NCBI GenBank assembly: GCA_965237465.1
Contig: OZ250138.1
Span: 494,813-558,812 of the forward strand
Source of the DNA: Dehalococcoidia bacterium
GTDB lineage: Bacteria > Chloroflexota > Dehalococcoidia > UBA6926
Reading direction: 5' to 3'
Length of the DNA: 64,000 nt
Part shown: in pieces, positions 1-64,000 of the stretch
How positions within the stretch are numbered: the first letter of the stretch is position 1
Layout of the letters: every line of letters starts with the position of its first letter
Notes under the pieces: model-generated
Seen by the model: the letters and a program-made list of their open reading frames with translations, nothing else
Told to the model about the DNA's origin: nothing
The model's database searches: none
Position numbers and translations under genes: made by a program

Positions 1-1001
1 AACAACGCGGCTCTTGGGGAATCTGAGTCATCTGCGAGTTCTGGGTCAATCAGTGCCCGCGACACGCGAAAGACGTATTCGGCGAGCGCCTGGCGTTCCG
101 GTGGATCCTCAATGCCCGCGACCAGCGGGGCGGAATTGATCAACGAATGCGCCATGGCTATTGATTCTTCGCCTGGGAGCGGCTCGCAAATGTTGTCGAT
201 GTCATAAATTTCGAGGGTATCCTTCTCTGCCTCAAACAAAATGGTTTCGGGAATGCCCATTATGTATCCGGCATAGCGCCAGACGGCCATAAAGCTATCG
301 CGCTCTTCCTGGGTATAAGTTACCCCAAGCTTCCTCATGTGATGCAGGAGCCGCGCCGAAAAAGCGGAAATAGCATAGCCCAGATGCGCCATGCTCAAGG
401 GCGTCCCCCACTCCTCCGCATCCCACTCGCCGGACTCCAAAAGCAGCTTCCTGATCTGGGCATGAACAATTCGTAGGCGAACGGTTAACTTTAGCCCGTC
501 CCCGCCGCGCTCCAACCCGCCCGGCAGATAAATCTCCAGCATGTGTCGATTGTTCTGCTTCAACCGCCGGACGCCCTGGTCTCGAACACGGCCGGTTATG
601 AAGAACGACTTGCTGATGTTTGTGACAAAGCCTTCAACCAGCACGCCCGCGACGAATGCCGCCAAGGTGATCTGGGAGTTTCGCAAGAACATCCGGCCGC
701 CCGGAATGTAGTCATCGTAGTTGACCCATGAAGGCGGACTATCCAACGCGCCAATCATGTCTTGCAAGCCTTTGGGAGCATCTTTAAGCACGCTGCCGCC
801 CGGTTCATCCATGGCGGCTCGGAGGAGCATCCCAGACTCTCGCCGACCAAGCCCGGTCAACTCTTCGATCATTGCGTCCGCTTCGGGATCGCCAATGGTC
901 GTGTGCTGGACGTACTTGTCGGCCAGCGTGGGATTTATCTTTCGGGCTTGCTCATACCCTGCAACATAATCGGTAGGAACCTCTATGCCTTCTACTATCA
1001 C
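1..1001 (-). CDS. Partial (C-terminus beyond left window edge) conserved hypothetical protein, possibly DUF2236/MpaB-like oxygenase family
   Basis: Manual reverse-complement translation gives an uninterrupted frame from an in-frame stop at 1044-1046 to position 1 (…MIEELTGLGRRESGMLLRAAMDEPGG…RIVHAQIRKLLLESGEWDAEEWGTPLSMAHLGYAISAFSARLLHHMRKLGVTYTQEERDSFMAVWRYAGYIMGIPE…). It is absent from the ORF track because there is no stop inside the window. The start is either GTG at 1001 (SD-like agaggt upstream) or ATG at 872. The family assignment is tentative. Confidence 0.55.
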   Translation of the reverse strand, partial: MIVEGIEVPTDYVAGYEQARKINPTLADKYVQHTTIGDPEADAMIEELTGLGRRESGMLLRAAMDEPGGSVLKDAPKGLQDMIGALDSPPSWVNYDDYIPGGRMFLRNSQITLAAFVAGVLVEGFVTNISKSFFITGRVRDQGVRRLKQNNRHMLEIYLPGGLERGGDGLKLTVRLRIVHAQIRKLLLESGEWDAEEWGTPLSMAHLGYAISAFSARLLHHMRKLGVTYTQEERDSFMAVWRYAGYIMGIPETILFEAEKDTLEIYDIDNICEPLPGEESIAMAHSLINSAPLVAGIEDPPERQALAEYVFRVSRALIDPELADDSDSPRAAL

Positions 1002-1431
1002 AGTGATTCGACCTCTGCCCCTGAGATGGCGCGTGTGGCATCCTCAGAAACTCCGCTATCTGTTCAACTTAGAGTAAAGACGCTTTGTCAAAGCCCGCAG
1101 TACAAATGGGGGAAGGCGGCGCCCCAGGGCATGACGGATGGGCGAGGCGGTCGTGCGCCGGAGAGAGCGTTGATCCCAATTACTCACTGAGTTCTGCTAC
1201 GGAGCTGATGGGAGCCCGGGAGGGCGTCACCGGCGATTTTATAGGTGTCGCTGCTGAAGAGAAGATGCCGGTGATCAACCGCTGCCGTGGGGGCCTACGT
1301 TTTGTCCAGGTGATGCGCCATCCGGCGCGGCGTTGAAATGGCGATTGAAGTAGACTGACGGAGATCCGGGTCCTTGTTGCCCGGGACATCTTGCGACGGT
1401 AGGCGGACTTAGCGTAAAGGAGGCAATAGCT

Positions 1432-1854
1432 ATGACCACAGCCTTGTTCCGTCTCATCGGACTGTATCTATTGGTGACGGCGGTGGCCGTCTTTCTGAAT
1501 CTCATTGCAACGCCGCTTTATCACGATGGATCGCCGGACTATGCGGTGTGGGAGATCCTGAACTACTTCATGGCGCTCGGCGCGGTCGTGATGCTGGCGC
1601 TCACCTTCATCTACAAAATTCGGCTGGACCCGGAGAATACAGATAACTACACTTGCGCCATTGCTCACGGACTTTTCTATGCGTCTGTGGTCCTGACAAT
1701 GCTTTTCTTTTGGGAATATTTCTGGCAGCTAAACCCAGATAGCGAGACGGGCGAGGCGGTGACGTCCCACATCATCTATTTCCCACTCGTTGATGCAATG
1801 TACGCCGTCCTGGGCTTGATCATTGGCGACCAGCTAATGAAAGGTCGCAGATAG
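1432..1854 (+). CDS. Small integral membrane protein (4 predicted TM helices), unknown function
   Basis: ORF-track protein of 140 aa, strongly hydrophobic. A good SD (aaggagg) sits 7 nt upstream of the ATG. Confidence 0.6.
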   Translation: MTTALFRLIGLYLLVTAVAVFLNLIATPLYHDGSPDYAVWEILNYFMALGAVVMLALTFIYKIRLDPENTDNYTCAIAHGLFYASVVLTMLFFWEYFWQLNPDSETGEAVTSHIIYFPLVDAMYAVLGLIIGDQLMKGRR

Positions 1855-1878
1855 GGATAGGCGCGGCCGGCCGGTGAT

Positions 1879-3111
1879 TCAGACCCGGCCGGTCAGGATG
1901 GTCTTCGCGAGCTGTCTGAAGGGCGGGCGATGGCCGTAGACCAGCAGGTAGACGCGGAAAAGGCGTTGCGCCAGCCGCACGGCCAGAAACACTGATACGG
2001 TCAGAACGGCCAGGCTCGCAATTATTTCAAATGGCCCCATCGCGTCCAGGGCTAGCCGCGCCAGAGACATCGTCGGAGCCGTGAACGGGATGAAGGTAAG
2101 TGCGCGCGCCAATGGTCCGTCCGGGTTCTCAATGACATTGAATGATAACCAGAACGGCACAACCGCCGGCAGGATCACGACGACGGTCAACTGCTGTGAT
2201 TCTCTCTGCGATGTTGTGATGGCCCCCAGCGCCGCCATGAGCGAGGCAAAGAAGACGTAGCCGAGCAGGAAAAAGAGCGCAGCGGCTATGAGCAGGGGCA
2301 GCGGCGGAAAGCTGAATGCGGGGAAACCGTCCGCGACTGCGGATATGGCGGCCAGGAACGCAAGCAGCGAGCCAACCCACAGACCCATCTGGATGATGCC
2401 GGCAATGCCGAGACCGGCGAGCTTGCCCAACATCAATTGATCCGGACTAATGGTGGAAAGCAGTATTTCCATCACACGGTTTTCCTTCTCTTCGTTGAGG
2501 CCCTGGAGCAGGTAACCGGTGATCGTCAAGATAGAGAAGATGACGGCGAAGGCGATGGCCATGAAGAAGATTGCGCGGGAAGCGTCAAAATCGTTCACAA
2601 CAGCCTCGCCTCTGTTGTCGATGGTGACGGTCGATATGTTGACGGGGTCAAGAATGCGCTGCGCGAGTGCCTCGTCCTGAGACCCTGAAATGAGATTCTC
2701 GCGAACAAAGCTCCGCAGCGCGGAAGCGTTGCCGCCGCCGTCAATGTCCAGCCCGCCTTGATCCATCACGATTTCGTTGATTGCGCCGGACTCCATGTAG
2801 TTCGGCGGTATGACGTAGGCCGAAACAACGTTGCCACCAGCGACGGCTTCTCGGGCTGCCGCCTCGTCAGGGAATGCCTCAAATGTTGTGAGACCCTGCT
2901 CTTGATGGCCCGTAATGATGCCGGCTTGATCCACGTAGCCGACCGTGCGTCTTTGCGGTTCGGATTCGCCGCCAGTCAGCGCCACGAAAACGCCTCCAAC
3001 GATGAAAAGGAGGAGGAACGCGCTGGGAATCAGCGCCGTCATGACGCGGTAGCTGGTGCGATTCAGCATCGTTCGCAACTCATGCTGCGCAACTATGAGC
3101 GTCTTATCCAT
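1879..3111 (-). CDS. ABC-2 family exporter permease with large N-terminal extracytoplasmic domain (NatB-like)
   Basis: Track ORF 1879..3372, trimmed to MDKTLIVAQHELRTM… The ATG at 3111-3109 overlaps the upstream ATPase stop (ATGGATAA overlap). Multiple TM segments lie in the C-terminal half. Confidence 0.75.
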   Translation of the reverse strand: MDKTLIVAQHELRTMLNRTSYRVMTALIPSAFLLLFIVGGVFVALTGGESEPQRRTVGYVDQAGIITGHQEQGLTTFEAFPDEAAAREAVAGGNVVSAYVIPPNYMESGAINEIVMDQGGLDIDGGGNASALRSFVRENLISGSQDEALAQRILDPVNISTVTIDNRGEAVVNDFDASRAIFFMAIAFAVIFSILTITGYLLQGLNEEKENRVMEILLSTISPDQLMLGKLAGLGIAGIIQMGLWVGSLLAFLAAISAVADGFPAFSFPPLPLLIAAALFFLLGYVFFASLMAALGAITTSQRESQQLTVVVILPAVVPFWLSFNVIENPDGPLARALTFIPFTAPTMSLARLALDAMGPFEIIASLAVLTVSVFLAVRLAQRLFRVYLLVYGHRPPFRQLAKTILTGRV

Positions 3112-4042
3112 TCTCCACCAGCCGAATGAATATCTCTTCCAGATTCGGCATTGCCTGCTCGAATCGTTCAATGAGCATCCCGGCATCCAACAGTTGCCGC
3201 AGCACGTCCTCGGCTGTCGCGTCCGGCGCCAGGTGAATCGCGTACGACTCCCCTGCCCGTTCGATGCTCGCCGCTCCGCTGATGCTCTCAGGTGGTTCGT
3301 CAGGCGATTCAACGCGGACGATGTTGCTGCGGTATCGCCGGCGAATTTCCTGCAGCGTGCCTTCCAGAACAACCTCGCCCTGATTGATCATCATGAGCCG
3401 ATCGGACAGCTCCTCAACGTCCGACATTTGATGCGTAGAGAAGATCACGGCGGCGCCCCGTTGCCTTTCCTCCAGGACGAGATCCTTCATGCGGCGGACA
3501 TTGATCGGGTCAAGTCCGGAGAACGGCTCATCCAGCACGATGATGTCAGGCCGATGCAGCAGCGTTGCGGCGAATTGGATGAGCTGGGTCATGCCGCGGC
3601 TAAGCTCGCGTACCCTCTTCGTTCGGTGCTCCGCCAGACCGACAGTCTCAAGAATCTCACCCGTGCGTATGGCTGCGCGCTGCCGCGACAGTCCCTTGAG
3701 CCGGCCAAGATACTCCAGCACCGCTGTTACGCGGAGGCTTTCATATAGTCCGCGTTCCTCCGGCATGTAACCGATGCGCTCTCGGGTTGCCGCGGACAAC
3801 GTCTCCCCCAGCGCCACGACGGACCCGGCGTCTGGCGTGACGATATCAAGGAGCATCCGAATTGTCGTAGTCTTGCCCGCGCCGTTGGGGCCCACAAGTC
3901 CTATGACCTCTCCGCGGTCAAGGTGCAGCGACACGCCCCGCACGACATCCCTGTTCCCGAATCTCTTCCAGAGGCCGGTTGCTCTTAACGCCGTCGCGTC
4001 TTCAAACACGGATGAGGGTGAATCAATCTTGAGGGCCGTCAT
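3104..4042 (-). CDS. ABC transporter ATP-binding protein
   Basis: Walker A (GPNGAGKTT), ABC signature (LSRGMTQ) and Walker B (IIVLDEP) are present. The track ORF begins at a TTG; I used the first ATG (MTALKIDSP…). Confidence 0.85.
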   Translation of the reverse strand: MTALKIDSPSSVFEDATALRATGLWKRFGNRDVVRGVSLHLDRGEVIGLVGPNGAGKTTTIRMLLDIVTPDAGSVVALGETLSAATRERIGYMPEERGLYESLRVTAVLEYLGRLKGLSRQRAAIRTGEILETVGLAEHRTKRVRELSRGMTQLIQFAATLLHRPDIIVLDEPFSGLDPINVRRMKDLVLEERQRGAAVIFSTHQMSDVEELSDRLMMINQGEVVLEGTLQEIRRRYRSNIVRVESPDEPPESISGAASIERAGESYAIHLAPDATAEDVLRQLLDAGMLIERFEQAMPNLEEIFIRLVENG

Positions 4043-4195
4043 GGGCCAATTATATGGGCGAACCGTCCCGGCGGCGCGAGCCTGCAGAAGCAACGTTAGG
4101 CTGATCTGATTCGGAGCCGCGGGGTCAGACTATGCGTGGACACACGCCATTCTCCGATGTCGGAGGCAGAAGCGTGGGGCGGACAGGTTGTGGGT

Positions 4196-4951
4196 CTACG
4201 CCGTCGCGGCAAGGAGTGGGAGCGACAGCTGTGCGAGGCGCTCTGACCAGCGTGGGTCGTCAAGCGTGAGAGTTCTGCAACCCAGCCCGACGAGTCGCCT
4301 TGCCTCGTCGGGCGACTTGATGCCGTAGGCTCGCACGTCTATGCCGAGCGAGCGGGCTTGAGTGACAAGCTCACGGCTGACCTCATGCGCGACCACGGCC
4401 AGTTCCGAGACCCGTGATAGAGAAGCCTCGACGACGGCTGCGCTGCTCAGGGTGTTATGCCGCGCGCCGATGGCCCAACTCAAACGGAGACTGGGCGCAA
4501 TGGACTGTACTTGCTTTAGCTGCTTGAGGTCGGAGCCCGTGACCCATGCTCTCGCCTCGGCGCCGGATTCATGTACGACGCGTCCAACGGCAACGGCAAG
4601 ACCCGCGCTCTTCTCTTTCAGGTCGATATAGATGTCAAAATCCGGGCCAAACTCGGCGAGTAGAGCACTCAGGGGCGCCGGTCCAATTGCCGAAATCTCC
4701 GCCATCGTGAGTTCGCCGACAATGCCAGGATGGCAGTGCGTCCGGCGCAGAGTGGCATCGTGAATCAAGGCCGGTTCGCCGTCCTTTGACAGTCGGACGT
4801 CCGACTCAATGGCCGCTACACCCATGGCTGCCGCTGCCGCAAAGGCTTCGCGCGTGTTCTCAGGGGCCAACGCCATCGCGCCTCTGTGCCCGACAACGCG
4901 GATCGCTGGGGGGCCAATTGACTCTTCGATTCGTGGTCGCAACCTGTTCAT
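4196..4951 (-). CDS. Glycerophosphodiester phosphodiesterase family protein
   Basis: GDPD motifs are present: HRG…APENT…AF…G…IESDVRLSKDG…HD. The exact start is uncertain. Confidence 0.75.
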   Translation of the reverse strand: MNRLRPRIEESIGPPAIRVVGHRGAMALAPENTREAFAAAAAMGVAAIESDVRLSKDGEPALIHDATLRRTHCHPGIVGELTMAEISAIGPAPLSALLAEFGPDFDIYIDLKEKSAGLAVAVGRVVHESGAEARAWVTGSDLKQLKQVQSIAPSLRLSWAIGARHNTLSSAAVVEASLSRVSELAVVAHEVSRELVTQARSLGIDVRAYGIKSPDEARRLVGLGCRTLTLDDPRWSERLAQLSLPLLAATA

Positions 4952-5221
4952 ACATCCAGCCTGCCACGAATATGCGCCAATGCGATTAATGGAGAGTTAA
5001 ATCCTCGTGAGCACGAGGTTAACTTTCGGGGAGGCAGAGGCACACTGGCATAGCTAGTATAGGCGGAAATTCTTCTCGCGGCCGAGACAGAGCGACAACG
5101 CGCAATGAGCTTCTGCATCCGCGAGGGAGCAGTGGGAGTATCAGCGCAGCCTCTATTACACAGCTAACCTGGTAGTGCTACTCTTGACTAAACGGCGTCG
5201 TTCTTAGGAGGTAGAGGGTAG

Positions 5222-6007
5222 ATGCACGGCGTGAAGCCGCATGTTTTCCTTATAGGTGAGACACGGCTCGTGCCGGATGGGCTGCAGGCCTACCTTGAGC
5301 ACATCGGCGCAAAGGATTGGACCACCGACGCCGCAACGGATGTCGAGGGTCTCGCCGAGTTCATGGGACGTCTTTGTTACCGTAGTTTCGAGCCCGGCCT
5401 GAATCCCAACGTCACCCGCGTTCGCCCCAATAATCAGGCGCACCTCAGCAACATCATCGCCACCGGGCACGGCTCTGTCCTGGAGCACAGCGTGCTGAAC
5501 TTTGCCTTTAGCGACGTTAGTCGCGTGTTCACACATGAGCTTGTACGTCACCGCGCCGGCACCGCCGTCTCGCAGGAGAGCCTGCGATTCGTTCGGCTCG
5601 ATGATCTCGGCATGTGGGCGCCCACCGCCATCCGCGAAGACGACGAAATCATGGAAGTATTTGTGGATACGTTTCATCGACTGGAAGAGTTGCAGAAGAT
5701 GATGGCGGATCACTATGAGCTTGACGATGAGGGCGCAAAGTTCTCAAAGAAGAAGGAGATCACGTCCGCCATGCGCCGCATCGCCCCCATTGGCGTAGCG
5801 ACAAGCATTGGATGGAGCACCAACATTCGCGCTTTGAGACATATCCTCGAGGCCAGGACTGACCCCAGTTCTGAGGAGGAAATCCGTCTCGTTTTTGGGA
5901 AGGTCGGGGAGATCGTGCGTGAGCGCTATCCCGTCCTCTTTGGCGACTACGAGATCGAGATGGTCAACGACCTGCCCTGGTACAAGACAACACACGAAAA
6001 GGTCTGA
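5222..6007 (+). CDS. thyX: FAD-dependent thymidylate synthase ThyX
   Basis: ThyX signature RHRAGTAVSQESLRFV (RHR…S…S.R motif), 261 aa. SD aggaggtagagggtag sits before the ATG. Confidence 0.9.
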   Translation: MHGVKPHVFLIGETRLVPDGLQAYLEHIGAKDWTTDAATDVEGLAEFMGRLCYRSFEPGLNPNVTRVRPNNQAHLSNIIATGHGSVLEHSVLNFAFSDVSRVFTHELVRHRAGTAVSQESLRFVRLDDLGMWAPTAIREDDEIMEVFVDTFHRLEELQKMMADHYELDDEGAKFSKKKEITSAMRRIAPIGVATSIGWSTNIRALRHILEARTDPSSEEEIRLVFGKVGEIVRERYPVLFGDYEIEMVNDLPWYKTTHEKV

Positions 6008-6049
6008 CTCACAGCGGATGAGTCGACCTGCAGGAAACGGAGACGGTCA

Positions 6050-6577
6050 ATGAACACCGGTGATATCGCTATAGATCACTTTGGGCGTGTGCGACGGCTG
6101 CTCGCCATGTCCCTCGAAGGTCTGTCGGTGGAGCAGCTCATGCGGCAGCCTGATGAGCAGTCGAACCCGCTCGGCTGGATCGGGTGGCACTTGGCGCGCA
6201 TCCAGGATCACGCTATTTCGGGACTTGCCGAACGTGAACAGGCGTGGATAGCGGACGGCTGGCATGAGCGTTTTGGCATGGCGGCGGAGCCGCAGAACAC
6301 CGGAACGGGCCACTCAATGGACGAAGTGCGCGCCTTCCAGTCGCCGGAAGCGTCGCTCATCGTTGACTACTACGATGCCGTTTACGCCCGAACACAGGAA
6401 TATCTGCGAACCATAACGCCGGAGGAGCTTGATCGCGTGCTCAATGAGCCGCGCTGGGATCCGATGCCGACCGTTGGCGTGAGGCTCGTTAGCGTCATGC
6501 ACGACAACTCAGTCCACGCCGGTGAGATAGCCTATCTCAAGGGGCTGCTGGAAAGACGGCAGTGGTTCCCCGCCTGA
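6050..6577 (+). CDS. DinB/YfiT-like (DinB_2) putative metal-dependent enzyme
   Basis: 175 aa with the His-rich DinB-fold pattern (W…H…H, HAGEIAYL). Confidence 0.65.
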   Translation: MNTGDIAIDHFGRVRRLLAMSLEGLSVEQLMRQPDEQSNPLGWIGWHLARIQDHAISGLAEREQAWIADGWHERFGMAAEPQNTGTGHSMDEVRAFQSPEASLIVDYYDAVYARTQEYLRTITPEELDRVLNEPRWDPMPTVGVRLVSVMHDNSVHAGEIAYLKGLLERRQWFPA

Positions 6578-6622
6578 ACACCGCCAGCAGGCATCTTCGA
6601 ACGACATACTCTGGGAGGTCCA

Positions 6623-7504
6623 TTGCCGAATATCATTAGCCACCAACAGTCCGAGGGACGAACCAGCCGCTTTGTCAGCGTCAACGGTGTGCAGTTCCAC
6701 GCCCTTGACTGGGGAGGCGACGGCCCTCCACTAGTACTCGTTCACGGCGGACGGCGAACCGGCCGCAGCTGGAACGCCGTTGCACGGCGGCTCCGCGACG
6801 ATTTCCGCGTCATTGCGCTGGACACCCGAGGCCACGGTGAAAGCGATGCGCCGATAACCGGATACACGGCCCATCAGGGCGCGCTGGACATGGCGGGCAT
6901 TCTGGAAGAAATGGATCTGCCGCCGCACTATATTGTCTCCCATTCATACGGCGGCGCCATAAGCGGCCTCTACGCCACCAACCATCCTGATCGTGTGCTC
7001 GCCATGGTCATGATTGAGCCGGTGCCGGAGGGCCCGGCCCATTGGGTTCGCGTCAACATCCTCAATGAAGATCTGACGGAGAAGCCTGGTCCTGGCCGAC
7101 GCAATACGTGGGTGTCTCTTGATGACCTCAAGCGGAGACTTGAGTCCAACAATATGACGAGCGTGTGGACTCCGGAAGCGCTGGAAGATGTCCTCAAGGA
7201 GGAAACAATCGTCCATCCGGATGGCCGCGCGGAAGCTATGTGGAACCTCAACGCCTATAACATGGATGAGCTTCCCCGGGATGAGTTCTTGCTTATCGAT
7301 GGCGCTGATCGTCTGACGATGCCAATCCTTGTTGTCGTGGCGGCGGAGAACAACCTGCTTGAGTCGCACCATAAGCCGCTGTCAGACGCCCTGCCGCGCG
7401 GCGAGATCAACGTCATGCCGGACGTGGGACACGCCATCTACATGCAAGTGCCGGAGGAAACGGCGCAGTTCACCAGAGATTTCCTGCTGGCAACCCGCGA
7501 CTAG
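6623..7504 (+). CDS. Alpha/beta-fold hydrolase
   Basis: HGG oxyanion motif, nucleophile elbow SHSYGG, and Asp/His later in the sequence. TTG start preceded by gggagg. Confidence 0.8.
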   Translation: MPNIISHQQSEGRTSRFVSVNGVQFHALDWGGDGPPLVLVHGGRRTGRSWNAVARRLRDDFRVIALDTRGHGESDAPITGYTAHQGALDMAGILEEMDLPPHYIVSHSYGGAISGLYATNHPDRVLAMVMIEPVPEGPAHWVRVNILNEDLTEKPGPGRRNTWVSLDDLKRRLESNNMTSVWTPEALEDVLKEETIVHPDGRAEAMWNLNAYNMDELPRDEFLLIDGADRLTMPILVVVAAENNLLESHHKPLSDALPRGEINVMPDVGHAIYMQVPEETAQFTRDFLLATRD

Positions 7505-7661
7505 TTCGCCCCCTAGACCGCCCGTGACCCACCGGGATGGTCATGGCCACCAGGACTCCCCCCGCTTACTCACCCGTCTCCCCCGTGCAGGCTGGGCATG
7601 CCGCTTTGTTCGACCTCTCCCTTGACGGGAGCTTGCGCCTCAGCGCGGGTGGGGTTGGATG

Positions 7662-8159
7662 CTACTCCTCCAGGACGAGATCGCCGCTGCGGCCACCCGA
7701 CTTTGCAACGAGCCTCACAGCCTCGATGCGCATCGTTCTGTCGATGGCCTTACACATGTCATAAACGGTGATGCCGGCGATGGTTGCGGCGGTTAGCGCC
7801 TCGATTTCGGCGCCCGTCTGCCCGGTCGTCCGGACTGTGGCCTCAATCTCCACACTTGACGCGTCTTGTCCCAGCGTGACGTCGACGCCGACGAATGACA
7901 GAGGGATGACGTGGCAGAGAGGAATTAATTCCGCCGCCCTTTTTGCCGCCATGACGCCTGCGAGTTGGGCGGTGGAGAGGACGTCACCCTTGGGTGTTGT
8001 GTGATCACGAATCGCCTGGAATGTGGCGGGCGACATCACGACGCGTCCTCGAGCCACGGCTTCGCGACGCGTCGTGTCCTTTTCGCCGACGTCCACCATG
8101 CGCGGCCCGGCAATGGGATCGATGTGAGTGAGTCGAGGCTCCTCGGCGGCGTCAGTCAT
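7662..8159 (-). CDS. moaC: Cyclic pyranopterin monophosphate synthase MoaC
   Basis: Typical MoaC sequence (MVDVGEKDTTRREA…, ATVRTTGQTGAEIEALTAATIAGITVYDMCKA). Confidence 0.9.
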   Translation of the reverse strand: MTDAAEEPRLTHIDPIAGPRMVDVGEKDTTRREAVARGRVVMSPATFQAIRDHTTPKGDVLSTAQLAGVMAAKRAAELIPLCHVIPLSFVGVDVTLGQDASSVEIEATVRTTGQTGAEIEALTAATIAGITVYDMCKAIDRTMRIEAVRLVAKSGGRSGDLVLEE

Positions 8160-8197
8160 TGGATTTCTGTAGCACAGGCCAGACTCTCCGGCGCCGG

Positions 8198-9238
8198 CTA
8201 GCCGCCTATGTGATACATCTCCACCCTATCCCGCCCGGCGCCGCGCAGCTCACTCGTCTCGCTGGTGCGCTCTTCGGAATAGCGGTCGGTCCGCTGTTCC
8301 CAAATGGTTGTGATTAGGGCCTCAATGTCATCATCGCTGGCGCCGGTTCGCAGGGAGTCGCGCAGGTCGCGTCCCTCATCGACAAACAGGCACGTATAAA
8401 GCTTGCCGTCTGTAGATAGTCTCGCTCGCGTGCAGTCGTCGCAGAAAGGTTCTGAAACGGACGCAATGAAGCCGATTTCGCCCGTGCCATCGGCGTACTT
8501 GTAGCGGTTCGACGTTTCACTGCGGTAGTTTCGATCCACCGGCACGATTGGCGTTTCGGCATTGATGCGAGCAACAAGGTCCTTTGTGGGCAGGACGTCA
8601 TCCAGTTTCCAGCCGTTCAGCGTGCCAACGTCCATGTATTCGATGAAACGCACGATTTTGTCCGTGCCCTTGAAGTACTTTGCGAGGTCAGTCATCAGGT
8701 GATCGTTGAGGCCGCGCTGAACAACGCTGTTGATCTTGATTGGCCCGAGTCCGGCATCCTCCGCCGCCTGGATTGCTTCCAGGACCCGGGCGACGCTGAA
8801 TCCGCGCCCGTTCATTTTCTGGAACGTGGCCTCATCCAGGCTGTCCAGGCTGATGGTGACGCGCCGCAGCCCTGCTTCCCTGAGTTCCTTGGCCATGGGA
8901 GGAAGCAGATAGCCGTTGGTGGTTAGAGTCAGGTCTTCAATACCGGGGATAACGGCGAGGAGGCGAATTAGCTTAGGCAAGTCCCTGCGGAGCAGCGGCT
9001 CGCCGCCGGTCACGCGGATCTTGGTAACGCCCAGTTTCGCAAAGATGCGCGTCAGTCTCTCAATCTCCTCAAAGCTGAGAATCTGGTCGCGCGGCAAGAA
9101 CTCGTAGCGCTCGCCAAAGACCTCCGCGGGCATGCAGTATATGCACCGGAAGTTGCAGCGATCCGTGACGGAAATCCGCAGATCCTGCAGCAGCCGACCA
9201 AAGACATCCTTCACGGAGGTTGCGGCGGTTAGAGTCAT
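8198..9238 (-). CDS. moaA: GTP 3',8-cyclase MoaA (radical SAM)
   Basis: Radical SAM CNFRCIYC motif, the TGGEPLLR GTP-binding motif, and the C-terminal second-cluster cysteines. Confidence 0.9.
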   Translation of the reverse strand: MTLTAATSVKDVFGRLLQDLRISVTDRCNFRCIYCMPAEVFGERYEFLPRDQILSFEEIERLTRIFAKLGVTKIRVTGGEPLLRRDLPKLIRLLAVIPGIEDLTLTTNGYLLPPMAKELREAGLRRVTISLDSLDEATFQKMNGRGFSVARVLEAIQAAEDAGLGPIKINSVVQRGLNDHLMTDLAKYFKGTDKIVRFIEYMDVGTLNGWKLDDVLPTKDLVARINAETPIVPVDRNYRSETSNRYKYADGTGEIGFIASVSEPFCDDCTRARLSTDGKLYTCLFVDEGRDLRDSLRTGASDDDIEALITTIWEQRTDRYSEERTSETSELRGAGRDRVEMYHIGG

Positions 9239-9241
9239 GTC

Positions 9242-9880
9242 TTACCCGGGGTTCACGCGCGCGTTTGGCGTTGGCACGTCCTGATTGGCCAGCATCTCGA
9301 TAATTCCTCGAGCTGCCTGGGCGGCTAGCCCCCTGTGACTGATTCTGTTCTTGATTGTTGACTCCAACTCCGCCATGGTCTTGCGACGGTCCGGCAGGAG
9401 GAACACCGGGTCATAACCGAAACCGTTTGTCCCCCTGGGCTGCTTTCCAATTATACCCCGCAGCTCGCCCCTAGCGATATGGACCTCGGATGAGTCCGGC
9501 TGCGCAATGGCTATGACGCATCGAAAGGCGGCAGTCCGTTCCGATTCCGGCACACCCGCAAGCGCATTCAGTAAGAGAGACACGCGATCCTCATCAGTCG
9601 TCGCCTGCGGCGCCCCGTAGCGAGCACTGCGAACGCCCGGCGCGGCATTGAGGGCATCCACAAACAGGCCTGAATCGTCCGCCAGGGCGACCATGCCGCC
9701 CGCATTCGCGTAGGCGCGCGCCTTGAGCCTTGCGTTCTCCTCAAGCGTCTCGCCGGTCTCGTCAACGTCCAGGTCAAGACCTAGCTGGACTGGCGTCGTC
9801 AATTCGACGTCCAACCCGCTCAGCAGGGTCTCAAGCTCGCGGATCTTGCCCGCGTTGCCCGTGCCGATGAGTAGTTTCAC
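9242..9880 (-). CDS. rdgB: Non-canonical purine NTP pyrophosphatase (RdgB/HAM1 family)
   Basis: MKLLIGTGNAGKIRE…, FGYDPVF and the SHRG motif. Confidence 0.85.
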   Translation of the reverse strand: MKLLIGTGNAGKIRELETLLSGLDVELTTPVQLGLDLDVDETGETLEENARLKARAYANAGGMVALADDSGLFVDALNAAPGVRSARYGAPQATTDEDRVSLLLNALAGVPESERTAAFRCVIAIAQPDSSEVHIARGELRGIIGKQPRGTNGFGYDPVFLLPDRRKTMAELESTIKNRISHRGLAAQAARGIIEMLANQDVPTPNARVNPG

Positions 9881-9935
9881 GCCGGCGTCGCGCGTGTGCC
9901 CGGACGACTTCGCCCTATGAGACCGTTCTTCGGCG

Positions 9936-18879: not shown

Positions 18880-20934
18880 ATGCAGAGCTACTCAACAGCG
18901 GACATTCGAAACATTGTGCTGCTGGGTCACAACGGTGACGGGAAGACCACGTTGAGCGAGAGATTCCTCTTTCGATCCGGGGCCGTTACCCGTATGGGGC
19001 GCATTGAGGACGGCACGACGGCTTCCGACTATGAGCCGGAGGAGGAACGACGAGGCGGCTCGGTAAATCTGACCGTGCTGCCGGTGGAGTGGCAAGGCAA
19101 GAAGATCAATGTCCTGGATACACCCGGATACATGGACTTTCTGGGCGAGATGCTGAGCGGGGCGCGAGTCGCGGATGCCGCCGTCGTGGTTGCCGATGCC
19201 TCAACCGGCATTCAGGTTGGAACGGACATGAACTGGCAGCGAGCCGCCGCGAGAAATCTTCCGAGACTCCTAGTCCTGGGCAAGATGGACAGGGAAAACG
19301 CTGACTTTGATGTTGCGCTGGCCGCCGCACTGGCCCGTTACGGGTCCGGGTGCGCGCCCGTCATCGTCCCGATAGGCGCCGGGTCCGATTACCGCGGCGT
19401 AGTTGACGTCGTGCATCGAGCGGCTTATTTGGAGGACGGTCAGACCGCCGATGTAACCGACGATCTCGGCGTGGACCTTGACGCGTACAGGGAGCAGCTC
19501 GTCGAGGCGGTCGCCAATACCAATGATGATCTGGCGATCAAGTACCTCGAGGGTGAGGAGATCACGGACGAGGAACTGATAGACGCCCTCCGCGCGGGCA
19601 TACTGGCGAATCACGTATTTCCGGTGATCGCATTCTCCGGGCACGCAGGCGCCGGGACCGATGCCTTGCTCAACGCCATCGTGGAGCTTGTGCCGAGTCC
19701 GGCCGATTCCCCTGCCCCAATGGCGCAAACCTCAGCCGGCGAAGAGGCGGAAATAGCTCCCGATCCGGATGGCCCACTGGCCGCGCTCATATTCAAGACG
19801 ACAGCTGACCCGTTCGTCGGCAAGTTATCGTACTTTCGCGTCTATTCCGGAGTGATTCACACTAACAGCCAGTCGTGGAATGTGGCCCACAATCAGCAGG
19901 AGCGGATCGCGCAAGTCGTCGTGCCCGTCGGCAAGAATCACGTCAATGTGGACAGTTTGGCGCCTGGCGACATAGGAGCAGTGGCCAAGCTTGGCATATC
20001 GGGAACAGGCGAAACCCTGTCAACGCGAGAGGCTGGAATTGCCTTGCAGTCAATCGCGTTTCCGGAGCCGATTTTCAGCGTATCTGTTGAACCGAAGACA
20101 AAGGCTGATCTGGACAAGATGGGGGCCGCGCTTACGCGGCTCCTCGAGGAAGATCCCAGCCTGACCATGAACCGCGAGAGCGAGACGCATCAGGTCATCA
20201 TGTCGGGGCTCGGCGATTCCCACATTGATGTATCCGTCCAGAAACTGCATCACAAGTTTGGCGTTGACGTCGAGGTCGGGATGCCCAAGGTTCCGTACCG
20301 GGAGACGATTCGCGTATCGACGCGGGCAGAGTACAAACACAAGAAACAAACGGGCGGCCACGGCCAATATGGGCACGTGGTGCTACAGCTGGAGCCGCTG
20401 GAACGCGGCGTAGGCTTTGAGTTTGGTCAGAAGGTCGTCGGCGGCGCCGTGCCCAAGAACTTCATCCCGGCCGTGGAGAAGGGAATTCGGGACACTTTGC
20501 CGGAGGGCGCCGTCGCCCACTACCCCATTGTTGATGTGCGCGCCGTGCTTGTCGACGGCAGCTTTCACGCAGTTGACTCCTCAGAGATGGCGTTCAAGAT
20601 AGCGGCGTCAACTGCCCTCAAGCAGGGCATTCAGCAGGCCCAACCCGTTCTCCTAGAGCCGGTAATGGCGCTAGAGGTTGTTACGCCTGACACGTATACG
20701 GGCGATGTTATTGGCCACCTCAACGGCAAGCGCGCGCGCGTACAGGGGATGAATACGGAGAATGAGGTCACTGTGGTGCAGGCGGAGGCCCCGATGTCGG
20801 AGGTGTTGCGCTACGCCACAGAACTGCGCTCAATGACCCAGGGCCGGGCCTCGTACACGATGCACTTTTCTCATTATGAGGAGGTGCCGACGCACCTGGC
20901 GCAGAAGATCATAGAAGAGGGCGCGACAGCCTAA
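18880..20934 (+). CDS. fusA: Elongation factor G family translational GTPase (EF-G2-like paralog)
   Basis: G-domain GHNGDGKTTL, DTPGYMDF, and the full EF-G domain architecture (about 685 aa). The non-canonical G1 (GHNGDGKT rather than AHIDAGKT) suggests the EF-G2 paralog. SD ggagtgggggg sits before the ATG at 18880. Confidence 0.85.
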   Translation: MQSYSTADIRNIVLLGHNGDGKTTLSERFLFRSGAVTRMGRIEDGTTASDYEPEEERRGGSVNLTVLPVEWQGKKINVLDTPGYMDFLGEMLSGARVADAAVVVADASTGIQVGTDMNWQRAAARNLPRLLVLGKMDRENADFDVALAAALARYGSGCAPVIVPIGAGSDYRGVVDVVHRAAYLEDGQTADVTDDLGVDLDAYREQLVEAVANTNDDLAIKYLEGEEITDEELIDALRAGILANHVFPVIAFSGHAGAGTDALLNAIVELVPSPADSPAPMAQTSAGEEAEIAPDPDGPLAALIFKTTADPFVGKLSYFRVYSGVIHTNSQSWNVAHNQQERIAQVVVPVGKNHVNVDSLAPGDIGAVAKLGISGTGETLSTREAGIALQSIAFPEPIFSVSVEPKTKADLDKMGAALTRLLEEDPSLTMNRESETHQVIMSGLGDSHIDVSVQKLHHKFGVDVEVGMPKVPYRETIRVSTRAEYKHKKQTGGHGQYGHVVLQLEPLERGVGFEFGQKVVGGAVPKNFIPAVEKGIRDTLPEGAVAHYPIVDVRAVLVDGSFHAVDSSEMAFKIAASTALKQGIQQAQPVLLEPVMALEVVTPDTYTGDVIGHLNGKRARVQGMNTENEVTVVQAEAPMSEVLRYATELRSMTQGRASYTMHFSHYEEVPTHLAQKIIEEGATA

Positions 20935-21094
20935 ACAAGCAGACGAGGCGCCATCCAGGCAAGACAGGCGTCGCGGACAGGAATGAATTTGGGAGGGTTG
21001 GGCACTGCGCCCGGCTCTCCCAAGTCTGCTAGTGAGCCCGCATTCTCTCGCTGTTTCAAATCCAACGCGCCCGGAACGCCGGCATAGTTAGAGA

Positions 21095-21135
21095 AGGCGC
21101 CGCCACCTACACAGGCGGCGGCGCTCTATTCTTCC
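21095..21135. terminator. Bidirectional hairpin terminator between convergent EF-G and etfA
   Basis: gcgccgcc-N9-ggcggcgc with T-rich flanks on both strands. Confidence 0.5.
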
Positions 21136-21157
21136 AGAGTCGAAGAACTGCGGCGTT

Positions 21158-22156
21158 TTATCCCGCCATCAGTTTTGCCACCTCTTCGATGAACACCGGC
21201 AGGACCTGCTTGTAGTCGCCGACAACACCGAATCGCGATTCGCTGAAGATATTAGCTTCAGGGTCGCGGTTTATGGCGACGATGTTCTTGGAACCGGAGC
21301 AGCCCGCCATGTGCTGGCTTGCGCCGGAGAGGGCAAACGCAAAGTAAACGTCCGGCGATACGACGCGGCCGGTGATGCCGATCATTAGGTCCTGCTCGCA
21401 GAAGCCGGAGTCTGTCGCTGCTCGCGTGGCGCCCACGGCCGACGTAGGCAGCACCGCTGAAAGCTTGTAGAGCTCGTCGAAGCCGTCCTTGTCGCCCATG
21501 CCCCGTCCGCCAGTGACGACGATCGTCGCATCTTCAAGGCGAATTCCTTCAACCTGGGCGTCGGCATGCTTGACGAACCGAGACCGCACTGTCGATGAGT
21601 CAAGACCGACGTCCACGCCGGTGACCTGTCCGGAGCGGCCGCTCTGTGGCTCCACGCCGTCATAAGCCTTCATGTGAACGGTGGCGATGGCGGGCATCTT
21701 CGGAAAGGACACGACCTGGCGGAACTGACCGCCGGCGACGGATCGCGCGGCCTGGAACTGGCCGTCAACGATGCTGAGGCCCGATGTGTCTGTCGCGATT
21801 CCAGTCTGGAGTCGCACGGCGACATATGGCCCAAGATCACGTCCATTCGGCGTGTGGCCGATTAGGATGATTCGCGGGTTGGCTTGCTGTGCGATTGCCA
21901 TGACTGCCGGCGTGTAAGTGTCATTCAGGTAGTTCTCAAACTGCTCGCCGTCCACCACGTAGACGTTATCGGCACCGAGATCAATGATGTCCTGCGCTCG
22001 CGACGTAACGCCGTTGCCGATGAGCCCGACTGAGACCGGCTCGCCTAGACTTGCCGACAACTCAAGCGCCGCCGACATCATTTCGCTAGTGATTGAACGG
22101 ATAACACCGTCCGGGCTGGTCTCCGCAACGACAAGGATGCCACTTTCTCCCGCCAT
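21158..22156 (-). CDS. etfA: Electron transfer flavoprotein alpha subunit
   Basis: ETF alpha N-terminal domain plus the C-terminal FAD-binding domain (…[12 protein letters not shown]…). Confidence 0.9.
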
Positions 22157-22221
22157 TATGTTTCTCTCCTTTTGCAGCTCATCGCTGCCACTTTGAGGTT
22201 GTTGACCAGGTATGCGGCCCG

Positions 22222-23013
22222 CTAGATAAGCCGCTCTTCACGGAGACGCATGGCGAGCGCCTTGGCGGCCTCTGCCGGCGAATCGCCCTCGATCATCTCG
22301 ACGTTTGCCGATTTCTCGGGCGCGAAAAGGTCAACGACGTTCGTGAATGGGTCGGCCATATTGACGTCCTGGAGGTCTGCCCGCCCCCACACGGTCGGCT
22401 CAATGCGGCGCGCTGTCATAATGCCCCGCATCGTCGCGTAGCGTGGCTGGCCGATTTCGTTCGAAACCGTGACCAGCGCCGGGAGCTTCGCCGCGACCGT
22501 GTCGATGCCATCGTCGACGATCCGGTCGATCTGCACTTCGTCCCCGTTAACCTCGAGCGCGACCGCGTTCGTCAGAACGGGGATGTCGAGAATGGCGGCA
22601 AGCGCCGTCGCGACGATTCCCTGGTCGAGGTCAGAGGACTGGCGGCCGGAAAGGATGAGGTCGAAATCGCCGATCTTGCGGATCGCGGAAGCCAACGCCG
22701 CCGCTACCGTCACGGGGTCGCCGTCGGGGAGCTCAGGATCTTGCACCAGGTACAGGTCGTCTGCACCCATTGCCAATGGCCGCTTGATCACGTCAAGGAC
22801 GTGGCTCTCGCCGAGGCTGACGACGCTCACGGTCGTGTCCCCCACGGTTTCCTTGACCCTCAAGGCAACCTCTGTGGCGTAGGTGTCATAGTCTGAAACG
22901 GCCGCCGGGACGCTTGCAGCGACGGCGACCTTTTTGGCGGCTCGATCAGCCGTGAACGAGCTCTCAGGCGCCTCAGGATCCGGCACCTGTTTTACGGTGA
23001 CAATGATGCGCAT
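22222..23013 (-). CDS. etfB: Electron transfer flavoprotein beta subunit
   Basis: MRIIVTVKQVPD… is a typical EtfB N-terminus. Confidence 0.9.
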   Translation of the reverse strand: MRIIVTVKQVPDPEAPESSFTADRAAKKVAVAASVPAAVSDYDTYATEVALRVKETVGDTTVSVVSLGESHVLDVIKRPLAMGADDLYLVQDPELPDGDPVTVAAALASAIRKIGDFDLILSGRQSSDLDQGIVATALAAILDIPVLTNAVALEVNGDEVQIDRIVDDGIDTVAAKLPALVTVSNEIGQPRYATMRGIMTARRIEPTVWGRADLQDVNMADPFTNVVDLFAPEKSANVEMIEGDSPAEAAKALAMRLREERLI

Positions 23014-23221
23014 GCATACCCCCAGAATTAATGCTTCAACGGGAAAATCTTGGAGTCCAAGAGCATGGAATTAATACCATTTGCCGCCTCTGAGTGTCAA
23101 GCTGCCGCAACGTGGAGGGCGCGTCGCTAAGGCCGCTTTCGCCCTGCCTTATGGGCTCCCCGTGCTATACTTCCGCACACAGTGATTGTCTCCGTTCTGG
23201 ACTGGCAGGAGGGCCGTAGCC

Positions 23222-25372
23222 GTGACCCCGGAAAAGGAATTTCTCTGGCAGATAGGCGATCTCAAGTGGATTCTGTTTTCCCTGGCCGCGCTGGTTGTCG
23301 CCTACATCTTCTATCGCCTGTATGAGCGAGCCCAACTATGGAAGATGGGCCAGCCTACGGACCGTCTTGGCAATCCATTTGTAAGGGGCCTCGCGTTTAC
23401 CCGTCTTCTCGTGACGCAGGGTTATGGCCATGAGAAATTTATGCGTGACCGCTATGGCGGCATCATGCACATACTTATTTTCTGGGGCGCGTCCATGCTG
23501 CTGTTGGCGACGTCGGTAGGAACTCTTGAGGAGGAGATACTCTATCCGCTCGCGCATCGCGACCTCCTGACATGGCCCATCGGCAATTGGTACCTTTATT
23601 CGTCACTTGCGTGGGACATTGGCGGCCTGATGGCCCTCACAGGGTTGTCTATGGCTGTCTTTCGTCGCACCGTCATCAAGAAGCCGCATTCGCCGGGACT
23701 GCTGGACGACAAGATCATTCTGACGATTGCGCTCATCCTTGTGTTCCAGGGCTTTGCTCTGGAAGGGACGCGCCAGCTCGGACAGAACTCGCTCGGAATC
23801 GAATACTTGGATCACCGTGACTGGGCAATCTGGTCTCCGGGCGGCATCGCATTTGCTGCGTTCTTCTATGAAGTACTAGGCGTTCGAGCAGAGACGGCGG
23901 AGACGGTGTATCGCGGCCTATGGTGGATGCACTCCACGACGGTTCTTGGCACGCTGGTCTATGCGGCCCTTACGCTCTCAAAGTTCAGCCACACCTGGAT
24001 ATCGCCGGCGAACTGGTTCTTCCGGAATCTTGAGCCCCGCGGCAAGCTGCAGGCCATACCAAACCTTGAAACACGGGATACTTTTGGCGCGGCAACGCTG
24101 ACCGACTTTACGTGGAAGCAGCTCATGGACGGCGATGCTTGCACACGATGCAGTCGCTGCACGGACAACTGCCCCGCCAACATCACCGGCAAGACTCTGT
24201 CGCCAATGATGGTGATCCAGAACCTCAAGAGTTACGTTGGTTCGTACGGACAAGCCCTCCATGACGCCGGTGGAGATGAATCAAAGGTCTCCCCTGACCT
24301 GATCCAGGCGCCGGCAGGAGAAGTAGTCGATGAGGAAGATCTGTGGTCATGCGTGACGTGCGGCGCCTGCATGGAGGCCTGCCCTGTCTACATCGAACAT
24401 GTTCCTACGATTGTTGAAATGCGGCGCTCCCTCGTGATGAACGAGGGCCGGATGCCTGACACGGCGGAGGCAGCACTCCGCAGTCTGGAGACTCGTGGTC
24501 ATCCGTGGTCCGGCATGAGCCGACCAAGAACTGAGTGGACAGAAGGCCTGGACGTCCCGCTGATGTCCGAGGTGGAGAATCCGGAGGAGCTGGAGGTCCT
24601 GTATTGGGTCGGCTGCGCCGCCTCAATGGAAGATCGCTCCATGCGTATTGCGCGGGCTACTGGCCGGATCCTGATCAAGGCCGGCATTAAGTTCGCCATT
24701 CTCGGCGATGAGGAATCATGCACAGGCGACCCGGCTCGCCGCATCGGCATGGAGTACCTGTTCCAACTTCAGGCGATGCAGAACATCGAGACGCTTGACC
24801 GCTACAACGTCAAGACAATCGTCACAACGTGTCCACACTGCTTCAACTCAATCGCCAATGAATATCCGGAATTCGGCGGGCGTTATGAAGTCATGCACCA
24901 CACGCAGTTTCTACAGAGCCTTGTGGCGTCCGGCCGCCTCGCGCTGGATCAAGCGCCGAATAACGCCGCCTCTTTTGGAAACGTCACATACCACGACCCC
25001 TGCTATCTTGGTCGGCACAACGGCATCTATGATCCGCCGCGGGAGGTCGTAGGCGGGATCCCCGGCGTCGAGAACGTGACTGAGATGGGGATGCACCGAA
25101 ATCGGGCGTTCTGCTGCGGGGCCGGCGGGGGCCATATGTGGATGGAGGACGGCCCGGGGGATGAGAAGATAAATCACCGTCGAACACGTCACGCCATTGA
25201 GGCCAATGCGGACGTCATCGCGACTGCCTGTCCGTTCTGCGCGCAGATGTTTGAGGACGGGGTGCGCGTGACGGGACAGGAAGGGAAGATGCGTGTGCTG
25301 GATCTCTCCGAGATGATTGTGGAGACCCTTGATGAGCCGGCGGCGGTCGCTGAGGACAGCGAATCTTCGTGA
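23222..25372 (+). CDS. Membrane-bound Fe-S oxidoreductase, EtfD/HdrED-like (putative ETF:quinone oxidoreductase)
   Basis: N-terminal multi-TM His-rich domain, two 4Fe-4S ferredoxin motifs (CTRCSRCTDNCP, CVTCGACMEACP), and two CCG domains (…TTCPHCFNS…, CCGAGGG…TACPFCAQM). The GTG at 23222 has the SD ggcaggaggg. The gene is divergent from etfB-etfA. Confidence 0.75.
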   Translation: MTPEKEFLWQIGDLKWILFSLAALVVAYIFYRLYERAQLWKMGQPTDRLGNPFVRGLAFTRLLVTQGYGHEKFMRDRYGGIMHILIFWGASMLLLATSVGTLEEEILYPLAHRDLLTWPIGNWYLYSSLAWDIGGLMALTGLSMAVFRRTVIKKPHSPGLLDDKIILTIALILVFQGFALEGTRQLGQNSLGIEYLDHRDWAIWSPGGIAFAAFFYEVLGVRAETAETVYRGLWWMHSTTVLGTLVYAALTLSKFSHTWISPANWFFRNLEPRGKLQAIPNLETRDTFGAATLTDFTWKQLMDGDACTRCSRCTDNCPANITGKTLSPMMVIQNLKSYVGSYGQALHDAGGDESKVSPDLIQAPAGEVVDEEDLWSCVTCGACMEACPVYIEHVPTIVEMRRSLVMNEGRMPDTAEAALRSLETRGHPWSGMSRPRTEWTEGLDVPLMSEVENPEELEVLYWVGCAASMEDRSMRIARATGRILIKAGIKFAILGDEESCTGDPARRIGMEYLFQLQAMQNIETLDRYNVKTIVTTCPHCFNSIANEYPEFGGRYEVMHHTQFLQSLVASGRLALDQAPNNAASFGNVTYHDPCYLGRHNGIYDPPREVVGGIPGVENVTEMGMHRNRAFCCGAGGGHMWMEDGPGDEKINHRRTRHAIEANADVIATACPFCAQMFEDGVRVTGQEGKMRVLDLSEMIVETLDEPAAVAEDSESS

Positions 25373-25552
25373 TACAGCAACCCGTTGGCCCGGCCACAGC
25401 TCTTGACGAGCGCCAGGAACCCGATGTCATTGGCCGGATTGCATTGGCGAGTCGGCCTGATTTGCCCTGCCGCGCATCGTTCACCGAACTGACCCCGATT
25501 GGAGCGCTGCGGCAAGCACGCCACGCCGGGAGCGCCTATACTAGTTTGGTGA

Positions 25553-25572
25553 AATGCATCAATTGATGCATT
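25553..25572. promoter_or_regulatory. Perfect 20-bp palindrome AATGCATCAATTGATGCATT immediately upstream of hflK (putative operator)
   Basis: A 10+10 perfect inverted repeat ending about 20 nt before the hflK ATG. A -10-like TATACT lies just upstream. Confidence 0.4.
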
Positions 25573-25592
25573 ACGTGTGATACGGAGCCTAG

Positions 25593-26717
25593 ATGCGACT
25601 ACCCCGAGTGCTTCTTTATCAGCAACAGCCTCGCCGCGAGGGCGAGAGCGAGCTGGATGAATTGCTGCGTCCGTTCAAGGAATTCTTTGGGCGACTGACC
25701 GGCAATAGCGATGGCGGCCAGGGCGGCAACGACGGACCCCGGGCTCCTAGCCGTCCCAGGCCGGGCCTTCCCTCCGGTCGAATCTTCGGCATCATTGCCG
25801 GTGTCATTGCTCTTATTTGGATAGGCTCAGGAATCTACATCGTCAACCCCGGCGAGGTCGCCATTCTCAGAACGTGGGGAGCGTGGCGGGGCGACCAGAT
25901 TACTTCGGGCCTGCATTGGCGCATCCCGTGGCCTGTCCAGCAAACGGACATCCTTAGCATTCAGCGTGTGCAGAGCATGGAGCTGGGATTCAGGAGCGAG
26001 GGCGAAATAGGCTCAGGACAGGGCGCCCGCCCGGTAGGTGCCGAAGCCCGCATGATCACCGGCGACGAAAACCTTGTTGATGCCCAGCTCGTCGTGCAGT
26101 ATCGGATTCGGGATGCCGGCGCCTTCCTCTTCAACGTGAAGGATCCGACCGGCCGGCCGGATGGCGATACGCTGCGTGATGCGACGGCGTCCGCGCTTCG
26201 TCAGATCGTTGGCCAACGTCTTATTGACGACGTGCTCACGACGGGCAAGGACATTGTGCAGGTGGAGACGCAGCAGCTGCTGCAGCGCCTGCTCGATGAC
26301 TATGGCACCGGCATACAGGTCGTCAATGTTCAGTTGCAGGACGTGCAGCCGCCCGATGAGGTGCAGGCTGCATTCAAGGACGTGATCAGCGCTCGCGAAG
26401 ATCGCTTGCGATTCATCAATGAGGGACAGGCCTACGCAGAGGACATCGTGCCGAGGGCGCGGGGCGAGGCTGAACGCGTTGTTCAGTCCGCCGAAGCATT
26501 CAAGGTGCAGCGGAGACTGGAAGCAACAGGAAACGCCAATCGTTTCCTGTCCCGCCTGAGGGAATACCGTGCGCACCCCGAGGCAACCCGCATTCGGCTT
26601 TACCTGGAAACCATGGAGCGAATATTGCCCGGCGTGAAGGTCATTGTGGTTGATGAGGAGATAGGATCGAACGTCCTGCCCTTCCTCCCACTTGATGACG
26701 GCGGATCCGGGGGTTAG
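25593..26717 (+). CDS. hflK: Membrane protease modulator HflK (SPFH/band-7)
   Basis: N-terminal Gly/Pro-rich region, a single TM, and an SPFH domain; it is followed by hflC. Confidence 0.85.
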   Translation: MRLPRVLLYQQQPRREGESELDELLRPFKEFFGRLTGNSDGGQGGNDGPRAPSRPRPGLPSGRIFGIIAGVIALIWIGSGIYIVNPGEVAILRTWGAWRGDQITSGLHWRIPWPVQQTDILSIQRVQSMELGFRSEGEIGSGQGARPVGAEARMITGDENLVDAQLVVQYRIRDAGAFLFNVKDPTGRPDGDTLRDATASALRQIVGQRLIDDVLTTGKDIVQVETQQLLQRLLDDYGTGIQVVNVQLQDVQPPDEVQAAFKDVISAREDRLRFINEGQAYAEDIVPRARGEAERVVQSAEAFKVQRRLEATGNANRFLSRLREYRAHPEATRIRLYLETMERILPGVKVIVVDEEIGSNVLPFLPLDDGGSGG

Positions 26718-26726
26718 GCGCGCATC

Positions 26727-27611
26727 ATGAAGTACATTCCCGTCCTTCTCGTAATCCTCATAATCGCCTTCGTTATTCTCGTTTCGCAGACGCTGTACAA
26801 GGTGGACCAGACTGAGCAGGTCATCATTACGCGCGTTGGCGTGTACCAGCGCACGGTGACCAATCCTGGTCTGCACTACAAGACGCCTTTCCTGGAAGCA
26901 GCCCACAGACTGGAAAAGCGGCTTCTGAGGTTCGATTCCGAGCCGTCCGAGTTTCTGACTGGGGAAAAGAAGGCCCTGATCATCGACTCCTACGCCCGAT
27001 ACAGGATCATAGATGCGAGACAATTCTTCGAGGTTGTTCGAACTGAACTCCAGGCCCGGGCGAGGCTTGAGGCCATTATTGCCTCTGAAATCCGTGAAGA
27101 AGTCGCTACGCACGACCAGATCGAGGTTATTGGCGAGCGGCGCGAGGCTCTCATGCAGGCCGTCTCACAGCGGAGCGATATCAAGGCTCGTGAATTCGGA
27201 ATGTCAGTAATCGACGTGCGCATTGTCGGCGCCGACTTCCCGGTTGAAGTCGCCAACAGCGTCTACGACCGGATGCGGAGCGAACGGATTCGTATCGCAA
27301 ACCGCTTCCGTGCGGAAGGCGATGAGGAAAAGGCGAAGATTGAGGCCGCCGCGGATCGGGAGCGGCAAGAACTTCTGGCCGCCGCCGGCGAGCAGGCGCA
27401 GACCATTCGTGGTGAGGGCGAGGCTGAAGCCATCAAGATTCAGGGCGAAGCAATCGATACGGATCGCGACTTCTACCTCTTCGTCAGAACGCTTGAGGCG
27501 TATGAGATTGCCGTCCGCGATGGGACTACCTTCATAGCGCCGCTTGGCTCCAACTTCTACCAATTCATTACGGACCCATACCCGGTGGGCGACGAGCAAC
27601 GTACGGAGTAG
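26727..27611 (+). CDS. hflC: Membrane protease modulator HflC (SPFH/band-7)
   Basis: MKYIPVLLVILIIAF… TM helix plus an SPFH domain with a coiled-coil C-terminus. Confidence 0.85.
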   Translation: MKYIPVLLVILIIAFVILVSQTLYKVDQTEQVIITRVGVYQRTVTNPGLHYKTPFLEAAHRLEKRLLRFDSEPSEFLTGEKKALIIDSYARYRIIDARQFFEVVRTELQARARLEAIIASEIREEVATHDQIEVIGERREALMQAVSQRSDIKAREFGMSVIDVRIVGADFPVEVANSVYDRMRSERIRIANRFRAEGDEEKAKIEAAADRERQELLAAAGEQAQTIRGEGEAEAIKIQGEAIDTDRDFYLFVRTLEAYEIAVRDGTTFIAPLGSNFYQFITDPYPVGDEQRTE

Positions 27612-27682
27612 CTCCGGCGCCACGCGAATCCCTTCTGCTGCCAGCAACGGAACTTGGCTCTCGCCCAGGTAATAGACGCCTG

Positions 27683-28363
27683 CTACGTTGTTGCCCCAAG
27701 ATTGGTCCGGCCCGTAGGACACTCGTCCAACAGCGGGCAGGAATCGCACAGAGGTTTGCGCGCCCGGCATATGTCCTTGCCGTGGGCCACGAAGAGGGCG
27801 TGATATTCGTTGAACAGCCCAACGTCCGGGGGCAAGGCATCATGGAACATTGCTTGCGCGTCCTCGTAGCTGAGGCGGCTGTCCGAATCAATGATCCCCA
27901 GTCGGCTCAGGATCCGGATCGTATAGGCGTCCATAACGAATATCGGTAGATTTCCCGCGTACAGCAGCATTGAGTCCGCCGTTTCCGGCCCCACGCCATA
28001 CAGGGACAGGAGCTCCTCCCGCAGGTCGGGCAACGATTTGGATGCATAAATCGCAGCAATGTCGTCTTCGTGTCTCCCCAGATATTCGCCGAGGACGCGC
28101 AGTTTCCTGGCTTTGGCGTTGAAGTAGCCGGAGGGTCGAATCAGCGACGCCAGGTCATCGTGCGGGCATGTTCGGAGCGCGGCAGGCGTGAGCACGTCGG
28201 CTTCTTTGAGGGCCGATATGGCGCGTTCCACGTTTGACCACGCCGTTTTCTGGGTCAGGATTGCGCCGACCATCACCTCGAACGGAGTTTCGCCCGGCCA
28301 CCAGTGCTGCTCGCCGTATGCCCTAAACAGACGGGAGTAGAGATCAGGCAGCGCGACCGTCAT
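27683..28363 (-). CDS. Endonuclease III-like HhH-GPD DNA glycosylase with C-terminal 4Fe-4S cluster loop
   Basis: HhH-GPD motif (LYGVGPETADSMLLYA), and C-x6-C-x2-C-x5-C (CRARKPLCDSCPLLDEC). The ATG (MTVALPD…) overlaps the upstream gene stop by ATGA. The track ORF carries a spurious Arg-rich extension. Confidence 0.75.
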   Translation of the reverse strand: MTVALPDLYSRLFRAYGEQHWWPGETPFEVMVGAILTQKTAWSNVERAISALKEADVLTPAALRTCPHDDLASLIRPSGYFNAKARKLRVLGEYLGRHEDDIAAIYASKSLPDLREELLSLYGVGPETADSMLLYAGNLPIFVMDAYTIRILSRLGIIDSDSRLSYEDAQAMFHDALPPDVGLFNEYHALFVAHGKDICRARKPLCDSCPLLDECPTGRTNLGATT

Positions 28364-28974
28364 GGCCGCGCCGCCGCAGACTGTTCTTCTTGCGCCAGAT
28401 TCTTGCCAAGGGCATGGGCCTGCGCGAGGGCTTCTGTGTTGGCAAGCACGTCGGTTGGGCGAACGACGCGCGGAACCAGGAGCCGCGCCCCTTCCCGAAA
28501 TTGGATGCTGACGAGCCATGAGCGTGTTGCCTGCATCGCCCCATCAAACTCCGAAGGGTCATCGCGATCGGCAGTGGCAAGGATGAGGGCTTTGCCGGAT
28601 CCGCGCCCGTTCCTGAGGTCCTGCCCCATGATGTACTTCTTGATCCATAGCGGCTGCGTTCGATCAAACATGGCTTTCGTCTGCGCAGGAACGCCGCGAA
28701 AGGTGACGCCAAATGCAATGAAGATCAGGTCCGCGCTGAGGAGCCGGGCATACAGGCTCTGCATATCGTCAAGGACCGTGCACACGCCGGTGGGCGTGCA
28801 ATCCTCGGATTGGGGACAAATGCATGGGCTGATGGCCAGATCACCCAGCGTGAGCTTGTGGGTCTCCGCCCCCGCAAGTTTGGCACCGTCTAGCGCGCGA
28901 TCCAGCAGTGTTTCGCTATTACCGCCGCGCCGCGTGCTCCCCGCTATGCCCAGTACTGTGATGGCCACCCGCAA
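28360..28974 (-). CDS. Flavodoxin-like NAD(P)H-dependent FMN reductase family protein
   Basis: ITVLGIAGSTRRGGNSE…, a Cys-rich insert like iron-sulfur flavoproteins, and ADLIFIA…; TTG or GTG start. Confidence 0.7.
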   Translation of the reverse strand: MRVAITVLGIAGSTRRGGNSETLLDRALDGAKLAGAETHKLTLGDLAISPCICPQSEDCTPTGVCTVLDDMQSLYARLLSADLIFIAFGVTFRGVPAQTKAMFDRTQPLWIKKYIMGQDLRNGRGSGKALILATADRDDPSEFDGAMQATRSWLVSIQFREGARLLVPRVVRPTDVLANTEALAQAHALGKNLAQEEQSAAARP

Positions 28975-29023
28975 TTATAGGCGGCGCCGCATGTATGATG
29001 ACTAGCAAAGGCAGGGGGGACAC

Positions 29024-29857
29024 ATGGCTACCGATCGGCCACCATTTCGGGACAGGCTGCAATCTGCGAGCGAGCGCAACCAGTCCTTGCTCTGCGTGGG
29101 GCTTGATCCTGATCCGGCAATGCTGGGCGGGCGCGACACGGCGACGTTCTGCATGGCCATTGTGGATGCGACCCTTGACCTCGCCTGCGCCTACAAGCTC
29201 AATCTGGCCTTCTTTGAGGCGCAGGGTTCACAGGGATATGCCTCTGTCGAGCGGATCGTCGCATATATCGATGGCCGCGTGCCGGTCGTTGGCGACGCCA
29301 AGCGCAATGACATCGGCAACTCGGCCCGGTTCTACGCCAAGGGCATCTTCGAAACATTCGGCTTTGACGCCGTCACTGTCAATCCGTTTTTGGGGCGCGA
29401 CAGCCTCGAGCCGTTTCTGGAGTACGAGGACCGGGGCACGCTCATTCTCTGCCGCACCTCGAACCCCGGCGGGCAGGACATTCAGGGGCTTTCGGCGGCT
29501 TTCGACGGGCGGAACATGCCGCTCTATGAAGCTGTCGCCCGACTCAGTTCCACGTGGAATTCACGTGGAAACGTAGGTCTTGTGGCAGGCGCGACATACC
29601 CAGCCGAAGCACAAACCATTCGCGCCATTTGCCCAGACATGCCGTTCCTCGTTCCGGGTGTGGGAGCGCAAGGCGGAGACCTTGATGCAGCCCTCGAGGC
29701 CACGCTAGACAGCCGCGGCGGCGGTATCTTCGTCAACGTTTCGCGCGGAGTGCTATATGCCTCGACAGGCGCGGACTACGCGGAGGCGGCGCGGGCGGCG
29801 GCGGCGGAATGGCGGGCTCGGATGGAAGACGCCCGACGACTGGCCCGCGCCACATGA
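29024..29857 (+). CDS. pyrF: Orotidine 5'-phosphate decarboxylase (type 2)
   Basis: LCVGLDPD and DAKRNDIGNS motifs, about 277 aa. SD gggggga. Confidence 0.85.
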   Translation: MATDRPPFRDRLQSASERNQSLLCVGLDPDPAMLGGRDTATFCMAIVDATLDLACAYKLNLAFFEAQGSQGYASVERIVAYIDGRVPVVGDAKRNDIGNSARFYAKGIFETFGFDAVTVNPFLGRDSLEPFLEYEDRGTLILCRTSNPGGQDIQGLSAAFDGRNMPLYEAVARLSSTWNSRGNVGLVAGATYPAEAQTIRAICPDMPFLVPGVGAQGGDLDAALEATLDSRGGGIFVNVSRGVLYASTGADYAEAARAAAAEWRARMEDARRLARAT

Positions 29858-29870
29858 TTGCCCCTGGCCG

Positions 29871-30782
29871 CTAGCCTGCCCCGACGAGGGATAGAACGAC
29901 GGTTACGGAGGCAAGGCTGACGATTGTCCCGACGACCACTATGCCGCTTGCGAGCTCCGGCCTGCCCCGGAATTGCGTGGCGAGAATGATCGTTAGTACG
30001 GCTGTCGGCATTCCGGACACGACAATCAGCACCTTTGAGGTGAGCGGATCAAACTGAAGGAGCTGCACGAACAATGCCGCAACGGCGGCGGAGACGATCA
30101 GGCGCAGGATTACGACAGCCGCTATGGCGCGCGCGCCTTCAATCGCCCTTGTCGAGGCAAGCTGGATTCCCAGGACAATGAGCATGGCCGGTATCGCGGC
30201 GTCGCCCAGGATCTGGGTTGGCCGCAGAATTGCCTCCGGCACTTCAAGGGAGAGCGCGCCGACGATCAAGCCCCCGGCTGCCGCGTAGCTCGTCGGCAGC
30301 TTGGCGACAGACACCAGGGAACCCAACAGATTGGTTTCGGCGCTAGAGGCGATGAAGGCGCCAACAGTCCATGCAAGAAGCGCCTGAGTCACGAAGAACA
30401 CGACAGCAATTGCCAGCCCCTCGTCGCCGAACGCAAACAAGGCCACCGGAAGGCCATAGTTCCCCGCGTTCATGAATAGCGCGCCCAGGACATAGGTTGT
30501 GCGCATGTCCTGCGGAACTCGTGTCGCCCGTGCCGTCGCCTGGGCAATCACATACATTGTGATGAGAAGCAGGAGGCTGAATATCGCGATGCGGGCCAGG
30601 TCGGACAGCGGAACTTGCGTCGTGGCCAGCCCGTGAAAGACCAGCGCAGGGCTGAAAATGTATAGGATGGCCTGGCTGAGCGATTCCGGGGATATTGGGC
30701 GGAAGCGCTGGACAATTGCGCCGGCAGCCGCCATGAGAAAGACAGGGAGAACGACGTTGACGAAGATGCTGGGAAAGTCCAT
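29871..30782 (-). CDS. AEC (auxin efflux carrier) family transporter
   Basis: 10 TM protein with typical AEC N-terminus (MDFPSIFVNVVLPVFLMAAAG). Confidence 0.8.
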   Translation of the reverse strand: MDFPSIFVNVVLPVFLMAAAGAIVQRFRPISPESLSQAILYIFSPALVFHGLATTQVPLSDLARIAIFSLLLLITMYVIAQATARATRVPQDMRTTYVLGALFMNAGNYGLPVALFAFGDEGLAIAVVFFVTQALLAWTVGAFIASSAETNLLGSLVSVAKLPTSYAAAGGLIVGALSLEVPEAILRPTQILGDAAIPAMLIVLGIQLASTRAIEGARAIAAVVILRLIVSAAVAALFVQLLQFDPLTSKVLIVVSGMPTAVLTIILATQFRGRPELASGIVVVGTIVSLASVTVVLSLVGAG

Positions 30783-30885
30783 GGGCAGTCTTCAGAATAC
30801 TTTGTCGCGCGATCCCCTCTCCACTGTCGGATCGGCCGCCGCGCCTTCACAATCGAGAGAAACGACCGGGGTTTAGAGGACCGTT

Positions 30886-31110
30886 ATGCCAAATAGGCCG
30901 CCAGATATCCGCCTCGGCGCAGAGGTCCAACTACGAAAGGCACACCCGTGCGGCGGCGACCACTGGCGCGTCACCCGCGTCGGGGCCGACATCGGGTTGA
31001 CGTGCCTGACATGCGGGCGCGCAGTGATGCTCGACCGGCTGGTTGTGGAGAGGCGGCTCAAACGGATTATTGAGGCGCCGCCCGCCACGAGAGAATCGCC
31101 GTCCGGCTAA
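30886..31110 (+). CDS. Small Cys-containing protein, DUF951-like
   Basis: 74 aa with HPCGGDHW…CLTCGR. SD agagga upstream. The family call is tentative. Confidence 0.4.
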   Translation: MPNRPPDIRLGAEVQLRKAHPCGGDHWRVTRVGADIGLTCLTCGRAVMLDRLVVERRLKRIIEAPPATRESPSG

Positions 31111-31847
31111 TCGAATTGGCCTTGCGCCTCGAAACTCTCCACGAGCGCCGGAAGCTCATCCAGGGAGTGAATCACCGAGGCGCCCTGGAAATCATCGTGG
31201 ACGTGGTCCCTGTCCAACAGGACAGGCCTGATTCCGACGCTTGTCGCGCCATCAATGTCCGCGTAGGGCTGGTCGCCGATGTGCACGGTCTGCCGCGGCA
31301 AGACGCCGGCGCGCTTCATGGCTTCCAGGAAGATCGGAGGATTCGGCTTGGCGGCGCCGACTTGCTCTGAGGTAACAGCGAACGACATGTACTCGCCGAT
31401 GCCAAGATCGGCGGCCAACTTATCCAGATCTCCCTCCATGTTTGACACAAGGCCCATCCTGTAGCCCTTGTCCGTCATCGCCTGCAACATAGGCATGACA
31501 TCGGGAAAGATGGCGTATCCCTGCCGCCTTGCCCAAACCACATCAACGATGGCGTCTGCCGTGGCCAAGTCCACTGTGACGCCCGCATGGGCAAGCAGGA
31601 GCGCCTCATAGCGAAGCCACAGTTCCTTGACGCTTTTCTGGTCCCGACGGCCAAGCGGCAATCGGCCGTTCTCACGGGATAGGTAGTTGTCGGCATACTG
31701 ATATGCGCGCAAGATTGCCTGCGGTTCTACGTCAATGCCGAATTGGGCGCACGCGGCGGCTTGTATCTCCTCACGCAGCGGCTCAAATCGGACGATGGTG
31801 TTGTAGAAATCCAGGGTGACGGCGCGTGGAGACCTCATTGTCGCCAC
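31107..31847 (-). CDS. HAD-superfamily hydrolase
   Basis: Motif I (LDFYNT) and motif III/IV (HIGDQPYADIDGA). Confidence 0.75.
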   Translation of the reverse strand: MATMRSPRAVTLDFYNTIVRFEPLREEIQAAACAQFGIDVEPQAILRAYQYADNYLSRENGRLPLGRRDQKSVKELWLRYEALLLAHAGVTVDLATADAIVDVVWARRQGYAIFPDVMPMLQAMTDKGYRMGLVSNMEGDLDKLAADLGIGEYMSFAVTSEQVGAAKPNPPIFLEAMKRAGVLPRQTVHIGDQPYADIDGATSVGIRPVLLDRDHVHDDFQGASVIHSLDELPALVESFEAQGQFD

Positions 31848-32090
31848 ATACTACCACCGCCATGACCGGAGTCGATTCAATTCTCTGCCGCCGACTCGCG
31901 TCATCGTCGGCGCCGTCTTCCATGGCATCGTGGTCTTGACCCTGCCCCCCAATTGACCGTAGCATGGCGCAAACCGACGGCGTCGGGCCGTAATGCATGC
32001 GGCTCTTCGGCAAGGGTCCCGGAGGCAATGGCGTCGTTGACGGGGGTGCTCTTTAGCAGGCGCCTCTCCAAGGTGACTGAGGGGGTGACA

Positions 32091-32345
32091 ATGAACTCCA
32101 GCCTGATTAGCAAGATCGAAAAGGCGCGGAAGTACGCCGATGAGAAGGATGAACGGCTGCGATTTGAGTCGTTCTCGGTCCGGATCCGCGGCGACAATGG
32201 CGGGCACGTTGTTTCCTTAGCAGACGGCGTCTTCGCTTGCGACTGCGACTTTTTTGTAGGCTGGAGCTCTTGCAGTCACGTCATGGCGATTGAACGCGTC
32301 CTAGACGGAATGATCCCGGAGCCTCCGGCCCCGCAGCACAGATAG
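32091..32345 (+). CDS. Small SWIM zinc-finger domain protein
   Basis: C-x-C-x(n)-C-x-H (ACDCDFFVGWSSCSH). The ATG at 32091 has the SD gaggggg. The track ORF begins earlier. Confidence 0.5.
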   Translation: MNSSLISKIEKARKYADEKDERLRFESFSVRIRGDNGGHVVSLADGVFACDCDFFVGWSSCSHVMAIERVLDGMIPEPPAPQHR

Positions 32346-32446
32346 CGGCCCGGCGACACTGTGTCGCCTGCTGATCCCAGCTAGCAGCGGACGTCGGAAG
32401 GAGCAACTTCACTGCTCGCTCTTCCGCCGGATGTTTGCGCCTTGCC

Positions 32447-32935
32447 CTACTCGAATCGCGGCTTGAGCCGGACGAACGTCCGCAACAGGTCTTCCGGCAG
32501 CACCTTTGTGTCTCCGACAACCGGCATGAAGTTTGTGTCGCCGCCCCAGCGTGGAACGATGTGGAGATGCACGTGGTCGGGCACGCCGGCGCCCGCCAAC
32601 CTACCAAGATTCATCCCTACGTTGAAACCATCCGGGCCGTACTCGGCCTTTAGCGCCGCTACGCACCTTTGAACAAGCGCCCACAACTCCTCGCCCGTTT
32701 CTGTGGACAGGGACTCTATCTCCCCGCCGTGCGCATACGGCGCAACCATGAGGTGGCCCGTGTTGTACGGGTAGAGATTCATGATGACGTAGGAGAGCCG
32801 GCCCCGATGGAGGATGAGCGTCTCAGCGTCGTTGTCCCGGGCCGGGCTGTCGCAGAGAAAGCAGCCTGAGTCCTCGCCTGCGTTCGCCTGCCCTGCCATA
32901 TATGCCGCCCTCCATGGCGTATAGAGTCGATCCAC
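32447..32935 (-). CDS. HIT-family protein, Ap4A phosphorylase (ATP adenylyltransferase)-like
   Basis: RLYTPWR…CFLCDS…NLYPYNTGHLMV…HVHLHIVPRWGGDTNF closely parallels the mycobacterial Rv2613c-type HIT enzyme. The longest ORF begins at 33118 but would overlap the upstream gene by about 150 nt. GTG at 32935 is the first start after that gene's stop. Confidence 0.7.
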   Translation of the reverse strand: MDRLYTPWRAAYMAGQANAGEDSGCFLCDSPARDNDAETLILHRGRLSYVIMNLYPYNTGHLMVAPYAHGGEIESLSTETGEELWALVQRCVAALKAEYGPDGFNVGMNLGRLAGAGVPDHVHLHIVPRWGGDTNFMPVVGDTKVLPEDLLRTFVRLKPRFE

Positions 32936-32961
32936 GTCGGCGTTCCGGTCGGCGTCCGGTC

Positions 32962-35049
32962 TTAGAGAATCCGAATTGTCGGTGGCGGAGCGTCCAGCTG
33001 CCGAAGGAATGCCTCGACGGTATTCACCGGCAGCTTGCACACAAAATTCTCGCAGACGTAGGCCGTGGCTTGCCCGTTTATCATCGTTCGCCCGTCCAGC
33101 ACCGGGAGGTCTTCCCACTCAAATGCCTCATCCTGCGTCGCCGCGACAACAACCTTGTTGGGCATGTAACGGCTATTGAGGGATGCAAGCAATGCGTTAA
33201 GGTCAGCGCCGTCCTTGTTTCCGATGAAGGCGATCTCCTTCTGCGAGCCAAGGTGGAAATCCAGCGCGCCAAGCCAATGGCCGACTGCTGTCGGGTAACG
33301 GGACAGGTACATGTGCGCGCTGCGCATCGCCTTCTCAGCCGCTACTCGATAGCGCTCAATACCAGTGAGCGCGGCCAACCGCAAAAGCAACTCCGTTGCG
33401 GAGGCGCCGCCGGACGGCGTCGCGTTGTCCAGCACAGTCCTCGGACGGACAACAAGCGGCTCGGCATCGCTGCCGATGTCGTAGAAAATGGCGGCTTCGT
33501 CGTCCCAAAAGAGCTCAAGTATGTCGTCGGCAAGCGAGAGGGCCTCATCAAGTCGGCGTCGATCAAATGTCAGCTCAAACGCGGACATGAGGCCGTTGCC
33601 CAGGTGGGCGTAATCCTCCAGGTAGGCAGGGATTCGCGCTTCCCCGCCCTTGTATGACCGCAGGAGACGGCCATCATCGCGACGCATCCGTGACGTCAGG
33701 AAGTCTGCCAGGGTATCCACACCCGCGCGATAGTCTGCCCGGTCGAGGGCGCCTGCAGCCTCTGAGAGAGAGCGCAGAAGAAGGCCGTTCCAGCCGGTCA
33801 GGATTTTCTCATCCCGCATTGGGCGGATGCGCCGAGCCCGCGATTCCAGAAGCGATGCCCTGGAGGTCCGCAGCGATGACTGTATGTCGACGACGGACAT
33901 GCCGTGACGCTCTGCGATCTCATCATCCGTCGCGACCCTGTTGAGGACGGACTCATGCGCCTGCTCAAAGTTTCCGGCCTCCGTGACACCGTAGGCCTGG
34001 CAAAAGACGTCCGCATCGCCGCCCAGCAATGTCGCTTTGATTTCGTCGAGCGTCCAAACGTAGTACTTGCCTTCTTCGCCCTCGCTGTCTGCGTCTAGAT
34101 TTGAATAGAATCCTCCGTCCGGCGACCGCATTTCTTCAAAGAGGAAATCCAGGGTTTCCTCCACGACGACGCGAAAATCCTCGCGGCCTGTCACCTGATA
34201 CCCATGAAGGTAAGCGCCGACCAAGAGGGCGTTGTCGTAGAGCATCTTCTCGAAGTGCGGCACGGACCATTGGGCGTCCGTGCTGTAGCGGTGGAAACCT
34301 CCGCCGAGTTGGTCATACAGGCCGCCCGCGGCCATGCGCTGGAGCGTGTTCTCCAGCATGGAGCGGGCGTATTCGTCACCCGTGGAGCTTATGTGCCGCA
34401 TTAGAAATTCCAGCAGCATCGGCTGGGGGAACTTCGGCGCGGTCATGAATCCGCCGTTCGCGGCGTCATAGGCGCTCTGCAGTCGATTAAACCCCTCTGT
34501 CAGGAGATCGGTCGTCAACAAGGATTCCTGTCCGCTTACGGCCATTGTTGCGCGACGCAAGTGGTCTACGATGTTCTCGCCGGCGCCCAGGATCTCTGTC
34601 TTGCGAGTGCGATATGCCTCCATCACGGTATGGAGGACGCGCGGAAATCCTGGCATCCCCGGCCTGTCGTCAGGCGGGTAATAGGTCCCGCCGAAGAATG
34701 GCGCGCCGTCCGGGGTGAGAAAGACGCTTAGCGGCCAGCCGCCGTGCCCGGACAACGCTTGCACCGCGTCCATGTACACGGAATCGATGTCCGGTCGTTC
34801 TTCCCGATCAACCTTGATGGAGACAAAGTTCTCATTCAAGAGACGGGCCGTATCCGCATTCTCAAATGACTCTCTCTCCATGACATGGCACCAATGGCAG
34901 GATGAGTAGCCAATGCTAAGAAAGATGGGCCTACCCTGCTCTTGCGCTATCGCCAGGGCCTCAGATCCCCAAGGGAACCAGTCCACAGGATTGTTCGCGT
35001 GTTGTAGGAGATAGGGGCTGGTCTCATTGATCAGGCGGTTAGGCGCCAT
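32962..35049 (-). CDS. Thioredoxin-domain protein, YyaL/DUF255 (SSP411-like) family
   Basis: Thioredoxin-like N-terminal domain with CHWCH, followed by a large six-hairpin glycosidase-like domain. The ATG chosen is [28 protein letters not shown]. Confidence 0.8.
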
Positions 35050-35122
35050 GACAACTCCTTGGATTGTCTCCTCGGGGACGGAAACACTGACGCTGGCAGA
35101 GCTGGCGAGATGGCGTTGCAGT

Positions 35123-35866
35123 TCATGCCTGTTCGCTCTGCGACCATTGCCACAGGGCAGGCTTGACGCGCTCCAACAGGAGGATGCCTTTGCGCGTATC
35201 GCTTGCAAGGCGAGCCGGATCGCTTCTCGTCATGCGCCGTTTGAATAGCCAGTACGTAAAGCCCTTCTGGTCATCCAGCGATGAGCGCTTTAAGGCGCCG
35301 TTCTGCCGCAGATCCCGCCGGTATTCCTTACGCAATTCGATGCCGGGAGCGTCATATAGCCGTCGGAAAGCCTCGTCCTCAATAGATTCTTCGCGGGCAC
35401 CCATTGCTTGCTGAGCCTTGGCGACCTCTTCAATATTCGCCTGCTGCAAGGCTTCCTCCACGACGATGCCGTAGAGAAAATTCAGGTGAGCGCCGTGCTT
35501 TGCCGGCCCTATCAGTTCTCGAAATAGCCCGTTCTCGAGCGGCATTGGAGGTCGGCCATCAAATAGCAACTCCGCCTTTTCCTCATCCGGAATAAGTGCA
35601 TCGGCAGCGGCCAGCAGCCGCTCGGCAAGCAGCAGCCAATCAAAGGCCTCGCCTCCAATGACATAGCAGTAGACCCTGCCCTGCCATTCCTCCTGAGGCG
35701 TCGGCCACGCGGCTACGGCGCGCAGGAGAGCGAGAAACCAATTCTGGCCCGCGCGAATTTCAGTGAGGAACGGTCCTGCTGCGTCGCCTGCCGGATCAAG
35801 GCCACTCTCAACACCGGCGTCCGGCCCGGCGTGGCTTTCTCCAGTCGAAGTCGTTTCAGGCAGCAT
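35123..35866 (-). CDS. Hypothetical protein (downstream of secA, co-oriented)
   Basis: Track ORF trimmed to MLPETTSTG…. No recognisable motif. Confidence 0.45.
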
Positions 35867-35968
35867 GGCGAGGCCTGAAGCCCGATTGGTTCTTGCGATT
35901 AGGAAGCGACGCCGGCCCGCTTGCCGCCGGCGCACAGTGTCTTGGGTCTCGCCGCCGGGCGCGGGTCA

Positions 35969-38644
35969 TCACGCGGCTACCCCGTGGCATTTCTTGTACT
36001 TGATGCCGCTGCCGCAGAAGCAGGGATCGTTGCGGCGCATCTTTTGCCCCGTGCGCTTCACTGTGGCGCGAGAGTCGGTCGCCGGCGCCTGTCCCTGGCC
36101 ATCGCGCTGTTGGCTCACCATGGGGCTGGCTGCGACAGAGTCCGGCGCGGCAACGCCGTTCTGAACACGGCCGGCCATTGATGGCGCGGCTTGTTGCCCT
36201 ATGTACGGATGCACATCAAGATGCAGGATGGTTCTGGCGATTGCGTGTCTCAGGCGCTCCATAAGCTCCAGAAACATCGCGTGGCTTTCCTGGCGGTACA
36301 TGACCAGTGGATTTCGCTGCCCGTACGCTTGCAGTCCCGCGCTGAGGCGCATGTGCTCTATTGCGGTCAGGTGTTGAACCCAGAGAGAGTCCAGAGTCTG
36401 TAGGAGGATCAGTCTCTCAAGCTCGCGAGATCGCTCTTCCCCGAGTTGGGTTTCCTTTTCCTCATAGATGCCAAGGGCGTGCTCGGCCAGGGCATCTATC
36501 ATCTCGTCCTGCGTCAGGTCGAGGAACTCTTCAGGCTCGGCCCATTCGGGTGCGGGCATGAGCGCGCGAAGCGCCGCCCTAAAGCCATCCATATCCCAGT
36601 TGCCCGGGTCGCGATCAGATAGGTGATTTTCTACAAGCGCAGCACACTCTTCGCCAATCATCGTGCGGATGTTGTCTCTGAGATCCTCTGCATGCACGAC
36701 TTTCGACCGCTCGGCGTAGATGATACCGCGCTGCCGATTGATGACATCGTCGTATTCAACCAGGTGCTTGCGAATCTCAAAGTTGTTGCCTTCGACACGC
36801 ACCTGGGCATTCTCAAAGGCTCGCGAGACCATGCGATTCTCGACGGCGGCGTCCTTGTTCATGCCGCTCCAGGACATGATGGACTTGACGCGGTCTCCTC
36901 CGAAGCGCCGGATTATCTCGTCCTCAAGAGACACATAGAACTGGGACATTCCCCGGTCGCCCTGTCTGCCTGCCCGACCCCGCAACTGGTTGTCAATCCG
37001 CCGCGCCTCATGTCGCTCCGTGCCCAGAATGAACAACCCGCCGAGCTCCAACACCCTGTCGTGTTCTTCCTGCCAATCATCCGGATCGCGTCCGTCCGGA
37101 TTGCCTCCGAGGATAATGTCCGTGCCCCGCCCCGCCATGTTTGTGGAGACGGTTATCGCGCCGAAGCGACCGGCCTGGGCGATAATCTGGGCTTCCCGTT
37201 CATGCTGTTTGGCGTTCAGGATCTCATGCGGCAAGTTCTCCTGGCGGAGAAGGGTACTCAGCCGCTCGGACGTTTCGATAGTGGCGGTGCCGACCAACAC
37301 GGGTCTACCCTGCTCGTGCAATTCCTTCAGCGCCTCGGCAATAGCCTTGAACTTGCTGTCCTCGTTCAAGTAGACCAGGTCCGGATGGTCCTCGCGCACG
37401 GATGGCATGTTGGTTGGGATCGGCAGCGGATCGAGGCTGTAGATCTTGATGAATTCCTCGGCCTCCGTTGAAGCCGTGCCCGTCATGCCCGCGAGCCGCT
37501 CATACATGCGGAAATAGTTCTGCAGAGTGATTGTCGCCAGAGTGACGGACTCTCTCTGTACCGGTACGCCCTCTTTGGCCTCAATGGCTTGATGGAGACC
37601 CTCGGAGTACCTGCGGCCAGGCATAAGGCGACCCGTGAATTCGTCAACGATGACCACTTCGCCTTCGCCGTTTACGACGTACTCCTTGTCGCGATGGAAC
37701 ACAAATTCCGCTTTGAGGGCGTTCTCAACAAAGTGGACCGCTGTGTAGTGCTCCGGCGCGTAGAGGTTGTCGATATTGAGGGCGCGTTCTATCTTGCTGA
37801 TGCCGTCGTCCGTCAATGACACGGCCCGGGTCTTGGGATCGATGGCAAAATCGTCGTCTTCATTTAGACGGCGCGCAAGCTGCGCAAACCTGTCATAGCT
37901 CTGCGTCGGCTCCTGGGAAGGGCCGCTGATAATTAGAGGCGTGCGAGCCTCATCAATGAGGATGTAATCCACCTCATCGACAATGGCGTAGACAAGGTCT
38001 CGCTGCACACGCTGGTCGAGCGACAGCGCGAGGTTGTCCCTGAGGTAGTCGAATCCAAACTCGGCGTTGGTGCCGTACGTCACATCCGCGGCGTAGGCCT
38101 CCCGCCGATGAACGGGTCGCATGACATCATCCGAATCTTCCTGGTCAGGGTCATAGGCAAGCGAATCCTCGTGTTGCAGACAGGCAACGCTGATGCCCAG
38201 CGCGTGATAAACGGGTCCCATCCAATGCGCGTCGCGCCTGGCCAGGTAGTCATTGACGGTGACAACGTGCGCCCCTCGGCCTGTGAGGGCGTTCAGATAG
38301 ACGGGCAGCGTGGCCACGAGAGTCTTTCCCTCGCCCGTCCGCATCTCCGCGATCCGGCCCTGATGGAGGGCGATGCCTCCGATCATCTGGACGTCAAAGT
38401 GCCTCATGCCGAGGGTGCGCTTTGATGCCTCCCGGACAGCGGCAAAGGCCTCCGGCAGTACATCGTTTAGGGTCTCGCGGTTGTCCAGCCGAGCCCTCAG
38501 GATTGTCGTTGTTTCACGCAGCTCGTCATCGGAAAGCGCGGCGAATTGCGGCTCAATGTCGTTGATGTCTTCAACAGTCGGGCGCATCCGCTTGACGGCC
38601 CGCTCATGGTTCACTCCAAAGACTTTTTGTATTTTGCTGATCAC
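35969..38644 (-). CDS. secA: Preprotein translocase ATPase SecA
   Basis: Full-length SecA with DEAD motor motifs and the C-terminal Zn-binding tail CFCGSGIKYKKCHG. Confidence 0.95.
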   Translation of the reverse strand: MISKIQKVFGVNHERAVKRMRPTVEDINDIEPQFAALSDDELRETTTILRARLDNRETLNDVLPEAFAAVREASKRTLGMRHFDVQMIGGIALHQGRIAEMRTGEGKTLVATLPVYLNALTGRGAHVVTVNDYLARRDAHWMGPVYHALGISVACLQHEDSLAYDPDQEDSDDVMRPVHRREAYAADVTYGTNAEFGFDYLRDNLALSLDQRVQRDLVYAIVDEVDYILIDEARTPLIISGPSQEPTQSYDRFAQLARRLNEDDDFAIDPKTRAVSLTDDGISKIERALNIDNLYAPEHYTAVHFVENALKAEFVFHRDKEYVVNGEGEVVIVDEFTGRLMPGRRYSEGLHQAIEAKEGVPVQRESVTLATITLQNYFRMYERLAGMTGTASTEAEEFIKIYSLDPLPIPTNMPSVREDHPDLVYLNEDSKFKAIAEALKELHEQGRPVLVGTATIETSERLSTLLRQENLPHEILNAKQHEREAQIIAQAGRFGAITVSTNMAGRGTDIILGGNPDGRDPDDWQEEHDRVLELGGLFILGTERHEARRIDNQLRGRAGRQGDRGMSQFYVSLEDEIIRRFGGDRVKSIMSWSGMNKDAAVENRMVSRAFENAQVRVEGNNFEIRKHLVEYDDVINRQRGIIYAERSKVVHAEDLRDNIRTMIGEECAALVENHLSDRDPGNWDMDGFRAALRALMPAPEWAEPEEFLDLTQDEMIDALAEHALGIYEEKETQLGEERSRELERLILLQTLDSLWVQHLTAIEHMRLSAGLQAYGQRNPLVMYRQESHAMFLELMERLRHAIARTILHLDVHPYIGQQAAPSMAGRVQNGVAAPDSVAASPMVSQQRDGQGQAPATDSRATVKRTGQKMRRNDPCFCGSGIKYKKCHGVAA

Positions 38645-38965
38645 TGCCCTGTTTGCTCCCTCAGGCGGCCCTGCCAGAACATGTCCTCACTGCCGACCAC
38701 CCGCCTATGAGAACGCGCCCGATTTGCGGCTCCGTGGCGACATGTTTCGCACATATATCGCGCGTATTCTCCTCTTAAGGATACCCTGAGTGCGCGAATC
38801 GGTCTCTCCCGACAGACCAAGACGGCAGAACGCGCGGAAAACGCCGCCGGGACACATATCTCTTAGATAGCTGGGCAACAGGCCGGCGGCGGCATATGCG
38901 GCGACGAATACCCGGCAAACCGGGGCCCTCTCGGCATCAAGGGATGGACTGAGTGAGGCCAGGGG

Positions 38966-39913
38966 CTAAGTGAACATCTCGCCGATGGATCGGTTGTGGT
39001 GAATTCGGCGAATCGCCTCGCCCAGCAAGGGCGCCACAGATACGACCTTGATATCGACGCCGTGAATTTCCTTTTGCGAGACCGGCAGGCTATCAGAGAC
39101 GACAAGTTGATCTATGGCGCTGTCCTTCAGCCGCTCAAATGATAGCGGGGACAAGACGGCGTGCGTCACCGCAGCCGAGACGGCTGTCGCGCCGTGCTGG
39201 AGCAGCGTTTCCGCGGCGGACACCAGTGATCCGCCGGTATCGACCTCGTCGTCGAAGATGATCGCTTTATGACCACGCACGTCACCGATGACCGTGACGC
39301 TCTCCGACCGGTCATTGTTGCCAATGCGACGCTTCTCAATGATGGCAAGGGGCTTGCCCCACCGCTCGGCGACGTCCCGCGCCCGCTTGGTGCTGCCCAC
39401 GTCAGGCGCAACGACGACGCCGGCAGCGTTCGCTTCCATGAAATAGTCAGCAATGAGCGGCATTGCGGTCAGCTCATCCACGGGGATGTTGAAGAAGCCT
39501 TGAATCTGTCCTGCGTGGAGGTCAATGGTAAGAACCCGCTCAGCTCCCGCGACGGTGATCAGGTCCGCGAGGAGTCGCGCCGTGATCGGCACACGAGGCT
39601 GATCTTTCTTGTCAGTGCGCCCATAAGCGTAGTAGGGGATAACAGCAGTGATGCGGCCGGCGGACGCGCGCTTAGCCGCGTCAATCATGATCAGGAGCTC
39701 CATGATGCTCTGATTGACCGGCGTCGAGAAGGGCTGGATCAGGAAGACGTCGCGGCCTCTGACATTTTCCAGGATCCTGACAAAGATATTTTCGTTGGAG
39801 AACTGGAATACATCGGTTTCGCCGGGTCTGATGTCCAGGTAGGCACATACATCGTCAACGAGGGCGCGGTGGGCGTTGCCGGAGAATACCTTGAGTTCCG
39901 AGCTCTCTATCAC
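38966..39913 (-). CDS. prs: Ribose-phosphate pyrophosphokinase
   Basis: PRPP synthetase motifs (DLHAGQIQGFF, IIFDDEVDTGGS). The track starts at a TTG; GTG at 39913 (MIESSELKVFSG) is preceded by gggggg. Confidence 0.9.
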   Translation of the reverse strand: MIESSELKVFSGNAHRALVDDVCAYLDIRPGETDVFQFSNENIFVRILENVRGRDVFLIQPFSTPVNQSIMELLIMIDAAKRASAGRITAVIPYYAYGRTDKKDQPRVPITARLLADLITVAGAERVLTIDLHAGQIQGFFNIPVDELTAMPLIADYFMEANAAGVVVAPDVGSTKRARDVAERWGKPLAIIEKRRIGNNDRSESVTVIGDVRGHKAIIFDDEVDTGGSLVSAAETLLQHGATAVSAAVTHAVLSPLSFERLKDSAIDQLVVSDSLPVSQKEIHGVDIKVVSVAPLLGEAIRRIHHNRSIGEMFT

Positions 39914-40085
39914 GCATAACCCCCCGATGAAATCGCCATCCCCCGCGCAGCCCAGCAATTATAGCATCGCGGAACCCGCAGCCCGCCTGGCGCACGCGCC
40001 ACGACTCCTCCACCATGACGACGCTCAATGCGAGCGTGTACCATACCTATACGATACACAAAACTCACATCGTTCTGGAGATGCA

Positions 40086-41369
40086 ATGGGAGCCACCGCA
40101 GTCATTGGAGCACAATGGGGAGATGAGGGAAAAGGCAAGGTTATAGACCTTCTTGCCGAGCGGGCTGACTATGTCGTCCGGTTCTCCGGCGGCAACAACG
40201 CCGGCCACACGGTCATTAACCACCTAGGCGAATTTCGGCTGCATCTGGTCCCCGCCGGCATCTTCAATGCCCAGACGACTTGCGTGATCGGCAACGGCGT
40301 CGCGATTGACCCGGACGTGCTCATTGGCGAGCTGGATGAGCTAGATGAGGCAGGCATCGACACCAGCCGGCTTCTTATCAGCGACCGGGCGCACATCGTC
40401 TTCCCGCACCACAGACTGCTTGACGGACTTGAGGAGAATCGGCTGGATGCGCAAGCGATCGGCACGACGCGCCGCGGCATTGGGCCGGCCTTCACGGACA
40501 AGACGGCGCGGCGCGGCCTGCGCATGGGCGACCTCCTGGACTGGGAGGGCCTCCTCTCAAAGCTGGAGGGCGTGCTTGAGTACGTCAATCTGGTGTTGCA
40601 GGGCGTGTACAACCACGAGCCTATTGCCCTAAATGACGTCTATGAACAGTGTCAACGGTGGACTGACCGACTGGCGGGGGCAATCCACCAGACTGAACTG
40701 ATCATCAACAGAGCGCTCCAGGACCACAAGGAAGTGCTGCTGGAGGGGGCGCAAGGCACGCTTCTGGACCTCGACTTCGGCACGTATCCCTACGTGACGT
40801 CGTCCCACCCCGGCGCCAGCAGCGCCTACCAGGGCGCGGGCATTGGCCCTATCAGGATTGACCGCATCGTCGGGGTGTTCAAGGTGTACTGCACACGCGT
40901 GGGCGGCGGCCCATTGCCGACGGAGCTCAATGACGCGCAGGGCGAGCATATCCGCGAGGTTGCACACGAATACGGAGTCACAACCGGGCGCCCGCGCCGC
41001 ATCGGCTGGTTTGACGTACCCATGGCGCGGCTGTCAAACCTCGTGAACGGCTACACTTCGGTCATTCTCACGCGGCTGGATGTTCTGGACCAACTGCCAT
41101 CCATCAAGATCTGCACCGGCTACAAGTTGGGCAACTCGGTGATCGATTTCCCCCCCAGCGGCTCCGCGGACCTTGCGAATTGCGTCCCTATCTATGAGGA
41201 GCTGCCGGGCTGGCAGGAGCCGACAGGCCAATTCAGACACATTCAGGACTTGCCCGCCAACGCCCGCGCCTACATTGGCCGTCTTGAGGAGCTCATCGGC
41301 GCGCAGGTTAGCATGCTGTCCATCGGCCCGCGGCGCGACGAGAACATCATCGTCCGCGCCGCCCTCTAG
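40086..41369 (+). CDS. purA: Adenylosuccinate synthetase
   Basis: GAQWGDEGKGK P-loop and GNNAGHTV motifs. The ATG at 40086 has a GGAG SD. The track ORF has a spurious 70-aa N-terminal extension. Confidence 0.9.
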   Translation: MGATAVIGAQWGDEGKGKVIDLLAERADYVVRFSGGNNAGHTVINHLGEFRLHLVPAGIFNAQTTCVIGNGVAIDPDVLIGELDELDEAGIDTSRLLISDRAHIVFPHHRLLDGLEENRLDAQAIGTTRRGIGPAFTDKTARRGLRMGDLLDWEGLLSKLEGVLEYVNLVLQGVYNHEPIALNDVYEQCQRWTDRLAGAIHQTELIINRALQDHKEVLLEGAQGTLLDLDFGTYPYVTSSHPGASSAYQGAGIGPIRIDRIVGVFKVYCTRVGGGPLPTELNDAQGEHIREVAHEYGVTTGRPRRIGWFDVPMARLSNLVNGYTSVILTRLDVLDQLPSIKICTGYKLGNSVIDFPPSGSADLANCVPIYEELPGWQEPTGQFRHIQDLPANARAYIGRLEELIGAQVSMLSIGPRRDENIIVRAAL

Positions 41370-42154
41370 TCTCGCTAGATCGCCTCACTTCATAACGCCA
41401 CGACGACTAGCACCCTCATTCACCTCCCCTTCATAGGGGAGGGCCAGGTTGGGGGTCAGGGGCGGCACCTCCATTTCGGTTCGATTTTCCGTTTGATGGC
41501 CATTTCGTTTCGTTTGGTTTCCGTGGGGAACGCTTCGCTGCCTGTTCCGTTTGCGGCTGCTTGTCTGTTGGCGCGCTTTGGCCGGCCTTTTGGGGTGGCG
41601 TGTCAGGACGCGACACGCCGGGAGGTTCCGCTGCGCCCGCTCGACCTCTCCAGGGTTGACCTCCTCTTGTCCGGCACGGCTTGTGACACCGGACGGGTCG
41701 GCCGCTCCGCCTTTCGCCGCATGGCGTCGGGCAGAGCTCGTCCTTCACTCGGCGCGCCGATGGCGCGCCAAGCGGATCGGGACCTCACAAGACGGGTATG
41801 CCACGTCCTCGTCTTGCGGCAGCTCAACGTCGCCACCACTGTGGGTGGACGCCTGCGACGCAGCGATGGTTTTACGCTGTATGCCTCAAGCTGGTTGGCG
41901 CCGGATCGAGGTTTCGGAGCGCGTCCGGGCGTGTCAGATGGGGTCTACGGCCTTTTGCGACCGCATGACCATGGCATGCCAGGAGTGATTTCGGATACAG
42001 GCAGCGAAGCGTTCCTCTTGGGGGAGCGCCCTCCTGTGCACTCCCCGGGATGGTGGTTGGCGGCGGGGATATCGACGTTCCGGGCCGCCGGTGGGATGTC
42101 GATGAGGGGATAGTAGGACATGTGTTTTGTGCGGGTCAAATGGCCGTGGCACAG

Positions 42155-42554
42155 TTTTTCATGTTCGCGATCAAGGTTGTCTGATGGAAGGGAACGGTCC
42201 GCCGCGTTCCGGCGTCGGGGGTTGTTGTGGCATTTGTTGATTTGTGTTGGCGGTGGCACATGGCGGGGGGAATGGGTTCCGGCTTTCGCCGGAATGACGG
42301 AGGGGTGGGATGGCCCCCCGCTTTCACGGGGGAGACGGGTGAGGGCGTGGGGGATTTTCTCGGTTTGCGATCAGGGTTGGCTGATGGACGGGAACGGTTT
42401 GCCGCGTTCCGGCGTCGGCGCCCGCTGATGTGTTTGTGGATTCCTGTTGGCGGTGGCACATGGCGGAGGGAATGGGTTCCGGCTTTCGCCGGAATGACGG
42501 AGGGGACGGGGATGGGCCCCCGCTTTCGCGGGGGAGACGGGAAGGAGAGGCGGG
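42155..42554. repeat. Tandem direct repeat, 2 x about 200 bp (about 85% identity) with a degenerate partial third copy upstream (about 42050-42154), G-rich, non-coding
   Basis: ttggcggtggcacatggcgg starts at 42247 and 42447 (period exactly 200). Each copy contains the perfect hairpin ttccggc-tttc-gccggaa (42277-42294 and 42477-42494) and gaacggt…ccgcgttccggcgtcgg. Confidence 0.6.
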
Positions 42555-42675
42555 GTGACGGGTGAGGAGAGGCGGGGCAAGCCGCATTGGACGAACACGG
42601 TGAGAGCATGCATGCCCACCCGCGCGACCTCGCCCGTGAGGGGGAGGTCATACTAAGGGAAAGAGCGCCCTCGAC

Positions 42676-43584
42676 CTATACGGGCAGGTCAATCTCGTAC
42701 TGCGCGAGGGTTTTCTCTATCTGAGCGCGGGTCGCATCATCAGGCGGCGTCAGGGGCAGGCGCGTTTCGCCAACATCAAAGCCGACCACGTTCAGCATGT
42801 GCTTGACGGGGATAGGATTCGCCACCACAAACAGGGAGTCGATTAGCGGAAGGAGGCGTCGGTGGATTGCCGCAGCTTCCTCTTTGGCGCCATCCAAGTA
42901 GGAGTGGATCTTTCTCTGTATCTGCAGGCCAACGAGGTGCGCCGCGACGCTCACGACCCCATAGCCGCCGACGGCAAGAGTCGGAAGCGTGTCCGAATCA
43001 TTTCCCGACCAGACGTAGAACCCGTCGTTCGCGTTCTCAATGATGTTGGCGATCTGACCGAGGTCGGCGCTGGCCTCCTTGACGCCGACGATGTTGTCGA
43101 CGTGGCTAAGGCGCGTCGTTGTTGCGGCAGTCATATTTTGCGCAGTCCGACTCGGAACGTTGTAGAGGAGGCCGGGAATGCTGATGGCCTCCGCGATTGC
43201 GACAAAGTGGCGATAGAGGGATTCCTGCGGGGGTCTGTTGTAATAGGGGACAGTCATAAGGATGCCATGCGCGCCGAGGTTCTCCGCCTCACGCGATAGC
43301 TCAATGCTCTCCGCCGTGTTGTACGTGGTTGCGCCAGCTATGACCTGCGCCCCGTTGGCATTGGCAACCTCAAGCACGGCGGAATAGAGGCGCAGTTTCT
43401 CCTCATTCGAGAGAGTTGGTCCCTCGCCGGTTGTGCCCGTAACGACGACACCCTCGGTTCCGGAGTCAAAGAGGGCCTTGGCCAGTTTCCTGGCCTGTCC
43501 ATAGTCGACCGCGCCCTCGCTATCGAAGGGCGTGACCATTGCCGTGAGGAGGCGCCCAAAAGGCGCGCCGTCGCCGTCTCTCAT
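42676..43584 (-). CDS. dapA: 4-hydroxy-tetrahydrodipicolinate synthase
   Basis: LTAMVTPF…, GTTGEG, and the Schiff-base lysine region are typical of DapA. Confidence 0.9.
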   Translation of the reverse strand: MRDGDGAPFGRLLTAMVTPFDSEGAVDYGQARKLAKALFDSGTEGVVVTGTTGEGPTLSNEEKLRLYSAVLEVANANGAQVIAGATTYNTAESIELSREAENLGAHGILMTVPYYNRPPQESLYRHFVAIAEAISIPGLLYNVPSRTAQNMTAATTTRLSHVDNIVGVKEASADLGQIANIIENANDGFYVWSGNDSDTLPTLAVGGYGVVSVAAHLVGLQIQRKIHSYLDGAKEEAAAIHRRLLPLIDSLFVVANPIPVKHMLNVVGFDVGETRLPLTPPDDATRAQIEKTLAQYEIDLPV

Positions 43585-43626
43585 GTCTGCCCCCTGTCCC
43601 CCGATGCGGTTCCTAAGTCCTTTTCG

Positions 43627-44418
43627 TCAGTATGTCCTACCGGCCGGTCGTGGCCCAAAGATTGCCGTGCCCAGCCGGACTATTGTCGCCCCTTCCCGGA
43701 TGGCAACATGGTAATCAATAGTCATTCCCATGGAGAGATGCGTCAACTGTGCAGTGGGAATGTGGTCATTGATCGCATCGCGCAGCTCGCGCAAGCGTCG
43801 GAAGACCGGCCGCGTCGCCTCCGGGTCCTCCGCCGCCGGGGCGACGGTCATAAGGCCAACAACGTTCAGCCGGGGCAGCTCCAAAACCCGTCGCACGCTT
43901 TCAAGGAATCCAGTGAGCTGCTTGCTGTCGGTTTCCACGCCCAACTTGAATCCGCCGCGCTCAGGGGAGCCAGTGAAGTCCACCTCCAGCAGCGCTTCAA
44001 CGGGAGAGCGGTCCATCTCCCCTGCCCGTCTGTCTATCGTCTCAGCAAGGCGCACGGAATCCACAGTGTCAACGCAGTCGAACATCCCTAGGGCCTCGCG
44101 CGTCTTGTTGCGTTGCAGGTGACCAATCATTCGCCACGTGGGTTTTGGCAAGGCTGTCTCGGCGACTAGCTCAGCGACCGCTTCAATCTTCGGCGCGGCC
44201 TCTTGAACCCAGTTCTCGCCCAGCTGAGTCACGCCATTCCGAATCGCCTCCAGAACGATGTCCGGCGGGACGGCCTTGGACGCTCCCTGAAGCTGTATCT
44301 CATCGGCGGTGCGACCCGCTTGCGCGGCGATTTCAGCAATGCGCGCTTGCAGGCCCGCGATGTTCTCGCGGACCATCGCCGCTCGGTCCAGCGTTGCAGT
44401 TCTTTCGTTGGGCTGCAT
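43627..44418 (-). CDS. yggS: YggS-family pyridoxal phosphate homeostasis protein
   Basis: A single-domain alanine racemase N-terminal-like TIM barrel (…ASKAV…, GENWVQE), about 260 aa. Confidence 0.85.
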   Translation of the reverse strand: MQPNERTATLDRAAMVRENIAGLQARIAEIAAQAGRTADEIQLQGASKAVPPDIVLEAIRNGVTQLGENWVQEAAPKIEAVAELVAETALPKPTWRMIGHLQRNKTREALGMFDCVDTVDSVRLAETIDRRAGEMDRSPVEALLEVDFTGSPERGGFKLGVETDSKQLTGFLESVRRVLELPRLNVVGLMTVAPAAEDPEATRPVFRRLRELRDAINDHIPTAQLTHLSMGMTIDYHVAIREGATIVRLGTAIFGPRPAGRTY

Positions 44419-44422
44419 AGCG

Positions 44423-45457
44423 CTATCGAACAGACGTCGCCGCAGCCGTTGTCAGGAGCTCGGCAATCTGAACAGTGTTCGTCGCGGCTCCCTTGCGGAT
44501 GTTGTCCGAGACGACCCAAAGAGACAGGCCATTGTCGAACGCCGTGTCCTTGCGGATTCTGCCGACGAAGACCTCATCCCTGCCTTGCGCATCGATGGCC
44601 ATCGGGTATGCGGAGACGGTCGGGTCATCGGTTACAACGACGCCGGGCGCGCCGCCAAGAATCTCCCGAGCCTCCCCCGGAGTCATCGGGCGCGTGAACT
44701 CGACGTGGACGGCCTCTGAATGGGCATAGGCGACGGGGATGCGGACGCAGGTAGCGGAGACGGCGATATCCGGCGCGTGCATGATCTTCTGCGTCTCCCG
44801 AACCATCTTGATCTCTTCTTTAGTGAAACCGTCCTCTTCAAAGGCATCTATCTGCGGGAGCGCGTTGAACGCTATTTGATGGGGGAATGCTTGCGGGTCT
44901 ATGTCGGCGCCCGCCAGCGCGTCTCGCGACTGCGCCAACATCTCCTCCAGTGCTCGCCCGCCAGCGCCGGACGCGGATTGATACGTATCGACAATGATTC
45001 GCTTGATTGGGTTTTCACGGTGCAGCGGCCAGAGCGCTACAACCATCTGAATGGTCGAGCAATTGGGGTTGGCGATGATGCCCTGGTGCCGGAGAGCGTC
45101 GTCCGGGTTGACCTCCGGCACAACGAGGGGCACGTCGGGCTCCATACGCCACGCCGACGAGTTGTCCACGACGACCGCGCCGCGCCTGGCCGCCTCAGGC
45201 GCCAGTTGCTTGCTGACGCCGCCTCCGGCGGAAAACAGCGCGACGTCTATGCCCTCAAACGCCTCCGGGGTCGCCTCAATGACCTCTAATTCCTGGCCGA
45301 AGGCGGTTACACGCGAGCCCGCGGAGCGGGACGACGCCATGAGGGTCAGCGACTCCATGGGAAAGTCTCTCTCCTGGAGAACGTCAATAAACGTGCTTCC
45401 CACCAGGCCCGTTGCGCCCACTATGGCGACTCTCGGACGACCGCCCTTCGTCATCAT
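44423..45457 (-). CDS. asd: Aspartate-semialdehyde dehydrogenase
   Basis: VAIVGATGLVG Rossmann motif and the active-site Cys region (NPNCSTIQ). Confidence 0.9.
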   Translation of the reverse strand: MMTKGGRPRVAIVGATGLVGSTFIDVLQERDFPMESLTLMASSRSAGSRVTAFGQELEVIEATPEAFEGIDVALFSAGGGVSKQLAPEAARRGAVVVDNSSAWRMEPDVPLVVPEVNPDDALRHQGIIANPNCSTIQMVVALWPLHRENPIKRIIVDTYQSASGAGGRALEEMLAQSRDALAGADIDPQAFPHQIAFNALPQIDAFEEDGFTKEEIKMVRETQKIMHAPDIAVSATCVRIPVAYAHSEAVHVEFTRPMTPGEAREILGGAPGVVVTDDPTVSAYPMAIDAQGRDEVFVGRIRKDTAFDNGLSLWVVSDNIRKGAATNTVQIAELLTTAAATSVR

Positions 45458-46276
45458 TTATTCTCCCTCAAGCCCAAGCAGCGCGCCGAGGCCGTATGTA
45501 AGGCCCGGGCGGCCCGGTGTTTCACGTATCGCCAACAGTACGCCGGGCATATAGCTTTCTCGATCAATCACGTCATGGCGAAGCGTCAGTGTTTCGCCCG
45601 GTCCCCCAAGGAGGACTTGTTGGTGGGCCATGAGGCCCGGCATTCGGACGGAGTGAATCGCCACGCCGCCCACGTCGCCGCCACGCGATCCCTCAATATG
45701 CTGCACCTGCGCAGTGTTGTGCGAAAACTCCCTGCCGTCCCGGCTCCTCAGCATCGCTCGCGCCGTTGCCAGCGCGCTGCCGGAAGGAGCGTCCACCTTG
45801 CCTGCGTGGTGCATCTCAATGATCTCCGCATAGTCAAAATGACGCCCTGCCCGCGCGACGACATTCTCAAGGATGACCGCGCCCAGGCTGAAATTGGGAC
45901 CAACCATGATTCCAATGCTAGCGTTTGCAGCGATGCTGTCCAGCCTCTTCAATTCGTCATCAGAGATTCCGCTTGTCCCCGTTACGAGGTGCGCCTTGCG
46001 GTTGGCCGTCGCTTCGGCCAGCGGCATGACCGCTTCTCTATTCGAAAAATCTACGACGACGCCCGCGTTCACATCCGACAAGAGCGCATCAAAGCTGCTT
46101 ATCTCGCGTTGATTGGGATCAGATTCGGGATCAAGAACGTAGCTGCCCTTGCGACTGGAAGTCCCGACAACGTCCATGTCAGGCGCCGCCTGAATGGCCT
46201 GCATAAGGACGCGGCCCACCCGGCCCGTTGAGCCGTGAACGACGATGCGCAGCGGTTCTTCCGAGTTGCGCGCCAT
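45458..46276 (-). CDS. dapB: 4-hydroxy-tetrahydrodipicolinate reductase
   Basis: VVHGSTGRVGR and the DapB C-terminal domain. The ATG is adjacent to the asd stop (operon). Confidence 0.9.
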   Translation of the reverse strand: MARNSEEPLRIVVHGSTGRVGRVLMQAIQAAPDMDVVGTSSRKGSYVLDPESDPNQREISSFDALLSDVNAGVVVDFSNREAVMPLAEATANRKAHLVTGTSGISDDELKRLDSIAANASIGIMVGPNFSLGAVILENVVARAGRHFDYAEIIEMHHAGKVDAPSGSALATARAMLRSRDGREFSHNTAQVQHIEGSRGGDVGGVAIHSVRMPGLMAHQQVLLGGPGETLTLRHDVIDRESYMPGVLLAIRETPGRPGLTYGLGALLGLEGE

Positions 46277-46334
46277 GTCGTAATGCGCCTTTCGTCCTGT
46301 GTGAGGGCGTTAGCGGCCTGGGGACGCGCCTGCG

Positions 46335-48593
46335 TTATGTAGCCGGACGACGCGGCGGTGGCCGATCGCCGTCAGGCCGTCGTCGGGGCGGCCTGCCGTT
46401 GCCCGTGGGTCGAGGCCCGCGATCGCCACCCGGCCTCGGTCGCGGGCCGCCGCGATCCATCCTGGAAGCCTCGAACGATGGGCGGGCATCGTCACCGTCA
46501 CCGCCATTCGCGTCGTCGCCATCTGTTTCCAGAAGAGCGCGGCGTGAGAGGCGGACACGGCCGGTTGGGTCGATATCGGTCACCAGAACCTCGACCTCAT
46601 CCCCTACCTTGACCTCATCCTCAACGCTTGCAACACGGTAGTTGGCGAGCTCGGAAATGTGCACCATGCCGTCGCGGCCCGGAGCAAGCTCGACAAAGGC
46701 GCCAAAGTCTGTTGTGCGCACAACCTTGCCTGAGAACTTCTCGCCAACGCTGATTTCCTTTGTGAGTCGCTCAATCATTCCGATTGCCTTGGCTGCGACG
46801 TCGCCGTCGGACGCTCCCACAAAGACAGTGCCATCGTTTTCTACATCAACGGTCGCGCCGGTGGCCTCCACAATGCCGCGGATTGTCTTGCCGCCAGGGC
46901 CGATGAGGGCTCCGATGCGCTCCGGATTGATCTGAATACGCGTCATACGCGGCGCAAACGGGCTCAGCTCAGTTCTGGCGGCGGCTATCGTCGCGCTCAT
47001 GTGGGCGAGAATCTCCAGCCGGGCGACTTTCGCCTGATCAAGGGCTTTCTCAAGGATCTCGTCTGTGACGCCAGTGAGTTTGATGTCCATCTGCAGGGCC
47101 GTGACGCCCTCGGCAGTACCGGCCACCTTGAAGTCCATATCTCCAAGGTGGTCTTCCAGACCCTGAATGTCAGTGAGCACGGCATAGTCGCCGGTCTTGT
47201 CCGTAACGAGTCCCATTGCGATGCCAGCAACCGGCGCCTTGATTGGCACGCCTGCGTCCATGAGAGAGAGCGTGCTTGAGCAGACGCTCGCCATTGACGT
47301 GCTGCCATTGGAGCCGAGAACATCCGACACGAGCCGGATTGTGTATGGGAAATCCAATTCGGTTGGAATAACAGGAATGAGCGCCCGCTCCGCCAACGCG
47401 CCGTGGCCGATTTCCCGGCGTCCCGGCGTACCGACTCTGCGGGCCTCCCCGACGGAATACGGCGGGAAGTTGTAGTGGTGCATGTAGCGCTTGGTCTCGA
47501 TGGGAAGGAGCGTGTCCAGCCTCTGGGCGTCCGCAAGTGGTCCCAGCGTCGCAACGTTAAGCACCTGTGTTTCGCCGCGCTGGAACAGGGCTGAGCCATG
47601 GGCCCGCGGCAGAACGCTCACGCGGCTTGATAGTGGGCGGATCTGCGTGTGCGTCCGTCCATCCGGCCTCTGACCGCCAAGAATGCTGGATCGCACTGCG
47701 TTCGTTTGAATTTCCTCAAAGGCCTCTGAGATAGCCTTGGCGGTTTGCTCTTTGCCCAGCTGCTCAAGAGCCTCGTCTAGCAGAGCCTGCGTGGCTTCAT
47801 TCCGTTCGTCCTTGCCCAGGCTGCCAACTAACGAGGCCAGGCGACTGCCGACCAGGGCTTCCACGGAAGCCAAAAGGTCTGCGTCAACCTCAACATCTTC
47901 AATCGTCAGTTTGGGCTTGCCAACGAGGCGCTGCAGTTCATTCTGCATGTCAATGACGATGCGGTTGGTTTCTTGTCCGGCCGCTAGACCCTGCCGCAGG
48001 ACGCTCTCATCAACCTCATTGGCGCCGGCCTCCACCATGACGATGGCGTCGCCGGAGCCGCATACAACGAGGTCAAGATCGCTTGACTCGGCCTCTTTGT
48101 ATGTGGGGTTGATTGCAATCTGGCCGTTCGTATAGCCAACGTGGCAGCCGCTTACGGGACCTCTGAATGGAATCTCAGAGATAGTTAAGGCAGCTGAGGC
48201 TCCGATGACGCCCAGCGTATCGAGCGCGTGCTGCTGATCCGTGGAGATTACGGTGAGGATGACTTGAACCTCATGCCTGAGGTCCTTGGGAAAGAGCGGG
48301 CGGATGGTGCGGTCTGTTATGCGCCCGGCCAGGATGGCTTCTGTTCCGGGTCTACCCTCCCGCCGGAAGAAGCTGCCCGGTATTTTGCCCATGGCATAGT
48401 GCCGCTCTTCCATGTCTACGGTGAGCGGCAGGAAATCAATGCCCTCACGGGGCTTGTCCGCTATTACCGCGGTGGCAAGGATGATGGTGTCGCCGTATCG
48501 GACGGTGACCGCGCCGCTTGCCTGTTGGGCTAACTCGCCCGTTTCAATGGTCAGCGTGTGACCTGCGAGCTCACGCTCGACTTGATGAATCAT
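46335..48593 (-). CDS. pnp: Polyribonucleotide nucleotidyltransferase (PNPase) with Arg/Pro/Gly-rich C-terminal tail
   Basis: Two RNase PH domains plus KH and S1, then a tail of about 70 aa: …[56 protein letters not shown]. Confidence 0.95.
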
Positions 48594-48645
48594 GCCGTAT
48601 TACTCTCCCGCGCCTGTGCGCCGGAGGACGGCGGAGCCGCATCGA

Positions 48646-48909
48646 CTATCTGCGAAGGCCAAGCGATGCGATGAGCGAATGGTAACGCCCAACGTCTTTG
48701 TCGCGCAGGTAACGGAGCAGCCGCCTACGCTGACCAACCAGCATCAGTAGGCCTCTCCGTGTCGAATGATCGTGGCGGTGGTCCCGCAAATGTCCTGTCA
48801 GGTCGCTAATGCGCCTCGTCAGGACTGCGACTTGAACTTGCGTTGAACCGGTGTCCGTCGGGTGTCCCCGATATTCTTCAATAATTTGGGACTTGGTCTG
48901 CCGGTCCAA
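48646..48909 (-). CDS. rpsO: 30S ribosomal protein S15
   Basis: S15 signature (…[27 protein letters not shown]…). TTG start with SD ggaggt. Classic rpsO-pnp arrangement. Confidence 0.9.
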
Positions 48910-49019
48910 CCTACCTCCGCCGACGGCTGTCGCCGTTCCTCTGTCTTCGTTATCCGTGTCTCAATTGACTATACCACATACCCTAACGCTCAACCCAAAG
49001 GGCCGCCTTTAAGGCAGAC

Positions 49020-49046
49020 GGGCCTGACGCCATAAGCGTCAGGCCC
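49020..49046. terminator. Perfect 11-bp-stem hairpin between grdB stop and rpsO promoter region
   Basis: gggcctgacgc-cataa-gcgtcaggccc. There is a T-rich run on the plus strand and an A-rich run before it on the minus strand. It probably separates the grdEB unit from rpsO-pnp. Confidence 0.4.
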
Positions 49047-49102
49047 ATCCGTTTTCTGAACGATGACCGCTGCGCAGGCTCGCTGCGCTGTTCCAGAGAA
49101 GT

Positions 49103-50386
49103 CTAGCTTCCCGCCTCAGCTGTGAGCGCCGCCAACGCCTGCTGAACGATGCCGCGCCGCAGCGCCTTTTCATCATCAGCACCAAGCGCCGCATCTCCAA
49201 GCGGATAGACGATTCCCTGGCCCTGCACCACTCGGTTGGTTCCAACCATCTTGGCGACCGGCGTGACCGCTGTGATCTGCGCCACAGGAATTCCCGCACG
49301 CTCCAACTCCGTCGCTATCGCAGCTCCGCTGCGAGTGCTGGTGCCTCAAGTGGAAGTCAGTATGACGGCGTCTACCCCGGCGCTCTTGAGCGACTCCGCA
49401 ATCTCTCGTCCAATACGCCGACTATTGGCTATGGGATTCGCCAGTCCTGTCATTGACAGGAAACTCTCATAAACCTTGCCGACTTCGCCCGCCTTTTCCA
49501 GCTCACGCAGGACGTCAACGGGCACGAGGCGATCAGGGTCGCTGAGGACGTGGCGATTGTCATAGCCGCGGTGGAAGATCTCGTAGTCCCCACCCTTCAG
49601 GTCGTCCACTGCGGCGATGTCGTACGAACCCCAGATTGTAGAGGCGATCGCCGGCATTCCGTCCGGATTGCCTGTCGGCACCAGGCCTCCGTCCGTGACG
49701 ATCGCGACGGTTGCGTTGGAGAGGTCCATCACCGGCGCAGGCGCTGGGACAGGCTCAAAGCCGGTCTGCGTCAATTCCGTCTCGTACGGCTGTCCGGTGG
49801 ACTTGGCGAGGATGATGTTGACGAGACGAACCGCCGCCCGCTCCTCAACAATCTCATCCTTCAGGATTCCCTGAGGGATGTAGTGCATGTCAGCCGGGCG
49901 GCCCATGTCTTCGTTCGCGGCGAGCTTCCTGGCAATGGCCGCCATATTGGCCATGATGTCGCGCATGTCGCTAACGTTGTCGCCGGAATCTACGATGTAG
50001 AGCTCCTGGCGATAAAGATCCACACCTGGATTCTCTTCGCCCATGCCGGTGACGACGGGGATGCCAAGCTCCGCTTGAACCGCTGCGCACAGCGCTCCCG
50101 CCGCGACACCATAGCGCCCCGCCACAAAGCAGGGCCCCGCGACGAACAGTTCCGCTTCGGATTCCTTCACTTGTGTGACGACGAGGTCAATGAGCTCCTC
50201 AAGATTCTCGGCGCCGTAGTTGTCGCCGCAAATGATTGTCTTGACCACGGTTGAGCCGTCACCAAGAACCTGCTCAAGGAGTCGGCCGGGACCAACGGCG
50301 CCGTCCCGGACCTCCGGCGCAGTGCCGGCGATCTCCTCTCCGCCAACGCCGCCAAAGAACTGGTTCAGATAATGTATGACACGCAT
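49103..50386 (-). CDS. grdB: Glycine/sarcosine/betaine reductase selenoprotein B (GrdB family), with in-frame UGA selenocysteine codon at 49348-49346
   Basis: Track ORFs 49346..50386 and 49103..49306 are in the same frame, separated only by TGA. The joined sequence reads …SAGVDAVILTST-U-GTSTRSGAAIATELERAGIPVAQITAVTPVAKMVGTNRV…, which matches the GrdB …ILTSTUG… context. A bSECIS-like hairpin (tcgcagc-gga-gctgcga) starts about 12 nt after the UGA. Confidence 0.8.
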
Positions 50387-50437
50387 AGCGGGCCCTCCCT
50401 CCCTTTCGTTGCTCTCAAAACCTGACGATTATTGAGT

Positions 50438-51703
50438 TCAGTAAAGCATCGCCCGAATTGTGGACGCCCCCTGCTGGTTTGTAACGCCGCACAACGCCCC
50501 TGCGGGGATATTTGTCATTTGGGCGAACACCTGGGCCATGGCAGGAGACCCTGCAATGACCCGCTCAACCGGCTGAACCTCCCAACTTATATCTCCACCA
50601 CCGCCATACACGATGGCATCAACCTCGGGGTAGTTGAACAGCATGGCCGATTCCGCGCGTCGGTCGCCGGATGAATCTGAGACTTGAACGACAGTTTTCA
50701 TGCCGAGCGTCTCGCAAATTCTGGCCGTCTCACCCATATCGACGTGAGGCGCGCCGCCCCCATACTTGGTCAAGACGACGCCATCCGCGTTGAGCGCCCA
50801 TTTTGCCTGGTGCGCCGCAATCAGGCAGTTCCTGTTGCGGTCAGTCTCCATTGACGCCGCGACTGTCGCGACGGTGCCGACAAAATTCAGTTCTCCGGCT
50901 TCGTGTCGCTTGTATAGCTCCTGGATGATCGGGTGGTTCTGGTAGAAATAGGTCTCCACGCGCATCACCCAATACGAGCAGATGACGCCGCCGTCGAGCC
51001 ATTCGTTGGGGTGCATAAGAAGTGGGACCATGCCCTCGGTGTTGCTGCCGTAGAGGATGCTCTCATCCTCCTCAACAACCATCTGATGGCCGTGAATCTG
51101 GCCGATGTAGGCGATGCGCGGCAAGCCGTCGCGGTCACGAGCTGTAGGACCATCAAGGTCAAAGACCTCAGTCGACTCCGGCTCGACGCCGACCCCTGCG
51201 CTGCCAAGGAATACGGATGCGCGCACAGAGGCCATGCGGAGGGCATTCAACTCCACGTGGCGCGGAGTGCCGGGAATCATGTGCGGAACAATGACGACGT
51301 GATGCAGCGAGCTATACGGCGATGCCTCGCCGGCTTCGCCGCCCAATTCCATCATCTTTGATGCGATGCCCGGCGGCTGAGCGGCATCAACAACCGTCAG
51401 TGCGGCGCCGCGCAGGACATGCGTCGTCCCCTGCCCCGCAACTGCCATGGGGCCCAGCAAACCCGGGAAATCAGAACCCGTGCCGGGCTCCTTTGCGCGG
51501 GGTTCAAGAATGTCGAAGACCACTCCGATTCGGCAGGGCTGGCCCGGAGAAGCGATCTCAATGTCGACACTTTGAATTCTGCGATCTTCCAGGATGGCGT
51601 TTTGGAGCTCTTCACGGTCGACTATGAGCGTCGATCCTTCAAGCCGCGTTCCCGCTTCAAGGCGCGCATCATTGACCGGATGTATCGCGAGCGTCAATTT
51701 CAT
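50438..51703 (-). CDS. grdE: Glycine reductase complex protein B proprotein (GrdE-like, alpha/beta subunit precursor)
   Basis: About 421 aa. The N-terminus MKLTLAIHPVNDARLEAGTRLEGSTLIVDREEL… is GrdE-like. It is co-oriented with grdB and immediately upstream of it. The ATG at 51703 has the SD aaaggggaggg. Confidence 0.65.
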   Translation of the reverse strand: MKLTLAIHPVNDARLEAGTRLEGSTLIVDREELQNAILEDRRIQSVDIEIASPGQPCRIGVVFDILEPRAKEPGTGSDFPGLLGPMAVAGQGTTHVLRGAALTVVDAAQPPGIASKMMELGGEAGEASPYSSLHHVVIVPHMIPGTPRHVELNALRMASVRASVFLGSAGVGVEPESTEVFDLDGPTARDRDGLPRIAYIGQIHGHQMVVEEDESILYGSNTEGMVPLLMHPNEWLDGGVICSYWVMRVETYFYQNHPIIQELYKRHEAGELNFVGTVATVAASMETDRNRNCLIAAHQAKWALNADGVVLTKYGGGAPHVDMGETARICETLGMKTVVQVSDSSGDRRAESAMLFNYPEVDAIVYGGGGDISWEVQPVERVIAGSPAMAQVFAQMTNIPAGALCGVTNQQGASTIRAMLY

Positions 51704-51870
51704 AACACCCTCCCCTTTCGAGGCAGGCCCGGCCCACTTGGGAAGACCTTCCCGCACACGTTGACACACATTAAGCATCGTTGCTAGCCTCTGTCAACGA
51801 CATAATGCGCGGCTTGCGGCACACCGTCTCCACCACAATATGCGTGGGGTCGGATATGAAAGGTTCCCAT

Positions 51871-53322
51871 ATGGATCATCCCGTAGTTAAGGAAATCCGG
51901 TTCTTTATGGCTCATACGCCCGGCCTTGTACGGCATGGCTCCAAGCCGACGCGCGAGATTGAAGCCAATCCGTCCGTATGGGAAGACATCCGATCCAGCC
52001 TGCGGACATTTGAAGACGCGACTACCTATGCGCCTCATCAGGTGATGCTCGGCAATCACGCCCCGGACGCCCTGGGCAGCATGGCGGCACCGTGGTATGA
52101 GAATCCGCTTGAGGAGGCTCTGACGCGCGGCCCTCATGGCGAGATGGTCGATGAGGATCAATTCTATGGGCTGCTGAAGGCCGCCGATGACTTCGACCTC
52201 GTGATGCTTGAGGAAGGGTATGCAGCGTTGACGGTCAAGAGCCTGCGGGGCCATCCCCTTGTGACAGACGAAGAGCTGGAGCGCATTAAGGGCGAGCCAA
52301 TGTCACGCATAGAGGAACGGCTGGTGTCGCGCGCGGGCGCCATTCCTCTGGTGACTATCACCGGCGATACCATCGGCCTGGTGCAGACGGACTATGTCGA
52401 TGATCCCTCTCTGTCACCTGAAATCCTGTTGGAGAATCTGACGGTCAAGGCCACGGCGACAATGGCGTTGAGGTCCGTTCTGGCGGAGTCTGGAACCGAC
52501 CCCGAATCCCTGCAATACGTCATCGGCTCAGGCGAGGAGGCCATCGGGGATCGATACAATCGGGGAGGGGGAAACCTCGGCAAGGCCGTTGCGGAGGCCG
52601 CGGCTTGCGTGAATTCCACGGGCGCGGACGTCAAGGCTTTTTGCTGCGCTCCCGTTCACGCGATGGTAGTCGGCGGCAGCCTCGTTGCAGCGAATGTGTT
52701 CCCGCAACTCGCAGTGGTTGGCGGCTGCTCCCTGGCCAAACTTGGCATGAAGTACCGCGGCCATTTGGCCAAGGAAATCCCCGTCATGGAAGACGTTCTT
52801 GTCGGGTTCGCAGTCCTTATGGGTCCTGACGACGGCACCAGCCCCGTGCTGCGGCTTGACAGCGTAGGCCGGCACACTGTCGGCGCCGGTTCCATCCAAC
52901 AGCGCATCATTGAGGCCCTGGTTTCCGATCCGCTGGAGCGGCTTGGTCTGCGGTATCAGGACATCTCCAAGTACGCGACGGAGATGCATAACCCTGAGAT
53001 TACGGAAACGGCCGGCAGCGGGGACGTGCCTCGCACCAACTATCGACTGATCGCAGCGATTGCGGCGCAGCAGGGAGAAATCGACAGCGGGCCGGAAGCG
53101 CGAGATGAATTTGTTGCGCGGCACGGCATGTTGGGCTTCTCGCCAACTCAGGGCCACGTGGCCTCCGCGGTTCCGTTCCTGGCCCACGCGCTGGACGGTC
53201 TTCGGGCCGGGGACTACCAGTACTCGATGTTCCTGGCCAAGGGCAGCCTCTTTCTGGGTCGCATGACCCACCTCTCCGATGGCGAGTCCTTTGTGCTGGA
53301 GGCGAACTCAGGGGTCGGCTAA
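51871..53322 (+). CDS. grdC: Glycine/sarcosine/betaine reductase complex component C beta subunit (GrdC-like)
   Basis: MDHPVVKEIRFFMAHTPGLVRHGSKPTREI… matches the GrdC N-terminus; about 484 aa. Divergent from grdE. Confidence 0.7.
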   Translation: MDHPVVKEIRFFMAHTPGLVRHGSKPTREIEANPSVWEDIRSSLRTFEDATTYAPHQVMLGNHAPDALGSMAAPWYENPLEEALTRGPHGEMVDEDQFYGLLKAADDFDLVMLEEGYAALTVKSLRGHPLVTDEELERIKGEPMSRIEERLVSRAGAIPLVTITGDTIGLVQTDYVDDPSLSPEILLENLTVKATATMALRSVLAESGTDPESLQYVIGSGEEAIGDRYNRGGGNLGKAVAEAAACVNSTGADVKAFCCAPVHAMVVGGSLVAANVFPQLAVVGGCSLAKLGMKYRGHLAKEIPVMEDVLVGFAVLMGPDDGTSPVLRLDSVGRHTVGAGSIQQRIIEALVSDPLERLGLRYQDISKYATEMHNPEITETAGSGDVPRTNYRLIAAIAAQQGEIDSGPEARDEFVARHGMLGFSPTQGHVASAVPFLAHALDGLRAGDYQYSMFLAKGSLFLGRMTHLSDGESFVLEANSGVG

Positions 53323-53385
53323 AGTACTGTATGATTCCCATAAGAAGCGGGGACCTTGGGCCGAGAGATTAAGGGGACTTGAATC

Positions 53386-53850
53386 ATGGATCTGTCAGGC
53401 AAGCGAGTAATCATCGTTGGAGAACGGGACGGCGTGCCGGGCCCCGCTATTGAGGAATGTGTGCGCAGCGCCGGAGGAAATCCGGTGCTCGTTCAAACTC
53501 AGTGCTTTGTTTGAACCTCCGCAGGAGCACTTGACCTTGAAGGTCAAGAAGGAATCAAGGCGACGGTTGACACGCACGGAGCGAATGACATGGTCGTTCT
53601 GCTCGGCTCGCCAACAGCGGAGAGCGCAGAAGTGTACGCCCGCACAGTGACAGAGGGAGACCCGTCATGGGTCGGTCCGCTGGCTGGCATCGCGCTTGGT
53701 CTGCCCGTCTTTCACGTACTGGAGCCGCAGGTCAAAGAGCAGTTCAACGCGGCCGTCTACAAGGAGCAGATCTCGATCATGGAATCCGTGCTGGACACGG
53801 ACGACATCATTGAGGCGATGAGCCGAGTCCGCGACGCAGTCGGAGTCTGA
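53386..53850 (+). CDS. grdA: Glycine reductase complex selenoprotein A (GrdA), in-frame UGA Sec codon at 53512-53514
   Basis: MDLSGKRVIIVGERDGVPGPAIEECVRSAGGNPVLVQTQCFV-U-TSAGALDLEGQEGIKATV… gives the GrdA hallmark CFVU-TxAGA. A bSECIS-like hairpin (cttgacc-ttgaa-ggtcaag, 53530-53548) follows the UGA. SD aagggga. The track shows only the C-terminal fragment (53590..53850). Confidence 0.85.
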
Positions 53851-53877
53851 TCCGAAGCGAGTATAGGAGGCGGGGCC

Positions 53878-54126
53878 ATGACAACGATGCCCAAGTCGAT
53901 TGTCCTCTACACCAAGAAGGAAAATTGTCCGGACTGCGAGGTCGCCAAGCGCTTCCTGGGCGACCATGAGATTGAGTACGAGTCCAGAGACGTGGTTGAG
54001 AACCGCGACTACATGCTGGAGCTTGTCCAGAAGCACCGGAGCATGTCCGTACCGACGCTGGTGGTTGACGGACAAGCGATCATTGGATTCAAGAAAGACG
54101 AGTACGAGCAACTGCTCGGCATGTAG
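53878..54126 (+). CDS. Glutaredoxin/NrdH-like small thiol-disulfide oxidoreductase (CPDC active site)
   Basis: 82 aa with the thioredoxin-fold pattern VLYTKKENCPDCEVAKRFL…VPTLVVDGQ. SD aggagg. Sits immediately downstream of grdA. Confidence 0.7.
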   Translation: MTTMPKSIVLYTKKENCPDCEVAKRFLGDHEIEYESRDVVENRDYMLELVQKHRSMSVPTLVVDGQAIIGFKKDEYEQLLGM

Positions 54127-54129
54127 GAA

Positions 54130-54160
54130 CCCGGGCCGAAGGCCTACGGGCCGTTTTTGT
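54130..54160 (+). terminator. Putative terminator after glutaredoxin-like gene
   Basis: GC-rich palindromic cccgggccgaaggcctacgggccg followed by ttttt. Confidence 0.4.
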
Positions 54161-54185
54161 TCGCAGCATAGACAATAACGTTAAG

Positions 54186-54611
54186 GCAAGCAGGGCCTGG
54201 AGGCCTGTAAGCCGGGTTCTGTTCCCAGCCAACGTCGCCGCCGGCCGGGTGATGGCCATCCATCTAGGCCTCGACTTGCGCCGAGGCTCAAGCGGCCTAC
54301 CCGAGGACGAGGCGGGCAACCTCTGCGCTGACGCGCGCGCCCTTCTATTTGGCCTTGCTCCGGGTGGGGTTTAGCCGCCGCCGCGTCGCCGCAAACGGCC
54401 GGGCGCTCTTACCGCCCGTTTTCACCCTTGCCTGTGCCCAACGACTAGCGTCAGGCCATCGGCGGTATTGTTTCTGTGCCACTATCCGTCGCCCCGCGGC
54501 GCGTAGCCGCGAAACGCCTGGGAGTTACCCAGCACCCTTGCCCTGTGGAGCCCGGACTTTCCTCCCGAGCTGCCGTGGCAGCCCGCGCGGCCATCCGGCC
54601 CCCAGCCCTGC
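54186..54611 (-). ncRNA. rnpB: RNase P RNA (bacterial type A)
   Basis: The minus strand contains GGGAGGAAAGUCCGGGCUCCACAGGGCA (P4 5' strand), …AACGGGCGGUAAGAGCGC…, …GAGCAAGGCCAAAUAG…, …GCCUAGAUG… and ACAGAACCCGGCUUAC. These are collinear with the E. coli M1 RNA. The P1 strands GCAGGGCUGG and CCAGGCCCUGC define the ends. The ORFs the track lists here are spurious. Confidence 0.85.
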
Positions 54612-54682
54612 TCACCAGTATCAGCATAAGGAAACCCGCACGCACGGACAAGGCAATTCACAGAGAGTTGCCGCCGGCGCCC

Positions 54683-56395
54683 CTAGGATCCGGCGAAAGA
54701 CGCCCCGGACAGGAAGCTCTCCAGGGCCTCGTCAACAACGCTTTGAGGCACATCAGCGCGGAGCCGACCGTGGCCGATGCGGTCGCACAGTATCCAACGC
54801 GTTTGCCCCGCAAGAACCTTCTTGTCGTGCGATAGGGCCGCGCGGACCAGAAAGACATCAATGTTTGGAGGCGGCGTGGTCGGCAGTCCAAAGGTTGCGA
54901 GCAACTGAATCTGCCGGTCGCGGTCTTGCCGGGCAAGAACGCCGTATTTCCCGGCAAGCATTGCGGCAAAGCTCATGCCAATAGCAACGGCTTCCCCGTG
55001 CAGCAGACCCGTGTAGTCAGTGGCGCTTTCGAGCGCGTGTCCCAGGGTATGACCCAGGTTCAATAACGCTCGCAGTCCTGAAGTGTCCCGTTCATCCAGA
55101 GACACGACGCGTCCCTTGATGGCCGCGCACCGGCGAACAGCCTGGGCGCGCAGCTCCTCATCGCCCTCAATGAGCTCCCCTGCCCGCTCCTCAAGAAAGT
55201 CAAAGAGATCGGTATCAAGAATAGCGGCCGTCTTGATGACCTCGGCCCAGCCCGCCGTCAATTGGCGCGGCGGTAGCGAGTTCAACGCTCGCGTGTCGGA
55301 CAGGACGAGGCGTGGTTGATAGAACGCGCCGACTAGGTTCTTGCCGTGCGGGAGATCAATGGCGACCTTTCCACCAATTGAGGCATCAACCATAGCCAGC
55401 AGCGACGTTGGCGCCTGAACGAAGGCGACGCCGCGCAGCCAGGTGGCCGCGACAAGTCCGGCAAGGTCCCCGGTCACGCCGCCACCAAGGGCCACGATTA
55501 CGTCGCTTCGTTCGGCGAGGTTACGGCCCAGAGCGGCGTATATCTCATTTGCCTGATCCACAGTCTTGGATGTCTCGCCTCCGGGAAATTCAATGACCGT
55601 GGGGTCAAAGCCCGCCGTTGCAAGGCTATCCAAGGAGGCGGTTCTGAGAGTGTGAGGAACCCCGGGTTCGGTAATGACAAATGCTCGGCCTCGCAGCTCC
55701 AGGTCCTTCATCCGTTCGCCCAGCGTTTCAAGCGCGCCCTGCCCAACGACGATTGGATACGCCGCCGTCTCAGTTTGCACCTGCCAAGCGATGTCAGGAT
55801 CGTCGCCGATCTGCGGCGCCTCCAGCGCAAGGCCAGCGGACAGCCTCTGTTGGCCGATCTCCGCGCCGCGCGCCGCCTCATCAGCAACGGCGTCAATGGT
55901 CAAACTGTCCGTGTTGACGGTCCAGTCCGCAACGGCATAGGCGGGCTGGCGCGTCCGCTTTAGCGAGTTGATCTGCAGCAGTGGATTCGCCGCTGCGAGC
56001 AGCGGGCGCTCTGCGGCCCCCTGCCCCGCTTGGTTGTGGGCTTCATCCTGCATTCGGCGAAGGATGGTTTCGGGACGGGCTTCGAGACACACGACTGCGC
56101 CGGAGCGCGCTATGGCCCAGCGGTTCTCGGGGTCCAGGATCGCCCCGCCGCCAGTGGCGACAATCAGGCCGCGCCGTTCCGCCACGGCTCGCAGCACACC
56201 CGACTCCATCTCACGGAAAGCCGCTTCTCCCTGGACTGCCAAGATGGCGGGCACGGTGTCGCCGTAGGTTGCTTCAATTTCATTGTCGGTGTCGACAAAG
56301 TCCATGCCGAGCCTCTCGGCCAGGACGCGGCCCACCGTGGACTTGCCAGTGTATGAGAATCCCGTCAGGTAGATATTGGCTGGGAGTGTCGCCAC
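54683..56395 (-). CDS. aroKB: Bifunctional shikimate kinase / 3-dehydroquinate synthase (AroK-AroB fusion)
   Basis: The N-terminal about 170 aa form a shikimate kinase (P-loop GFSYTGKST). The C-terminal part is a dehydroquinate synthase (GGGVTGDLAG…, the NLGHTLGHALE metal-binding motif). Confidence 0.85.
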   Translation of the reverse strand: MATLPANIYLTGFSYTGKSTVGRVLAERLGMDFVDTDNEIEATYGDTVPAILAVQGEAAFREMESGVLRAVAERRGLIVATGGGAILDPENRWAIARSGAVVCLEARPETILRRMQDEAHNQAGQGAAERPLLAAANPLLQINSLKRTRQPAYAVADWTVNTDSLTIDAVADEAARGAEIGQQRLSAGLALEAPQIGDDPDIAWQVQTETAAYPIVVGQGALETLGERMKDLELRGRAFVITEPGVPHTLRTASLDSLATAGFDPTVIEFPGGETSKTVDQANEIYAALGRNLAERSDVIVALGGGVTGDLAGLVAATWLRGVAFVQAPTSLLAMVDASIGGKVAIDLPHGKNLVGAFYQPRLVLSDTRALNSLPPRQLTAGWAEVIKTAAILDTDLFDFLEERAGELIEGDEELRAQAVRRCAAIKGRVVSLDERDTSGLRALLNLGHTLGHALESATDYTGLLHGEAVAIGMSFAAMLAGKYGVLARQDRDRQIQLLATFGLPTTPPPNIDVFLVRAALSHDKKVLAGQTRWILCDRIGHGRLRADVPQSVVDEALESFLSGASFAGS

Positions 56396-56404
56396 GTTGT
56401 CCCC

Positions 56405-57637
56405 TCACATGCTCCGGGCGGCGGCGTGTCGCGGGCCGGCGGCGGCAAGGTACGCTGTTATATTGCGGATCGTTTCGTCGCGATGATCCCCTCCGAATTT
56501 TTCCATCACGGCGTCAGCAAGGGTGATGGCCACCATGGCCTCTCCTATCACGGCGCAGGTGGGTACGAATGTGATATCGCTTCGCTCGTAGTGCGCCTTC
56601 TCCACCTTCTCACCCGTCCGCAGATCCACGGTTTCGAGGGCGTCCATGATGGTGGCGATGGGCTTGACCATTGCCCGCACGACGACAGGCTCGCCCGTTG
56701 TCATGCCTCCTTCAAGTCCACCGGAGTTATTTGTGCGGCGCGGCCATGGCCGGACCCATGATCCGTCCGGGTTGCGATCCCATTCGTCGATTGGCTTTAC
56801 AACGTCGTGCACTCGTGAGCCGCGCATAGCGGCCTGGTCAAATCCGGCGCCGAATTCGACGCCTTTCACCGCGTTGATGCTCATGACGGACGCGGCGAGA
56901 CGTGTGCTGAGTTTACGGTCCCATTGAATGTGAGAGCCAAGGCCGATGGGGACGCCTGTCGCTATGACCTCAAAGACGCCTCCGAGGCTATCGCCGTCGC
57001 GCCGCGCCGCATCAATCTCCTCCACCATGCGCCCCGACGCGTCAGGGTCCGCGCAGCGGACGGGCGACTCTTCAAGCTGAATCCAGTCGATATTGTCGGC
57101 AGGGGCCGCGCGAACGCCGCCGATCGCGGTGACGTGGCTACGAATTTCCACGCCCACTTCCTCGAGGAGGCGGCGCGCGATTGCGCCGGCGGCGACCCGC
57201 GCCGCACTCTCTCGAGCGCTTGAACGTTCAAGAATGTTGCGGGCGTCTTCCTGCGCGTATTTTGTGATTCCGGGTGTATCGGCGTGCCCTGGACGCAGCT
57301 TTGTTATTGCTTCAAACGGCACGTCGGATTCTTCAATGGCCATCTCGTCAAGCCAGGGCACGCCGTCAGGCCCCTTGCCCGTTGAGAAGTCGCGATTCTC
57401 CACAAACATGGAAATTGGTCCGCCGAGCGTCAGCCCATGCCGGACTCCTGCCGTGATCCGCGCCCTATCGGTCTCTATTTGCTGGCGCGCGCCTCGGCCA
57501 TACCCGCGCTGACGCCGGGCGAGGTCCTGCCGGATGTAGTCCTCAGAGAGGGAGATGCCCGCGGGAATACCTTCGACAAGCGCGGTCAGTCCCGGCCCGT
57601 GGGATTCCCCTGCAGTCAAGAATCGAAAATGTCCCAT
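56405..57637 (-). CDS. aroC: Chorismate synthase
   Basis: MGHFRFLTAGESHGPGL… signature. Confidence 0.9.
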   Translation of the reverse strand: MGHFRFLTAGESHGPGLTALVEGIPAGISLSEDYIRQDLARRQRGYGRGARQQIETDRARITAGVRHGLTLGGPISMFVENRDFSTGKGPDGVPWLDEMAIEESDVPFEAITKLRPGHADTPGITKYAQEDARNILERSSARESAARVAAGAIARRLLEEVGVEIRSHVTAIGGVRAAPADNIDWIQLEESPVRCADPDASGRMVEEIDAARRDGDSLGGVFEVIATGVPIGLGSHIQWDRKLSTRLAASVMSINAVKGVEFGAGFDQAAMRGSRVHDVVKPIDEWDRNPDGSWVRPWPRRTNNSGGLEGGMTTGEPVVVRAMVKPIATIMDALETVDLRTGEKVEKAHYERSDITFVPTCAVIGEAMVAITLADAVMEKFGGDHRDETIRNITAYLAAAGPRHAAARSM

Positions 57638-57681
57638 CGCTCCTGTCTTTTCTATCGTCTCAAGTGGCGCTGCGGCTGTTA

Positions 57682-58521
57682 CTAAGCCAGGGCCTCTTCC
57701 GCCGCCGCGTACATGATGTCAATTGGGGCCTCGCGCTGTGTCCAGAGCTCAAATGAGGCCGCGCCTTGATAGACCAGCATTCCAAGCCCGCCGAGCGTCT
57801 GCGCGCCTTTCTCTTGCGCCATGCGGAGAAGAGGCGTCATGCGGGGATTGTAGACGAGATCGCAAACAAGGACATCAGGAGTGAGTGTGAGGTCAGTGGG
57901 CGGGACGCCGGCGGGGTCAGGGCCGCCGGCCATACCGACTGTCGAGCAATGCACGATGACGGGATAGGCGATGCCCCGGGTCAGGTCGTTAAAGCCGCCC
58001 CCAACTGTGCGCACGCCTGTCTCCCGCTGAATGACCTCTGCAAGCTCAATTGCCCTCTCCGGCGACCTATTCACGATGAGGATTTCCTGGGGGAGCTTTG
58101 CCGCTAGCCCAAACGCGACTGCGCGCGCCGCGCCACCAGCGCCAATGACGAGGATGCGTTTTCCCGATGGGTCGCAGCCCGCCTCTTCCTCCAAGGACCG
58201 CATGAATCCCGTCGCGTCCGTATTGAGCCCGACCAATCGCCCGTCCCGGTTGATGATTGTATTGACGGCGCCGATCTTCTCCGCGCCCGACTCGACCATA
58301 TCCAGCAGCGGCATGACGGCCTGCTTGTAGGGAACGGTGACGTTCGCGCCGAGGGCGCCCTCGACGCGGAGGTTCTCGACACGGCCCTTGAGGGCGTCCT
58401 CCGACGTTGGCCACGCCTCGTAACGCGCGTCAACCCCCAGATGATCAAACGCGGCTTGCTGAAAAATCGGCGAGACTGAGTGCCCCAACGGGTAGCCGAT
58501 GATGCCGACTCTTGCGGTCAT
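57682..58521 (-). CDS. aroE: Shikimate dehydrogenase
   Basis: GYPLGHSVSPIFQQAAF…, NVTVPYK, and the GAGGAARA Rossmann motif. Confidence 0.9.
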   Translation of the reverse strand: MTARVGIIGYPLGHSVSPIFQQAAFDHLGVDARYEAWPTSEDALKGRVENLRVEGALGANVTVPYKQAVMPLLDMVESGAEKIGAVNTIINRDGRLVGLNTDATGFMRSLEEEAGCDPSGKRILVIGAGGAARAVAFGLAAKLPQEILIVNRSPERAIELAEVIQRETGVRTVGGGFNDLTRGIAYPVIVHCSTVGMAGGPDPAGVPPTDLTLTPDVLVCDLVYNPRMTPLLRMAQEKGAQTLGGLGMLVYQGAASFELWTQREAPIDIMYAAAEEALA

Positions 58522-58973
58522 GCCTCACTGTTTCCGCGAGAATTGTAGTCTTGCCGCAGCCGCCGCTCGTCCAGGTACGCCTGCAAAACGACCGCCGCGG
58601 CGACAGAGTCCTCGCGATCAGAATGTTGCCTTCCGCGCTTGCCGTCAGACTCTCTCATGACGCGTTGCGCGGACACGGTTGACAGGCGCTCATCCCGTCC
58701 TTCGACCGGGACGGAGAGACGTCGTTCACATTGGCGGCGAATGCCCTCGGCCCACCTGGCCATCTCGCCCATGCGGCCGTCCATAGTCCGCGGTATGCCG
58801 ACGATGACGCGTTCCGCATCGTAGTCGGCCACGTATTGGGCGATCTCTGAAATGAAAGCTTCCGTGTCCGTGCTAGAAAGCACGGCAAGGGGCTGGGCAA
58901 TCGACTGAGTCGGATCGGATACGGCAAGCCCGCTGCGAACTGTGCCGAGATCAAGGGCAATAATTCGTCCACC
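58518..58973 (-). CDS. ruvX: Putative pre-16S rRNA nuclease / Holliday junction resolvase-like YqgF (RuvX)
   Basis: RIIALDLGTVRSGLAVSD…, RNase H-like fold, about 150 aa. It overlaps the aroE start by 4 nt. Confidence 0.85.
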   Translation of the reverse strand, partial: GGRIIALDLGTVRSGLAVSDPTQSIAQPLAVLSSTDTEAFISEIAQYVADYDAERVIVGIPRTMDGRMGEMARWAEGIRRQCERRLSVPVEGRDERLSTVSAQRVMRESDGKRGRQHSDREDSVAAAVVLQAYLDERRLRQDYNSRGNSEA

Positions 58974-59056
58974 CATACGGTTAGGATAGCTGAGCAAGCT
59001 TGGTCATTGCCAGAGCGCTGGGCAAATCGGTATTCTCAACCGTAAAGGAGTGACGC

Positions 59057-59740
59057 ATGCCCGATACATATATGGTTGCGGGATCAACGTCCGGCGTCGG
59101 GGCTCACGTAGCCCGAAAGCTGCTGGACCGGGGCGAAATGGTCCGGGCGCTTGTCCGGGACGAGCAGAAGGCCCGTGAACTTTATGGGTCGCATCCTAAT
59201 CTGCATCTGGTGGTCGGCGAAGTCTCTGATCACGATGCGGCATTTGAAGCGGCCAACGGGGCGCATTACATCATCAGCACATTGGGCGCACGATTCCCGG
59301 ACGGCGAGCCTGAGGACGTTGACTATGGCGGCGTTCGAACCATTGTCAACGCCGCCACAGAGCATGGGCACATCTCCCATTTCGTGCTTGTGTCTTCCAT
59401 AGGCGCAACGCACGAACAACACGAGCTCAACGCGCGCTTCAAGGACATCCTCAAGTGGAAACTCGCAGGCGAGAATTACCTTCGCAGCAGCGGCCTGCCA
59501 TACGCCATTGTGCGGCCTGGCGGCCTGACCGATGAGCTTGGCGGGACGCGGGCCATTCATGTGGGCCAGGGCGATACGCTGCACGGGTCTATCAGCCGTG
59601 AGACTGTCGCGGAGATTTGTCTCTTCGCCTGCATATCCGAAGGCCTCTCTCGAGAGCTCACCTTCGAGGTAATCGAGACCGATGACGGCGAGCCGCCGGA
59701 CAACTGGTTCTCAATATTCCACGGGCTCAAATCAGATTAA
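59057..59740 (+). CDS. NAD(P)H-binding (NmrA/atypical SDR-like) oxidoreductase
   Basis: VAGSTSGVGAHVARKLL Rossmann motif. SD aaaggag. Confidence 0.7.
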   Translation: MPDTYMVAGSTSGVGAHVARKLLDRGEMVRALVRDEQKARELYGSHPNLHLVVGEVSDHDAAFEAANGAHYIISTLGARFPDGEPEDVDYGGVRTIVNAATEHGHISHFVLVSSIGATHEQHELNARFKDILKWKLAGENYLRSSGLPYAIVRPGGLTDELGGTRAIHVGQGDTLHGSISRETVAEICLFACISEGLSRELTFEVIETDDGEPPDNWFSIFHGLKSD

Positions 59741-59796
59741 CTCCCCTGCCACGCACAAGTCTTCTCACGTCCGACATACAACCCGGGGAGATCTGA

Positions 59797-60594
59797 ATGG
59801 ACCTTGACCTTTCGGGCCGAAGCGTTCTTGTCACCGGAGGCAGCGGCGGCATTGGCGTGGTCGTCGCGGAAGCGTTCGCGCGCGACGGGGCAAACGTATA
59901 CATCGGGGCGCGCGGCGAGGCGGGCCTACAGGCCGCCGCCGAACGAATCGCTTCCCGCGCAGGTGTTCCCGTTCGCACCGTTCAGATGGATGTTACGGAT
60001 GAGGGCTCAATAAAGGCGGCGGTGGAGCGCATCGCAGGCGATACGGGCAGGCTCGATGTCGTTGTCAATTCCGCCGTGGATGTTGTTGGGGGCCCTCCGG
60101 GCGCACCGTCAGATATGTCTGCATCCACACTGGGGAACGCGTTTGACGTCAAGGTTTTGGGGGCGTTGCGAGTCGTGCAGGGCTCATTGCCCCCGATGCG
60201 CGCCGCAGGATACGGGCGGATTATTGCTATCGGCGGCGGGTCAGCGCGACAGGCCGGACAGATGAGCGCGGGTGTCCGCAATTCCGCCCTCGCCGCGCTG
60301 TGTAAGAATCTTGCGGATGAGGTGGGCCCGCACGGCATAACAGTCAATGTCATCCACCCCGGCGGCGTCCTGACGGATCGGAGCCGCAGTCGCGTTGAAG
60401 AGGAGATGAGTAAGGCCGGAGGGACTTTTGAAGAGGCGGAGGGACGCTTGGCCGCGGCTGTTCCTATCCGACGGATGATCCATCCGGAGGACATCGCATC
60501 TCTGGCTGTCTTCCTCGCATCCCCCGCCGCCGCGGCGATCACGGGCCAAACCATTGCCGTAGATGGCGGTTCAACCCGGACGATTACGTACTAG
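59797..60594 (+). CDS. Short-chain dehydrogenase/reductase (SDR) family oxidoreductase
   Basis: TGGSGGIG, NSAV, and the catalytic S/Y…K region (SAGVRNSALAALCK). Confidence 0.8.
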   Translation: MDLDLSGRSVLVTGGSGGIGVVVAEAFARDGANVYIGARGEAGLQAAAERIASRAGVPVRTVQMDVTDEGSIKAAVERIAGDTGRLDVVVNSAVDVVGGPPGAPSDMSASTLGNAFDVKVLGALRVVQGSLPPMRAAGYGRIIAIGGGSARQAGQMSAGVRNSALAALCKNLADEVGPHGITVNVIHPGGVLTDRSRSRVEEEMSKAGGTFEEAEGRLAAAVPIRRMIHPEDIASLAVFLASPAAAAITGQTIAVDGGSTRTITY

Positions 60595-60665
60595 GCTGCT
60601 TTCGCCAATCGGCCGAGCGTTAGGCGGGCCACGCCGGACAGTCATGTCCGTGGCTTGGAGGGTCT

Positions 60666-63350
60666 TTAGTCAAGAAAGCCAGGGACAGCGCTGAGCGCCT
60701 CATCGAGTTTGCTTAGATCACGTCCTCCGGCGCTAGCGAATTCGGGGCGGCCGCCGCCGCCGCCGCCGACTATCGATGCCGTCTGCTTAACGATCCTCGC
60801 GGCATCATAGGGATCGCCGCGTCCAGCCAAATCCTCACTGACGACGCAGACCAGCGCAGGTCGTCCCCCAACGTCGGCGCCCAAGACGATAACGCCGGAA
60901 CCAAGAGCGTTTCTCGTCTGATCCGCAATGTCTCGGAGGAGGTCGGTGGAGGTGATATCAGATACACGGGCCGCAAGGACATTCACCGGCGGCTCGCCGA
61001 TGGCCCTGGCCTGCTGCAAGAGCGACTGGATCTGGGATCGCGCCCGGTCACGCTCCATGGCATCAGTTCGGCGCCTAAGCTGCTCAATGTCATCAAGGTG
61101 ATGGCCTACGCGTTCCTCGAGCTGATCCGGCGGAACGTTGAGCTGGCGCGAGAGACGCTCCAGGACCGAAAGTCGGCCTCGTATGAGTTCGTCCGCGCTT
61201 GACCCTGCCACCGCCTCTACGCGACGAACTCCGGAGCCGATTGACCCTTCGCCGATGACGTAGATGAAACCAACCTCGCCCGTCGCGTGGACGTGCGTCC
61301 CTCCGCAGAGTTCATGGCTGAACGGCGCGCCGCCAGCCTCGTCGCCGTCAATCGAAACAGTTCGCACATCGTTGCCGTAGCGATCTCCAAAGAACGCAAG
61401 CGCGCCGGATGCCAGCGCTTCCTGAATTGGCTGCACCAGCGACTGAACGACGATGTTGCGAATGACGCGAGCGTTCACAGCGTGCGTCACCGCGGCAATC
61501 TCGTGCTCGTTGAGCGGCGCCATGTGCGAAAAGTCGAAGCGTAGGTGGTCGGGCGACACATATGAGCCTGCCTGCCGGACATGGCCGCCTAGCGTGGCGC
61601 GGAGAGCGGCATGCAACAAATGCGTGGCCGTGTGATGCCGCGTGGACTGTCCCCGCCGCGCCGGGTCCACCTCGAGCGTGACCTCGTCGCCAACGCTCAG
61701 GGTTCCCTCTTCGACCACGCCGCTATGAACGATGAACTCCGGTCTCTCCGGCACAGGACGTTGCGTGTCCATGATTCGTGCAACCCCTCCGCGGGACCGA
61801 ATAACGCCGACATCCCCAACCTGGCCGCCTCCCTCGGGATAAAACGGCGTGCGGGCCGTGACAACTTCCACCTGTTGATGCTGGGAGGCAGACTCTGTGA
61901 CTCCGCCGCCAACGATCAATCCGGTGATCGCGCTTTCATCCCTGGCATGTTCATATCCGGTGAACTGCGTGGACAGGCTTGCAAGCAGCCGATAGGCCTC
62001 GGAGGACTCAGCGCCGCCCGAAAAAGTCGTGGCTGCCCTGCCCCGCTCACGTTGGGCATCCATTTCCCGCTGAAAGCCCTCGCGATCCGCGGCCATACCA
62101 CGATCCGTCGCAACTTCCTCTGCCATCTCCAGCGGAAAGCCGTACGTGTCATAGAGCCGGAAAAGGGCATCGCCGGGGACGATCGTCTTTCCCTGTTCCT
62201 GAAGCTGTTGAACGACTTCATCCAATAAGGCGGTGCCTACCGAGAGTGTTCGGCTAAACTGCTCCTCTTCACGGGTTACCGTCTGAACAATGTGATCCTG
62301 AGCGTTTAGCAGACCGGGGTACGCCGCCGCCATCAGCGGGATAACGGCCTCGGTCACGATGCGGCCAAAGAATGGCTCTGTGACCCCAATGCGTTGCCCA
62401 AAACGGATGCCGCGACGGAGAACGCGGCGCAGGACGTAGTCACGGCCTTCATTGCCCGGGGTTACGCCGTCCATGATGAGAAAGGCGCCGGATCGCGCAT
62501 GTTCCGCCATAATGCGCAGCGCGCGGTCCACATCAGCGTCCTGGCCGTATGTGACGCCTGCAATGGCAGCCGCCTCGGCTATCAGAGGCGTGAAGAGGTC
62601 GGTCGAATAGATATTTTCGGCGCGCTGAACGATTGCGGCCAGGCGCTCCAGCCCCATGCCGGTGTCGATGTTCTTTTGTTCAAGAGGTGTCCGGGAGCCA
62701 TCGACGGCCTGATTGAACTCCATGAAGACCAGATTCCATATTTCGACAAACCGGCCGCACTCACAGTTTGGCCCACACGACGCGTCATGAAATGGCTCGC
62801 CGGGCGTCAGATCGTAGTGGAGTTCCGAGCAAGGACCGCAGGGCCCGCTATTGCCGGCGGGTCCCCACCAGTTGTCGGTTGCGCCGAATCGGCGAATGCG
62901 TTCAGCCGCTACACCGGCCTCCTGCCACAGGGCTGCGGCAACGTCATCATCCAGGTAGACAGTCGCCCACAGGCGTTCCGGGTCAAGGCCAACCTGTAGC
63001 GCGCAGAATTCCCAGGCCAACTCAATGGCGCCCGGCTTGAAGTAATCGCCAAAGGAGAAGTTGCCCAACATCTCAAAGAACGTGAGGTGCGTCGTATCGC
63101 CCACCTCGTTGACGTCAGTCGTGCGGAACGACTTTTGGACTGACGTCAGGCGCGTGTTCGTCGGGGCCGCTTCACCGAGAAAGAAGGGCTTGAACTGGAC
63201 CATGCCAGCTGTGGTGAAAAGCAGGGTTGGATCATCCTGCGGGAGCAGGGAGGACGAGGGGACTCGCGAATGTCCCTTCGACTCAAAGAAGCTCAGGAAG
63301 AGCTCACGAAGCTCGGGGCCGGTCCGGAAGGGCGGATGGTTTGATGTCAT
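60666..63350 (-). CDS. alaS: Alanine--tRNA ligase
   Basis: Full-length AlaRS (894 aa) with the catalytic core, the HxxxH…CGGTH editing domain, and a C-terminal DHHA1 domain. Confidence 0.95.
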   Translation of the reverse strand: MTSNHPPFRTGPELRELFLSFFESKGHSRVPSSSLLPQDDPTLLFTTAGMVQFKPFFLGEAAPTNTRLTSVQKSFRTTDVNEVGDTTHLTFFEMLGNFSFGDYFKPGAIELAWEFCALQVGLDPERLWATVYLDDDVAAALWQEAGVAAERIRRFGATDNWWGPAGNSGPCGPCSELHYDLTPGEPFHDASCGPNCECGRFVEIWNLVFMEFNQAVDGSRTPLEQKNIDTGMGLERLAAIVQRAENIYSTDLFTPLIAEAAAIAGVTYGQDADVDRALRIMAEHARSGAFLIMDGVTPGNEGRDYVLRRVLRRGIRFGQRIGVTEPFFGRIVTEAVIPLMAAAYPGLLNAQDHIVQTVTREEEQFSRTLSVGTALLDEVVQQLQEQGKTIVPGDALFRLYDTYGFPLEMAEEVATDRGMAADREGFQREMDAQRERGRAATTFSGGAESSEAYRLLASLSTQFTGYEHARDESAITGLIVGGGVTESASQHQQVEVVTARTPFYPEGGGQVGDVGVIRSRGGVARIMDTQRPVPERPEFIVHSGVVEEGTLSVGDEVTLEVDPARRGQSTRHHTATHLLHAALRATLGGHVRQAGSYVSPDHLRFDFSHMAPLNEHEIAAVTHAVNARVIRNIVVQSLVQPIQEALASGALAFFGDRYGNDVRTVSIDGDEAGGAPFSHELCGGTHVHATGEVGFIYVIGEGSIGSGVRRVEAVAGSSADELIRGRLSVLERLSRQLNVPPDQLEERVGHHLDDIEQLRRRTDAMERDRARSQIQSLLQQARAIGEPPVNVLAARVSDITSTDLLRDIADQTRNALGSGVIVLGADVGGRPALVCVVSEDLAGRGDPYDAARIVKQTASIVGGGGGGRPEFASAGGRDLSKLDEALSAVPGFLD

Positions 63351-63543
63351 TGTATGAATTCGTGTCCCAGAAATTCGTCAGTGGGCGCCAAGAACGCAGC
63401 CGCGTCGGCGTTGCGGCGTCGGCCTCTTTTGGCCAGTTCCATTGTAGCGGAGCGCCGCATTCTCAGTGAATACGCGGACAGCGCTGGTCGCGTTTCGCCA
63501 GCCTGGTCGGATTGCCGGCAACGCTCCCCCCTATACTCAACGT

Positions 63544-64000
63544 ATGGACTACGCGGAGGCTGTCGGGTGGATTCTCGGCATGACGGATTTTGAACGAGGC
63601 GCGGCCCCGTCGGGCGGCGGCGAGGCCGATTTCCCGGCGCGACGCTGGGACCTGACGCGCGTTCGCGAGTTGTTGCGCCGCCTTGGCGACCCGCATCTTG
63701 GACCAGTGACGCTCCACGTGGCCGGCACAAAGGGGAAGGGCAGCACGTGCGCCCTGTTGGCTGCGTCGCTCTCGACGTCCGGGTATCGAACCGGCATGTT
63801 CACGTCCCCGCACCTCCACACGATTCGGGAGCGAATTGCTCTTGACGGCATTCCCTGTTCCGAGCAGGAATTTGCCGACGCCGCCACGACGGTTCGGCCC
63901 ATCGTCGAGGCTGTGGATGCGGCGCAGAAATATGGAACCTTAACGACATTCGAGACGCTTACTGCGCTGGCATTCGTGATCTTTCGGGCGCATGACGTCG
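63544..64000 (+). CDS. folC: Dihydrofolate synthase / folylpolyglutamate synthase (partial, continues beyond right edge)
   Basis: Manual translation reads MDYAEAVGWILGMTDFERG…GPVTLHVAGTKGKGSTCALLAASL…FTSPHLHTIRERI…, carrying the Mur-ligase P-loop and the FolC SPHL motif. It is not in the track because there is no stop in the window. Confidence 0.8.
   Translation, partial: MDYAEAVGWILGMTDFERGAAPSGGGEADFPARRWDLTRVRELLRRLGDPHLGPVTLHVAGTKGKGSTCALLAASLSTSGYRTGMFTSPHLHTIRERIALDGIPCSEQEFADAATTVRPIVEAVDAAQKYGTLTTFETLTALAFVIFRAHDV

Follow-up and report, generated by a model that had tools for sequence, protein, structure and literature searches.

What occupies the 1.3 kb of DNA between purA and dapA, two convergent genes in the 64-kb stretch of chromosome analysed here (henceforth referred to as the window)? 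Since purA ends at 41369 and dapA, on the minus strand, at 42676, positions 41370-42675 form the spacer of a convergent gene pair:

40086..41369, plus strand: purA (adenylosuccinate synthetase), left flank; an open reading frame with its start inferred from 427-aa orthologues
42676..43584, minus strand: dapA (4-hydroxy-tetrahydrodipicolinate synthase), right flank; its matches carry PF00701

The purA orthologues contain PF00709 and show 86-91% nucleotide identity between the window and related loci L001-L005, and the DapA matches, which come from Chloroflexi MAGs, are named 4-hydroxy-tetrahydrodipicolinate synthase. An earlier note on this DNA described the spacer as 1.3 kb lacking a gene or any credible ORF. 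This description is borne out by the gene ends, by the spread of GC content between codon positions (0.30-0.42 in the flanking genes vs 0.03-0.20 across 41380-42640) and by a Pfam search of nine spacer ORFs, in which 0/9 matched. The same note had recognised no known RNA motif, and this also stands: a permissive E-value scan of the spacer with Rfam 15 gave BjrC68 as its sole row (E=1.7, 14.8 bits vs a gathering score of 39), a permissive scan of L082 and L083 gave no family near its gathering score, and a tRNA/tmRNA scan found none within the window.

The reading that we prefer, and consider probable, is that the spacer is a lineage-specific non-coding mosaic, similar to NIMEs and BIMEs, that was recently inserted in a hypervariable convergent spacer. 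In order, it contains one copy of a core termed E, two units termed U and G-rich 22-nt repeats. The sequences between these modules and the flanking genes are as follows:

41372..41462, plus strand: ancestral purA 3' flank, 88-89% conserved with L001-L004 up to 41443
41423-41442, plus strand: 8-bp hairpin CCTCCCCT-TCAT-AGGGGAGG in the purA 3' flank
41436-41462, plus strand: G-rich tail with a G4-type motif, at the end of the purA 3' flank
41463..41512, plus strand: GT-rich stretch before the E core; other E copies have a different GT-rich stretch
42626..42649, no strand assigned: imperfect hairpin GACCTCGCCC-GTGA-GGGGGAGGTC, adjoining the dapA stop, read from the sequence

In L083, a hairpin module similar to the one in the purA flank lies upstream of the E core in the opposite orientation, and in the window a (TTTCG)x3.8 repeat at 41503-41521 overlaps the start of E. 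Perfect hairpins with a stem of at least 7 bp are frequent in the spacer, with 9 matches (6 distinct) vs 0.75 ± 1.0 in shuffles; 2/4 of the window's G-quadruplex motifs also fall here, too few for inference.

An exact search for the window's DapA found no record; relatives of the locus were reached through homologues, and a comparison of their orthologous spacers, which the earlier note had proposed as a check, revealed that the window's spacer sequence is absent there. The purA-dapA spacer measures 72 bp in L005, 47 bp in L056, 201 bp in L058 and 359 bp in L055; it extends to 2381 bp in L054, with two unknown genes inside, and to 1186 bp in the closest strains (L001-L004), where an IS30-family element (NF033563, 228 bits) adjoins the same hairpin as the window's. 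The 47 bp of L056 consist of about one hairpin, CGTCATTCCCGCGAAAGCGGGAATCTCG, and little else. Homology between the window and L001-L004 breaks at 41443 and 42673, the imperfect hairpin at 42626-42649 has no counterpart in these four strains, and a tblastn search of the window for a relic of the relatives' IS30 transposase found none. Depending on the strain, therefore, one and the same spacer is occupied by one hairpin, by an IS30 element, by a pair of unknown genes or by a 1.3-kb mosaic. The locus itself is not conserved, and its elements are conserved elsewhere.

The right part of the mosaic contains the U units, their hairpins and the G-rich tail:

42155..42354, plus strand: U unit 1, made up of hairpin C, a spacer and then SRM hairpins B and A
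42191-42210, plus strand: hairpin C of unit 1, GGAACG-GTCCGCCG-CGTTCC
42355..42554, plus strand: U unit 2, with hairpin C at 42391-42410
42272..42299, minus strand: SRM/NTS-type hairpin B, copy 1, CGTCATTCCGGCGAAAGCCGGAACCCAT, matching the published SRM motif
42472..42499, minus strand: SRM/NTS-type hairpin B, copy 2, CGTCATTCCGGCGAAAGCCGGAACCCAT, matching the published SRM motif
42310..42337, minus strand: SRM-type hairpin A, copy 1, CGTCTCCCCCGTGAAAGCGGGGGGCCAT, with one stem mismatch
42512..42539, minus strand: SRM-type hairpin A, copy 2, CGTCTCCCCCGCGAAAGCGGGGGCCCAT, with a perfect 7-bp stem
42531..42577, plus strand: G-rich 22-nt tandem repeat GGGGAGACGGGTAAGGAGAGGC x2.2 (Tandem Repeats Finder), a tail after the A-type hairpins

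Tandem Repeats Finder recovered the 200-bp period and the two nearly full copies that had been claimed (period 200, 1.9 copies, 86% matches, 42163-42541). Similarity is 90% between the two units and 88-93% between them and U units of other loci and other genomes; the nearest relative of unit 2 is a solo unit in another genome and at another locus (L083 12430-12620, 93%). As the units are no closer to each other than to copies elsewhere, they are not a fresh local duplication, and the unique local origin implied by the earlier note is not borne out. The degenerate partial third copy that it saw upstream (about 2.5 copies in all) was not recovered either: the best alignment to 41444-42162, on both strands, scored 16-23 compared to 19-21 ± 2.5-3 in shuffles, which is shuffle level. 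Of the proposal of a MITE-like insertion or degenerated minisatellite, the part that survives is the insertion of dispersed repeats, which are absent at orthologous sites; a simple local minisatellite the region is not. G-rich GGGGGAGACGGGTG tails like that of the window recur in L082 and L083, and tandem amplification is found beside other E copies as well (48 bp x5.3 in L083; 126, 56 and 59 bp in L082).

The perfect TTCCGGC-TTTC-GCCGGAA hairpin reported for each full copy is present, with its 4-nt loop, at 42277-42294 and 42477-42494. We searched the window with the published SRM motif, HGTCWYN(0-2)YYVSBRHN(0-5)WNVSBRGN(0-2)RNCYNB (PMC11893778), and obtained 5 matches in 64 kb vs 0.45 ± 0.75 in 100 shuffles. 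Four of the five matches lie in this one spacer, all on the minus strand, and the fifth, at 16631-16658, sits in a divergent (promoter-side) spacer; a related copy of hairpin A occurs at 7559-7596 in another convergent spacer. The 5' flank CGTC and the 3' flank CCCAT are constant, and the stems covary among 79 sequences (CCGGC/GCCGG, CCCGC/GCGGG, CCAGC/GCTGG, CCGAC/GTCGG and CCGGT/ACCGG). By motif, hairpins A and B of the U units match the published SRM/NTS class, although hairpin B ends in GGAAC (not GGAAT) and its flank is CCCAT (not TCYRG), so that NTS-type recognition cannot be assumed. The core of hairpin B is found as an exact 22-mer in 36 IMG/VR contigs, and a contig with hairpin B displays the arrangement SRM - GIY-YIG (91 aa, PF01541) - SRM. 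A tblastn search (E<0.3) with the Pfam-verified 91-aa protein of L016 found no Ssn-like GIY-YIG protein in 282 kb, which comprise the window and related loci of the clade and amount to <15% of each ~2-Mb genome. A 226-aa protein of L083 with a weak GIY-YIG signal was considered as an Ssn candidate and rejected: it lies between a DNA methylase and Vsr, is restriction-enzyme-like and has no NCBIfam match. The second hairpin of each unit (CCCCCGC-TTTC-GCGGGGG) had been missed by the earlier note.

The left part of the mosaic is the E core, which contains the following features:

41513..42155, no strand assigned: E core, ~640 nt, a discrete multi-copy element found by blastn in several contexts
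41526..41550, no strand assigned: left arm of a long-range inverted repeat, 24 nt, 96% complementary to the right arm
41597..41619, no strand assigned: 8-bp-stem hairpin GGCGTGTC-AGGACGC-GACACGCC
41751..41769, no strand assigned: 8-bp-stem palindrome GGCGCGCC-GAT-GGCGCGCC
41992..42016, no strand assigned: right arm of the inverted repeat, followed by another ~140 nt of E before its right boundary
42110..42139, minus strand: predicted sigma-70-like promoter-like site, TTGACC-18 nt-TACTAT, which would read leftwards through E

Copies of E were detected by blastn at 93.5% (L079 1128-1758), 93% (L080 and L081, from 6045), 90% (L083 6090-6728) and 77.5% identity (L082 6101-6747). At 77-93% identity, the element is thus found again in three or more further gene contexts, with argG downstream (L079-L081), with xanthine-dehydrogenase-family and RelA_SpoT genes (L083) or with a peptidase M50 gene (L082). 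The three argG-locus alleles break at window-equivalent positions 42153, 42253 and 42337, and their cargo past the break is a hypothetical gene with a radical SAM gene, or PhdYeFM with PIN; in L081, E is contiguous with U unit 1 and homology spans 41515-42337. ORF calls over E number three proteins on a 1,987,973-bp contig, the same as the window's own, four on one 1,928,147-bp contig and 14 clusters among 1.84 billion representatives, the frame differing between copies; the copy numbers of E and U rest on few contigs. The E alignment contains indels that are not multiples of three, many of 1, 2 and 10 nt, and neither a third-position excess nor a codon-phase bias was found in its variable columns. 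As indels break the frame and codon-phase bias is lacking, the E core is non-coding. Neither E nor U had a match in plasmids, phages or IMG/VR. For the U 19-mer TGGCGGTGGCACATGGCGG, GTDB species genomes held 12 chance matches, each of them single, from unrelated taxa and no longer than 22 nt, and a 19-mer of the E stem gave 20 single matches in JGI metagenomes, mostly human-gut and none extending >23 nt. With chance matches only, both families appear to be confined to a narrow clade. The 24-nt inverted repeat (41527-41549 with 41992-42015) and the 640-nt multi-copy nature of this left part had escaped the earlier note; the 8-bp-stem hairpin that it placed at 41597-41619 was found again by our hairpin search.

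Against this background we considered whether E acts as an RNA. The promoter-like site at 42110-42139 is the only one in 41000-43000 (0.3 expected); a homologous site is one of two in L081 and the only site in L083, and L082 has TTGACC-18-TATCGT as its only site, so that TTGACC-18-TACTAT/TATCGT is found in 4/4 regions scanned and as the sole site in three (0.2-0.3 expected). The long stem (helix 2) comprises 25 pairs; pairing is kept in 98% of cells, and L082 shows three double (compensatory) changes. This conserved minus-strand site, taken together with the long stem, indicates that E is probably transcribed, from the predicted promoter. It is possible, although we think it unlikely, that the E core is the gene for a new ~590-nt structured ncRNA on the minus strand, with a transcription start near 42103 and the 24-bp stem, the hairpin arrays being mere neighbours. 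Consistent with such a gene, folding stability is unusually high (minus strand, z = -6.8; plus strand, z = -4.2), blocks of ~50 nt are nearly invariant even in the 77% copy, and in 3/4 contexts the minus strand points at, and sits upstream of, a minus-strand gene. Pairs with double changes number 13 (plus) and 10 (minus), compared to 4.1 ± 1.8 and 2.9 in shuffles and 0-3 when slid, counts that are biased upward since the six sequences used to test the structure, of about three lineages, had also served to derive it. Inert filler would account for these double-sided changes and the promoter-like site less well than a functional RNA. However, the RNAalifold covariation term is ~0 on both strands, the signal favours neither strand, and the changed pairs of L082 are broken about as often as they are kept (30 vs 28 on the plus, 21 vs 25 on the minus strand). 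The hairpin at 41597-41619 (helix 6) is retained in all E copies, with one pair broken in L082, and the palindrome at 41751-41769 (helix 13) is lost in L082; in helix 13, 6/12 pairs depart only by unpaired cells. Furthermore, DNA-level constraint or gene conversion can also make the two arms of an inverted repeat covary, E has no Rfam match and, as is typical of mobile repeats, E is present in several ~90% copies per genome, with ragged right ends, in variable regions. The novel structured ncRNA locus suggested previously is relevant to the left 640-nt core alone, where the promoter-like site and the double changes speak for it and the breakage of about half of the changed pairs speaks against it.

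A broader proposal, which we hold to be unlikely, is that E represents an undescribed multi-copy family of structured ncRNAs with its own minus-strand promoter and a 24-bp closing stem, which travels with Ssn-type hairpin arrays into accessory-gene-rich spots in a narrow clade of ~2-Mb Chloroflexi genomes. The accessory neighbours at spots with E or hairpin arrays are toxin-antitoxin, RelA_SpoT and radical-SAM genes. If the proposal were true, E would be a new RNA component of a hairpin-repeat system of mobility and genome plasticity, and even as a 640-nt non-coding element with a promoter-like site it deserves a transcriptome check.

The spacer could also be a shared 3' UTR, that is, a bidirectional terminator and mRNA-stabilising zone with REP/BIME-like stem-loops, as its location between convergent genes and its enrichment in G+C-rich hairpins (9 matches vs 0.75 expected) would suggest; the 47-bp spacer of L056 is nearly one such hairpin, and a related hairpin lies in the convergent spacer at 7559-7596. 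We regard this as rather improbable. No hairpin is followed by a T-run, and terminator-like sites number 4 vs 2.9 ± 1.8 expected. Spacers of 47-72 bp suffice in relatives, and such a role would not require 1.3 kb. Moreover, the same hairpin occurs in the divergent spacer at 16631, and elsewhere E and the arrays are found on the upstream side of genes. The unusual 3' UTR or termination zone that the earlier note had envisaged is thus at most a side effect. Intrinsic terminators were also sought at the SRM hairpins themselves; none coincide with them and their count is at chance level.

A further reading, in our view quite improbable, takes E to be a MITE-type non-autonomous transposon, with the 24-nt repeats as termini on which a transposase encoded elsewhere would act, and U and the hairpins as target or flank. 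The 96% inverted repeat does bracket 489 bp, both of its arms change together in L082, the dispersed E copies have sharp, shared boundaries, and IS30-family elements, which adjoin the same hairpins, are active in the clade. However, the right arm ends at 42016, ~140 nt inside the conserved boundary at 42155, so that the inverted repeats are not terminal. Nor was a target-site duplication seen at the repeat ends or at the ends of homology, the E repeat bears no relation to the IS30 ends (TGGATTCACA...AAGTGCAACAC), and a search of JGI metagenomes with an arm 19-mer found no further copies. The ends of the E repeat carry GGAACGCTTCGCTGCCTGT.

That the spacer hides a decayed protein gene or a small gene is extremely improbable: for a 206-aa ORF (41493-42113) the translated matches reach E=1e-63 and there is a weak GC-phase signal at 41740-42039, but different copies of this DNA yield the matching 'proteins' from different frames, and the 1-, 2- and 10-nt indels, the lack of a third-position excess, of a Pfam match for any ORF and of an IS30 transposase trace all stand against it.

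The NIME/BIME-like mosaic of the preferred reading can be compared to known systems. The widespread NTS/SRM class, which was first described in Neisseria, includes Neisseria dRS3 and was characterised in 2025, mostly in Pseudomonadati/Proteobacteria, comprises Neisseria repeats that are bound and cut as single-stranded DNA by SsnA, a small GIY-YIG single-strand DNA nuclease that modulates natural transformation in Neisseria (PMC11893778, Nat Commun 2025). The 28-nt hairpins of the window resemble this class in their layout (CGTC, then a stem that begins with ATTCC or TCCCC, a GAAA-type loop, the complementary stem and a C-rich 3' flank) and in being clustered and directional, and CGTCATTCCCGCGAAAGCGGGAATCTCG of L056 is one mismatch off the Neisseria NTS consensus. 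They differ from it in that the host belongs to the Chloroflexi, the stem is CCGGC or CCCCCGC, not CCCGCG, with CCCAT as the 3' flank, and the hairpins are embedded in the larger conserved units U and E; an ssnA homologue was not seen in the 282 kb of window and related loci, and this organism is not known to undergo natural transformation, the process in which neisserial SsnA acts. In NIMEs, reported to be confined to Neisseria, dRS3 repeats (ATTCCC-N8-GGGAAT) flank RS elements of 19-214 bp (PMC1797815). Here too, short inverted-repeat hairpins separate longer modules (the U-left modules of ~170 nt lie between hairpin pairs), the arrays differ at every locus, syntenic intergenic sites differ between strains, IS elements are inserted (IS30 beside the hairpin in L001-L004) and neighbouring gene content varies. 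In contrast to NIMEs, the window has ATTCCGGCGAAAGCCGGAAC and TCCCCCGCGAAAGCGGGGGC in place of dRS3, a dRS3-type sequence (ATTCCCGCGAAAGCGGGAAT) being found only in the relative L056; all of its hairpins point the same way, with one strand G-rich, and E, at 640 nt, exceeds the range of RS elements and includes a long stem and a promoter-like site.

With REP/BIME elements the arrays share clustered extragenic palindromes in mosaics, often at the 3' ends of genes, that are targets of specific IS. The spread of REP/BIME elements in Enterobacteria and Pseudomonas is attributed to a domesticated single-strand enzyme specific for hairpins. However, the head in the window is CGTC, not GTAG, the orientation is direct, not alternating, and the modules are much longer; no Y1 (RAYT) transposase is among the Pfam labels of the called genes at the related loci. 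Correia and ERIC-type elements measure 100-160 bp, their repeats are truly terminal and a TA is duplicated; they carry promoters and form long hairpins when transcribed. Like them, E is non-coding and dispersed and has long inverted repeats and a promoter-like site; unlike them, it measures 640 nt, its repeats are internal and no duplication is visible.

We suggest that the hairpins of such a mosaic would be recognised at the DNA level by a hairpin-specific single-strand enzyme, Ssn-like or other, and would also serve as substrates of illegitimate or homologous recombination. Arrays of hairpins may in this way grow, shrink, swap neighbours and draw insertions, and would persist chiefly where an insertion is harmless, for example where two genes converge. 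If purA or dapA were affected, by 3'-end hairpins that stabilise or terminate transcripts, this would be secondary. Overall, the comparison across loci shows a mosaic in what appears to be an insertion hot spot, and the arrays would mark sites of exchange in small environmental genomes. Under this reading, mosaic arrays in Chloroflexi would join the NTS/SRM hairpin class, earlier work having held NIMEs to be Neisseria-specific (PMC1797815), and the two stem types, present side by side, are natural variants that could guide a search for cognate single-strand nucleases, which are of biotechnological interest. For annotation, the translations of ORFs over E account for spurious Arg/Gly/Pro-rich 'hypothetical proteins' in public databases.

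A spacer of 1306 bp separates the convergent genes purA, which ends at 41369 on the plus strand, and dapA, whose stop codon lies at 42676 on the minus strand; orthologues of the two genes contain PF00709 and PF00701, and the top DapA matches came from Chloroflexi MAGs. The earlier note had described this interval as a gene-free region of 1.3 kb, and it indeed does not look coding: the spread of GC among codon positions, which is 0.30-0.42 in the neighbouring genes, collapses to 0.03-0.20 in the spacer, and a Pfam search of nine spacer ORFs gave no match for any of them. The G+C content is 64% and the composition is strand-asymmetric (37% G compared to 26% C). Tandem Repeats Finder recovered the claimed period of 200 bp (1.9 copies, 86% matches, 42163-42541) and a second repeat of 22 nt (2.2 copies, 42531-42577). 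Perfect hairpins with stems of at least 7 bp were enriched (nine matches, six distinct, compared to 0.75 ± 1.0 in shuffles), among them the previously reported hairpin at 41597-41619 and the TTCCGGC-TTTC-GCCGGAA pair. The partial copy said to lie upstream is absent, as either unit aligned to 41444-42162 only within the score range of shuffles. Rfam, tRNA and tmRNA searches found nothing.

The dapA-purA regions of relatives were retrieved via DapA homologues. The spacer is not conserved across relatives, the orthologous spacers measuring 47-2381 bp with differing contents.

Orthologous spacers in relatives (contig; DapA identity; spacer length; content)
L001-L004; 97%; 1186 bp; IS30-family insertion sequence (NF033563, 228 bits)
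L005; 90%; 72 bp; without repeats
L054; 82%; 2381 bp; two genes, no Pfam domain
L055; 79%; 359 bp; 53-aa ORF call
L056; 79%; 47 bp; little but one hairpin, CGTCATTCCCGCGAAAGCGGGAATCTCG
L058; 78%; 201 bp; multiple AGAATGAC-type motifs

Contigs L001-L004 all come from one sample (ERZ26694896), indicating that they are co-existing strain variants. Their IS30-family element (~10975-12010) adjoins one CGTCATTCCGGCGAAAGCCGGAAT hairpin, lying directly after it. L002 has an intact transposase (336 aa); in L003 and L004 a frameshift splits it, and in L001 its decay has gone further. The nucleotide alignment of these contigs with the window breaks off at 41443 next to purA and at 42673 next to dapA, which indicates that the 1.2-kb interior of the window's spacer is a lineage-specific insertion and that the spacer is insertion-prone. 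A search of this interior for a remnant of the IS30 transposase found no trace. Among the other relatives, the two spacer genes of L054 (6918-9103) encode 619 and 109 aa; in the spacer of L058 (6910-7110), a CTCAGAATGAC(A/C)GG-type motif recurs about five times, next to a further sequence, GTCATTCTGAGCACAGCGAAGAAT, which looks like a GTCATTC...GAAT hairpin variant in the opposite orientation; and around the 53-aa ORF of L055 (7097-7258) the sequence resembles that of a small coiled-coil peptide with a membrane anchor.

An exhaustive protein search with a 206-aa ORF at 41493-42113 unexpectedly returned 14 matches (best E=1e-63). The frame of the matched ‘proteins’ differed between copies of one DNA sequence, indicating that they are ORF calls over conserved non-coding sequence. 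The homologous segment on the matched contigs corresponds to window positions 41513/41515 to 42153/42155 (henceforth the core element E, 640 nt).

Copies of E on other contigs (contig; position; identity; surroundings)
L079; 1128-1758; 93.5%; copy upstream of argG, with a hypothetical gene and a radical SAM gene after the copy
L080 and L081; from 6045; 93%; arg locus as in L079, cargo differing between L080 and L081
L083; 6090-6728; 90%; a xanthine-dehydrogenase-family gene on one side, a RelA_SpoT gene on the other
L082; 6101-6747; 77.5%; adjoins a peptidase M50 gene

Three ORF calls over E lie on a 1,987,973-bp contig with the window's own ORF (100% identity) and four on a 1,928,147-bp contig; from these contig-length coincidences in one search we infer several E copies per ~2-Mb genome. 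In the alignment of six copies, which represent about three lineages, many indels of 1, 2 and 10 nt occur and the variable columns show no third-position excess, indicating that E is non-coding. At least 22 database ‘proteins’ (P0121-P0142), 164-287 aa long and rich in Arg, Gly and Pro, are E/U repeats translated in one frame or another and are likely spurious gene calls. E matched no Rfam family, and scans of plasmid, phage, viral-contig, GTDB and JGI sequences gave no match.

E may be a functional structured RNA with a conserved fold. A 24-nt inverted repeat (41526-41550 and 41992-42016) encloses a domain of ~440 nt, and in the L082 copy three pairs of this stem are altered on both sides with pairing kept. 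The right end of E also carries a promoter-like site.

Promoter-like site of E
42139-42110, minus strand, TTGACC-18 nt-TACTAT/TATCGT

All four of the scanned regions have this site at the equivalent position; the window, L083 and L082 contain no other such site and L081 contains one more, where 0.2-0.3 per region were expected. Folding predictions gave unusually high stability (z = -6.8 for the minus and -4.2 for the plus strand), and double-changed pairs (13 plus, 10 minus) exceed those in shuffles (4.1 and 2.9) and slid controls (0-3). However, the alifold covariation term is ~0, about half of the altered pairs in the L082 copy are broken, the fold signal prefers neither strand, and the same six sequences served both for deriving the structure and for testing it. 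On balance, E is likely transcribed, and the transcript may be a functional structured RNA.

To the right of E lie two units of ~200 nt, U1 (42155-42354) and U2 (42355-42554), each with hairpins of two types, A and B. A text search with the hairpin sequence led via Neisseria to a paper on the Ssn nuclease family (PMC11893778, 2025). There, the 28-nt NTS, CGTCATTCCCGCGMAVGCGGGAATCYRG, is described as including the neisserial dRS3 (ATTCCC-N8-GGGAAT), and NTS-like Ssn-related motifs (SRM) are found across bacteria, on either side of genes encoding a GIY-YIG nuclease of 94 aa, which binds the hairpin and cleaves it only in single-stranded form, on one strand (PMC11893778). The published SRM search pattern found five sites in the window, compared to 0.45 ± 0.75 in shuffles; the purA-dapA spacer has four, each in minus-strand orientation, and the fifth is at 16631-16658.

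Hairpin types of the U units
Type A, minus strand, CGTCTCCCCCGCGAAAGCGGGGGCCCAT, matches the SRM pattern
Type B, minus strand, CGTCATTCCGGCGAAAGCCGGAACCCAT, matches the SRM pattern

Each unit thus pairs two versions of a single hairpin design that differ in the stem. Stems covary among the sequences compared (CCGGC/GCCGG, CCCGC/GCGGG, CCAGC/GCTGG, CCGAC/GTCGG and CCGGT/ACCGG), and the exact 22-mer core of B is present in 36 IMG/VR contigs. One of these, L016, has a single-domain GIY-YIG gene (91 aa, PF01541) between two SRMs at 5250-5674, which is the Ssn-type layout reported in PMC11893778, and further SRM variants, including a B-type hairpin sharing the stem and GGAAC end of the window hairpin. 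An Ssn-type GIY-YIG gene was not found within 282 kb from the window's own clade. Judged by sequence-level tests, the window hairpins pass as SRM members. The solitary hairpin at 16631-16658 (plus strand, CGTCATTCCGGCAAAGGCCGGAATCCGT) lies in a 285-bp spacer of divergent ORFs (15662-16561, minus; 16847-17347, plus), so the class is not confined to gene 3' ends. A degenerate A-type module at 7559-7596 (CCCCCGCTTACTCACCCGTCTCCCCCGTGCAGGCTGGG), 82% complementary to 42316-42353, occupies a convergent spacer (ORFs 6623-7504, plus; 7662-8159, minus).

Units of the U type also occur elsewhere.

Identity between U units
U1 and U2: 90%
U1 and the unit in L081: 92%
U2 and the solo unit in L083: 93%

The 200-bp period of the proposed tandem repeat stands. 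Since U1 and U2 are as close to units elsewhere as to each other, however, the pair is not a fresh local duplication; members of a dispersed family either came to lie side by side here or were duplicated long ago. At the arg locus, homology to the window ends raggedly, at 42153 in L079, at 42253 in L080 and at the equivalent of 42337 in L081, where it continues past E across one full U unit. The solo unit of L083 (12430-12620) stands without E and is missing hairpin B. Beside E, arrays of differing periods were found, namely 48 bp (5.3 copies, 98% identity, 5708-5961, just upstream of E) in L083 and 126, 56 and 59 bp in L082, indicating that module arrays adjoining E are prone to tandem amplification.

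Overall, the spacer is built as a mosaic from repeat modules that are dispersed and non-coding, namely E, U with its SRM hairpins A and B, and G-rich tails. The mosaic is inserted between two genes whose spacer is hypervariable in this group of relatives, and other variable spots, at which neighbouring cargo differs between strains, are marked by these modules as well. The hairpins would act as DNA, offering sites to a single-strand enzyme specific for hairpins, and might also be recombination substrates; such a role would explain the directionality, strand asymmetry and array growth, as well as the raggedness of the right E/U ends at the arg locus and the adjacent IS30 insertions. In architecture and behaviour the array resembles the NIMEs of Neisseria (PMC1797815) and the BIMEs of E. 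coli, although it fails the strict dRS3 consensus of the former and the GTAG head and RAYT definition of the latter. We class the whole as an intergenic mosaic of SRM hairpins in Chloroflexi, whose core is unusually long and carries a promoter-like site. Effects on purA or dapA at the transcript level are possible as a secondary role, but as the main role they are excluded because relatives manage with spacers of 47-72 bp, the hairpins are not followed by T-runs and the same hairpin is also present in the divergent spacer at 16631. E does not fit the definition of a MITE, its inverted repeats being internal, with target duplication absent and no parent IS.

Several further observations concern the surroundings of the repeats. 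In L082, the most divergent E copy is flanked to the left and right by large arrays of A-/B-type hairpin modules (5440-6000 and 6750-7100), which include a run of 30 G at 6993-7022 that could also be an assembly artefact. In the arg cluster, E/U is followed in L080 (7263-8844), as in L079, by a hypothetical and a radical-SAM gene, whereas in L081 (7112-7803) it is followed by a PhdYeFM antitoxin and a PIN toxin gene, synteny being restored at an aminotransferase gene; this difference in cargo looks like a cassette-like exchange at the repeat array. L083 contains, between two Peptidase_M20 genes, an IS30-like gene (9876-10922) whose 3' end bears an A-type hairpin, and, at 678-2999, a DNA methylase gene, a weak GIY-YIG protein of 226 aa and a Vsr gene, resembling a restriction-modification module.

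Follow-up and report, generated by a model that had tools for sequence, protein, structure and literature searches.

A Grd-family locus with two conserved in-frame TGA codons in a Dehalococcoidia bacterium: a probable selenocysteine-dependent reductase of a distinct type

The window analyzed here (the whole 64-kb stretch of DNA from a Dehalococcoidia bacterium) contains a five-gene Grd-family locus at positions 49103-54126 that consists of two divergent units, is surrounded by housekeeping genes and adjoins rpsO-pnp (Table 1). The layout described in the initial annotation, with grdE, grdC and a CPDC glutaredoxin-like gene, a 167-bp spacer and housekeeping neighbors, is present in all its parts; the spacer length is based on profile-supported starts preceded by SD sequences (e.g., GGGGAGGG upstream of the grdE-like start). 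Membership in the Grd superfamily follows from matches to TIGR01918 (467 bits, cutoff 65, residues 2-424) and PF07355 (422, cutoff 22) for the GrdB-like protein, PF09338 (256 bits, cutoff 22) for the GrdE-like protein, NF040748 (204 bits, cutoff 130) and PF04723 for GrdA, and NF040746 (563 bits, cutoff 450) for GrdC.

Table 1. Features of the Grd-family locus (positions in the window)
Feature	Position	Strand	Description
Hairpin after grdB-like, possible terminator	49020..49046	-	11 bp, GC-rich; no clear U-tract, minus strand
grdB-like, selenoprotein B	49103..50386	-	427 aa including Sec347; TIGR01918 and PF07355 matches
grdB-like SECIS-like hairpin	49318..49334	-	TCGCAGC-GGA-GCTGCGA; 7-bp stem, GGA loop, 11 nt after UGA
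grdB-like Sec codon TGA	49346..49348	-	context ILTST-TGA-GTSTRS
grdE-like, substrate-specific subunit	50438..51703	-	421 aa, unprocessed type; PF09338 match
Divergent intergenic region	51704..51870		167 bp; conserved core TTGACA-N25-TGTCAA
grdC, protein C beta subunit	51871..53322	+	483 aa, tail-less, FCC double Cys; NF040746 match
grdA, selenoprotein A	53386..53850	+	154 aa including Sec43, canonical CxxU; NF040748 and PF04723 matches
grdA Sec codon TGA	53512..53514	+	context QCFV-TGA-TSAGA
grdA SECIS-like hairpin	53530..53548	+	CTTGACC(T)-TGA-(A)GGTCAAG; 7-8 bp stem, UGA/UUGAA loop, 15 nt after UGA
Glutaredoxin-like redoxin	53878..54126	+	82 aa, CPDC; PF00462 match

The intergenic core (hexamers at 51761-51766 and 51792-51797) does not vary across 16 loci whose protein identity goes as low as 59%. 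A generic sigma-70 promoter scan of this region gives results at or below the shuffled expectation and does not call the conserved hexamers, so that the core is a putative promoter or operator. An Rfam search at both gathering and permissive thresholds detects only RNase P RNA; within the locus, neither a riboswitch nor a SECIS family is matched. Elsewhere in the window, a UbiA-family protein matches the "heme o synthase" model with a score of 138, below the cutoff of 210, and accordingly no aerobic lifestyle is claimed.

Each of the genes for the GrdB-like protein and GrdA is interrupted by a single in-frame TGA, which the initial annotation had placed at the family's selenocysteine position (TST-U-GT and CFV-U-TSAGA, respectively). 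Comparison with the related loci bears this out: the corresponding column is TGA in 81 of 81 grdB-like genes and 32 of 32 grdA genes, with relatives extending down to about 52% identity. The joined translations of both genes match the family models over the full length, on both sides of the TGA, as had been expected. Neither gene contains any other internal stop, and pN/pS downstream of each TGA (0.11-0.46) is about equal to that upstream, indicating that purifying selection persists beyond the codon. TGA is also the ordinary stop codon of 10 of the 40 genes in the window, and grdA itself terminates with TGA; given this ordinary use, the code is not reassigned. Automated gene calls on the same sequence cut GRDB to 346 aa and split GRDA into 42 and 86 aa, which is the miscalling foreseen for pipelines that are not aware of selenocysteine. 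When the window is scanned crudely for additional CxxU or UxxC read-through ORFs, only off-frame noise appears besides grdA. On these alignments, the conservation of TGA in the two genes is far beyond chance.

Downstream of each UGA lies a stem-loop with a G in the apical loop, the conserved feature of bacterial SECIS elements (PMC1794560); both are located as the initial annotation described them, and synonymous variation is suppressed in each. The two hairpins appear in the MFE fold, with unexceptional folding energies (z from -0.4 to -2.0 overall; -1.8 for the grdA hairpin). In the alignments, 98% of the cells are paired in the grdB-like hairpin, where all changes are G.U-compatible, and 92% are paired in the grdA hairpin; counting of covariation finds zero compensatory double changes in both stems, with uninformative shuffle controls. 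Because the folding z-scores are too weak and covariation is nil, support for the hairpins comes from the constraint on synonymous sites: the synonymous entropy of the grdB-like stem codons is 0.06 compared to 1.06 gene-wide (0 of 20000 permutations), and that of the grdA hairpin is 0.34 compared to 0.76 (P = 0.004). Together with the conservation of the TGAs, these observations indicate that both UGAs are translated and that the flanking RNA hairpins are under selection, as expected for selenocysteine insertion.

The search for the selenocysteine machinery covered the 64-kb window and the related loci. Within this range, selA, selB and selD were not found, either among the approximately 40 ORFs of the window (NCBIfam) or in the related loci (tblastn with reference proteins), and ARAGORN detects no tRNA-Sec in the window or in any related locus. 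The Dehalococcoidia MAGs rank among those with the richest selenoproteomes (PMC13326102), and this class-level literature together with the comparative evidence suggests that the source genome decodes selenocysteine. The lack of this machinery in the window and the unexceptional folding energies would be compatible with the TGAs being true stops or pseudogene lesions that leave non-functional fragments. However, the in-frame TGA in all 81 and all 32 genes down to about 52% identity, the equal pN/pS on its two sides, the lack of further internal stops and the synonymous constraint on the stem codons make this next to impossible, and the comparative data can be taken to have effectively refuted it already.

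The GrdB-like protein scores below all substrate-specific cutoffs (418.7 against 602 for TIGR01917, 472 against 800 for NF040794, and 427 against 775 for NF040795). Its selenocysteine motif, TST-U-GT-S-TR-S, corresponds to UxxSxxS instead of the canonical UxxCxxC, for which a redox role in selenoprotein B has been stated (PMC13188914); UGTSTRS is found in 78 of the 81 relatives, whereas the reference proteins carry U-G-T-C-T-R-C. All three parts of the published GrdB motif (AHGGxD..., RV[IL]PxD and TxGNxTxV) are absent from this protein, the GPxF[NF]AGRYG motif stretch takes the form GPCFVAGRYG, and the published GrdF motif (IHGGYDR..., TTGTGT) is absent as well. Sarcosine reductase GrdFG was rejected as a candidate identity on the NF040794 (472/800) and NF040793 (198/780) scores and the absence of the GrdF motif. 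A search of the PDB sequences with GrdB, GrdE and GrdC returned no matches.

The closest specific models for the GrdE-like protein are GrdG (NF040793, 198 against a cutoff of 780) and, as the second-best NCBIfam match, FarE (NF053623, 166.5 against 675). The column of the pyruvoyl-precursor Cys242 (SGN-C) is deleted in the protein from the window and, among the matches listed, in 120 of 120 relatives, and there is no conserved Cys, Ser or Thr near the deleted site; the subunit is predicted to be incapable of forming the pyruvoyl group. Glycine and sarcosine chemistry requires this precursor Cys. Unprocessed GrdE-like proteins are the majority of the superfamily, most PF09338 clades lacking the Cys, so that its loss alone hardly narrows the choice of substrate. 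Judged from their sequences, the GrdB-like and GrdE-like proteins form a substrate-binding pair that differs from all characterized enzymes. Hence the description of the locus as being of the glycine/betaine-reductase type stands as far as Grd-family selenoproteins are concerned, given the model matches, but the glycine/betaine assignment does not survive the cutoffs, the motifs and the Cys242 deletion.

In contrast to this pair, GrdA and GrdC appear to be close enough to the canonical subunits. GrdC retains the catalytic Cys, and its AF2 model (pLDDT 90) adopts the FabH/KAS III fold (Foldseek E 1e-8). The canonical C-terminal region of about 30 aa is missing in 33 of 33 members of the GrdC clade, and the FCC double cysteine is present in 32 of the 33. 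Given the CxxU of GrdA and the FabH-like GrdC with its catalytic Cys, the usual conversion of Se-carboxymethyl to an acetyl thioester is implied. In all three reference operons (trxB-trxA...grdC-grdD), grdD adjoins grdC. Searches with three reference GrdDs (E <= 0.1) give no grdD match in the window or in 100 related loci, 35 of which contain grdC; a copy located elsewhere would restore the canonical formation of acetyl phosphate. Likewise, neither trxA nor trxB occurs in the window (approximately 40 ORFs, NCBIfam) or in the 100 related loci (1.14 Mb). The tblastn searches used reference proteins of E. gilvus, Acetoanaerobium, Photobacterium and E. coli. The ATP gain depends on GrdD, the subunit that forms acetyl phosphate. 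As GrdD is missing from the co-encoded proteins, an operon partner probably does not release the acetyl group as acetyl phosphate; the group might instead be released to CoA or to water, or be handled by a distally encoded GrdD.

The CPDC redoxin (51 bits to PF00462; 66.7 bits to the YruB-type model, under its cutoff of 88.5) is kept downstream of grdA in 19 loci, and 25 loci encode a thioredoxin-fold (DsbH-type) protein of about 570 aa with a CG[FY]C motif, the two being mutually exclusive. A dedicated CxxC redoxin is always co-encoded, in one of two alternative forms, and the CPDC redoxin is proposed to be the electron donor to GrdA. With grdD, trxA and trxB absent from the window and the 100 related loci, the pyruvoyl Cys lost and UxxSxxS in place of UxxCxxC, the Stickland-type, respiration-like energy metabolism originally suggested for this locus is not upheld.

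Among the known systems, the glycine reductase GrdABCDE of Peptoclostridium/Eubacterium acidaminophilum and Acetoanaerobium sticklandii has in common with the locus the CxxU of GrdA, the selenocysteine of GrdB in the STUG context, a GrdE-family partner, a FabH-like GrdC, and SECIS-type hairpins after both UGAs. All five proteins fall within Grd families, relatives are called "glycine reductase" in the sources, and the Lost City metagenome study places the SAR202 GrdB under "GrdEBCA" (bioRxiv 10.1101/2022.01.25.477282), all of which would fit a canonical GrdABCE with GrdD encoded elsewhere that serves the reductive glycine pathway or the conservation of energy from glycine. Such an identity is nevertheless very improbable given the deletion of the pyruvoyl-precursor Cys242 in all 120 relatives among the matches listed, the TIGR01917 score of 419 (cutoff 602), the failure of the published GrdB motif at three positions, UxxSxxS instead of UxxCxxC, and the occurrence of grdD, trxA and trxB in 0 of 100 loci. 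The locus further departs from GrdABCDE in its tail-less GrdC, in the divergent genes beside rpsO-pnp and in the glutaredoxin-like CPDC redoxin that is encoded in place of grdD/trxA/trxB. The haloacetate (Far-like) reductive dehalogenases offer a different parallel: the fluoroacetate reductase FarB/FarE from Cloacibacillus porcorum (Synergistota) has the same two motif losses, namely of the CxxC after selenocysteine and of the pyruvoyl cysteines, and its substrate forms no Schiff base (PMC10838667). These losses, shared by FarBE and the pair in the window, point to a substrate that carries a good leaving group. FarE is also the second-best NCBIfam match of the GrdE-like protein, but the score of 166 is far short of 675 and lower than that of GrdG, and since the Cys is missing from most PF09338 clades, the likeness to FarE may reflect convergence or common ancestry. 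The far operon encodes a radical-SAM enzyme and an antiporter and borrows GrdA, GrdC and GrdD from elsewhere (PMC10838667), whereas the locus in the window includes grdA and grdC and the two far-operon genes are missing from the window and the related-locus neighborhoods; a Far-like function is therefore very improbable.

A betaine reductase of the GrdHI type, freeing trimethylamine from glycine betaine, is a possible, if doubtful, identity. The GrdE-like protein is unprocessed, as is GrdI, and the large substrate-specific subunit of the Enterococcus gilvus GrdHI (pCR1A operon), being unprocessed, needs no Schiff-base chemistry; many relatives are labelled "betaine reductase" by JGI, and they come largely from marine metagenomes. 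Betaine is abundant in marine settings. Against this identity, the score with the GrdH model NF040795 is 427 (cutoff 775), E. gilvus GrdH and GrdI are only 41% and 30% identical, respectively, to the proteins in the window, the CxxC kept in GrdH is lost in the GrdB-like protein, and a BCCT or betaine transporter is encoded in 0 of 100 loci, unlike the E. gilvus operon, which combines a UxxCxxC-containing GrdH with trxB, trx, grdD and a BCCT transporter. A marine metatranscriptome study detected hardly any expression of grdI in oxic water (PMC9321204), although its query may miss the present clade.

We consider the locus, at a probability of roughly 0.6, to encode a genuine selenocysteine-dependent reductase of the Grd superfamily that represents a distinct type of marine Dehalococcoidia/SAR202. 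By sequence, it is a Grd variant of this group that has not been described before and, at the locus itself, lacks the features for glycine reduction or acetyl phosphate synthesis. As part of this preferred reading, the substrate would be an alpha-substituted acetate, X-CH2-COO-, with a leaving group that does not need Schiff-base activation. Quaternary-ammonium compounds, e.g., glycine betaine, are the leading candidates, with sulfonium or halo-acetates as alternatives. The selenocysteine of the GrdB-like protein would attack the alpha-carbon, the carboxymethyl group would then move to the selenocysteine of GrdA, and GrdC would turn it into an acetyl-Cys thioester; the CPDC redoxin encoded in the locus, and not a thioredoxin from the operon, would then reduce the oxidized Se-S bond of GrdA again. 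Reductive cleavage of an X-CH2-COO- substrate needing no Schiff base is thus the most likely activity, betaine-like compounds being the leading guess. In neighbor-gene clustering performed for clues to the substrate, transporters and catabolic genes show no consistent linkage, and only the DsbH-type thioredoxin-fold protein recurs with the Grd system. A luciferase-like monooxygenase, an amidohydrolase and other neighbors look like general SAR202 gene content.

One further reading, rather unlikely as a whole, is a GrdD-independent, assimilatory Grd-type pathway in marine Dehalococcoidia/SAR202. A B subunit without the protective CxxC and its unprocessed partner would cleave an X-CH2-COO- compound that is abundant in the sea (betaine, dimethylsulfonioacetate or haloacetate); the FabH-like GrdC, which has no tail and carries cysteines specific to the clade, would pass the acetyl group directly to CoA, not to phosphate; and the dedicated CxxC redoxin would act in place of thioredoxin. 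If this were true, a supposedly anaerobic Stickland enzyme would gain both a new product and a new role in ecology, in one of the most abundant groups of ocean bacteria. More generally, if GrdD is truly dispensable, there would be a new way to discharge the Grd acetyl intermediate, and if the substrate is betaine-like, the locus would represent an unrecognized route of osmolyte turnover, possibly with release of trimethylamine.

The relatives comprise at least 1,410 GrdE-like proteins, at least 5,868 GrdC proteins and at least 402 metagenome stretches, from marine and other metagenomes. The public names for this one family vary among glycine, sarcosine or betaine reductase and hypothetical protein, and reconstructions that rely on the glycine reductase label (ATP from substrate-level phosphorylation, the reductive glycine pathway, trimethylamine production) are probably wrong for this clade. 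With the public gene calls for the window truncated or split, the locus is a clear case for selenocysteine-aware annotation. The SAR202 "GrdB" of the Lost City study (Fig. S11) probably belongs to the same clade, which was named glycine reductase there without a look at the motifs, the GrdE processing site, GrdC, GrdD or the redoxin. In that study, the SAR202 Dehalococcoidia GrdB branches separately, each MAG having two copies, and tandem paralog pairs are also present among the related loci.

The five-gene locus encodes a Grd-type selenoenzyme variant of Dehalococcoidia/SAR202 that is widespread and misannotated. Translation of the grdB-like gene yields a single internal stop, after ...AVILTST and before GTSTRSGAA, and translation of grdA likewise yields a single one, between ...TQCFV and TSAGALDLEG. 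These are the in-frame TGA codons proposed as selenocysteine sites in the initial annotation (TST-U-GT and CFV-U-TSAGA), and both genes are indeed fragmented in the ORF list of the window. When the stops are bridged, the joined translations match the family profiles: the GrdB-like protein matches TIGR01918 (467 bits, cutoff 65, residues 2-424) and also PF07355, and GrdA matches NF040748 (204 bits, cutoff 130). Purine-rich, Shine-Dalgarno-like sequences precede all five starts, and with the profile-supported starts the intergenic region between the divergent grdE-like and grdC genes has the 167 bp originally reported.

Features of the locus and of related loci (window coordinates unless a handle, L, of a related locus is given)
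Feature	Coordinates	Strand	Basis or remark
grdB-like	49103-50386	-	TIGR01918, PF07355
In-frame TGA (Sec347), grdB-like	49346-49348	-	translation
Hairpin, grdB-like (TCGCAGC-GGA-GCTGCGA)	49318-49334		starts 11 nt after UGA
grdE-like	50438-51703		PF09338, 256 bits
Inverted-repeat core TTGACA-N25-TGTCAA	51761-51797		divergent grdE/grdC intergenic region; same element in L001-L016, L021
grdC	51871-53322	+	NF040746, 563 bits, cutoff 450
grdA	53386-53850	+	NF040748
In-frame TGA (Sec43), grdA	53512-53514	+	translation
Hairpin, grdA (CTTGACC(U)-UGA-(A)GGUCAAG)	53530-53548		starts 15 nt after UGA
Glutaredoxin-fold protein with CPDC	53878-54126		profile match
Thioredox_DsbH examples (of 25 loci)	L017 4940-6679; L022 8117-9925; L041 12672-14399; L061 12619-14340		
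Minority GrdB-like and GrdA variants	L051 19412-19456; L086 15396-15440		

Related loci were collected by a genome scan (17 loci in Dehalococcoidia genomes, 14 of which have the identical arrangement grx<-grdA<-grdC <> grdE->grdB) and a metagenome scan (80 further loci). The Sec column is TGA in all 81 grdB-like and all 32 grdA genes from these loci, no other internal stops occur in the homologs compared, and the non-synonymous/synonymous ratio is 0.11-0.46 downstream of the TGA versus 0.09-0.43 upstream. Furthermore, TGA terminates 10 of 40 ordinary window genes, grdA among them, and therefore UGA is not reassigned genome-wide. Together, this conservation and the matched selection on either side exclude, for practical purposes, the reading of the two TGAs as true stops or pseudogene lesions. 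No tRNA, selA, selB or selD gene was detected in the window or in 1.2 Mb of related loci; two Dehalococcoidia metagenome-assembled genomes, with 49 and 46 selenoprotein genes, are among the ten selenoprotein-richest bacteria (PMC13326102).

The proposal that a bacterial SECIS follows each UGA is supported by the position of the hairpins, by the G present in both loops, a conserved feature of bSECIS elements (PMC1794560), and by synonymous constraint, but not by folding energy, covariation or Rfam membership. Both hairpins are in the minimum free energy fold of every homolog tested; their stability, however, is ordinary for sequence of about 60% GC (z from -0.4 to -2.0), the homolog alignments contain zero compensatory double changes in either helix, and Rfam gives no match. 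The support for the hairpins is selection at synonymous sites. In columns with an invariant amino acid, the codon entropy of the grdB-like stem is 0.06 versus 1.06 gene-wide (none of 20,000 random sets is as low), and that of the grdA stem is 0.34 versus 0.76 (P = 0.004). Variation is free at the loop wobble position, and the only stem substitutions seen preserve G.U pairs. A minority GrdA variant (CIVU-SAAGAMDLDN) differs in sequence downstream of the UGA and lacks the conserved hairpin.

The B component departs from the known enzymes in both subunits. Three operons from a plasmid collection served as references, namely the betaine reductase of E. gilvus, the glycine reductase of Acetoanaerobium and an operon from Photobacterium, all of which combine trxB-trxA...grdA/grdC-grdD with a B-component pair. 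In the GrdE-like protein and all 120 relatives, the column of the SGN-C site (Cys242, which gives rise to the pyruvoyl group) is deleted, and none has a conserved nucleophile nearby; the betaine subunit GrdI similarly lacks this site. The GrdB-like protein, along with 78 of 81 relatives, reads U-G-T-S-T-R-S where every reference reads U-G-T-C-T-R-C, the UxxCxxC motif that, according to a 2026 review, interacts with GrdA (PMC13188914). One cysteine is kept (UGTCTRS) in three GrdB-like genes, as minority variants. Placed below every substrate-specific cutoff (GrdF 472/800, GrdH 427/775, GrdB 419/602), the GrdB-like protein also fails both the GrdB and the GrdF motif of Nobu et al. (PMC9751293). 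An exhaustive search of the PF09338 superfamily (932 clusters at 50% identity) found the pyruvoyl cysteine in only 6 of 114 aligned full-length sequences, so that unprocessed subunits are the rule among its uncharacterised majority. Here the GrdE-like clade forms a well-separated branch (next representative at 55% identity, others at 44% or less).

In some loci, e.g., L051 (10001-19747) and L086, grdE-grdB pairs are duplicated in tandem or inverted, which suggests several substrate-specific B components on one GrdA/GrdC, as in Cloacibacillus. An orphan GrdE-like paralog (L022, 10001-11266, on the same 1.96-Mb contig as L021) has no adjoining GrdB and is preceded by a DsbH-type thioredoxin-fold gene.

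GrdC retains the thiolase-type cysteine; its AlphaFold model (pLDDT 90.3) has structural matches to FabH/KAS III (E about 1e-8) and places Cys258 at a helix N-terminus, like a thiolase nucleophile. The C-terminal tail of about 30 residues is missing in all 33 clade members, 32 of which have an FCC double cysteine, and three further cysteines that canonical GrdC conserves have been lost. Neither the window nor 100 Dehalococcoidia-type loci (1.14 Mb; 35 with grdC) contain GrdD, TrxA, TrxB or BCCT transporters, even at E <= 0.1. Instead, the system includes a CxxC redoxin: the glutaredoxin-like CPDC protein is found in 19 loci, and a Thioredox_DsbH/DUF255 protein (about 570-600 aa, conserved CG[FY]C) directly adjoins grdB or grdE in 25. 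The two never occur together and look like alternative redox partners. In the gammaproteobacterial reference operon of Photobacterium sp. DA100 pDA100 (L020, 7974-8905 and 11850-12788), grdA occurs as two tandem copies, and selD directly adjoins grdD.

Thus, the locus encodes selenocysteine-containing GrdA and GrdB-like proteins, a FabH-like GrdC and a dedicated redoxin, and has no pyruvoyl site, no CxxC after Sec and no GrdD or thioredoxin in cis. The same two departures in the B component characterize fluoroacetate reductase of Synergistota, where they were taken to reflect a substrate unable to form a Schiff base (PMC10838667). The GrdE-like protein does not qualify as a FarE equivalog (166/675), and the rSAM and antiporter genes of the far operon are both missing here. 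By analogy with the established, Andreesen-type Grd scheme (as outlined in PMC13188914 and PMC10838667), the substrate would be an X-CH2-COO- compound whose leaving group does not require activation through an imine; the GrdA selenocysteine would bear the carboxymethyl group, GrdC would make the acetyl-Cys thioester, and the CPDC redoxin would re-reduce GrdA, with the acetyl group leaving to phosphate via a distal GrdD, to CoA or to water. Of the original interpretation, a Grd-type selenoenzyme stands, whereas glycine reduction does not fit the missing pyruvoyl cysteine, the UxxSxxS motif and the below-cutoff models. Nor do the genes at the locus support a respiration-like Stickland role, because the Stickland ATP gain depends on acetyl phosphate made by GrdD, which is missing in cis. 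The only trace of this clade found in the literature is a supplementary tree of the Lost City study, where SAR202 GrdB is "a separate clade", labelled glycine reductase; in marine betaine/TMA studies, grdH and grdI were not assigned to Chloroflexi.

Across 16 loci, with protein identities as low as 59%, the inverted-repeat core in the intergenic region is invariant. It could represent two divergent -35 boxes that overlap, or else the palindromic operator of a regulator; a generic promoter scan of this region was not above chance. As initially noted, the locus sits among housekeeping genes, with rpsO-pnp on one side and RNase P RNA/aroKB-aroC-aroE on the other. The pnp-dapB-asd-dapA-purA side is kept in a relative at 59% identity, hence the placement is old. 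In a relative at 59% identity (L021), the flanks (5112-7596 and 12698-14023) encode a DAO-family FAD oxidase, an M20 peptidase, an aminotransferase and an MFS transporter, possible hints of the substrate pathway that are not conserved in the clade of the window. The RNase P RNA (bacterial class A, 54192-54606, minus strand, 244 bits, full length) is immediately downstream of the glutaredoxin-like gene, and an 11-bp GC-rich perfect hairpin (49020-49046), without a clear U-tract on the grdB strand, lies between the grdB-like gene and rpsO.

Elsewhere in the window, five long ORFs go unmatched by NCBIfam models under the thresholds applied (1879-3372, 17491-18831, 32962-35208 and 35123-35935 on the minus strand, 41493-42113 on the plus strand), and a protein of the fructose-1,6-bisphosphate aldolase/phosphatase type (9936-11075, minus strand) scores 437 bits, under the cutoff of 520. 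At 21158-25372, the etfA and etfB genes adjoin a gene for a 728-aa HdrD/GlpC-like Fe-S oxidoreductase, which weakly matches the NCBIfam family "diclust_near_Sec", usually encoded beside selenoproteins.
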